Source of the DNA: a bacterium
GTDB taxonomy: Bacteria; Sysuimicrobiota; Sysuimicrobiia; Sysuimicrobiales; Kaftiobacteriaceae
DNA length: 37,827 bases
Assembly: GCA_044868695.1 (NCBI GenBank)
Contig: JBIOWP010000153.1
Coordinates: 1 to 37,827, forward strand
Direction: 5' to 3'
In this document: positions 1-37,827 of the stretch, piece by piece
Numbering within the stretch: position 1 is the first letter of the stretch
How the letters are laid out: each line of letters starts with the position of its first letter
Position numbers and translations under genes: made by a program
Notes under the pieces: generated by a model
Told to the model about the DNA's origin: nothing
Databases searched by the model: none
The model's input: the letters and a program-made list of their open reading frames with translations, nothing else

Positions 1-1065
1 GGGCTGGCTACCCCGACGGCGATCATGGTCGGGACCGGCCGCGGCGCCGAGTCGGGGGTGCTGATCAAGAGTGGTGAGGCGCTCGAGATCGTGCACCGCG
101 TGGATACGATCGTCCTCGACAAGACCGGCACGCTGACGGCGGGACGGCCGTCGGTGACAGACATCGCGCCGCTGAATGGGTTCAGTCAGACCGACCTGCT
201 GCGTCTGGCCGCTTCGGCGGAGTGGGGGTCCGAGCACCCGCTTGGTGAAGCCATGGTGCGCCGGGCAGCGGAGCAGGGGGCGCAGCTGACGCGACCCGAC
301 CGATTCGCCGCGGTGCCGGGCCACGGCGTCGAGGCGGCGGTCGGCGGGCACGAAGTCCTGGTGGGGAACATCCGCCTGCTGGCGGCGCGTCAGGTCTCAC
401 TGGACGGGGCTGAGACGGTCGGCCTGCGGCTGGCGCGCGAGGGCAGAACGCCGATGTATGTCGCGGTCGACGGAACGGTTGCAGGGGTCATCGCCGTGGC
501 GGACACCCTGAAGGAGCACTCGCGGGACGTGGTGCAGGCGCTGCGCCATATGGGGCTGGACGTCGTGATGCTGACAGGTGACAATCAGGTGACCGCGGAG
601 GCCGTCGCGGCCCAGGTGGGGGTCGATCGCTTCCTGGCCGAGGTCCAGCCGCAGCACAAGGCAGACGAAGTGAAGAAGCTGCAGGCGGCGGGCCGGCGCG
701 TGGCCATGGTCGGCGACGGGATCAACGACGCTCCCGCGCTGGCGCAGGCAGACCTGGGCATCGCGATCGGCGCCGGAACCGACGTGGCGATTGAGTCGGC
801 CGACATCGTGCTGATTGGCGAGGACCTCCGCGGGATCCTAACCGCCATAACCCTCTCCAGACAGACGATGCGGGCGATCAGGCAGAATCTGTTTTGGGCG
901 TTCTTCTACAACGTGACGCTCATTCCGCTGGCGGCCGGCGCCCTGTTTCCGTTCTTCGGAATCCTCTTGAACCCGATGCTGGCGGCGCTGGCCATGGCAT
1001 CTAGTTCCGTGACGGTGGTGACGAACAGTTTGCGTTTGAGATGGTTCAGGTCCGTTACGGCCTGA
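1..1065 (+). CDS. copA: Heavy-metal (Cu+) P1B-type ATPase, C-terminal part (5' truncated by window)
   Basis: Frame open from base 1 ([10 protein letters not shown]). DKTGT phosphorylation motif, [17 protein letters not shown], and YN...MAxSS transmembrane signature of Cu+ ATPases. Confidence 0.93.
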
Positions 1066-1096
1066 ACTCCACACATCCTGGAGGAGGGTAGCAAAG

Positions 1097-1300
1097 ATGC
1101 AGACGACGCTGAAGGTGCCCCGCATCCACTGCAATGGATGCGTCAACAATGTGACCAACGCGGTGCGGAAGCTTCCCGGGATCACTACCGTGGAGGCGAG
1201 CGAGTCCACCAAGGAGGTCACGGTCGAGTTCGATCCCGCACGGGTCAGCGAGGAGAAGATCCGGGCGGCGCTCACCCTGGTCGGGTATCCGCCCGCTTAA
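1097..1300 (+). CDS. copZ: Heavy-metal-associated (HMA) domain metallochaperone, CopZ-like
   Basis: 67 aa with IHCNGC CxxC motif and HMA pattern ending VGY. GGAGGAGG RBS, directly after the ATPase. Confidence 0.85.
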   Translation: MQTTLKVPRIHCNGCVNNVTNAVRKLPGITTVEASESTKEVTVEFDPARVSEEKIRAALTLVGYPPA

Positions 1301-1305
1301 TCACG

Positions 1306-1551
1306 ACTGCGGGAGCAGGGATTAGGGAGCAGGGAGTAGATATGACTCCATGACTCGGCGGGACAGGCCGCACCCAGATCCGCATGCGGCCGAGCGAGAC
1401 CGGAAACGGCGCAAGGCTCGGTACGGGATGCGGGTGAGCGGTGAGTCAACGCGCCTTCTCGCTCGCCTATCCCGCACCCGGAAACCTGCCCGGCGCAAGC
1501 AGCGCTCGAGGTAGGTGCTGGTCCCTAATCCCTGCTCCCTAATCCCGCAGT
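1306..1551. repeat. Inverted pair of heptamer arrays (GGGAGCA/GGGATTA) flanking a ~185-bp insert
   Basis: Left 1306-1336 ACTGC-GGGAGCA-GGGATTA-GGGAGCA-GGGAG. Right 1522-1551 TCCC-TAATCCC-TGCTCCC-TAATCCC-GCAGT, built from reverse-complement units. Confidence 0.85.
1350..1514 (+). CDS. Putative small, very basic protein (54 aa), not in the supplied ORF track
   Basis: Hand-translated ATG1350-TAG1514: MTRRDRPHPDPHAAERDRKRRKARYGMRVSGESTRLLARLSRTRKPARRKQRSR. Fills the space between the inverted repeats, with GGGAG upstream. Confidence 0.45.
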   Translation: MTRRDRPHPDPHAAERDRKRRKARYGMRVSGESTRLLARLSRTRKPARRKQRSR

Positions 1552-1559
1552 GCTATAAT
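1551..1559 (+). promoter_or_regulatory. Extended -10 promoter for tRNA-Arg
   Basis: TGCTATAAT (TGn + TATAAT) ending 9 nt before the tRNA. Confidence 0.75.
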
Positions 1560-1568
1560 CTCTCCAGC

Positions 1569-1644
1569 GCGCCCGTAGCTCAACGGACAGAGCACCAGCC
1601 TTCGAAGCTGGGGGTTGGGGGTTCGATTCCCTCCGGGCGCGCCA
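1569..1644 (+). tRNA. tRNA-Arg (anticodon UCG)
   Basis: Acceptor GCGCCCG/CGGGCGC, D arm GCTC/GAGC with A20, anticodon arm CCAGC-CTTCGAA-GCTGG, T loop TTCGATT, encoded CCA. Confidence 0.95.
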
Positions 1645-1647
1645 GGG

Positions 1648-2244
1648 TCAGGCCAGCACGATCCTTCCCCCGCTCATGTCTGTCACAATCGCCAGCGACT
1701 CGACCGGCACCTCCAGGGGCATCAACGCCTCACGGCCGCCTTCAAACGACTTCTCACTGACGGCGCCCACTCCGACGACGGCGGCGCCGGCGGCCCGCGC
1801 CAGCCTGGCCAGACCCAGGATGGTTTGGCCGGTCGCGAGGAAATCATCGACGATCAGGATGCGGTCGTCGCGCGACAGGTACTCGGGGGAGACGATCAGC
1901 TCGATCATCTGGCCTCTCGTGTGCGACGGCGCCACGGTCAGCAGCACCTGGTCGGGCATCGTCACCGGCCGGGTGCGCCGCGCGTACACCAGCGGCACGC
2001 GCAGGTGGAGCGCGGTTGTCACCGCGGGCGCGATCCCGGAGATCTCGGCCGTCAGGACTTTCGTGGCGCGGAGCGGCCGGAACCGTGCGGCCAGCTCCCG
2101 CCCGCACTCGTCGATGAGCATGGGGTCGACCTGATGGTTCAGGAAACTGTCGACCTTGAGGATCCCGTGACCCAGGTTGCGGCCCTCCTGGAGGATGCGA
2201 TCGCGCAGGGAGGTAGTCATCTCAGGGGCACGAGCCGTGTTCAC
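1648..2244 (-). CDS. xpt: Xanthine phosphoribosyltransferase (alternative ATG start at 2220)
   Basis: LKVDSFLNHQVDP, LTAEISGIAPA, PRPP loop ILIVDDFLATG and EKSFEGGR are typical of Xpt. Confidence 0.9.
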   Translation of the reverse strand: MNTARAPEMTTSLRDRILQEGRNLGHGILKVDSFLNHQVDPMLIDECGRELAARFRPLRATKVLTAEISGIAPAVTTALHLRVPLVYARRTRPVTMPDQVLLTVAPSHTRGQMIELIVSPEYLSRDDRILIVDDFLATGQTILGLARLARAAGAAVVGVGAVSEKSFEGGREALMPLEVPVESLAIVTDMSGGRIVLA

Positions 2245-2388
2245 CGCCGTCTACATCGACGCCTTTCTGCCGATAACTGTAGTGGTACTGAATATCATCG
2301 GGCCTTCCCTGCCTGGTGCCAGGAGCCGGACGGCCCGGCACCGTAATCACCCGAACGCGGGAATGGTGGAAGATAGAGGTGGCGTGGT

Positions 2389-3459
2389 GTGGACATCAAT
2401 GAACTGTTGACCCTGGTCAAAGAGAAGCGCGCCTCCGACCTGCACATCAAGGTGGGCAATCACCCAATCCTCCGGATCAACGGGCGGCTGCAGCTGCTCA
2501 CCGACCATCCGACCCTGGATCAGGCGGCGGCGCGCACGCTGATCGAGAGCATGATGAGTGACGCCCAGATCCAGGTGTTCCGCGAGCACCTGGAACTGGA
2601 CTTCGCGTACAGTGTACCCGGGGTGTCCCGGTTCCGTGTCAACGTGTACCAGCAGCGCGGTTCCATGGGCGCGGCCATCCGCGCGATCCCCATGGGCGTC
2701 CCCGCCCTCGAAGACCTGGGTCTCCCCGACGTCGTGCGCAGGCTGGCGGCCCTCCCGCGCGGCCTGGTGCTGGTGACCGGTCCCACGGGGAGCGGCAAAT
2801 CGACCACACTCGCGGCGATCATCAACCACATCAACCAGACCCGGTCCGAGCACATCGTGACTATCGAGGACCCGATCGAGTACCTCCACCGGGACAACAA
2901 GAGCGTCGTCAACCAGCGCGAGGTGGGGATGGACACGCTCTCGTTTGCCAACGCGCTGCGGCACTTCCTGCGCCAGGACCCCGACGTTGTCCTCATTGGA
3001 GAAATGCGCGACCTGGAGACCATCTCGACGGCGATCACGGCCGCGGAAACCGGCCACCTGGTCTTCGCGACCCTGCACACGCAGAGCGCGGCGCAGACAG
3101 TCGACCGCATCATCGATGTCTTCCCTCCACACCAGCAAACTCAGGTGCGCACGCAGCTCTCCGTCGCCCTGGAGGGCGTCTTGTCCCAGACCCTGATCCC
3201 TATGGCCAGCGGCCAGGGGCGGATCGCAGCCATTGAGGTCATGCTGGCCACCGGCGCCATCCGCAATCTCATCCGTGAGGGTAAGACCTTCCAGATTCCG
3301 TCGGCCATCATGTCCGGAGCCAAAGAAGGGATGCAGACGCTGAACCAGGCACTCCGCGTGCTGGTGGAGCACAAGAAAATCACCTACGAGGACGCCGTCA
3401 GCAAGGCCACCAGCGAGCGCGACCTGGCGCAGCTGCTGGGGCGGCAAATCCCTGTCTGA
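2389..3459 (+). CDS. pilT: Type IV pilus retraction ATPase PilT
   Basis: ASDLH, Walker A GPTGSGKST, TIEDPIE, LRQDPDV, AAETGHLVFATLH and the PilT-specific AIRNLIRE motif. Confidence 0.95.
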   Translation: MDINELLTLVKEKRASDLHIKVGNHPILRINGRLQLLTDHPTLDQAAARTLIESMMSDAQIQVFREHLELDFAYSVPGVSRFRVNVYQQRGSMGAAIRAIPMGVPALEDLGLPDVVRRLAALPRGLVLVTGPTGSGKSTTLAAIINHINQTRSEHIVTIEDPIEYLHRDNKSVVNQREVGMDTLSFANALRHFLRQDPDVVLIGEMRDLETISTAITAAETGHLVFATLHTQSAAQTVDRIIDVFPPHQQTQVRTQLSVALEGVLSQTLIPMASGQGRIAAIEVMLATGAIRNLIREGKTFQIPSAIMSGAKEGMQTLNQALRVLVEHKKITYEDAVSKATSERDLAQLLGRQIPV

Positions 3460-3462
3460 CGA

Positions 3463-3966
3463 TTGATGACCATCCACCTGGTCGTCCTCGACTGCGACAG
3501 CACGCTGTGGGAGCACGAGGACGTCTCCACCCTGCGGCCGCCGTTTACCCGCGTCGACGATCGTACCGCCCGCGACGCGCGCGGTGAGGTCGTCCGGCTC
3601 TCCCTGGGGGCCAGGGAACTGCTGGAGGAACTGAAACGGCGGGGAGTGCTGATTTCGATCTGCAGCTGGAACCGTCCCGAGCCGGTCTTCGGGATTCTCG
3701 ACCAGCTCGGCCTCACGGGATACTTCGTCCACCCCAAGGTGGAGTTTCACCCGAACAAGGATGTGATGATCACCACCCTGCTGGACGAGCTCGCCCGGGA
3801 GGGGAAGCCGCTGCGGCCTGAGGAAGTCATGTTCGTCGATGACAACCCCCGGATGCTCGAGAAAGTTCGCCAGAGTGTCGGCCCGGTCCATACCGTTCGC
3901 GCCGGGTCCGACGTCCGCGACCTCCGTGAAGTCCTCAACCTCCTCGACGGTGGAAGCGGGCATTGA
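3463..3966 (+). CDS. HAD-superfamily (IIIC) phosphatase, magnesium-dependent phosphatase-1-like
   Basis: Motif I LDCDSTLW, motif II SICSWN, K in HPNK, motif IV FVDD. Confidence 0.8.
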   Translation: MMTIHLVVLDCDSTLWEHEDVSTLRPPFTRVDDRTARDARGEVVRLSLGARELLEELKRRGVLISICSWNRPEPVFGILDQLGLTGYFVHPKVEFHPNKDVMITTLLDELAREGKPLRPEEVMFVDDNPRMLEKVRQSVGPVHTVRAGSDVRDLREVLNLLDGGSGH

Positions 3967-3974
3967 GGTGTGAA

Positions 3975-4002
3975 TTGCGTCCGCGCGCAGCGTGTGTATA
4001 AT
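3975..4002 (+). promoter_or_regulatory. Sigma70-type promoter for the tRNA-Lys/tRNA-Leu/tig unit
   Basis: TTGCGT (3975-3980), 16-nt spacer, TATAAT (3997-4002). Confidence 0.65.
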
Positions 4003-4017
4003 GTGTAGCGGTACGGT

Positions 4018-4093
4018 GGGCCGTTAGCTCAACTGGTAGAGCAGCGGACTCTTAATCCGCTGGTTCGGGGTTCGAGTCCCCGACGGCCCCCCA
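4018..4093 (+). tRNA. tRNA-Lys (anticodon CUU)
   Basis: GGGCCGT/ACGGCCC acceptor, anticodon arm GCGGA-CTCTTAA-TCCGC, T loop TTCGAGT, encoded CCA, 76 nt. Confidence 0.95.
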
Positions 4094-4104
4094 CACACAG
4101 CAAC

Positions 4105-4243
4105 GTCTACACAGTCTATCGAGTCCGTCGAGTCTATCGGGTCTACTGGGTCTGGAACCTGGTAGACCCTGATACGTTCGAATGGGGGATCGGTCGGTAG
4201 ACCAGGAAGACCCGATGGACCCGATAGACTTGTTAGACTGTAG
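4105..4243. repeat. Inverted arrays of degenerate 9-mers (approx. GTCTATCGG / CCGATAGAC) between two tRNAs
   Basis: Left units start 4105, 4114, 4123, 4132, 4141, 4150. Right reverse-complement units TCGGTAGAC, CAGGAAGAC, CCGATGGAC, CCGATAGAC, TTGTTAGAC at 4194-4238. Confidence 0.85.
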
Positions 4244-4250
4244 TTAGCGT

Positions 4251-4332
4251 GCGGGCGTGGCGGAACTGGTAGACGCGCAGGATTTAGGATCCTGTGGGGT
4301 CACCCGTGGGGGTTCGAGTCCCTCCGCCCGCA
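4251..4332 (+). tRNA. tRNA-Leu (anticodon UAG), CCA not encoded
   Basis: GCGGGCG/CGCCCGC acceptor, CAGGA-TTTAGGA-TCCTG anticodon arm, long variable arm, TTCGAGT T loop. Usual position upstream of tig. Confidence 0.93.
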
Positions 4333-4355
4333 GTGGGTTCTAAGTGGGGTGAGGA

Positions 4356-5612
4356 ATGAAGGTTGACGTTCGCAGGGAAGCGCCCAGCCGTGCCGTCCTG
4401 GCAGTGGAACTGCCGCCGGAGACGGTGACCCAGGGCGTGGATCGGGCGCTGGCGCGGTTGAACCAGCGGGTCGAGGTTCCCGGATTCCGGAGGGGCAAGG
4501 CGCCGAAGACCCTGCTGGAACGGCACGTCGGCAGAGACACCGTGTTCGAAGAGGCGCTCAAGATCCTGGTGCCCGATGCATACACCCAGGCGGTGCGGCA
4601 GTCCGGCGTGAAGCCCATCGCACAGCCTGACATCCACGTGGACCCCCTGGAGGAGGGGAAGCCTCTGCGGTTCGTGGCCACCGTCGACCTCATTCCCGAG
4701 GTGGCGCTCAGCGACTACAAGACGATCCGCATTACCCCCGCCCCGGCGGTGGTCACCGACGCCGATGTCAACGCCGCCATTGAGGATCTGCGCGCCCGGC
4801 ACGGGCATCTGGAAGGTGGGGTCGACCGGCCGGCGGCGCGGGGCGATTATGTGCTGATCAGAGTCGTTGAGGCCACCGGCGCCCCTGACCGGTTCGGCGC
4901 AGGCAAAGAGTATCTGGTGGAGGTCGGCGGGGGCGCCTACCCGGCCGAACTGGAGGAAGCGGTGTCCGGCGCGACGGTCGGGAGCCGCCGCACCGTCACA
5001 CTGGCGGGTGGGGCGGCCGTGACGTATGACGTTCTCGATGTGAAACGCCGGGTATTGCCCGAGGTCACCGACGAGTTCGCCAAGACCGCCGCCGGTGTGG
5101 AGACGGTCGCGGCGCTGCGGGACACCGTCCGCGTGCGCATGGAGGGCGAAGCGAAGGACCGGGCGCGGCAGCAGGATGAACAGGCCGCCGTCGACGCACT
5201 TTTGGCGATGGCACGGATCGACCTCCCCGCAAGCCTGGTCGACCATGAAGTGCTCCACCTCATCAACGACCTGACCGAGTCCCTCGGCCGGCGGGGGCTC
5301 ACCCTCGAACGCTATCTGCAGGCCCAGGAGAAGACAGACGCGCAGCTGCGCGACGAACTGCGACCGCCCGCCGAGCGGCGGCTGCGCACACAGCTTGCGC
5401 TCGATGAAATTGTGCGCGCTGAGGGCCTGGAGCCCGCTCAGGAGGAGATCGATCGCGAGGTAGAGAACGTTGCCCGCGGGTTGCAGCAGGATCTCGCACG
5501 CGTGCGGGAATGGCTCCAGCAGACCGGGCGTTTGGATGCATTACAGGCGGCGCTCCGGCGGCAGAACGCGCTGCGGGCGCTGGTGGCGGCCGCACGAGGT
5601 GAGCACGCATGA
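4356..5612 (+). CDS. tig: Trigger factor
   Basis: Ribosome-binding signature [20 protein letters not shown], and tig-clpP-clpX synteny. Confidence 0.93.
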
Positions 5613-6217
5613 CACTCGTTCCGATGGTGGTCGAACAGAGCGCGCGCGGCGAGCGGGCCTACGACATCTACTCTCGCCTCCTGAAAGACCGCATCGTGTT
5701 CGTCGGCGGGCCCATTGACGACGACGTCGCGAACCTGGTGATCGCCCAGCTGCTGTTTCTGGAAGGGGAGGACCCTGACAAGGACATCAACCTCTACATC
5801 AACAGCCCCGGAGGCGTGCTGCAGGCCGGTCTGGCCATCTACGACACGATGCAGTATGTGCGGCCCGACGTGGCGACGATCTGCGTCGGCCTGGCGGCCA
5901 GCGTGGCGGCGGTCATCCTGGCGGGCGGCGCCAAGGGGAAGCGCCTGGCCCTGCCGTACTCGCAGATCCTGATTCACCAGCCATGGGGTGGAGCCCAGGG
6001 AACAACCGCCGATATAGATATACAGGCGAAGCAGTTCTTGAAGCTGCGGACCCTGGTGAATGAGATCCTGGCGAAGCACACGGGCCAGTCGATCGAGCGG
6101 CTCGAGCGCGACGCCGACCGAGATTTCTGGATGGATGCGCAGACCGCCAAAGAGTACGGACTGGTGGACGACATCATGAAGCCCCGCGAGAAGATCCATG
6201 TTACCCGGGACCGCTAG
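5609..6217 (+). CDS. clpP: ATP-dependent Clp protease proteolytic subunit
   Basis: [19 protein letters not shown], catalytic Ser in GLAAS, His in IHQP, Asp in DRD. Confidence 0.97.
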
Positions 6218-6220
6218 CGC

Positions 6221-7501
6221 ATGACCCGCGACCGGATGTTCCGGTTTGGGGACGGGGAGAAGCTCAAGTGCTCCTTCTGCGGGAAGTCCCAGGAGCAGGT
6301 CCGCAAGCTCGTGGCCGGACCGGGCGTCTATATCTGCGACGAGTGTATCGAGCTCTGTAACGAAATCATTGAAGAAGAGCTGTACGGGGAGGGCGAGACC
6401 CCTGCGGCCCCCCGCCATACCCCCAAACCCCGGGAGATCTACGATACCCTCTGTCAATATGTCGTCGGGCAGGACCGCGCCAAGAAGGCCCTGGCCGTCG
6501 CCGTCTATAACCACTTCAAGCGGATCGGCTCGCGGCGCACCAGCGACGTAGAGCTCCAGAAGGCCAACATCCTGCTGATCGGGCCTACCGGCTGCGGCAA
6601 GACGCTGCTCGCCCAGACGCTCGCGAAAATCCTGGACGTGCCGTTCGCCATCGCCGACGCCACCTCGCTGACCGAGGCCGGCTACGTCGGCGAAGACGTG
6701 GAGAACATCCTCCTGCGTCTCATCCAGGCCGCCGACTATGACGTGAAGAAGGCAGAGCGGGGCGTCATCTACATCGACGAGACGGACAAGATCGCCCGCA
6801 AGTCCGAGAATCCTTCCATCACGCGGGACGTCTCGGGCGAGGGCGTCCAGCAGGCGCTGCTCAAGATCCTGGAGGGGACCGTGGCCAACGTGCCCCCGCA
6901 GGGCGGGCGCAAACACCCCCACCAGGAGTTCATTCAGATCGACACCACCAACATCTTGTTCGTCTGCGGGGGGGCGTTTGAAGGACTGGACCGGCTGATC
7001 GAGTCCCGGATCCGCCAGACCGCGATCGGGTTCGGCGCGACCATCGAGCCCAGGAGCAAGCGCTCGCTGTCGCAGACACTGTCGCACGTGATGCCCCAGG
7101 ACCTCCTGAAGTACGGGATGATCCCTGAATTTGTGGGACGGCTCCCCATCGTCGTCCCCCTGGATCCCCTGGATGAGTCCGACCTGGTCCGGATCCTGGT
7201 CGAACCGAAGAATGCGCTGGTCCGCCAGTACCAGAAGATCCTGGAGATGGACGGCGTCGAGCTTGTCTTTACGGATGAGGCTCTCCGGGCGATCGCCAAG
7301 GAGGCGATGGGACGCAACACCGGCGCCAGAGGGCTGCGGACAATTATCGAAGACGTGATGCTGGAGATCATGTACGAGATCCCGTCCCGCCCTGATGTCA
7401 AGCGCTGCCTGATCACCCAGGATGCCGCGCTGCGCCGGACGCAGCCGCTGTTGCTGACGGCGGCCGACCTGAAGAAAGTGGCCAAGGAGAAGCCCGCCTA
7501 G
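6221..7501 (+). CDS. clpX: ATP-dependent Clp protease ATP-binding subunit ClpX
   Basis: C4 zinc finger CSFC...[16 protein letters not shown] pore loop, RKHP, IGF loop, GARGLR. Confidence 0.97.
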
Positions 7502-7528
7502 CGCAGCGGGGGGTGCCGTTGCGGGGCA

Positions 7529-7537
7529 TGATACAAT
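7529..7537 (+). promoter_or_regulatory. Extended -10 promoter in the clpX-lon intergenic region
   Basis: TGATACAAT (TGn + TACAAT). Confidence 0.5.
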
Positions 7538-7589
7538 AGAACAGATCCGGCGCCGGCCCGACTGGCGCGGCCGGTGTGACGCAGGGTGA

Positions 7590-7620
7590 GGGGGGATCGG
7601 AACGTCCCCCCGTTGTGTTT
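7590..7620 (+). terminator. Possible intrinsic terminator upstream of lon
   Basis: GGGGGGA-N8-TCCCCCC hairpin followed by GTTGTGTTT. Confidence 0.5.
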
Positions 7621-7695
7621 GTCATCCCGGGAACAATTTCGCCCGCGCCATCGCTTATATCAAGATAAACCCGCATACGACGGCGAGGAGAGCCC

Positions 7696-10116
7696 ATGAC
7701 GGAACGGACTGAGACGACAATCAAAGACATGCTGCCTCTATTACCCCTGAAGGGGACCGTGATCATGCCGCATCAGGTGGCCCCGCTGGGCGTCGGCCGG
7801 CCCAAGTCTTTGCGCGCGCTGGAAGCTGCGCTCGCGGCGGACCGCATGATCATCCTCGCGGCGCAGAAACAGGACGACCAGGAAGACCCGACTCCCGCCG
7901 ACATCTACACCGTCGGCACCATCTGCAAGATCCTCCAGGTCGGCAAGCAGCCGGATGGGGTCCTGCAGGTCATTGTCGAGGGCGTGGTTCGGGGCGAACT
8001 GCTTGGCATCGAGCGGTCGGAGCCCTACTTTGAGGCGCGCGTCGCCCAGCGGCCCGACCCGGCCGAAAAGGGCGTTGAGCTCGAGGCGCTGATGCGCGGA
8101 GTGGTCTCGCAGTTCGAGCGCTTTGCGCGCTTCAGCCGTTCGGTGGCGCCGGAGCAGTACGCCGCGGTCATGCAGGCCGATCAGCCCGGTACGCTGGCCG
8201 ACCTCGTCGCCCAGCACCTCCCGCTGAAGCTGGAGGAACGCCAGCAGCTGCTGGAGCTGGCTCCAAAAGACCGTCTGGAGTTGCTCAGCCAGATCCTGTC
8301 GCGCGAGATCAACATCCTGGAACTGGAACGCAAGATCCAGAGCCGGGTGCGCAAGCAGATGGAGAAGAGTCAGCGCGAGTACTTTCTCAAAGAGCAGATG
8401 AAGGCGATCCAGCAGGAACTGGGCGAGAGCGACGAGCGGCAGAGCGAGGTCGCCGAGTACAAGAAGAAGATTGAGGCCGCCAACCTTCCGGACCACGTCA
8501 AGGACAAAGCCCTGGAAGAGCTCAGCCGCCTGGAAAAAATGCCGCCGATGGTGGCCGAGGCCGTCGTCGTCCGCACGTACCTGGACTGGCTGCTGTCGGT
8601 GCCGTGGACGGTCCGCACCGAGGACCGTCTGGATATCGCCGAGGCCCGGCGGTTCCTGGACGAGGACCATTACGGTCTCGAAAAAGCCAAGGACCGTGTC
8701 ATCGAGTACCTGGCCGTGCGCAAGCTGGCGCCCACCTCCAAGGGGCCGATCCTCTGCTTCATCGGCCCGCCGGGGACCGGAAAGACTTCCCTGGGGCGGT
8801 CGATCGCGCGCGCCCTGGGGCGCAAGTTCGTACGGGTCAGCCTGGGCGGCGTCCGGGACGAGGCTGAGATCCGCGGCCACCGGCGCACATACGTGGGCGC
8901 GCTGCCTGGGCGCATCGTCCAGGGGATGAAGACCGCCGGCAGCAAGAACCCGGTCTTCATGCTGGATGAGATCGACAAGCTCGGCGTGGACTGGCGGGGC
9001 GACCCGTCGAGCGCCCTGCTGGAGGCGCTGGATCCCGAGCAGAACCACAGTTTCAGCGACCACTACCTCGAGCTGGCGCTCGATCTCTCCGAGGTGATGT
9101 TCATCTGCACCGGGAACATCCTGGACACGATTCCACCGGCCCTGCGGGACCGTCTGGAAGTCATCCGCTTCCCGGGATACATCGAAGAGGAGAAGATCAA
9201 GATCGCGACGCAGTTCCTGATTCCCAAGCAGCGCAAGGAGAACGGCCTGACATCCGAGCAGGCCGTCATGACCGGCGAGGCGCTGCGCAAGATCGTCCGC
9301 GAGTACACACGAGAGGCCGGCGTCCGAAATCTGGAGCGGGAGATCGCGTCGGTCTTCCGGAAGGTGGCCACCGAGGTAGCGACCGGCAAGGCCACCGCGG
9401 TGAAGGTGACGGCGGCCCAGCTGCATCGATTCCTCGGTCCGCCCCGGTTTCGCTACGGGCTGGCGGAGAAAGCCGACGAGGTCGGCACCGCCACCGGGCT
9501 CATCTACAGCGAGATGGGCGGAGACATTATCTCGGTCGAGGCCTCCTTGATGCGGGGGGAAGGAAAACTGGCGCTGACCGGCCAGCTCGGCGAGATTCTC
9601 AAGGAATCCGGGCAGGCCGCGGTCTCCTACGTGCGCTCGCGGTCCCGGCGGCTGAGCCTGGACGAGGAGTGGTACCAGAAGTACGACGTCCACATCCACA
9701 TCCCGGCGGGCGCCGTCCCCAAGGACGGACCGTCGGCGGGGATCACCCTGGCCACCGCACTGGCGTCGGCGGTCACCGGCCGTCCGGTGCACAAGGACGT
9801 GGCGATGACAGGGGAGATCACGCTGCGGGGCAAAGTCCTGCCGATCGGCGGAGTGAAGGAGAAGGTCCTGGCCGCGCACCGGGCCGGGATCAAGACCGTG
9901 ATTCTCCCCAAGGACAACGAGAAGGATCTTGAGGAGATCCCGCCGCACGTGCGCAAGAAGCTGCAGTTCGTGCTGGTCGAGCACATGGATCAGGTGCTGG
10001 CGGAGGCTCTGCTGCCCGCTCCGCCGCCCGCGGCCAAGGAGCGGGTCACGCCGCCGCCTGTGGTCGAACCGGCCATCAGGCCGCCGCAGCAGCCGACGCA
10101 GCAGATGCTGTCTTAG
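7696..10116 (+). CDS. lon: Lon (La) ATP-dependent protease
   Basis: LON N-domain, GPPGTGKTS, RGHRRTYVGALPG, catalytic PKDGPSAG and Lys in IGGVKEK. GAGGAG RBS. Confidence 0.97.
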   Translation: MTERTETTIKDMLPLLPLKGTVIMPHQVAPLGVGRPKSLRALEAALAADRMIILAAQKQDDQEDPTPADIYTVGTICKILQVGKQPDGVLQVIVEGVVRGELLGIERSEPYFEARVAQRPDPAEKGVELEALMRGVVSQFERFARFSRSVAPEQYAAVMQADQPGTLADLVAQHLPLKLEERQQLLELAPKDRLELLSQILSREINILELERKIQSRVRKQMEKSQREYFLKEQMKAIQQELGESDERQSEVAEYKKKIEAANLPDHVKDKALEELSRLEKMPPMVAEAVVVRTYLDWLLSVPWTVRTEDRLDIAEARRFLDEDHYGLEKAKDRVIEYLAVRKLAPTSKGPILCFIGPPGTGKTSLGRSIARALGRKFVRVSLGGVRDEAEIRGHRRTYVGALPGRIVQGMKTAGSKNPVFMLDEIDKLGVDWRGDPSSALLEALDPEQNHSFSDHYLELALDLSEVMFICTGNILDTIPPALRDRLEVIRFPGYIEEEKIKIATQFLIPKQRKENGLTSEQAVMTGEALRKIVREYTREAGVRNLEREIASVFRKVATEVATGKATAVKVTAAQLHRFLGPPRFRYGLAEKADEVGTATGLIYSEMGGDIISVEASLMRGEGKLALTGQLGEILKESGQAAVSYVRSRSRRLSLDEEWYQKYDVHIHIPAGAVPKDGPSAGITLATALASAVTGRPVHKDVAMTGEITLRGKVLPIGGVKEKVLAAHRAGIKTVILPKDNEKDLEEIPPHVRKKLQFVLVEHMDQVLAEALLPAPPPAAKERVTPPPVVEPAIRPPQQPTQQMLS

Positions 10117-10167
10117 CACGCGGCACGAAACCTGACACTAAACTTCCTGCGAACTTTCAGGCCGACA

Positions 10168-10213
10168 GGGGCCGGGCATGCGGTCGCGAACATGTCCGGC
10201 CTCCACATTTCTT
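10168..10213 (+). terminator. Stem-loop downstream of lon (possible terminator)
   Basis: GGCCGGGCATG-N10-CATGTCCGGCC stem followed by a weak T-rich tract (ACATTTCTT). Confidence 0.35.
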
Positions 10214-10219
10214 GGGCGT

Positions 10220-10236
10220 CCGGCACGGTTGTTGCT
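10220..10236 (+). promoter_or_regulatory. Sigma54 (-24/-12)-type promoter upstream of the first PilB-like ATPase
   Basis: CCGGCACGGTTGTTGCT: GG(10222-3)-N10-GC(10234-5), matching consensus YTGGCACG-N4-TTGCW. Confidence 0.55.
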
Positions 10237-10254
10237 CCAATATGGGGTGTTCCC

Positions 10255-12027
10255 ATGGCAACAGCACGGGCACATCCATCGAAGTCCACCAAACGGCTGG
10301 GAGAACTCCTCCTGGAAGCGGCCGTCATTACCGAGGCACAGCTGTCCGAGGCGCTGGAAGAGCAGAAGCGCACCGGCAAACGGCTGGCGCAAATCTTTAT
10401 TGAGGGCGGCCTGCTGGCCAAGGGCGAGGCCGGCCGGTGGCTGGCGCTGCAGCAGGGCTACGAGTACATCAACCTCACCGCCGAGCCGATCGACATCCAC
10501 GTTGCCCAGGTGCTCCCCGAAGCCTTCGTCCGCCGCCTGATGGCCCTGCCCATCCGCCAGGAAGGCAAAGACCTCATCGTGGCGATGGCGGACCCGTCCG
10601 ACATTCTGGCCGTGGACGAGATCTCCCGCGCCACGGGCACGCGCGTGCAGCCGGTGTTCACCACCGAAAGCGACCTTGAGTGGGCGATTACTCAACTCTT
10701 CGACGTCGGTGGGAAGGTCACCAAGGCCGCCAACGCCGCCAACGCCGCGGCGTCGGGCGACCCCATCGAGTTTGGGGAAACGGCGGTCAACGGCAACGGC
10801 AACGGCGACGGCGCGGGCAGCGGCACCAGCATCGAAGACGGCGTGGTGGTGCTCGGCAACGAGTCCTCGCCGCCGGTCATCCAGATGGTGGACTCCATTC
10901 TGCAGGGCGCCATTATCTCGCGGACCACCGACATCCACCTGGAGCCGCACATGCAGAGCGCCCGCGTGCGGTTCCGCATCGACGGCATGCTCTACGACAA
11001 AGCGACGATTCCACGGCTGCTGTACGCCGCGGTCGTGAGCCGCATCAAGATCCTGGCCTCACTCGACATCGCCGAGCACGCCAAACCGCAGGACGGCCGC
11101 ATCTCGATGCGGTTGAAGGAACACGAATACGATGTCCGCGTGGGCATCACCAGCACGGCGTTCGGTGAGCGCGTCGTCATGCGGCTGCTGGACAAGAGCA
11201 ACGTGACGCTGGGGCTGGACCGGCTGGGGATTCCCGCCGACCAGGAACAGATCATCCAGTCCCTCATCCGCAAGCCACACGGCATGATCCTGGTCACGGG
11301 GCCGACCGGCAGCGGAAAAACCACCACTCTGTACTCGTGTCTCCACTCTATCAACGGCCCGGCGCACAACATCATCACGATCGAAGATCCCATCGAGTAC
11401 TACCTGGACGGGATCTCGCAGATCCCTGTGCGGCCGCGGTCGGGCGTCACCTTTGCCACAGGACTGCGCAGCATCCTGCGCCAGGATCCCGATGTGGTCA
11501 TGGTGGGCGAGATTCGCGACGCGGAGACGGCAAAAATCTCAGTCCACGCCGCGCTTACCGGGCACCTGGTGTTCTCGACGCTGCACACCAATGATGCCGC
11601 CGGGTCGGTCGTGCGGCTGGTCGACATGGGCATCGAGCCGTACTTCATCACCTCCTCGCTGGTCGCCTCGATCGGCCAGCGGCTGATGCGGCGGCTGTGC
11701 CCCACGTGCAAGCAGCCGTTCCCGATCACCAAGGAACTGATCACGGAGCTCGGCCTTCCCAAGAGCACGTCCGCCAAGCTGTACAAGCCGGTCGGGTGTC
11801 CGGAGTGTGACCAGACCGGCTACCGCGGCCGGATGTGCGTGATGGAGATCTTCCGGATGAACGATGCGATCCGCGACCTCGTGCTGGCCCACAAACCCGC
11901 CACCGCGCTGCGCGATGCCGCCGTCACCGGTGGGATGACGACCATCCAGGACGCGGCGAAAGCCAGGGTGCTCGACGGCAGCACTACGGTCGAGGAACTG
12001 CGCCGGGTCATCTACCTCGAAGAATAA
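10255..12027 (+). CDS. PilB/GspE-family extension ATPase (paralog 1) with degenerate MshEN N-terminus
   Basis: RLGELLLE..., TDIHLEP, PQDGRI, GPTGSGKTTT, LRQDPD, Zn motif CPTC...CPEC, GYRGR. ATG 10255 preferred over 10192 because of the promoter and RBS positions. Confidence 0.9.
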   Translation: MATARAHPSKSTKRLGELLLEAAVITEAQLSEALEEQKRTGKRLAQIFIEGGLLAKGEAGRWLALQQGYEYINLTAEPIDIHVAQVLPEAFVRRLMALPIRQEGKDLIVAMADPSDILAVDEISRATGTRVQPVFTTESDLEWAITQLFDVGGKVTKAANAANAAASGDPIEFGETAVNGNGNGDGAGSGTSIEDGVVVLGNESSPPVIQMVDSILQGAIISRTTDIHLEPHMQSARVRFRIDGMLYDKATIPRLLYAAVVSRIKILASLDIAEHAKPQDGRISMRLKEHEYDVRVGITSTAFGERVVMRLLDKSNVTLGLDRLGIPADQEQIIQSLIRKPHGMILVTGPTGSGKTTTLYSCLHSINGPAHNIITIEDPIEYYLDGISQIPVRPRSGVTFATGLRSILRQDPDVVMVGEIRDAETAKISVHAALTGHLVFSTLHTNDAAGSVVRLVDMGIEPYFITSSLVASIGQRLMRRLCPTCKQPFPITKELITELGLPKSTSAKLYKPVGCPECDQTGYRGRMCVMEIFRMNDAIRDLVLAHKPATALRDAAVTGGMTTIQDAAKARVLDGSTTVEELRRVIYLEE

Positions 12028-12034
12028 CCATATG

Positions 12035-12068
12035 AAATCGTCAATCCGAAATCCGCAATCCGAAATCG
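12035..12068. repeat. Heptamer tandem repeat (A/C)AATCCG, about 5 copies
   Basis: AAATCGT CAATCCG AAATCCG CAATCCG AAATCG. Confidence 0.8.
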
Positions 12069-12101
12069 TTCCTGTCACTCCTTCCTTTGTCCGAAGGGAC
12101 C

Positions 12102-12110
12102 TGCTATAAT
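12102..12110 (+). promoter_or_regulatory. Extended -10 promoter of the valS leader
   Basis: TGCTATAAT immediately before the T-box leader. Confidence 0.75.
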
Positions 12111-12116
12111 CACCGG

Positions 12117-12335
12117 CAAGCGATGAAGGGGAGGAGTACCTGCGCGCCCTCCCAGCAAGGGAGATCCTGCGGCTGGAAGATCTCCCGGCGCGGCGCGATG
12201 GGGAAGGTCGCCCCCAAGCGAGAGGGGATGCGCCCCAGATCGCGCGTCGAGACCCGCCCTGCGTAGCTCGCAGGCGGAAGACAGGTGGTACCACGGAGTG
12301 ATGGCTCCGTCCTGACGGACGGAGCATTTTTGTTT
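12117..12335 (+). promoter_or_regulatory. T-box riboswitch (Val), transcription-attenuation type
   Basis: Stem I with AGTA/GAA S-turn and likely specifier GTC (Val, 12207-12209). T-box AGGTGGTACCACGG (12283-12296) with UGGU. Upstream of valS. Confidence 0.9.
12304..12335 (+). terminator. T-box attenuator terminator
   Basis: GCTCCGTCC-TGAC-GGACGGAGC followed by ATTTTTGTTT. Overlaps the antiterminator 3' strand. Confidence 0.85.
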
Positions 12336-12356
12336 GTCGAGAGGCAGTCGGCACCC

Positions 12357-15197
12357 ATGGCATCCAAGACGTTGCCCACAACCTACGACCCACGCCAGGT
12401 TGAGATCGCGCGGTACAAAACCTGGATGGACGCGGGGTACTTTCACGCGCCAGTGGATCCGTCCCGGGAGCCGTTCGTCATCATGCTGCCGCTGCCGAAC
12501 GTGACGGGTGAGTCGCACATCGGCACCGCCTCCACCTTCTCTCTCCAGGACGTGCTCATCCGGTGGCGCCGGATGCAGGGGCGCAACGCGCTGTGGCAGC
12601 CCGGCACCGACCACGCAGGGATCGCCACGCAGAACGTGGTGGAGCGCGAGCTCGCCAAGGAAGGGCTTACCCTGCAGCATCTCGGCCGCGAGAAGTTCGT
12701 CGAGCGGGTCTGGCAGTGGAAGCATCGGTACGGCGGCATCATCGACGGTCAGCTCAAGCGCATGGGGTTCTCACTGGACTGGGACCGTTATGTCTTTACC
12801 CTCGACCCCGGCTATTCTGCGTCGGTCACCGAGGCGTTCGTGCGCCTGTTTCAGCAGGGCTTGATCTATCGCGGCAAGCGCATGGTGAACTGGTGTCCTC
12901 GAGACGGAAGCGCCATCTCCGACCTGGAGGTGGAGTACACGGACGTGGACACGCACCTCTGGTACGTGCGCTATCCGGGCGCCGACGGCGGGCCGGGCAT
13001 TGTGATTGCCACGCAGCGCCCGGAGACGATCCTGGCGGATGTAGCGGTGGCGGTCCACCCAGAGGATCCCCGGTACGCGGGATCCGTCGGACGCGATGTG
13101 TTAGTGCCTATCGTAAATCGCCGGGTGCCGGTGATTGCGGACAAGCGCGTGGATCCCGCATTTGGGACCGGCGCGCTAAAGATCACGCCCGGCCACGACC
13201 CGCTTGACAACGAGATCGGCACCGATCACGGCCTCCCGACGCTGGTGGTCCTCGACCCCCAAGCCCGCATGACCCCCGAAACGGGCACATTCGCAGGGCT
13301 CGATCGCTTCGAGGCGCGCAAGGCTGTCGGCGAAGCCCTCAAGGCGATGGGGCTCGTGGAGAAGGTGGAGGCGTACCGGACGAGCGTGGGCACCTGCGAC
13401 CGGTGCCACGCCGTGATCGAACCCTACATCAGCGACCAGTGGTTCGCGGACATGTCGGGGATGGCTGCGCGCGCGGCTCAGGTGATCCGCGACGGCAGGG
13501 TGCGCTTCCACCATGAGCGCTGGGCGAGAGTGATCCTGAACTTCCTCGACCACATCCGGCCGTGGACGATCTCGCGGCAGCTGTGGTGGGGGCACCGCAT
13601 CCCGGTGTGGCAGTGCGATGCGTGCGGCGAGCGTGTGGCCGCGGCGGGGCCGCCGGCAACCTGTCCGAAGTGCGGCCGGCACGCGCTCACCCAGGATCCG
13701 GACGTCCTGGACACCTGGTTCAGCTCGGGTCTCTGGCCGTTCGCCACCCTGGGGTGGCCGAACGACACGCCCGACCTGCGGTATTTCTATCCCGGGAGCG
13801 TCCTCGTGTCCGACAGGGGGATTCTCTTCCTATGGATTGCCCGCATGATCATGCTCGGGCTGCACTTCATGGACGACATCCCGTTTACTGATGTGTACGT
13901 CGCGCCCACCGTGATGGCGCTGGACGGCCGGCGGATGAGCAGGTCGCTCGGCACCGGGATCGACCCGTTGGAGATGGTGGAGGCGCGAGGGTACGGGGCG
14001 GATGCCGTGCGCTTTGCTCTGGTGTCCAGGTGCTCCCAGGAACAGCAGGACCTCCGCTTCAGCGAGAAGATGATCGCCGACGTCCGCAACTTTAACACCA
14101 AGATCTGGAACGCAGCGCGCTTTGTGCTCATGAACCTCGAGGATTTTGATCCCGGCGTGCCTCCGCCGGCACCGACGGCGCTCTCGGCCGCCGACCGCTG
14201 GATTCGCAGCCGGTACGCGCGGCTGGTGGCGGACGTCACCGCGCACCTGGAGGCCTTCGAGTTCGACAAGACGGCCCGGGCGCTGTACGACTTCATCTGG
14301 AGTGAGTTTTGCGACTGGTACCTGGAGTTGGGGAAGGTCGATCTCCAACAGGGAACCCCCACGCCGGCTTCGCTAGCTCGGGGCGGAGCGCGGGAACGCG
14401 GGAACGCGGGAACGCGACAACCGAAGCGGCGGCAGGCGGTACAGCACACGCTGTGGTTGGTGCTCTCGAATACGATGAAGCTGCTGCATCCGATCATGCC
14501 CTTCATCACCGAAGAGATCTGGCAGGCGCTGCCGCACGACGGACCCAGCATCATGATCGCGCCGTGGCCGCGGCGGGAGCCGGAATGGATCGACCCGGCG
14601 GCGGAGCAGGAGATCGGAACGGTGATGGCCGTGGTGCGCGCGGTGCGCAGCCTGCGGACCGAACTCTCGATTCCTCCCGCCCAGCGGGTCCCCGTGCACC
14701 TGCGCGCCGGGGGCAAGGTTCGGAAAATCCTGGACCAGGCCCGGCCGGCCCTGGCCGCGCTGGCGAAAGCCGACCCGATCCGCCTTGAACCGGCTGGCTC
14801 GCCGACACCAGCCGGCAGCGTGACGACACTCCTGCCGGACGTGGAGGTGGTTGTGCCGGTGGGAGGGCTCATTGATGTTGCAAAAGAGCGTGCGCGTCTC
14901 GACAAGGCGCTGGGGGAGTTGCAGGCGGAGCTTGACCGGCTGCAGCAGCGGCTGGAGAACCGTGAGTTCACGGAACGGGCTCCCGCCCACGTGGTGGCTC
15001 AGCAGCGGGAGCGCGCCGATGAGCTTCGCGGACGGCGCCACCGGCTGCAGGATGTGGTGAAAAGTCTGGCCTCGGCTGCAGCGGGCAGGGGACCGCGAAC
15101 ACGCCCCGCGAAACCTCAGGTACGTCGTCCTCGAGGAGGTGGCGACCCTGCAGCCCACCGACGCCGCCGACGCCCGTCGTCTCGAGGCCGCCCGTAA
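12357..15197 (+). CDS. valS: Valine--tRNA ligase with non-canonical signature motifs
   Basis: PNVTG, PGTDHAGIATQ, GTGALKITPGHD, ISRQLWWGHRIP, DVLDTWFSS, FCDWYLE and C-terminal coiled coil, plus a Val T-box. Start moved to ATG 12357 because 12285 lies inside the T-box. Confidence 0.93.
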   Translation: MASKTLPTTYDPRQVEIARYKTWMDAGYFHAPVDPSREPFVIMLPLPNVTGESHIGTASTFSLQDVLIRWRRMQGRNALWQPGTDHAGIATQNVVERELAKEGLTLQHLGREKFVERVWQWKHRYGGIIDGQLKRMGFSLDWDRYVFTLDPGYSASVTEAFVRLFQQGLIYRGKRMVNWCPRDGSAISDLEVEYTDVDTHLWYVRYPGADGGPGIVIATQRPETILADVAVAVHPEDPRYAGSVGRDVLVPIVNRRVPVIADKRVDPAFGTGALKITPGHDPLDNEIGTDHGLPTLVVLDPQARMTPETGTFAGLDRFEARKAVGEALKAMGLVEKVEAYRTSVGTCDRCHAVIEPYISDQWFADMSGMAARAAQVIRDGRVRFHHERWARVILNFLDHIRPWTISRQLWWGHRIPVWQCDACGERVAAAGPPATCPKCGRHALTQDPDVLDTWFSSGLWPFATLGWPNDTPDLRYFYPGSVLVSDRGILFLWIARMIMLGLHFMDDIPFTDVYVAPTVMALDGRRMSRSLGTGIDPLEMVEARGYGADAVRFALVSRCSQEQQDLRFSEKMIADVRNFNTKIWNAARFVLMNLEDFDPGVPPPAPTALSAADRWIRSRYARLVADVTAHLEAFEFDKTARALYDFIWSEFCDWYLELGKVDLQQGTPTPASLARGGARERGNAGTRQPKRRQAVQHTLWLVLSNTMKLLHPIMPFITEEIWQALPHDGPSIMIAPWPRREPEWIDPAAEQEIGTVMAVVRAVRSLRTELSIPPAQRVPVHLRAGGKVRKILDQARPALAALAKADPIRLEPAGSPTPAGSVTTLLPDVEVVVPVGGLIDVAKERARLDKALGELQAELDRLQQRLENREFTERAPAHVVAQQRERADELRGRRHRLQDVVKSLASAAAGRGPRTRPAKPQVRRPRGGGDPAAHRRRRRPSSRGRP
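14390..14416. repeat. Octamer tandem repeat GCGGGAAC x3 inside valS
   Basis: GCGGGAAC GCGGGAAC GCGGGAAC GCG. The 24-nt repeat keeps the frame and lies in an apparent loop insertion. Confidence 0.85.
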
Positions 15198-16779
15198 GGC
15201 GGCGAGAACGGTCGCCCTGGCGCTGCGGGCCCACCGTCAATACTCGGCCGGCCACACCCTCACGCAGCAGGCCCTGCTGACGGCACAGGATGCCGTGCGG
15301 TCGTATGCGGCCGCCTTCGGCCCGCTGACCCTCGCTCCTGCCGGCCGCGGGCTCCGGTTCGGATTCACCCCCACGCTCTACGAAGATGATGCGGCGGCAG
15401 TGCTCAACCGCGCGCTGACGGCGGCATCGGTCGGAGATCTGCGGCTGAATGCCGGTGCCGGCGCCGCAGACCTCGCCGAGCTGGCCGACGTGCTTCACCT
15501 GCCCAGGTCCGCCTTGGCCAGAGCCGGTGGCGCGGGCAAGCTGCTGCAGGAGCGCGGCGTGCAGACCATCTCGCTGGTGGACCTCGGGTCGCCGCCGCCG
15601 GCGCACGCATCCGCCGGCGATATTGACGTGCTGGTGGATACGCTGAGAGAGACTCCAGACCAACTCGCCGCCCGTCTCCAGGAGTCGTCACGAGGTGAGG
15701 CGGCGGAGGCCGCCCGCCTGCTCCAGCAGCTTGATCGCATCATCGCAGTCTGGCGGCGGGTCGAGCGTGATGAAGCCTGGACGCTCGTGGCAGGCGCAAT
15801 CATGGGGATCGCGCCTGCCCTGCGGACGCAGCTCTGCCGGATCATCGCCTCGTCGCTGCGTGAGCCGTGGGCGGCCTCGATCGCGTCCCGATGGCCTCCG
15901 GTGCTGTTTGGCGGAATCGTTGCGTCCGCAGCAGACGCGGCCCCACAGGAGGCCGACGAAGTTGCATCGGCCCTGAGGAAGCTGCACCGTGGCCCTGCAC
16001 CCGCTGCCATCCCGCCGGTTGATGGACCCGGCGACCCCCAGGTGCGCCGGAGCCTGGAAGGAATGGGGGGGCCCGCCCAGCGGATCCACGCCGCCGTCGC
16101 GTTCCTCAACGTCTTGGCGCGGCTTGATACCACCCGGTTCGAGGATGGACTCCGGGTGGTCGAGCGGGGGATCTTGGGGGCGGTCGAATCAGAGGACGTC
16201 GAGACCATTGGACAGATCCTGACGGGGTTGGCGGCGCTGACACACCGCCTCGCGGACGTCCGAGCCGATCTGGCGAGAGTGGCGCTGCACCGCGCGCTGA
16301 CTACAGCCGTTCGCGACCTTGTCAGCAGGAGTTTGTCGGAACGGGCCGGTGAATCTCACCCGCTTCGCCAGGCCATGGCGGCCGCCCCGGAGGAATCCGT
16401 CCCGCTGCTGCTCGACCTGCTGGCCGACGAGGAGCGCCTTCCGGTTCGGAGGGAGATCGTGTCGCTGCTGGCCGTCCTAGCGCGCACCCAACTTCCACTG
16501 CTGGCTCAGTACCTGGGAGATTCACGCTGGTACGTGGCGCGCAACGTCGTGACGGCGCTCGCGGAGATGCGCGACCCCGCCCTGGTCCCGTACCTGCGGG
16601 CCGCGGTGCAGCATCGGGACGTCCGGGTGCGGCGAGAAGCACTGCAGGCGCTCGGGGGATTGAACACGCCTGACGCGCTCGCGGCCCTCGAGGCCGCGCT
16701 GCATCATCCCGATGCCGAGACCCGCACCGCCGCCGCGCACTGGGTTCGGGTCGCGAAGACGCCGGGGGCCGGCGCATGA
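15139..16779 (+). CDS. HEAT-repeat protein with uncharacterised helical N-terminal domain
   Basis: C-terminal HEAT-like repeats (DSRWYVARNVVTAL, HRDVRVRREALQALG, HPDAETRTAAA). GAGGAG directly before the GTG, which overlaps the valS 3' end. Confidence 0.75.
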   Translation: MATLQPTDAADARRLEAARKAARTVALALRAHRQYSAGHTLTQQALLTAQDAVRSYAAAFGPLTLAPAGRGLRFGFTPTLYEDDAAAVLNRALTAASVGDLRLNAGAGAADLAELADVLHLPRSALARAGGAGKLLQERGVQTISLVDLGSPPPAHASAGDIDVLVDTLRETPDQLAARLQESSRGEAAEAARLLQQLDRIIAVWRRVERDEAWTLVAGAIMGIAPALRTQLCRIIASSLREPWAASIASRWPPVLFGGIVASAADAAPQEADEVASALRKLHRGPAPAAIPPVDGPGDPQVRRSLEGMGGPAQRIHAAVAFLNVLARLDTTRFEDGLRVVERGILGAVESEDVETIGQILTGLAALTHRLADVRADLARVALHRALTTAVRDLVSRSLSERAGESHPLRQAMAAAPEESVPLLLDLLADEERLPVRREIVSLLAVLARTQLPLLAQYLGDSRWYVARNVVTALAEMRDPALVPYLRAAVQHRDVRVRREALQALGGLNTPDALAALEAALHHPDAETRTAAAHWVRVAKTPGAGA

Positions 16780-17882
16780 CACCGGCCGCTGATCTCGCGC
16801 GGACGCTGATGGCTGCGCTGCAGCAGAGCCGGCACTATGGGACCAATCACCCCGCCGCCCGCCAGGCCGCATCCCAGGTGCACCGCGCATTGGATGCCGG
16901 GTATCGGGGAGCGCCGGTGCGTCTAGAGGTGACTGCGCGGACAGTTTCGGTGCAGTCCGCAGCTCTGCCCACCGATGACCCTTACGCCGAGCAACTGAGG
17001 GCGCACCTGGCGGCGCGCCGGGTCGGGGTCCTGGTGTTCCACGCCGGCGCGACTGAGGAGACGGTGGCGGCGTGTATTGGGCTGCTGGCTAGAGAACCCG
17101 AGGAACTCATCGCCGCGGGTGGACTGCCGGACGCCGTGTTGGGGGCGGGTCTCGTCGGCATCACCGTGCAGTCCACAGAAGCCCGCCGGTCTGCCGCGCA
17201 CGATCCGTATGTATCGGCGGCGCAGGCGACGCTCGACGCGGCAGTGGGTATCGAGAAAAGCGAGCCGGTGAACATGCCTCGGGCACGGCAGGTTGTCGAA
17301 GGTCTGGCGGCGATGCTGGAGACCGACCAGGAGGGGCTGTGGCGTCAGGTGGCCAACCGCGGCCACGACGAGCTGGATGCCGCGCACGCCGTCAATACCT
17401 GTGTGCTGACGATGGCGGCCGGGGCCGCGCTCGGCGCGCCGCAGGGCACCCTGATCGACCTGGGGATGGCGGCGCTCCTGCACGACATCGGCCTGTTCGT
17501 CCTGCCGACGAGCGACCGCCTGCGGGAACGAACGTCCGAAGGACCCCGGCCGGAATGGCGGCACCCCTCCGAGGGTGCGTTCGTCCTCCGGCACCTCGGC
17601 GGAAAGGAGAGCCTGCCGATGATCGTCGCCGCCGAGCACCACCTGCCGGCGACGGGAGACTCGCATGTCCTCCCGGAGTCCCGCCTGGTGGCCCTGGCAG
17701 ACTACGTTGACGCGATGAGCTGCGGCCGAGTCCCGGTCATGCGGACAGCCTCGGCAGGCGCCGTTGTGGAACAGCTGCTGCGCGGGGCGGGCCCCGGGTT
17801 CGATCCGGCCCACGTACGGGTCCTGACCGGCCTGCTGGCCCGCGCCGCGGCCGCCGGGATCGAGTTCACCGCCACCGTCTAA
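16776..17882 (+). CDS. HD-GYP-like (HD-domain) phosphohydrolase, GYP loop missing
   Basis: HAVN, LLHDIG, HPSEG, EHH, SRLVALADYVDAM, FDP. ATGA overlap with the HEAT gene. Confidence 0.78.
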   Translation: MTPAADLARTLMAALQQSRHYGTNHPAARQAASQVHRALDAGYRGAPVRLEVTARTVSVQSAALPTDDPYAEQLRAHLAARRVGVLVFHAGATEETVAACIGLLAREPEELIAAGGLPDAVLGAGLVGITVQSTEARRSAAHDPYVSAAQATLDAAVGIEKSEPVNMPRARQVVEGLAAMLETDQEGLWRQVANRGHDELDAAHAVNTCVLTMAAGAALGAPQGTLIDLGMAALLHDIGLFVLPTSDRLRERTSEGPRPEWRHPSEGAFVLRHLGGKESLPMIVAAEHHLPATGDSHVLPESRLVALADYVDAMSCGRVPVMRTASAGAVVEQLLRGAGPGFDPAHVRVLTGLLARAAAAGIEFTATV

Positions 17883-17923
17883 AGGCCGGATTTCCCCCAT
17901 TTCGTGTGACTTTCGGGCACGCA

Positions 17924-17970
17924 GGCGGCCAAAACGCCCATTGAGCGGGCATTCTTCAGATGACTAGAAT
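17924..17970 (+). promoter_or_regulatory. Promoter of PilB paralog 2 with upstream pseudo-palindromic box
   Basis: Box GGCGGCCAAAACGCCCAT (17924-17941), TTGAGC (17941-17946), 18-nt spacer, TAGAAT (17965-17970). Confidence 0.55.
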
Positions 17971-17999
17971 GGGCGGGATGGGACCGGTCAGGGGGGCCC

Positions 18000-19700
18000 G
18001 TGGCCAAGGTTCACCGTAAGCGAATCGGCGATATCCTGGTAGAGACCGGGGTCGTGACACCTCAGCAGCTGACGGAGGCGCTGGCCCAACAGCGCCGGAC
18101 CCGCGAGCGCCTGGGGCGCGTCCTGGTGGACATCGGCGCGGCCACCGAGAAGCAGATTGCACAAGCTCTCGCCGCCCAGCTGGATCTGCCGCTCATCAAC
18201 CTCTCGTCGGCCCGCATCGATCCCAACGCGGTCAAACTCATTCCCGAAGTCCTCGCGCGCAAGCGCCGCGTCCTGCCCCTGCAGCTGGACGGCGGGCAGA
18301 TCGTCGTCGCCGTCGCCGATCCGCTGGACGTATTCGCCCTCGATGACGTCGGGATCGCGGCGCGGCGGCCGGTCAAACCCGTGGTCGCGGTGGAGTCGGA
18401 AGTCATGGCTGCGATCGAGCGCGCGTATGGGATGGGCGCGGCGGCGCAGGCGGTCCTCGGCGACGCCGGGGAGGAAGCCCCCGCACCCGTCGCCCTCGCG
18501 CCCGGGGCGGAAGAGGCGGACGACGCGCCGGTCGTGCGCCTCGTCAACCTGATCCTGAGCCAGGCGCTGAAGGACCGCGCCAGCGACGTGCACGTCGAGC
18601 CGGCGGAAGAGGACCTGCGTGTCCGCTACCGCATCGACGGGGTGCTGCAGACGGTGATGACACTGCCGAAAAACGTGCAGCCGGCGCTGACCTCGCGGAT
18701 AAAGGTGCTGGCGCGTCTGAACATCGCCGAGCGCCGCGTGCCGCAGGACGGCGCGTTCGAGATGACGCTGGATACGCGCCGCATCGACTTCCGCGTGTCT
18801 ACCGTCCCGACGATCTACGGGGAACGCGTCGCCGTCAGGCTGCTGGACAAGAGCAAGGGGCTGCTGACGCTAGAGGAGCTGGGCCTGGACGCGCGGACGC
18901 GGCGGCGGTTTGAAGGGCTCTTCCGCCAGCCGTTCGGGATCATTCTGGTCAGCGGCCCGACCGGGAGCGGGAAGACCACGACGCTGGTGAGCACGCTCGC
19001 GCTGCTGAACTCGGTCGACAAGAACATCATCACGGTCGAGGACCCCGTGGAGTACCAGCTTCCTGGCGTCAGCCACATCCAGGTGAACCCACGATCGGGG
19101 TTGACCTTTGCATCGGGGCTGCGATCCATCGTCAGGCAGGACCCCGACATCATCATGATCGGCGAGGTCCGCGACGTGGAGACCGCTGAGATTGCCATCC
19201 ACGCCTCACTGACCGGCCACCTCGTCCTGACCACCATCCACACCAATGATGCGCCCAGCGCATTGACCCGTTTGTCGGATATGGGCATCGAGCCGTACTT
19301 AATCGCCTCGGCGGTCATCGGCGTGGCCTCGCAGCGCCTGATCAGGCTGCTGTGCCGTGCCTGCAGACAGCCGGCGCCGATCCCCAAAGACATCGTCGCC
19401 TGGCTGCAGACCACCGTCAGAGATCCGCTCCCCGCACCCGAGTTTCACCGGCCCGTTGGCTGTGCCCAGTGCCGGCATACCGGGTATCAGGGGCGCACCG
19501 GGATCTTCGAGGTGCTGGCGATGACCGAACCGCTGCGCAAGCGGGTGCTGGCCCGGGCATCGGCGGCCGAGCTGGGCGAGGTGGCGCGCGGCGACGGGAT
19601 GATCGGCATGCGTGCGGACGGCATGCTGAAAGCGATGCAAGGCCAGACGACTGTCGAAGAAGTCCTGCGGGTGACAAGGGTGGAGGAGCCCGCGCTCTAA
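18000..19700 (+). CDS. pilB: PilB/GspE-family extension ATPase (paralog 2) with near-consensus MshEN motif
   Basis: RIGDILVETGVVT..QL..AL..Q...RLGRVLV, APVVRLVN, ASDVHVEP, GPTGSGKTTT, CRAC...CAQC, GYQGRTG. Confidence 0.9.
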   Translation: MAKVHRKRIGDILVETGVVTPQQLTEALAQQRRTRERLGRVLVDIGAATEKQIAQALAAQLDLPLINLSSARIDPNAVKLIPEVLARKRRVLPLQLDGGQIVVAVADPLDVFALDDVGIAARRPVKPVVAVESEVMAAIERAYGMGAAAQAVLGDAGEEAPAPVALAPGAEEADDAPVVRLVNLILSQALKDRASDVHVEPAEEDLRVRYRIDGVLQTVMTLPKNVQPALTSRIKVLARLNIAERRVPQDGAFEMTLDTRRIDFRVSTVPTIYGERVAVRLLDKSKGLLTLEELGLDARTRRRFEGLFRQPFGIILVSGPTGSGKTTTLVSTLALLNSVDKNIITVEDPVEYQLPGVSHIQVNPRSGLTFASGLRSIVRQDPDIIMIGEVRDVETAEIAIHASLTGHLVLTTIHTNDAPSALTRLSDMGIEPYLIASAVIGVASQRLIRLLCRACRQPAPIPKDIVAWLQTTVRDPLPAPEFHRPVGCAQCRHTGYQGRTGIFEVLAMTEPLRKRVLARASAAELGEVARGDGMIGMRADGMLKAMQGQTTVEEVLRVTRVEEPAL

Positions 19701-19703
19701 ACG

Positions 19704-19788
19704 CGTTGGACTGTTGAAGCGTTGAAACGTTGAACCGTCACAACCGGCCGGTTGTTATGTTCGCTTCAACGTTTCAACGGTCCAACGG
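19704..19788. repeat. Inverted octamer arrays (approx. CGTTGAAA) around a perfect 16-bp palindrome between convergent genes
   Basis: CGTTGGAC TGTTGAAG CGTTGAAA CGTTGAAC (19704-19735), ACAACCGGCCGGTTGT (19740-19755), GCTTCAAC GTTTCAAC GGTCCAAC (19763-19786). Confidence 0.85.
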
Positions 19789-20172
19789 CTCCACGGACTT
19801 GCGGATCGCCTCGATGATCTCCATCGCCGGCTGGTCCTTCACAAGCAGGCCCTCCAGGCCGTTTTGAATGACTTTCTCACGGTCCAGCGCCCCTGGGAAC
19901 GCGGTGAGCATGAACACCTTTACGTTCGGAAGTTCCTTGACGATCGTGCGGGCGGCGGTGTAGCCGTCCAGGTTGGTCATCCGGAAGTCGATGAGGATTA
20001 CGTCGGGCTGCAGGTCGCGCGCCCCGGTTACCGCTTCCTGGCCGTCGGCCGCCTCGCCCACAACCTCCAGGTCCGCCTGGGTCCGCAGCAGGCGCGCCAT
20101 GCGCTGGCGATAACCGGCGTTGTCGTCAACCAGCATGACGCGAATTTTTCTTCCCGTCTCTCCCGAGGGCAC
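19774..20172 (-). CDS. Stand-alone response-regulator receiver protein (NarL-like REC, no output domain)
   Basis: IRVMLVDD, VVGEAADG, PDVILID phospho-Asp, MLTA, LVKD. 132 aa. Confidence 0.88.
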   Translation of the reverse strand: MPSGETGRKIRVMLVDDNAGYRQRMARLLRTQADLEVVGEAADGQEAVTGARDLQPDVILIDFRMTNLDGYTAARTIVKELPNVKVFMLTAFPGALDREKVIQNGLEGLLVKDQPAMEIIEAIRKSVEPLDR

Positions 20173-20177
20173 ACCTA

Positions 20178-20224
20178 AGTCTAGGCGGGCTCGACGCGAT
20201 CGAACAATGGGCCGAAGGTACTAC
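20178..20224 (-). promoter_or_regulatory. Promoter of the stand-alone receiver gene with pseudo-palindromic box (probably leaderless)
   Basis: Minus strand: box GTAGTACCTTCGGCCCAT (20224-20207), TTGTTC, 18-nt spacer, TAGACT (20183-20178), then 5 nt to the GTG at 20172. Confidence 0.55.
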
Positions 20225-20239
20225 GAAAACGAGTTGACC

Positions 20240-20908
20240 TTAGTCGGCCGGAGGCACCAGTCCGCGCCGCAGCGCATAGACGGCCGCCTGGGTGCGGCTC
20301 TGGACGTGGAGCTTCTCCATGATGTTGCTGAGATGGTTCTTGACCGTGCGCTCGCTGATGGAGAGGCGGTGGGCGATCTCTTTGTTGGCGAGACCCGCGG
20401 CGACGTGCCGCAGGATCTCGAGCTCGCGCTCGGTGATGGGGAGGGGCACCGCGACGACATCCTTCGCCTCGCGCGTGCGGACGAACTCGCGCATGACTTT
20501 CGCGGCCATCGTGGGCGCCAGCAGGCCCTCGCCGCTGAACACGACCCTGATGGCGCGGATGAGCTCCTCCGGCGAGGAATCCTTCAACAGGTAGCCCATG
20601 GCACCCGACTTGATCGCCTCAAACAGGAACTCCTCGTCGGCGTGCACAGTCAGCATGATGATGCCGGTCCGGGGGCTGGCGCCCTTGATCGTCCGCGCCG
20701 CGTCGATGCCGGATTGCCCCGGCATCGCGACGTCCAGCAGCACGACGTCGGGTGCCAGCTCCTCCACCTGACGCACGGCCTGCTCGCCCGACTCCGCCTC
20801 ACCGACGACCTCGATGTCACCGGCCGCTTCGAGCAGCCGCCGCACGCCCTGGCGGAAGAGCGCGTGGTCGTCGGCCAGCAGCACGCGAATTGATCCGGAC
20901 CTACCCAC
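20240..20908 (-). CDS. NarL/LuxR-family DNA-binding response regulator
   Basis: IRVLLADDHALFRQG, PDVVLLDV, GYLLKD, LuxR HTH TERELEIL...GLANKEIA..L.ISERTVKNHLSNI. GTG 20908 overlaps the kinase stop. Confidence 0.93.
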   Translation of the reverse strand: MGRSGSIRVLLADDHALFRQGVRRLLEAAGDIEVVGEAESGEQAVRQVEELAPDVVLLDVAMPGQSGIDAARTIKGASPRTGIIMLTVHADEEFLFEAIKSGAMGYLLKDSSPEELIRAIRVVFSGEGLLAPTMAAKVMREFVRTREAKDVVAVPLPITERELEILRHVAAGLANKEIAHRLSISERTVKNHLSNIMEKLHVQSRTQAAVYALRRGLVPPAD

Positions 20909-22982
20909 GCTCTCGCCCCAGAAGAATGCGGCTGGTGACAGTGGTCCCGTGCCCGGGTGCCGTGGTAATTTCCAACCTGCCGCCGACCAGCGCGGCCCGT
21001 TCCTCCATCGAGGCGAGCCCGAGGTGCTGCGGGCTCGGCGCCTGGGAACGGAATGCGACGAGGTCAAAGCCGACGCCGTTATCCGTCACGCTCGTGGTGC
21101 AGCTGTCCTCCGTCACGTCCGCGCGGATCGTGACCGTGGTTGCTTTCGCGTGGGTACGCACATTCGTGAGCGCCTGCCGCACGATGGCCAGGATGGCGTA
21201 CCGGGCCGCCGACGCAAGACGCGCCGCGTCGCCCGTCACGACGACCGACGTGGGGATTTCCGTCCGGCGCTGAAATTCCCGTCCGAGTTCCTCCAGAGCC
21301 GACGCGAGGCCTCCTCCGACTTCGGGATCGCGCCGCAGCTCACTCATGAACTCCCGGAGCTCGCGCATGCCGCGCTCGAGCAGCGTACGCAGTTCTTTGA
21401 GGTCCGCCGCGATCTGGACGGGATTCCCCTGGGCCGCCATTGCCGACAGGTCGGTTTGCAGCAGCGCGTCGGCGAGGGTCTGCGCCAGACCGTCGTGCAT
21501 CTCCCGCGCGATGCGGCGGCGTTCTTCGACGACCCCGATGTCGGCCACGCGGTTGGCGGTCCGCGCCGTGTGGACCGCCGCGGCCACCAGCGAGGCGACC
21601 GCGTTCAACTGCCCCGAGGACGTCGCGGCCCCTCCCGTCAACCCGAGGCCGATCGCTCCGATCCTCCTGGCTTCCAGACGCAGGGGCACGCAGGCCACCG
21701 CTGGACCCGGGTTGCCGGCGTGGTTCCCGGCCATGTGCAGCCGCCCGTCGGTGCTGGCCGCCAGCAGCCCCGGCAGAAACATCAACGCCGCCTGGCCGCC
21801 GATGCCCCGGGAGGCGACGATGTCGAGCGTCCCCGTGTCCTCGCGCTCGAGCGCTAGGACGGCAAACTGCGCCCCGATCAAAGAGCGGGTCTGATCGAGC
21901 AGGACCGGCCAGAGCACCGCCGGATCGCGTAGCAGAGCCCGGCTGACGCCGATGAACCCCGCCGTCACGTCGCCCAGCATCACCGCGAAAGTCCGTTCAT
22001 GCTGGGCACGGAGCAGCATCGCGGCGATGTGCCGGGCGGTGAGTTCCGCGGTGTCCAGGTCGTCCTGCGAAAACCACGGGCGCCCAGCTGCGCGGTTCAG
22101 GTTCAGCACGCCCAGCGGCAGCCCGCCGGAGGGGACGGGGACTACGATCGAGGAGACGATTTCCTTGCGCTGGAGGGGGACCGGCGCGGAGGTGTTGGGC
22201 GTCAACAGCATCGCGCGCCCCTCCTGGGCCACCCATCCCGCGACGCCCTGGCCCAGGCGCGGCCGCACCTGCCGGTAGGTGTCGCTGAGGCGGTGGGCGG
22301 CAAAGATTTCCAGGCGGTCATCTTGTGGGTCATAGACCATCAGCGACCCACTGTCCGCCCGGAAGTGCCGGGCGATCGTGCCGAGAATGATGGCGGCTGT
22401 TTCCGCTGCCGGGGATGCCGTCGCCGTGAGCTGGTCCAGCGAGGCCAGCAGCGCCGACGCGCGGGTCCGCCGGTTCAGGCGGGTGATTCCGGCCGCCGCG
22501 GCATGGCCCGCCGCCTGTAAGGTCAGCGCGGCGACGGCCCACGCGGCATAGAGGCCCGGCGTGAACAGAGAGCCGCGCAGCGGGGGCAGCTGCAGAATGC
22601 CGATGACCCCCGCGACGGCCGCCGCGCCGGGATGTCCCATCAGCACGCCGGCGGTCGCGGCGGTCACAAACCCGAGATAGAAAAATGGCAGAGCGCGGCC
22701 CGCAATCTGCATCGCCGCCCCGATGGCGATGGTGTCCAGCACCACGCCCGCGCGCGCCGCCTGCGATGCCCGGTCGGGAAACCGCCAGACGTACAGATTC
22801 AGCGCCAGCGTGTACGCCAAGATTCCCAGGTAGAGTTCCATCGGGGGCCTGACGGGCGCGGGCGTCAGCACTTCGTAGGCGATAAGGGCGGCCAGGGCCA
22901 GCCACCGGAGGGGAAGGGCGGCGTGAGCGAACTCGAGTAGCTCGTCCCGCCGATCCCTGGGCGACGCGGCGGATTCATTCAT
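20901..22982 (-). CDS. Membrane sensor histidine kinase (TM helices, GAF domains, HisKA_3, HATPase)
   Basis: Hydrophobic N-terminus, GAF (GQGVAGWVA...VPV...GVLNL...FSQDD), EERRRIAREMHDGLAQ H-box, NVRTHA, DNGVGF, GLASMEER. Start ATG 22982 inferred. Confidence 0.9.
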   Translation of the reverse strand: MNESAASPRDRRDELLEFAHAALPLRWLALAALIAYEVLTPAPVRPPMELYLGILAYTLALNLYVWRFPDRASQAARAGVVLDTIAIGAAMQIAGRALPFFYLGFVTAATAGVLMGHPGAAAVAGVIGILQLPPLRGSLFTPGLYAAWAVAALTLQAAGHAAAAGITRLNRRTRASALLASLDQLTATASPAAETAAIILGTIARHFRADSGSLMVYDPQDDRLEIFAAHRLSDTYRQVRPRLGQGVAGWVAQEGRAMLLTPNTSAPVPLQRKEIVSSIVVPVPSGGLPLGVLNLNRAAGRPWFSQDDLDTAELTARHIAAMLLRAQHERTFAVMLGDVTAGFIGVSRALLRDPAVLWPVLLDQTRSLIGAQFAVLALEREDTGTLDIVASRGIGGQAALMFLPGLLAASTDGRLHMAGNHAGNPGPAVACVPLRLEARRIGAIGLGLTGGAATSSGQLNAVASLVAAAVHTARTANRVADIGVVEERRRIAREMHDGLAQTLADALLQTDLSAMAAQGNPVQIAADLKELRTLLERGMRELREFMSELRRDPEVGGGLASALEELGREFQRRTEIPTSVVVTGDAARLASAARYAILAIVRQALTNVRTHAKATTVTIRADVTEDSCTTSVTDNGVGFDLVAFRSQAPSPQHLGLASMEERAALVGGRLEITTAPGHGTTVTSRILLGRERG

Positions 22983-23046
22983 CGTGCACAAACTTCGTAT
23001 CATCGCGTGACAAACCCTCTGCACACAAATGTCCAACGGCGTCGAC

Positions 23047-23093
23047 CTGGTACCATTGGCCGATTGCGGGTAGAGTGGCGCCGCTGGTAGAAT
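23047..23093 (+). promoter_or_regulatory. Promoter of pilC with pseudo-palindromic box
   Basis: Box CTGGTACCATTGGCCGAT (23047-23064), TTGCGG (23064-23069), 18-nt spacer, TAGAAT (23088-23093) preceded by TGG. Confidence 0.6.
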
Positions 23094-23117
23094 TTGTCCT
23101 CTGCGAGGCGACCTGTC

Positions 23118-24332
23118 GTGACGAGATTCGTCTACCGCGCGTGGGACCAGGCCGGCCGGTTAGAAACCGGCGTTGTGGAGGCTGACAGTCCCCGCGTTGC
23201 TGCGGCGTCCCTGCAGGCCCGGGGATATCTCGTCACCGGGCTGACCGAGCAGGAACAACTCACCGGCGCGGTGACGCAGGTCCAGCGATTCTTCCGCGTA
23301 AGCCGCCGTGACCTGGTCCTTTTCACGCGGCAGCTCGCCACGATGATCTCGGCCGGCCTGCCGATCGTCTCCGCGCTGGGCGTGCTGGAGGAGCAGGCGT
23401 CGAACCGGCGCTTCCGCGCGATCATCGCCGCGGTACGCTTGGGAATCGAACGGGGCGGCACGTTGTCGGGAGAGGTCGCCAAACACCCTCAGGCCTTCTT
23501 CGAGTTCTACGTCAACACGGTGCGTTCCGGCGAGGTCAGCGGTGTCCTGGATACGTCGCTGAACTATCTAGCCGATTACCTGGAACGAGAATATGATCTC
23601 GTTCAGCGGGTGCGGACGGCCGCCACCTATCCGCTCGTGGTGCTCGCGTTCACGTTGCTGGTCGCCGGCGCCGCGGTGCTGTTCATCGTCCCGATCTTCG
23701 TGCAGGTCTTCTCGTCGTTCCGGGTCGCGCTGCCGCTGATCACGCGAGTGATGCTGGGGGTCAGCCAGAGCGTCCGCGCCTTCTGGTGGATCGGGCTGCT
23801 GGCCCTTGGCGTACTGGGCATGGCCGCGTCGGCGGCCCGGCGCACCGACGCCGGCCAGCGGGCGGTCGACCGACTCATGCTGCGCGTCCCCCTGCTCGGC
23901 CCCATGATGCTGCGTCTGTCGCTCGCGCGGTTCGGCCGGGCGATGGCGGTCGTCATCCGCAGCGGCATCCCGCTGCTCGAAGGATTGGCCGTCGTGGCCA
24001 CCGCGCTTGGCAATCGGGTGGTCGGGCGAGAATTCTCTGCCGCGCGTGAAGGCATGCGCGCCGGCCAGTCGATGGCCGAGGCGCTGCAGCGTCAACCGCT
24101 GGTGCCGCCGATGGTGGTCCAGATGGTCCGGGTAGGGGAGGAGACGGGCGCCATGGAGGAGGTGCTCAACAAGATCGCGGAGTTCTACGAGCGCGAGGTC
24201 GACAATACGGTCAAACGCTTCGCCTCGGTGGTCGAGCCCATCCTCATCGTCGGCGTCGGCGGCGTGGTCGCGTTGGTGGCGCTGGCCGTCCTGCTGCCCA
24301 TCTGGACCCTGATTGCCACTCTACCCCGGTAG
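23118..24332 (+). CDS. pilC: Type IV pilus platform protein PilC (T2SSF family)
   Basis: FVYRA...GVVEADS, FTRQLATMISAGLP, GEVSGVLD, YPLVV, MVRVGEETG, EPILIV. GTG 23118 follows GAGG. Confidence 0.92.
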   Translation: MTRFVYRAWDQAGRLETGVVEADSPRVAAASLQARGYLVTGLTEQEQLTGAVTQVQRFFRVSRRDLVLFTRQLATMISAGLPIVSALGVLEEQASNRRFRAIIAAVRLGIERGGTLSGEVAKHPQAFFEFYVNTVRSGEVSGVLDTSLNYLADYLEREYDLVQRVRTAATYPLVVLAFTLLVAGAAVLFIVPIFVQVFSSFRVALPLITRVMLGVSQSVRAFWWIGLLALGVLGMAASAARRTDAGQRAVDRLMLRVPLLGPMMLRLSLARFGRAMAVVIRSGIPLLEGLAVVATALGNRVVGREFSAAREGMRAGQSMAEALQRQPLVPPMVVQMVRVGEETGAMEEVLNKIAEFYEREVDNTVKRFASVVEPILIVGVGGVVALVALAVLLPIWTLIATLPR

Positions 24333-24390
24333 GGCTGGTAGCTCGCGTAGTCCTTTTGTCCTACGCCGGCGGGCCTAACGTCCCATTGTT

Positions 24391-24408
24391 GAGGCATGGT
24401 AATTGCAT
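24391..24408 (+). promoter_or_regulatory. Sigma54-type promoter upstream of the major pilin
   Basis: GAGGCATGGTAATTGCAT: GG(24393-4)-N10-GC(24405-6) with TTGCA. Confidence 0.6.
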
Positions 24409-24451
24409 AAGAATATGGGCGGATCACCGGCCTGGCAAGGGGGAGATGGGG

Positions 24452-24955
24452 ATGACAGGAATTCGGAAACGACTGCGGGCGGCGCGCGGCTTCACCCTTA
24501 TTGAGATCGCGATCGTGGTCGCCATCATCGGCATCCTGCTGCTGATCGCGCTGCCGCTGTTCACCGGTGCCCGCGTGCGGGCCTATGTCGCGGAAGCCCG
24601 GCAGCTCACGTCCGAGTGGAAATCGCTCGCGTGGGCGTGCCTCATCGAGAAGAACTTCCGGGAGAACCGGTGCGATACGACGACGGAGGTTGGGTGGACG
24701 TCGGCGCCGGCCAGCGACGCCTGGGATTGGCCCAGCGCCGTGATGTTCTGCGGGAACATTGCCAGCATCCCACCCACACAGGCCGCGAGTACGTGCGCCG
24801 CTGACATTACCGGGGTCACGGCCGTCGTCGGCCTGCGCGTGCCGCTGGTGGCCAGCCCGCCAACCGGGCTGACGCAGCCGTACCTGCTGGCCATCAAGAC
24901 GACGACCGGGCAGGTGCTGGAGAGCCCGGCCGACGGAAGCTCGATGACGCCGTAA
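24452..24955 (+). CDS. pilA: Type IV major pilin candidate
   Basis: Basic leader MTGIRKRLRAARG, then FTLIEIAIVVAIIGILLLIALP (G-1/F+1/E+5/P22). Four Cys, GGGGAGA RBS, own promoter and a downstream hairpin. Confidence 0.82.
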   Translation: MTGIRKRLRAARGFTLIEIAIVVAIIGILLLIALPLFTGARVRAYVAEARQLTSEWKSLAWACLIEKNFRENRCDTTTEVGWTSAPASDAWDWPSAVMFCGNIASIPPTQAASTCAADITGVTAVVGLRVPLVASPPTGLTQPYLLAIKTTTGQVLESPADGSSMTP

Positions 24956-24971
24956 TAGGACGAGATGTCGC

Positions 24972-25011
24972 GATGGCGGAGAGGCGGCGAAGCGGCCGCC
25001 TCTTCGCCGTC
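24972..25011 (+). terminator. Strong stem-loop after the major pilin (terminator or mRNA stabiliser)
   Basis: GATGGCGGAGAGGCGGC-GAAGCG-GCCGCCTCTTCGCCGTC, 17-bp stem without a U-tract. Confidence 0.55.
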
Positions 25012-25027
25012 TGGGGGGTCCGATCAG

Positions 25028-26371
25028 ATGCGCTTGCACACCAGCGAACCCGCGCGCCACGCCGGCGTCCTGCTGCTGGCGGGCGGGGTGCTGCTCGCCG
25101 TCGCCGCCGTCCCCCTGCTGTTGAACCTGGGCAGTCTCGACGACACGTACTATGCGGTCAAGGCCCGGGCGCTTGCCATTCTGGCTCCACTGCTTCTCGC
25201 CGGCGTGCTGGCGGCTCGCGGCATTCCTGACCTGCGGCGCACCGGGATGCTGTGGCCGCTGCTCGCGTTCGTCGCGGCGGTTACGGTGGCGACGGTGTTC
25301 TCCATCGACCCCGCATGGAGCGTGACCGGAGCGCCTCGCCGCCACGAAGGACTGCTGTCGCTCCTCGCGTACGCCCTCACGTGCGCCGGTACGCTGATCC
25401 TGGTCGCCCGCACCGGGCCGCGGGTGTGGCACGGCGCCGCGCTGGCCTGCGCGACGCTGGTAGCCGGCTACGGAGTCGCTCAGGCCTTCGGACTGGAGTG
25501 GCTCGTGCGCGATTCCGTTCGCGTGTCCTGGTGGCGTCCGTTTTCGACAACCGGCAACCCAAACTTCCTGGGCGCCTACATGGTGCTGGCGGCGCCGCTG
25601 GCCGCGGCGGCTCTCCTGGACGCGCGGCATGTGGCCGTGACATTGCTGGCGGGATGCGCCCTGACGCTCTCCGTCCTGGCGGCGCTCTTCACGTACAGCC
25701 GCGCTGCGTGGCTGGGACTGGTGGCGGCGGCCCTTGTGTTTGCCTTCGCGCTCGGTGGGCGGATCGGGTACGCTTCCAGTCCCCGCATCAGGACGCGGCT
25801 GTCCGCGGCCCTCGCCGTTGTCGTCGTCCTCGCAGCAGCGTTCTTCATCCCCGGCGGCCCGCTGGCCCTCCCGCGTGCCGACTGGCCTGCGGCGGTGCGC
25901 GCGCGGTCGGCGGTCGAACCCGGCGAGCCCGCGGCAGGATTCCGCCAGCGATCATACCTGTGGCGGCACACCCTGGCTCTGCTGTGGCACCGCCCGCTGA
26001 CCGGCTATGGTCCGGAAACATTCATGCTGGTGCTGCCGCAGCAGTGGGATGCGGAAAAAGCCGATCTGTTCGGCGAGCGTCCCCTACGGATCGACAAGGC
26101 GCACAACGAGACCCTCGACATGGCGATGTCATCCGGGTTGCTCGGCGTGGCGGCCTTCGCGTGGGTGCTCGCAGCCATTGCGCGCCGGGTGCGGGCGACG
26201 ATTGCGGCGGGGGGGACGGACCACGCGGTGGCGGCCGCCTGTCTGGCGGCAATGGTGGGGTACTGGATTGACGTCCAGTGGCATTTCAGCGCGGTGAGCG
26301 TCGCGCCGGTCTTCTGGAGCGTAATGGGAGCCGCGGCAGGGACGGCGCTCCGCACGGAGCAGCTCAGATGA
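25028..26371 (+). CDS. O-antigen ligase (Wzy_C) family membrane protein, probable pilin oligosaccharyltransferase
   Basis: Many TM segments, STTGNPNFLG, TYSRAAWLG, PLTGYGPETF, KAHNETLDMA..SGLLG. Lies between major and minor pilins. Start uncertain (24965 or 25028). Confidence 0.8.
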   Translation: MRLHTSEPARHAGVLLLAGGVLLAVAAVPLLLNLGSLDDTYYAVKARALAILAPLLLAGVLAARGIPDLRRTGMLWPLLAFVAAVTVATVFSIDPAWSVTGAPRRHEGLLSLLAYALTCAGTLILVARTGPRVWHGAALACATLVAGYGVAQAFGLEWLVRDSVRVSWWRPFSTTGNPNFLGAYMVLAAPLAAAALLDARHVAVTLLAGCALTLSVLAALFTYSRAAWLGLVAAALVFAFALGGRIGYASSPRIRTRLSAALAVVVVLAAAFFIPGGPLALPRADWPAAVRARSAVEPGEPAAGFRQRSYLWRHTLALLWHRPLTGYGPETFMLVLPQQWDAEKADLFGERPLRIDKAHNETLDMAMSSGLLGVAAFAWVLAAIARRVRATIAAGGTDHAVAAACLAAMVGYWIDVQWHFSAVSVAPVFWSVMGAAAGTALRTEQLR

Positions 26372-26811
26372 GAACAGAGCGGGGGTTCAGCATCTTGGAG
26401 CTGCTCCTCGTTCTGGCCATCGGCGCCATCCTGGTGGTCGCTGCGCTGCCGCACCTGCAGCGGTACCTGGCCGTCCGGGATCTGGAGCACACCGCCCGGC
26501 TGCTGGGCGCCGACGTGCGACTGACCCAGCAGTATGCCGTGACGCAGGACGAGTCGTACCGGCTCGAGTATGCCTCGCCACAGTACTCGCTGCGGCGGAT
26601 CAGCGACGGCACTATCGTGAAGGTGGTGGACGTTCCTCCGACCATCACGGTGACGACTTCGTTTCCCAGCAACCGGGTGGACTTCACGGCCACCGGCGCT
26701 CCGGTGCAGACCGGGGCATTTTGCCTGACCGACGGCAGTGCGATCCTGCGGGTCGACGTGCAGCCCGCGACGGGACGGACTCAGATCACGGAGGTGCCGA
26801 CATGTCCGTGA
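26368..26811 (+). CDS. Minor pilin, FimT/FimU/GspH-like
   Basis: MRTERG|FSILELLLVLAIG, ADVRLTQQYAV, VDFTATGAP, ATGR. ATGA overlap. Confidence 0.82.
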   Translation: MRTERGFSILELLLVLAIGAILVVAALPHLQRYLAVRDLEHTARLLGADVRLTQQYAVTQDESYRLEYASPQYSLRRISDGTIVKVVDVPPTITVTTSFPSNRVDFTATGAPVQTGAFCLTDGSAILRVDVQPATGRTQITEVPTCP

Positions 26812-27197
26812 GACGGCAGCGCGGGATGACGCTGATCGAGGTGGTCACTGCTGTGGCGATCTTCGGGGTCGTCGTGGCCGTGCTGACCGGTTTCTTCCTC
26901 ATCGCGTCCGCGCGCGGCCTGCTGGGCCGTGACGTCACCACCGCCGCGCTGCTCGCACAGCAGCGCCTCGAACTGCTCAAGTCCAAAGAGTATGCGAGCC
27001 TGCCCGGCTTCGCCGCTACAGAGGTTTTGGACAGTCTGGGTAATGCCACGCCCGGCGGCCCGTACACACGAGTCACGACGCTCACCACGCCGGCGCTGGG
27101 CACGCCCGCCCTGACCCAGATCGACGTGACGGTAACGTGGCTCGATCAGACGGTGACGCGCACACTGACGATGTCGACCCTGGCGGTGGACGACTGA
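26802..27197 (+). CDS. Minor pilin, PilV-like
   Basis: MSVRRQRG|MTLIEVVTAVAIF, LAQQRLELL, IDVTVTW. GGAGG RBS. Confidence 0.82.
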   Translation: MSVRRQRGMTLIEVVTAVAIFGVVVAVLTGFFLIASARGLLGRDVTTAALLAQQRLELLKSKEYASLPGFAATEVLDSLGNATPGGPYTRVTTLTTPALGTPALTQIDVTVTWLDQTVTRTLTMSTLAVDD

Positions 27198-28291
27198 TGG
27201 ACGCGCGGTCTTCCGAACGAGGTCTCTCGCTGCTCGAAATGGTCATCGCCATCGCGCTGCTGTCGATGGTCCTGCTCGTGCTCTACGGACTGATCGGTGT
27301 TGGGATCAGAGGCTGGGTGAGTCTGACGGGCCAGGCGGAGGTACAGCAGCACCCGCGGGTCGCGGCCGGACGCGTCCTTGCCGAGGTCAGGCAGTCAAAA
27401 GACTTCGTCATCGGGAGCGGAGGAACGAGCCTCGGGTTGGTCAAGGTGACGCAGCTCACGGCCGATAGGGCGGCCGGGGATACATCGCTGGTCGTGGAGG
27501 ATGCTTCCGCGCTCGCCACCGGCCGGCCGGTTGTGCTCCTCAGCCTCAACAGTCACGAAACGGTGACCGTCACCGGCATCGCCGGAACGACGGTGTCGAT
27601 TGCTCCGGCGACGCTGGCGCGCGCTCACCGCCAAGGCGAAATGGTGCGGCGGGGCCAGACGACGCTCAGCGCAATCGCCTCGGCCGGCTCGACAGTCATC
27701 ACGGTCGGCGCCACGTCACCTCTTGCAACCGGCGACGCGATCGCGGTCGGCGGGGAAGGCCCGTTCACCGTCACGGCGATTGCAATCGTGGGCAATCTCG
27801 TGACTGTGACTCCGGCGCTGGCGCAGACTCACCAGGCAGGTGAAGGGGTGCAACCGCTGGCCGTGGTGTTCCAGCTGACGGGGACGCAGTTATTCCGTAA
27901 CGGCGTGGTGCTGGCCGACCTGATGGCAGTGCCGCCGGGCCGGTCGTTCTTCTCTGCGGCATCGTCACCGTTGATGGCCGCTGCGGCGGCGGGGGCGACC
28001 GGTCTCTGTGTGCAGAGCGTGTCCGGATTCGCGGTCAACGACCGCGTGCAGATCGACCGTGAAGTCTATGGCACCGACCAGGCAGTGTTGTCTGACCGGG
28101 CGACGGTGATCGGGGTGAACCCGGTGACCAACTGCCTGACCGTGAACCGGGGGCTCACCGCCCCGCGCGCAGTGGGGAGTGTCGTGCGGGTCCTGGCCGT
28201 CGAGATCAACGTCCTCGGCACTCAATTCAATGAAGCGATCGGCCAGACGCAGGAAGTCGCCGTGACGTCGCGCGCGGTCGTGAGGAACTAA
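27197..28291 (+). CDS. Minor pilin, PilW-like, with three internal ~65-75-aa repeats
   Basis: MDARSSERG|LSLLEMVIAIALL. TGATG overlap with the previous gene. Confidence 0.8.
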   Translation: MDARSSERGLSLLEMVIAIALLSMVLLVLYGLIGVGIRGWVSLTGQAEVQQHPRVAAGRVLAEVRQSKDFVIGSGGTSLGLVKVTQLTADRAAGDTSLVVEDASALATGRPVVLLSLNSHETVTVTGIAGTTVSIAPATLARAHRQGEMVRRGQTTLSAIASAGSTVITVGATSPLATGDAIAVGGEGPFTVTAIAIVGNLVTVTPALAQTHQAGEGVQPLAVVFQLTGTQLFRNGVVLADLMAVPPGRSFFSAASSPLMAAAAAGATGLCVQSVSGFAVNDRVQIDREVYGTDQAVLSDRATVIGVNPVTNCLTVNRGLTAPRAVGSVVRVLAVEINVLGTQFNEAIGQTQEVAVTSRAVVRN

Positions 28292-29838
28292 TGTACCATC
28301 CCCGGTCCCCGGTCCACGGTCCGCGGTCCCGTCAGCTCGGTGAGCGGGGGGCGGCGCTCGTTACCGTCCTCGTCCTCATCATCGTGCTCACGTTTGTCGG
28401 CGTCGCGATGGTGAACGTGGCGCTGACGGAGATCACCATCGCTTACAACCAGGGCGACGCCGCGGCGGCGGAGGTCGCCGCAGAAGCGGGCGTGGCGCGC
28501 GCGGTCTACGAGCTGGGAGTGAACCCGGCCTGGGCCGGGGTGAGCGCCGCGATCGGCGACGGCCAGTACGAGGTGACGGTGGCCTCGACCGGCACAGTAC
28601 GCATCATTGATTCTCTGGGGACGCGAGGCGGGGGCCGTCAGCGTTTGCGGGTCGCGGTAAAGGCGCTCCCCCGGTACATGATGTACGCCGTGCTTGGCAA
28701 CACGACTGTTACGCTCGGTGCGGCCACGCCGGGCGCAGGCCTCCGCAACGCGTGGCCGTCCACGGACGCCGGCGCTGTGCACGCCAGCAACCGCCTTGTG
28801 GCGGCGACGGCGATCACGATCAACCCCATTGGTCCGTCGGTGATCGGCGGCGTGACGGCCAACGGCGCCATTACCGGTGTCTCCTGTCTCACCTGGCCGT
28901 GGCGGTGCAGCACCGCATTCGGCGTCCTGCCGTTTCCCCGGTTGGACGTGGATAGTGGCGCGCCGACAAGTCTGGAGAACAGAGCCCGCACGACCCTCGA
29001 TCCACTGGATGGTTTGAACCTTTACTTTCGCGGGGGCGACCCAACCAGCCGCTGCGACAGCGGCGGGCCGATCTGGAGCTTCGACAACGCCGAAACGCAG
29101 CGATGTTGGGACAGATACGTCAACGATCGCGGAGGCGTGCTGGGTCAGGGGATAGTCAATCCCGTATTTTTCGTGGAGTTCAACGCGGGAGAACGGACGA
29201 GTTACGTCCTTCCTCCCCCCGGTCCTCCCCCATCGCGGACCGTGGATTGTGTCGGTCTTGCCGACACAACGGAAGAGACGCTGTGCATCCGCAGCAGGCC
29301 GGCGACACGCAGAGACGGCACCCTCGTATACGCCAACAGCACGCTCCAGCAGGTCACCGGCACTATTGTTTCATTTCGCCGTGTGGCGGGGACGACGGTC
29401 GTCGGAGACATTGCTCTGGAAAACGTGGCGCAGCGCGTTTCTAACTACGGCCACGCCAGCTTGGGCGGCGACCCTGCATTCCTGGCCGCCGGCCAGGTGC
29501 GCGCAACATCTGCCGGAGCGCCCGCTGCCGCACGCACCGTGACGGTGCGCGGCTACATCTATACTCTGGCCGGGCGCGACAACCCTGACGGAGCCAACAA
29601 CCTGCAGGGCTCGCCCAACACCGGGATCGATATCCAACACGGCGCAAATCTCGTGACCGTGATCTTCGAAGGCCTGGTGATGTCCAACGGGCGCATCTCC
29701 ATTCAGGACACCGTCTTAAACACCGGCACTGTGGCGGTGGAGTACGACTCCGCCGCGGTGGACGTCCTGCCGGCCGTCTTCACCGCTCCCGTGACCAGCC
29801 GCATCATTGTGCCGCTCTCATGGTCAAGCGGCGATTGA
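28291..29838 (+). CDS. Large PilX-like minor pilin (no Glu5)
   Basis: ERG|AALVTVLVLIIVL, AAEAGVARA PilX N-terminal pattern, long beta-rich C-terminus ending SW. TAATG overlap. Confidence 0.78.
   Translation: MYHPRSPVHGPRSRQLGERGAALVTVLVLIIVLTFVGVAMVNVALTEITIAYNQGDAAAAEVAAEAGVARAVYELGVNPAWAGVSAAIGDGQYEVTVASTGTVRIIDSLGTRGGGRQRLRVAVKALPRYMMYAVLGNTTVTLGAATPGAGLRNAWPSTDAGAVHASNRLVAATAITINPIGPSVIGGVTANGAITGVSCLTWPWRCSTAFGVLPFPRLDVDSGAPTSLENRARTTLDPLDGLNLYFRGGDPTSRCDSGGPIWSFDNAETQRCWDRYVNDRGGVLGQGIVNPVFFVEFNAGERTSYVLPPPGPPPSRTVDCVGLADTTEETLCIRSRPATRRDGTLVYANSTLQQVTGTIVSFRRVAGTTVVGDIALENVAQRVSNYGHASLGGDPAFLAAGQVRATSAGAPAAARTVTVRGYIYTLAGRDNPDGANNLQGSPNTGIDIQHGANLVTVIFEGLVMSNGRISIQDTVLNTGTVAVEYDSAAVDVLPAVFTAPVTSRIIVPLSWSSGD
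28302..28329. repeat. Heptamer tandem repeat NCGGTCC x4 in the PilX-like leader
   Basis: CCGGTCC CCGGTCC ACGGTCC GCGGTCC. Confidence 0.8.
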
Positions 29839-29935
29839 GGCCCCGCCGCCGGTGTCAGGGGAACTCTCCGCCGGCGGCGCGAATAGTGCCTACCAAGTTG
29901 ATGCCTTACGGGCCTCATCCGGCACATCGCAGACG

Positions 29936-31012
29936 ATGAAAGGGCTGCGGGATGTTCTCCAGATCGGCGCGGCGTCCGTCGGCATCGACATCGGCAAAAG
30001 CGCCATCAAGGTAGCCGAAGTCCAGCGGACCGCCCGCGGCCTGGAGCTGCGGCGCTTCGGCGTGGCGGCCACCCCGCCGGGGTCGGTGGAAAGCGGTGTG
30101 ATCCTCGACCGGTCGGCCGTGGCCCGGGCTGCCGTCACGGTCCTGCGCGGCGCCGGTATCCGCAGCAAGCGCGCGGTCGTCTCCGTCACCGGGCAGAACG
30201 TCCTGGCCCGCGTCCTCCGGCTGCCCCCGATCCCACAAGATGAAGTCAAGCAGGCCATCCGCTGGGAAGCCGAACGCCACCTGCCGTTTCCCGTGGACGA
30301 CGCCGTTATCGACGTCCAGACGGTCCGCGAGGTCACCGACAACGGGCAGCGCCAGCTGGAAGTCTTGCTGGCGGCCGCGCCCGAGGCCCTCGTGCTCACC
30401 CACATTCAAACGCTGGAGGATGCGCGCCTGACCGTCCTGGCCGTCGAAGTCGGCGCCCTGGCCATGGCGCGCGGGCTGGCGCAGACCGAAGCGGAAGGCA
30501 CTCATGCGCTGGTCAATCTTGGGGCGTCCACGACCGACGTGGCCGTGGTCCACGACGGCGTGCCGCAGATCACCCGCACCATCCTGCTGGGCAGCGACGC
30601 GATCACGAGCGCGATCAGCGCTCTCTTGAACGCGGATGCCGGCGCCGCCGAAGACGCCAAGCTGCGATACGGCATGGGATGGGAAGAATGGCCACCGGGG
30701 GTCGCGGAAGGCGCCTACGCGGCGGCCGTCACAGAGGCCCTCGCCGAGCTGGTTACCCAGATCCGGCGGTCGCTGGACTTCTTTCGGGCCCAGTTCACCG
30801 GTGTCACGATCAGCGACATCATCCTCTGCGGGGGCGGTGCCCGCCTGCGTCACGTCGACCATCATCTCGCCAACGAGCTCGAACTGGCCGTGACCGTGGG
30901 CAGCCCGCTGACGCACGTGCGGCCCGCAGTGGGGACGCCCGAGGGGGCTGTCCAGGCGCTGGCCCCCCAGCTGGCCGTGGCCGCGGGGTTGGCGCTCCGG
31001 ACGGTCGCCTGA
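29936..31012 (+). CDS. pilM: Type IV pilus assembly protein PilM
   Basis: VGIDIGKSAIK actin-like motif, WEAERHLPF, VNLGASTT, IRRSLDFF, LCGGGA, AVAAGLALR. Confidence 0.93.
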   Translation: MKGLRDVLQIGAASVGIDIGKSAIKVAEVQRTARGLELRRFGVAATPPGSVESGVILDRSAVARAAVTVLRGAGIRSKRAVVSVTGQNVLARVLRLPPIPQDEVKQAIRWEAERHLPFPVDDAVIDVQTVREVTDNGQRQLEVLLAAAPEALVLTHIQTLEDARLTVLAVEVGALAMARGLAQTEAEGTHALVNLGASTTDVAVVHDGVPQITRTILLGSDAITSAISALLNADAGAAEDAKLRYGMGWEEWPPGVAEGAYAAAVTEALAELVTQIRRSLDFFRAQFTGVTISDIILCGGGARLRHVDHHLANELELAVTVGSPLTHVRPAVGTPEGAVQALAPQLAVAAGLALRTVA

Positions 31013-31564
31013 ATGCGCATCGAGCTCAACCTCGTCCCCGCGTCCGTGCTCCGGCGGCGCGAGCAGGCCACCAGGCGCCGCGCCGTCGTCGGCGTGCCGG
31101 TCTTGATCGCGGCCGGGGTGGCGGTCCTCTACGGGCTGCTGATCGTTCAGGAGCGGCAGGCCAAAGACGCCGCCCGCGACGCGGAATCACGGTTAGAGGG
31201 CGTCCGCGCAAAGGCAGTCCGGCTGTCACAGTTGCAGGCCGAGATCGCGGAGTTTGAACAGAGCCGGCAGGCGCTGGTTGCGCTGGGAGGGCGGCCCAGG
31301 CCGCGGCTGTCCCCGGTGCTGGCCGAAGTGGGGGCTCTGGTTCCACGCGACGTGTGGCTTCAGTCGCTGACAGTGGAGACCGGCGGCATGAGCCTGACGG
31401 GCAACTCGCTCCAGCTCCGGTCCGTCGCGCTGTTTGCGTCGACCCTGGCGCAATCCGCGCTCTTTGAGCAGATCAAAGTCCAGAACCTGCAGCAGGTCGC
31501 AACCGGCCGGCGCGCGGTTACGCAGTTCCAGATCACCCTGCGCCTGAGAGGACTGGGCCCGTGA
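31013..31564 (+). CDS. pilN: Type IV pilus assembly protein PilN
   Basis: LNLVP N-terminal motif, single TM, coiled coil, PRDVWLQSL. Follows pilM. Confidence 0.87.
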   Translation: MRIELNLVPASVLRRREQATRRRAVVGVPVLIAAGVAVLYGLLIVQERQAKDAARDAESRLEGVRAKAVRLSQLQAEIAEFEQSRQALVALGGRPRPRLSPVLAEVGALVPRDVWLQSLTVETGGMSLTGNSLQLRSVALFASTLAQSALFEQIKVQNLQQVATGRRAVTQFQITLRLRGLGP

Positions 31565-32115
31565 TCGCGCGCCTGCGGGCGAGGGAACGGGCGCTGCTCG
31601 CGGTCGGGCTGGGCGCGCTCACCGTCATCCTGCTGACGCTCGTCCTGTTTTTCCCGCAGGTCCAGAAAGTCGCCGCCGCACGCCGGGACGCCGGCCGCAA
31701 GCAGGCCGAACTCGCGCGTGCCACGGCGCTTGCTCAGCAGGAGAGCGAGATTGAGCGCCAGCACGCCGCGGCGCGCGCCGCGGCCGAGCTGCTGGCCGCG
31801 CGGATCCCCACGGGACCCGACCTGCCGGACCTCATCATCCAGCTCGACGAGGCGCTCACGATCAGCCGTGTCGTGCTGCTGCAGATCTCGTTCCAGAATG
31901 AACCAGCGCCCTCGACCGGCCAGAGCGGGCCGGCGGGTCCGGTGGCGTCGCTGCCGGTACAGCTGCGCGTGCGCGGGTCGTATCCGCAGCTGCGGGCGCT
32001 GGTCGAGATCCTCGAACGGTCACCCCGTCTCGTGCTCATCGACCGCCTCGCGCTGTCCGGCACGGAGGCCGGTATCCTGAGCGACCTCACGCTGAGCGCC
32101 TTGTACGTGCCGTAG
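31561..32115 (+). CDS. pilO: Type IV pilus assembly protein PilO
   Basis: RER + TM, coiled coil, IP..PDLPDL, VRGSYPQL...LERSPRLV. Confidence 0.87.
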   Translation: MIARLRARERALLAVGLGALTVILLTLVLFFPQVQKVAAARRDAGRKQAELARATALAQQESEIERQHAAARAAAELLAARIPTGPDLPDLIIQLDEALTISRVVLLQISFQNEPAPSTGQSGPAGPVASLPVQLRVRGSYPQLRALVEILERSPRLVLIDRLALSGTEAGILSDLTLSALYVP

Positions 32116-32124
32116 GACGATCTC

Positions 32125-33120
32125 ATGACCAGATGGATCCGCCTCGGGCTCCTCGCGCTCGGCGTCCTCATTCTCGCCGCGTTCGTGCGGTCGCTGGACG
32201 TGAAGGCGATCTCAGGAGCACTCGCCCACGCGGACCTGAACCGCCTGGCCGTGGCCGTGGCGCTCCTCGCGGGCAACGCCGCGGTGAAAGCGCTCCGCTG
32301 GCAGATCATGGCCGGATACCTCAGCGGGCGCCCGTTGAAATTTCCCGCCGCCGCCACAGCCATTGTCGCCGGAGTGGCCGCGGCGAGCCTTACGCCCGCC
32401 AAAGGCGTCGAGTTCGCTAAGCCGCTGCTGCTGCGGGCCAGCCACGGTGTGCCGATGACGTCCACCACCGCGGCCGTCGTGATCGAGCGGGTGCTCGACG
32501 GCGCGGCCCTGGCCGCGCTCTTTGCCGCGGCACTGCTGACCGTCCCGGCCTCCCGCGGATCCGCATTCTATCCGGTCGTCGCCGCCCTCGCCGTTTTCCT
32601 GACCGCGGCGTCGGTGATTGTGCTCCTGCCGCACCGGCTGGCCGCGCTGGCCGGGTGGGCCGCGCACCGCGCGCCGGTCCCGCAGCACGTGCGGGCACGC
32701 GCGGTGTCGGTCGCGAGTCGATTTGCGGACGGCCTGGCGATGTGGCGCGCCACACGCCGGCTCGGGCTGCTGCTGATCTTGTCGGTCGCGGCGGCGATCT
32801 TGGAAGTCCTGCGGCTCGCAACGGTCCTGTCCGCGTTCCAGCTGCGCGCAGGCGTGAGCGGCGTCATGCTGGCGTTTAGCGCGGCCAGCCTCGCAGCCGC
32901 GCTCACGTTTGTCCCCGGCGGCATCGGCGTCACCGAGGTGTCTCTTGCCGGCGTCCTGCGCTCCGTGGCCGCCGTTGGACCGCAGGCCGTCGTGGGGGCC
33001 GCCGTATTGGTGGACCGCGTCCTGTCCTATTACCTTGTCGTCGCGATCGGCGGTGTGATCCTCCTCCTTGCCGCCCGGGCGCAGCCGGAGGCCGCGGCAG
33101 GGCAAGGGGACGGCAGGTGA
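32125..33120 (+). CDS. Lysylphosphatidylglycerol synthase TM-region / flippase-like membrane protein (UPF0104)
   Basis: KALRWQ, TPAKGVE, VIERVLD, VPGGIGVTE, DRVLSYY, with about 8 TM segments. Confidence 0.82.
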   Translation: MTRWIRLGLLALGVLILAAFVRSLDVKAISGALAHADLNRLAVAVALLAGNAAVKALRWQIMAGYLSGRPLKFPAAATAIVAGVAAASLTPAKGVEFAKPLLLRASHGVPMTSTTAAVVIERVLDGAALAALFAAALLTVPASRGSAFYPVVAALAVFLTAASVIVLLPHRLAALAGWAAHRAPVPQHVRARAVSVASRFADGLAMWRATRRLGLLLILSVAAAILEVLRLATVLSAFQLRAGVSGVMLAFSAASLAAALTFVPGGIGVTEVSLAGVLRSVAAVGPQAVVGAAVLVDRVLSYYLVVAIGGVILLLAARAQPEAAAGQGDGR

Positions 33121-33171
33121 TTCTCTGCGCAGGCGCTAAGTGGTGTACGGCATGAGCAGGGATGTTGCGCG

Positions 33172-34227
33172 GTGATTCCTGAGAGCCCTGAGGCGCAGCA
33201 GGAGCGGGAACAATGCCCAGTGTGCAGTTCCCCGCACCGGCAGACCATCGAGCGGATGCGGAGTGTGGACCGGGCCGCGTTCGAGGAGATCCACCGTGTC
33301 CTGCAACCCGATGCCGGCATCTCCCTGCGCTGGCTGATCCGGCATTTCACCCGCGGACACGAATTCACGGCCTCCCGCGACGACGCTCAGCTCCTCCCGG
33401 TCTGGCTGGTGCAAGATGATGCCGAGCTCGACCGGTACATGCGGGAACACGGATATTGCTGGACCATCGAGGACCTCTGCCCCCATGTCCCGCCGGGCAC
33501 CGCCAGCACCTGCGAGCGCGTCGGCCACCCCGAGTGTGAACGATTCCGGCTCCACACGCTGCGTGAACGTCTCATCGACGCCGAACCGCGTCAGCCGGCC
33601 GTGCTCACCCCGATTCCCTCCGCCGGCGGTGAGCGCATGACCCTCACCGAACCGCTCGTGCCCCAGCAGCGCATTGAGGTGGAAGCCAAGTCCGGGCAGC
33701 GCCGGGGGATCTTCGCCAGTACGGTGCTGGGCATCGAACCCTCGCAGATCGCCATCAGCGTCCCGGTCCGCCTGCATGAAACGCTGGCGCTGTCGGCGGG
33801 CGATCGCGTCAGCATCTCATATCAGGGAAGGGTGTCCAAGTACGTATTCGAGACGGCGGTGCGGGCCGTACGGGAGAACCGCGTGGATCTCGAACCGCCG
33901 GCAACGATCGGCATCGCCTCCCGCCGCAGTCCGCGCATCCCGCTGCGCGACTCCGCGGTGCGGCTGGAACGCGTCGAGCGCGGCGGCGAGGAAGTGACCG
34001 GGACGGCGCTGGACGCCAGCATCCAGGGGGTCCGCGTGGTGATGTCAACGGATCTGCTGCAGTGGGAACGCGTGCGGGTGACGGTCTCGCTGCCCGACGG
34101 CCCGCTGTCCGCCGACGGCGAAGTGGTGCGGGTGGAGCGTCTGGGTCCCGACCAGACGGCTCACGGCATCTACTTCATCAGCCTTCGCCCGAACGATCTG
34201 GCCCGGCTGCGCCGGCTGGGGGGATAA
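33172..34227 (+). CDS. PilZ/YcgR-like protein with Cys/His-rich N-terminal region
   Basis: C-terminal YcgR-like region plus RRSPR (RxxxR) and DASIQG (DxSxxG). N-terminus has CPVC and further Cys/His residues. Confidence 0.75.
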   Translation: MIPESPEAQQEREQCPVCSSPHRQTIERMRSVDRAAFEEIHRVLQPDAGISLRWLIRHFTRGHEFTASRDDAQLLPVWLVQDDAELDRYMREHGYCWTIEDLCPHVPPGTASTCERVGHPECERFRLHTLRERLIDAEPRQPAVLTPIPSAGGERMTLTEPLVPQQRIEVEAKSGQRRGIFASTVLGIEPSQIAISVPVRLHETLALSAGDRVSISYQGRVSKYVFETAVRAVRENRVDLEPPATIGIASRRSPRIPLRDSAVRLERVERGGEEVTGTALDASIQGVRVVMSTDLLQWERVRVTVSLPDGPLSADGEVVRVERLGPDQTAHGIYFISLRPNDLARLRRLGG

Positions 34228-34233
34228 GCGCCG

Positions 34234-34743
34234 ATGCCGATGCGCATCCAGCCGCTGATCGCCATCCTCGCATATGTCGGCCTGTTTGCCCTCGCCGTGC
34301 TGGTCGGGTACGTCGGCGGCCAGGCGTTTCTTGCCCCATCGGCGTCACCGCCCCGGGCCGCCCGACCCGCTCCGGGCACACCGGAGCTGCCTCCGGTCCA
34401 GAACCCTCCCTCTCAGCCGGCGCCTGCGCCCTCGGCTCCGAAGCCGCAGGAACCCGCCGGGGCGCAGCCGTTTCCGCTGCAACCAGTGGAACCCGCCCCG
34501 GCAAACCCGCCGAGGCGCGGCGAGACGAACGTCCTGTATCGCGTGCAGGTCGGCTCGTTCATTTCAAAGGAGAACGCCGAGGTCCGCGCCGCGCAGCTGC
34601 GCACGGAGGGGTTTGACGCCTACGTCTCTCAGGCGAGCGGTCTGTACAGGGTCCAGGTCGGAGCGTTCTCGGTCCGTGAGAACGCCGAACGCCTGGCCGA
34701 GCAGCTGAAGGCGGCGGGCTATGAAGTGCTCATTACACCCTAG
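34234..34743 (+). CDS. Membrane-anchored SPOR-domain protein
   Basis: N-terminal TM, Pro-rich linker, two SPOR half-repeats YRVQVGSF..KENAE and YRVQVGAF..RENAE. Confidence 0.88.
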   Translation: MPMRIQPLIAILAYVGLFALAVLVGYVGGQAFLAPSASPPRAARPAPGTPELPPVQNPPSQPAPAPSAPKPQEPAGAQPFPLQPVEPAPANPPRRGETNVLYRVQVGSFISKENAEVRAAQLRTEGFDAYVSQASGLYRVQVGAFSVRENAERLAEQLKAAGYEVLITP

Positions 34744-34750
34744 AAGATGC

Positions 34751-34778
34751 GAATCGTGAATGGTGAATCGTGAATCGC
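34751..34778. repeat. Heptamer tandem repeat GAATCGT x4
   Basis: GAATCGT GAATGGT GAATCGT GAATCGC. Confidence 0.8.
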
Positions 34779-34792
34779 GAGAGGAGAGGGCG

Positions 34793-35095
34793 GTGGTGAA
34801 GCTCATCGCTTTGTACAAGAAGCCGGCTGATCCGCCGTCGTTCGACCGCCACTATCAGGAGACACACCTGCCGCTGGTTCGCAGGTGGCCCGGGCTGCGC
34901 AAGGTGGAGCTCGCGCGCGTGAGCGGGATGCCCGGCGGGGGCGAGCCGCCGTATTACCTGATCGCGGAGATGCACTTCGATGATCAGGATGCGCTCCGGG
35001 CGGCGATGCGGTCGCCCGAGGGGCGGGCCGCGGGGGAGGACCTCCAGCAGTTCGCTCCTGGGCTGGTGACGCTGCTGTACGCGCAGGTCGAGTAA
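34793..35095 (+). CDS. EthD-family protein
   Basis: VKLIALY..P.D...FDRHY..THLPL...PGL, AEMHF, SPEG. AGGAG RBS before GTG 34793. Confidence 0.87.
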   Translation: MVKLIALYKKPADPPSFDRHYQETHLPLVRRWPGLRKVELARVSGMPGGGEPPYYLIAEMHFDDQDALRAAMRSPEGRAAGEDLQQFAPGLVTLLYAQVE

Positions 35096-35156
35096 CGTCC
35101 GCACCCACCATATGGAATCGAGTCGCAGCCCCTGACCCCGCACCCGGGAGGAGTCC

Positions 35157-35930
35157 ATGCCGTATCAAAACATTATCGTCGCCACCCAAGAGCGCGTTGG
35201 GCTCGTCACCCTCAACCGACCAGAGGTCCTCAACGCCTTGAACCAAGCCAGCATGAATGAGCTGGTGGACGCGTTGGAGGCGTTCGATCGGGGTGATGAC
35301 ATCCGGTGCGTCGTCCTGGCCGGCAACGGACGCGCGTTCGCGGCCGGCGCCGACATCACCGAGATGGCCGGAGCCACCGCGGCGCAGATGCTGGCCGGAT
35401 ACCGGTTCCAGCAGTGGGAGCGCATCCGGAAGGTGGCCAAACCGCTCGTCGCGGCCGTACACGGTCTGGCGCTGGGGGGTGGATGCGAACTGGCGATGCT
35501 GTGCGACCTCATCGTCGCCTCCGAGACCGCGCAGTTCGGCCAGCCGGAGATCAACCTTGGCCTGATGCCCGGCGCGGGCGGCACGCAGCGCCTCACGCGC
35601 GCGATCGGCAAGCCCAGAGCGATGGAGATGATCCTCACCGGCCGGCCAGTCTCGGCCAGGCAGGCCGAGGCATGGGGGCTGGTCACGAAGGTCGTCCCGC
35701 CGGAGCTCGTGACAGACGAGGCGATGCGCCTCGCGCGCGAAATCGCGGCCAAACCTCCCATCGCGGTGCGGCTGGCGAAGCAGGCGGTCCTCAAAGCGTA
35801 CGACACACACCTCGAAGGCGGATTGGACTACGAGCGTAAGAGCTTCTACCTGCTCTTCGCAACCGAGGACCGCACCGAGGGCATCAACGCGTTCCTCGAG
35901 AAACGTCAGGCGAACTTCACGGGACGGTGA
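35157..35930 (+). CDS. paaF: Enoyl-CoA hydratase, PaaF-like
   Basis: LNRPEVLNAL, AFAAGADI, GGGCELAM, FGQPEINLG.MPGAGGTQRL, with both catalytic Glu residues. Confidence 0.8.
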   Translation: MPYQNIIVATQERVGLVTLNRPEVLNALNQASMNELVDALEAFDRGDDIRCVVLAGNGRAFAAGADITEMAGATAAQMLAGYRFQQWERIRKVAKPLVAAVHGLALGGGCELAMLCDLIVASETAQFGQPEINLGLMPGAGGTQRLTRAIGKPRAMEMILTGRPVSARQAEAWGLVTKVVPPELVTDEAMRLAREIAAKPPIAVRLAKQAVLKAYDTHLEGGLDYERKSFYLLFATEDRTEGINAFLEKRQANFTGR

Positions 35931-35936
35931 GCGAGC

Positions 35937-36716
35937 GTGCCTGACACCATCATCGTCGACCAGGACAGCGGCGTCATGACGATTACCCTGAACCGTCCGG
36001 ACGTGCTCAACGCGCTCAACGACGCCATGCTGCGGGAGTTGCATGAGGCGCTGCGTCAGGGCGGGCGAAATGCGGCGGTCCGGTGCGTGGTGCTGACCGG
36101 CGCCGGGCGGGGATTCTGCTCCGGGCAGGATCTGCGCGACCGGGCGGGAGCGGGCACGCTGCCATTCGGCGAGTCGCTCCGCAGCGGATACAATCCGGTG
36201 ATCCTGCAGATCCGGACGATGGAGAAACCCGTGATCGCGGCCGTGAATGGGGTGGCCGCGGGCGCCGGGTGCAGCCTGGCCCTGGCCGCGGATCTCCGCA
36301 TTGCGTCGGACCGGGCGAGTTTCATCGAGGTCTTCGCCCGCGTAGGCCTGGTTCCCGATTCGGGGAGCACGTATCTGCTCCCGAGGCTGGTGGGGTTGGG
36401 CAAGGCGTTCGAGCTCGCATATACGGCGGATCCCGTCGAGGCGCCGGAGGCGCTGCGCCTGGGACTGGTGAACCGGGTTGTCCCGCACGACGACCTCATC
36501 CCGCAGGCGGCGGCGCTGGCCCGGCGGCTGGCCGGCGGGCCGACGCGGGGATACGGGTTGGCGAAGCGCGCGCTCAACTTCGGTCTTCATGCGACCCTGG
36601 AACAGTCCCTGGCCTACGAAGCGTACCTACAGGAGATCGCCGGGCGCACCGCTGACTTTCGCGAGGGGGTCGGCGCGTTTCTGGAGAAGCGGCACGCGAA
36701 CTTCAAAGGCGAGTAA
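35937..36716 (+). CDS. paaG: Crotonase-family isomerase, PaaG-like
   Basis: GRGFCSGQDL, YNPVI, GVAAGAG, VGLVPDSG (Asp instead of Glu, typical of PaaG). Confidence 0.75.
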   Translation: MPDTIIVDQDSGVMTITLNRPDVLNALNDAMLRELHEALRQGGRNAAVRCVVLTGAGRGFCSGQDLRDRAGAGTLPFGESLRSGYNPVILQIRTMEKPVIAAVNGVAAGAGCSLALAADLRIASDRASFIEVFARVGLVPDSGSTYLLPRLVGLGKAFELAYTADPVEAPEALRLGLVNRVVPHDDLIPQAAALARRLAGGPTRGYGLAKRALNFGLHATLEQSLAYEAYLQEIAGRTADFREGVGAFLEKRHANFKGE

Positions 36717-36731
36717 GCGATCCGTGATTCA

Positions 36732-37827
36732 ATGACTCGTCAACTCCGGGATGCTGTGATCGTCGACGCCGTCCGCACTCCGGTCGGGCGCTACAACGGC
36801 GTGCTGCGGGAGGTGCGGCCCGACGACCTGGCCGCCCACGTGATCCGGGAACTCATCCGCCGCAGCGGCGTCGATCCGAACGCGATCGAGGACGTCATCT
36901 TCGGCGCCGCCAATCAAGCCGGCGAGGACAACCGCAACGTCGGGCGGATGGCGCTGCTGCTGGCGGGGCTGCCGGTGGCGGTCGGTGGGCAGACGGTCAA
37001 CCGCCTGTGCGGTTCGGGCATGCAGGCAATCGCCTCCGCCGCGCACGCAATCAAGGTGGGCGAGGGCGAGGTGTTCATCGCCGGCGGCGTTGAGTCAATG
37101 ACGCGCGCGCCGTTCGTCATGGCAAAATCGCAGGCTGCGTTCCCCCGGGGAGAGATCAAACTCCACGACACCACCCTCGGCTGGCGGTTCACGAACCCCC
37201 GGCTGGCCGAGATGCATACGCCGTACAGCATGGGGGAGACGGCGGAGAACGTTGCCGAGCGATTCGGGATCACGCGGCGGGAGCAGGACGAGTTTGCGCT
37301 GATCAGCCACCGCCGCGCGGCCGAGGCCATCGCGACGGGACGCTTCAAAGATGAGATCGTGCCGGTCATGATCCCGCAGCCCAGCGGGGATCCGCTCGTC
37401 GTCGATACCGATGAGCACCCTCGACCGGATACGACTCTGGAGAAGCTGGCCGCGCTGCGGCCGGTCTTCAAGAAGGACGGCACCGTCACCCCCGGCAACT
37501 CGTCCGGCATCAACGACGGCGCTGCCGGTGTACTCCTTGCATCCGCGGAGGCGGCCGAGCAGACGAATCTGCAGCCGATGGCGCGGGTGGTCGCCTCGGC
37601 GGTGGCCGGGGTGGATCCCGCCTACATGGGGCTGGGCCCGATCCCCGCCACCCGGAAGGTGCTGCAGCGCAGCGGTCTGGGGATAGACCAGATGGACGTA
37701 ATCGAGCTGAACGAGGCGTTTGCCGCCCAGGTCATTCCCTGTATCCGCGAATTGAAGATTCCCACGGAGAAACTCAATCCGAACGGCGGGGCCATCGCGC
37801 TGGGACATCCGATCGGGTTTTCGGGGG
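36732..37827 (+). CDS. Thiolase, PaaJ/PcaF-like (3' truncated by window)
   Basis: Hand-translated from ATG 36732: RTPVGRY.G....RPDDL, NQAGEDNRNVGRM, TVNRLCGSG, ELNEAFA, NPNGGAIALGHP. Confidence 0.9.
   Translation, partial: MTRQLRDAVIVDAVRTPVGRYNGVLREVRPDDLAAHVIRELIRRSGVDPNAIEDVIFGAANQAGEDNRNVGRMALLLAGLPVAVGGQTVNRLCGSGMQAIASAAHAIKVGEGEVFIAGGVESMTRAPFVMAKSQAAFPRGEIKLHDTTLGWRFTNPRLAEMHTPYSMGETAENVAERFGITRREQDEFALISHRRAAEAIATGRFKDEIVPVMIPQPSGDPLVVDTDEHPRPDTTLEKLAALRPVFKKDGTVTPGNSSGINDGAAGVLLASAEAAEQTNLQPMARVVASAVAGVDPAYMGLGPIPATRKVLQRSGLGIDQMDVIELNEAFAAQVIPCIRELKIPTEKLNPNGGAIALGHPIGFSG

Follow-up and report, generated by a model that had tools for sequence, protein, structure and literature searches.

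The valS locus and its upkeep

The window analysed here, the whole stretch of 37,827 nucleotides, carries the gene for a valyl-tRNA synthetase (ValRS), valS, as an open reading frame on the + strand (12357-15197) that translates into 946 amino acids from an ATG without internal stops. It lies in the conserved order clpX-lon-pilB-valS, with valS in single copy, and is preceded by a Val T-box leader. The features used in this study are the following:

12114..12335, + strand: Val T-box leader with stem I, the GTC specifier (12207-12209) and the antiterminator bulge TGGT (12286-12289)
12304-12325, + strand: T-box terminator hairpin and T-run
12489..12500, + strand: PLPN loop before HIGH (Val pocket and backbone contact to the alpha-phosphate), with Leu order-wide; its role is inferred from NgLeuRS and presumed to be that of the loop in 1GAX
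12513..12527, + strand: S-HIGT (HIGT itself at 12516-12527), in which the fourth residue of HIGH (His4) is Thr and the preceding Leu is Ser, with His1 and Gly3 intact
13011..13028, + strand: TQRPET of the CP1 editing domain, order-wide, aligning with TVRPET of T. thermophilus
13179..13208, + strand: KITPGHDPLD, the second editing-site segment, conserved in the alignment to 1GAX; we take its K, T and D residues to have editing roles
13809..13835, + strand: SDRGILFLW, with the acidic residue of the usual GxD motif shifted from +3 to +1
13893..13910, + strand: VYVAPT strand, in which the canonical His of HGL is lost; it accompanies ASTF after HIGH in a family subclade
13932..13946, + strand: RMSRS, with the first Lys of KMSKS changed to Arg order-wide and the second Lys changed to Arg (AGG codon) as the paired change
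14351..14417, + strand: in-frame insert, a dispersed hairpin and 8-mer repeat, in an anticodon-domain loop

All the elements of the T-box family RF00230 (specifier codon, UGGN bulge and terminator) are present in the leader, which scored weakly against Rfam, below the gathering threshold (31.6 bits, gathering 93, E 2e-5). The TGGT bulge can pair with the ACCA 3' end of the tRNA-Val that the genome encodes. Of 30 orthologous loci, 28 have the T-box core and 25 the GTC specifier.

The consensus of both HxGH and KMSKS is broken in this ValRS, which retains His1, Gly3, Met and both Ser residues. The HIGT codons showed 0 differences in contigs of runs X2 (study P1) and X6 (study P2), and the RMSRS motif showed none in contigs of X2, X4 and X6, in a check that used contigs from 4 of the 10 listed runs with X1, the possible source run, excluded. 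Identical codons for HIGT and RMSRS were also present in three further species-level genomes. The contigs from two studies and the matching codons in relatives rule out read error as the source of the two motifs, which thus stand, also by translation, as the preliminary description had given them.

The product scored above the cut-offs of two ValRS families (PRK05729, 1063 bits, cut-off 704; TIGR00422, 945 bits, cut-off 612). In an AlphaFold model built from a 52-row alignment (mean pLDDT 87.5) the Rossmann fold, CP1, the helical anticodon domain and the C-terminal coiled coil of a ValRS are all present, and the best fold match found by Foldseek was the T. thermophilus ValRS 1GAX (TM 0.79/0.87, 42% identity). 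The two enzymes share domain order, fold, Val pocket, CP1 segments, Zn knuckles, anticodon domain and coiled coil. They differ where HMGH, KMSKS, TGYDI and the HGL strand of the T. thermophilus enzyme read S-HIGT, RMSRS, SDRGI and APT here, and also in the in-frame repeat insert, where the pLDDT falls below 50 at residues 678-684, and in a C-terminal tail of about 35 residues modelled with low confidence. A near-identical repeat insert is present in the valS of G005. In the alignment, Pro41, Asn44, Asp81, Trp456, Ile491 and Trp495, which we take to be the Val-pocket residues of T. thermophilus ValRS, are all identical here, and Arg216, Thr219, Lys270, Thr272, Asp276 and Asp279, presumably the editing residues of CP1 (a literature search on this list turned up nothing relevant), are all conserved, as are the anticodon segments.

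Genome searches found no second valS in the source assembly (G000), which is 95% complete, has 67% GC and yielded only one tRNA-Val and no GluRS. A second valS could thus be missing from this incomplete assembly, and therefore the family count is the stronger evidence for a sole copy: all 22 of the 22 genomes have a single valS locus (three in pieces, one partial). The neighbours lon, pilB or a HEAT gene were present at 14 of the 17 family loci checked. Across the catalytic and CP1 part, dN/dS was 0.063-0.154 in 12 of 12 pairs, in variant and canonical pairs alike, which rules out relaxed selection; purifying selection acts on valS.

The alteration of two catalytic signature residues, and an assembly lacking GluRS and holding a single tRNA-Val, could be taken to favour a decaying paralogue, or an enzyme with a changed substrate or function. 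That reading, which we consider extremely improbable, is already largely refuted by the single locus in each family genome, by dN/dS as low as in canonical orthologues, by the kept Val T-box, and by conserved Val-pocket, editing and anticodon segments in a fold that matches 1GAX. Judged by these comparisons, the gene is very likely the only, still-working ValRS of an uncultured soil bacterium. The preliminary description had considered the gene maintained and had proposed a search for a second canonical valS and a dN/dS analysis; the T-box, the ValRS fold, the single family locus and the low dN/dS support this view of a maintained gene. In other respects the organism's biology is unremarkable.

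Lineage background and the paired change

We compared 149 rows (30 genome loci and 119 homologues, not dereplicated, one row coming from the unpublished genome G033). TQRPE was present in 148 of the 149 and the first Lys of KMSKS was Arg in 147, and neither is a special change, both being order-wide. The usual GxD motif held exactly one acidic residue in the 146 readable rows of 149, at +1 in 59 and at +3 in 87, while HxG[S/T] was found in 8 of 94 phylum genomes, all within the host family. On these alignments TQRPE and the first Arg of RMSRS, two of the four oddities, belong to the lineage background, and the only restricted changes are the loss of His4 and the second Lys to Arg. In T. thermophilus ValRS the editing motif reads TVRPE.

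Several claims made from the sequence alone change accordingly in scope. TQRPE had been read as an altered editing site, which fails since the whole order has the motif and the editing residues of CP1 are kept. SDRGILFLW is present as described, and amounts to one acidic residue shifted to a position shared by 59 of the 146 readable rows. The alteration of RMSRS holds for the second Arg and not for the first. A proposed co-occurrence of HIGT, RMSRS and TQRPE in a clade was found for Thr or Ser at position 4 with the second Arg, a pair that recurs; TQRPE and the first Arg are order-wide instead.

Among the 22 family genomes the two positions read Thr+Arg in 4, Ser+Arg in 3, Ser+Lys in 1 and His+Lys in 13, with 1 unreadable, so that the pair of His4 to Thr/Ser and second Lys to Arg occurs in 7 of the 22. 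S-HIGT is common to G005, G016, G018, P0004, P0008 and P0009, and the four Thr genomes use the same codons at both motifs. Over the 149 rows we counted His+Lys in 129, Ser/Thr+Arg in 15 (16 with P0009, read by eye) and Ser+Lys in 2, with 2 unread and His+Arg in none.

In a 68-row tree, from which 11 near-identical rows were dropped, distant homologues beyond P0060 omitted and the motif columns removed, the two traits need a minimum of 5 and 6 changes. In the 4 independent pairs available Arg accompanies the loss of His 3-4 times and never goes against it, giving p=0.125 in a sign test that is underpowered at this number. The whole gene rejected a single clade for the Thr+Arg group, and with it one origin (p 0.0004), as did the catalytic halves when joined (p 0.014); RpoBC also rejected the clade, and four short segments gave no rejection (p 0.07-0.47). 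The gene is a mosaic, with catalytic halves that cluster by active-site type and an anticodon and C-terminal part nearer the RpoBC tree. Max-chi breakpoints fell close to where the catalytic domain ends and within the C-terminal region (permutation p 0.002); faster C-terminal evolution can inflate such breakpoints. The test for a G000-like tract in G016 fell short of significance (p 0.09). The repeat element is present in 3 copies in G000 and in 21, 14 and 7 copies in the three g6 genomes searched, and because G000 and all three g6 genomes carry it, the shared insert gives no direction of transfer. Since monophyly depends on the segment and valS is a mosaic, we put the probable number of origins in the family at about 2-4.

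In Actinomycetota, 22 loci with both motifs readable (one canonical row coming from the unpublished genome G069) comprised 4 with HIGT+KMSRS, 18 with HxGH+KMSKS and 0 mixed. The Arg codons differ from those of the host family, indicating that the Actinomycetota pair is an independent origin.

Each change alone in other lineages

A scan of GTDB for a non-His fourth residue gave at least 119 loci. Among the matches listed, the fourth residue was Ser in 92, Thr in 20, Gly in 4, Tyr in 2 and Asn in 1; these came mostly from Patescibacteria, and also from Chloroflexota, Eremiobacterota, Dormibacterota and Actinomycetota, and where KMSKS was readable the Lys was kept in 62 of 66. A metagenome scan for MSR[ST] returned 86 stretches, of which 85 were translated and 73 were true Arg variants, 71 of them of ValRS type, 1 IleRS2 and 1 LeuRS. 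Most of these Arg variants keep an intact HxGH, which rules out that Lys to Arg always requires the loss of His4. In the 47 Arg ValRS with a readable HIGH region, the PPPNVTGxLHxGH segment carried another change in 43 (Pro to Ser, Thr to Tyr, loss of His4, or GVHH) and was canonical in 4; the 47 represent about 13 lineages, about 11 of them with a second change. In the Dehalococcoidia background Arg was present in 0 of 30 and a loop change in 3 of 30, figures that lean canonical because they come from the best-scoring 30 of 66.

The two scans were each conditioned on one trait. Each change is common alone in the ValRS of uncultured phyla, and the pair is thus, on this sampling, not obligatory. 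ValRS of uncultured bacteria with HxG[S/T] or KMSR[S/T] (Patescibacteria, Dehalococcoidia, Eremiobacterota, Dormibacterota, Actinomycetota) are altered at the same two positions as the enzyme studied here, mostly with one change at once, and in the scan only an Actinomycetota clade had the Thr+Arg pair. A variant that was common and had normal kinetics had been named in advance as a ground for giving up the idea of a rewired site: each change is indeed widespread in the ValRS of uncultured lineages, which bears out the part of that ground that concerns frequency.

The presence of each change alone in so many lineages fits a near-neutral account, in which either change is tolerated, Lys drifts to Arg in a GC-rich genome and 2-3 events have been spread by recombination. 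Several other observations agree with it: position 4 is non-His in the TyrRS, TrpRS and class I LysRS of the source genome, solved GluRS read HVGT or HVGG, the genome has 67% GC with the first Lys changed to Arg order-wide and also in MetRS, and the four Thr genomes share codons at both motifs, as under one origin. This account nevertheless leaves unexplained why His+Arg is found in zero of 129 His rows though Lys to Arg is a single-base change, and why the same pair appears in an unrelated phylum with different codons. Also against it are the rejection of a single Thr clade, both by the whole gene and by the joined catalytic halves, and the non-significance of the G000-like tract in G016, and we judge it unlikely.

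The ATP site and the readings of the pair

Position 4 of HIGH is variable across class I enzymes. A non-His residue is found there, as here, in GluRS with HVGT or HVGG (PDB 9YMM, 9Y81 and 2O5R, with HVGT in 9YMM and 9Y81) and in TrpRS with HIGN, and a class I site can function with Thr at this position. These enzymes keep the catalytic Lys (KLSKR), however, unlike this ValRS. When NgLeuRS holds ATP and leucinol, the alpha-phosphate is bonded to H52 and K637, which are His4 of HIGH and the second KMSKS Lys, and to the backbone NH of Y43, which lies just ahead of HIGH (PMC9424281). HIGH and KMSKS are energetically coupled in full-length LeuRS, a coupling that was measured only with alanine mutants according to the accessible part of PMC10450160.

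Since the co-varying positions, residues 57 and 529 of this enzyme, correspond to the two alpha-phosphate ligands, we consider compensation the best reading: the co-occurrence and recurrence of the signature changes suggest that the ATP site has probably been re-tuned by a compensatory pair in a working ValRS. The enzyme would be an essential housekeeping ValRS that is controlled by a Val T-box and continues to activate valine and to edit threonine, a role to which the T-box and the sole copy lend indirect support. By homology, His4 and the second Lys are the side chains that hold the alpha-phosphate of ATP in the pre-transition state of class Ia enzymes; His4 to Thr or Ser would take away one hydrogen-bond donor and open space, and the longer, multi-donor guanidinium of Arg could take over the contact with the alpha/beta-phosphate. 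In the family the loss of His4 seems to have come first, with one Ser4+Lys genome and no His4+Arg, and the pair would have arisen more than once, catalytic segments also having been exchanged between genera, it appears, by recombination inside valS. The expected effect would be near-normal kcat/KM with a shifted ATP affinity and no new chemistry. The structure model gives no active-site geometry because it contains no ligand and the KMSKS loop is mobile, modelled at low confidence (pLDDT about 58-66, below 50 at 529-532).

The rewired active site that had been proposed therefore survives as a re-tuning of the ATP site, supported by co-occurring and recurrent changes, and not as changed chemistry, since T. 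thermophilus ValRS has matching residues in the Val pocket and at the editing and anticodon positions. The likeness to IleRS2 that had been drawn was also partly apt. According to the accessible part of PMC10485003 (Brkic et al.), IleRS2 hyper-resistance corresponds to swapped positions 1 and 3 (G/AXHH), and IleRS2 is likewise a housekeeping class Ia enzyme with a natural signature-motif change lining the HIGH/KMSKS channel. IleRS2 however keeps His4 and the KMSKS Lys and its resistance is demonstrated, whereas this ValRS keeps His1 and Gly3 and is changed at His4 and both Lys. The analogy is thus right in naming an altered class Ia HIGH motif and inexact as to position, 4 here and 1 and 3 there; with His1 and Gly3 intact, the enzyme lacks the Gly/Ala at 1 and the His at 3 of G/AXHH.

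Resistance could still act through the target site if the pair had been selected to exclude a natural inhibitor or toxin from the HIGH-KMSKS channel, compensation then being the repair of a cost. In this direction point His4 to Gln in lab-selected mupirocin-resistant S. aureus IleRS1 (accessible parts of PMC10485003 and PMC2721991), the hyper-resistant GVHH carried by the source genome's own IleRS2, and one Dehalococcoidia-like ValRS (L202) with GVHH and KMSRT. Lys to Arg is moreover ValRS-specific in the metagenome scan, and catalytic segments cross genera while the anticodon domain stays nearer the RpoBC tree, like a mosaic resistance gene. Recombination of aminoacyl-tRNA synthetase genes nonetheless needs no antibiotic, the position changed is not that of the IleRS2 mechanism, and the GVHH ValRS is a singleton, with GVHH in 0 of its 119 nearest homologues. 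The marks of a second-copy or self-resistance synthetase, an extra copy beside a canonical gene or a biosynthetic or mobile locus, are not those of this valS: no second canonical valS was found and the window contains no biosynthetic or resistance genes. No natural ValRS inhibitor was found in the accessible part of the review PMC7916415, the sole paper to which a literature search on the subject led. We therefore hold target-site resistance to be rather unlikely, but if resistance drives the change it points to an unknown ValRS inhibitor.

A wider version of this idea takes repeated selection at the alpha-phosphate site of ValRS as the footprint of an undiscovered natural antibiotic or toxin directed at ValRS in soils and sediments, with about 12 lineages combining Lys to Arg with a HIGH-loop change, in one case the GVHH of IleRS2 type, and an altered catalytic domain spreading between genera of the family. 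We offer it as quite doubtful speculation; if true, the variant ValRS enzymes would be ready-made probes for such a compound. An escape from lysine acetylation or from HipA-type kinases at the KMSKS loop would be a further conceivable reading.

By comparison of the sequences the paired change looks more like compensation than like decay or proven drug resistance. We found no description of HxG[S/T] or KMSRS in ValRS in the literature searched, which comprised main texts only and is weak evidence, and PMC5919687 and PMC11580382 treat the motifs only in general in their accessible parts. In orthologues that are 70-80% identical, the family offers variants of the alpha-phosphate ligands made by nature, with one change (Ser+Lys) or with both (Thr/Ser+Arg), which makes the HIGH-KMSKS coupling testable by a four-enzyme mutant cycle. 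Although the second KMSKS Lys commonly passes for essential, it is replaceable in a sole-copy ValRS, which matters when genome annotation calls such valS genes dead. The HxGH/KMSKS consensus is likewise broken in many other sole valS genes.

Active-site motifs across ValRS

The motif that usually reads TGxDIxFFW proved variable in where it places its acidic residue, which switches between +1 and +3 in the window (13809-13823) and its orthologues (TDRGI, TGRDI, TANEI, TARDI). Exactly one acid was present in all 146 of the readable ValRS rows, and its position has changed several times along the ValRS tree.

Among the matches listed from the GTDB scan for a non-His fourth HIGH residue (L036-L154), HMGS together with KISKS was common in Patescibacteria ValRS; these enzymes were shorter, at about 700-750 aa, and in several of them GTDS replaces GTDH.

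One full-length ValRS, encoded on a Dehalococcoidia-like metagenome contig (L202:617-3283), combined the IleRS2-type motif GVHH with KMSRT. The G/AXHH-type swap seen in GVHH is described as exclusive to IleRS2 in PMC10485003. This protein is a singleton whose sequence cluster holds 2 sequences, and GVHH was absent from its 119 nearest homologues (0/119). In the source genome of the window (G000) the sole IleRS detected is of type 2 (contig C18:2292-5582), carrying GVHH, the mupirocin hyper-resistant motif, with DMHKS in place of KMSKS.

Mosaicism, repeats and the C-terminal tail of valS

In the family of G000 (L001, L007-L023), genera appear to have exchanged the catalytic halves of valS, but the portion covering the anticodon domain and C-terminus follows the species tree more closely. 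A protein named Candidatus Fraserbacteria (P0060) also has the ASTF/APT active-site type, which is otherwise seen in a subclade of this family.

Two repeats lie in or near the gene:
14351-14417, dispersed hairpin and 8-mer repeat element, in frame within valS
12036-12070, short tandem array of a 7-mer, in the stretch that separates pilB from the T-box

A near-identical insert to the first is carried by the related genome G005, different repeats occupy the same valS loop in other genera, and leuS of G000 has a related in-frame 8-mer repeat. Copies similar to the 7-mer repeat occur at other places in G000.

The window valS also extends about 35 codons beyond the stop of its orthologues (about 15085-15197), overlapping the next gene, which starts at 15139. 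This tail was modelled with low structural confidence and was also found in other sequencing runs.

Gene surroundings and GluRS content

Flanking tig-clpP-clpX-lon and valS is an ordinary cluster:
2389-3459, 10192-12027 and 18000-32115, type IV pilus / type II secretion genes (pilT, two pilB, pilC, pilins, pilMNO)

A search of the G000 assembly for a GluRS-family gene found none, and each of the four relatives searched (G005, G012, G016 and G017) carried two.
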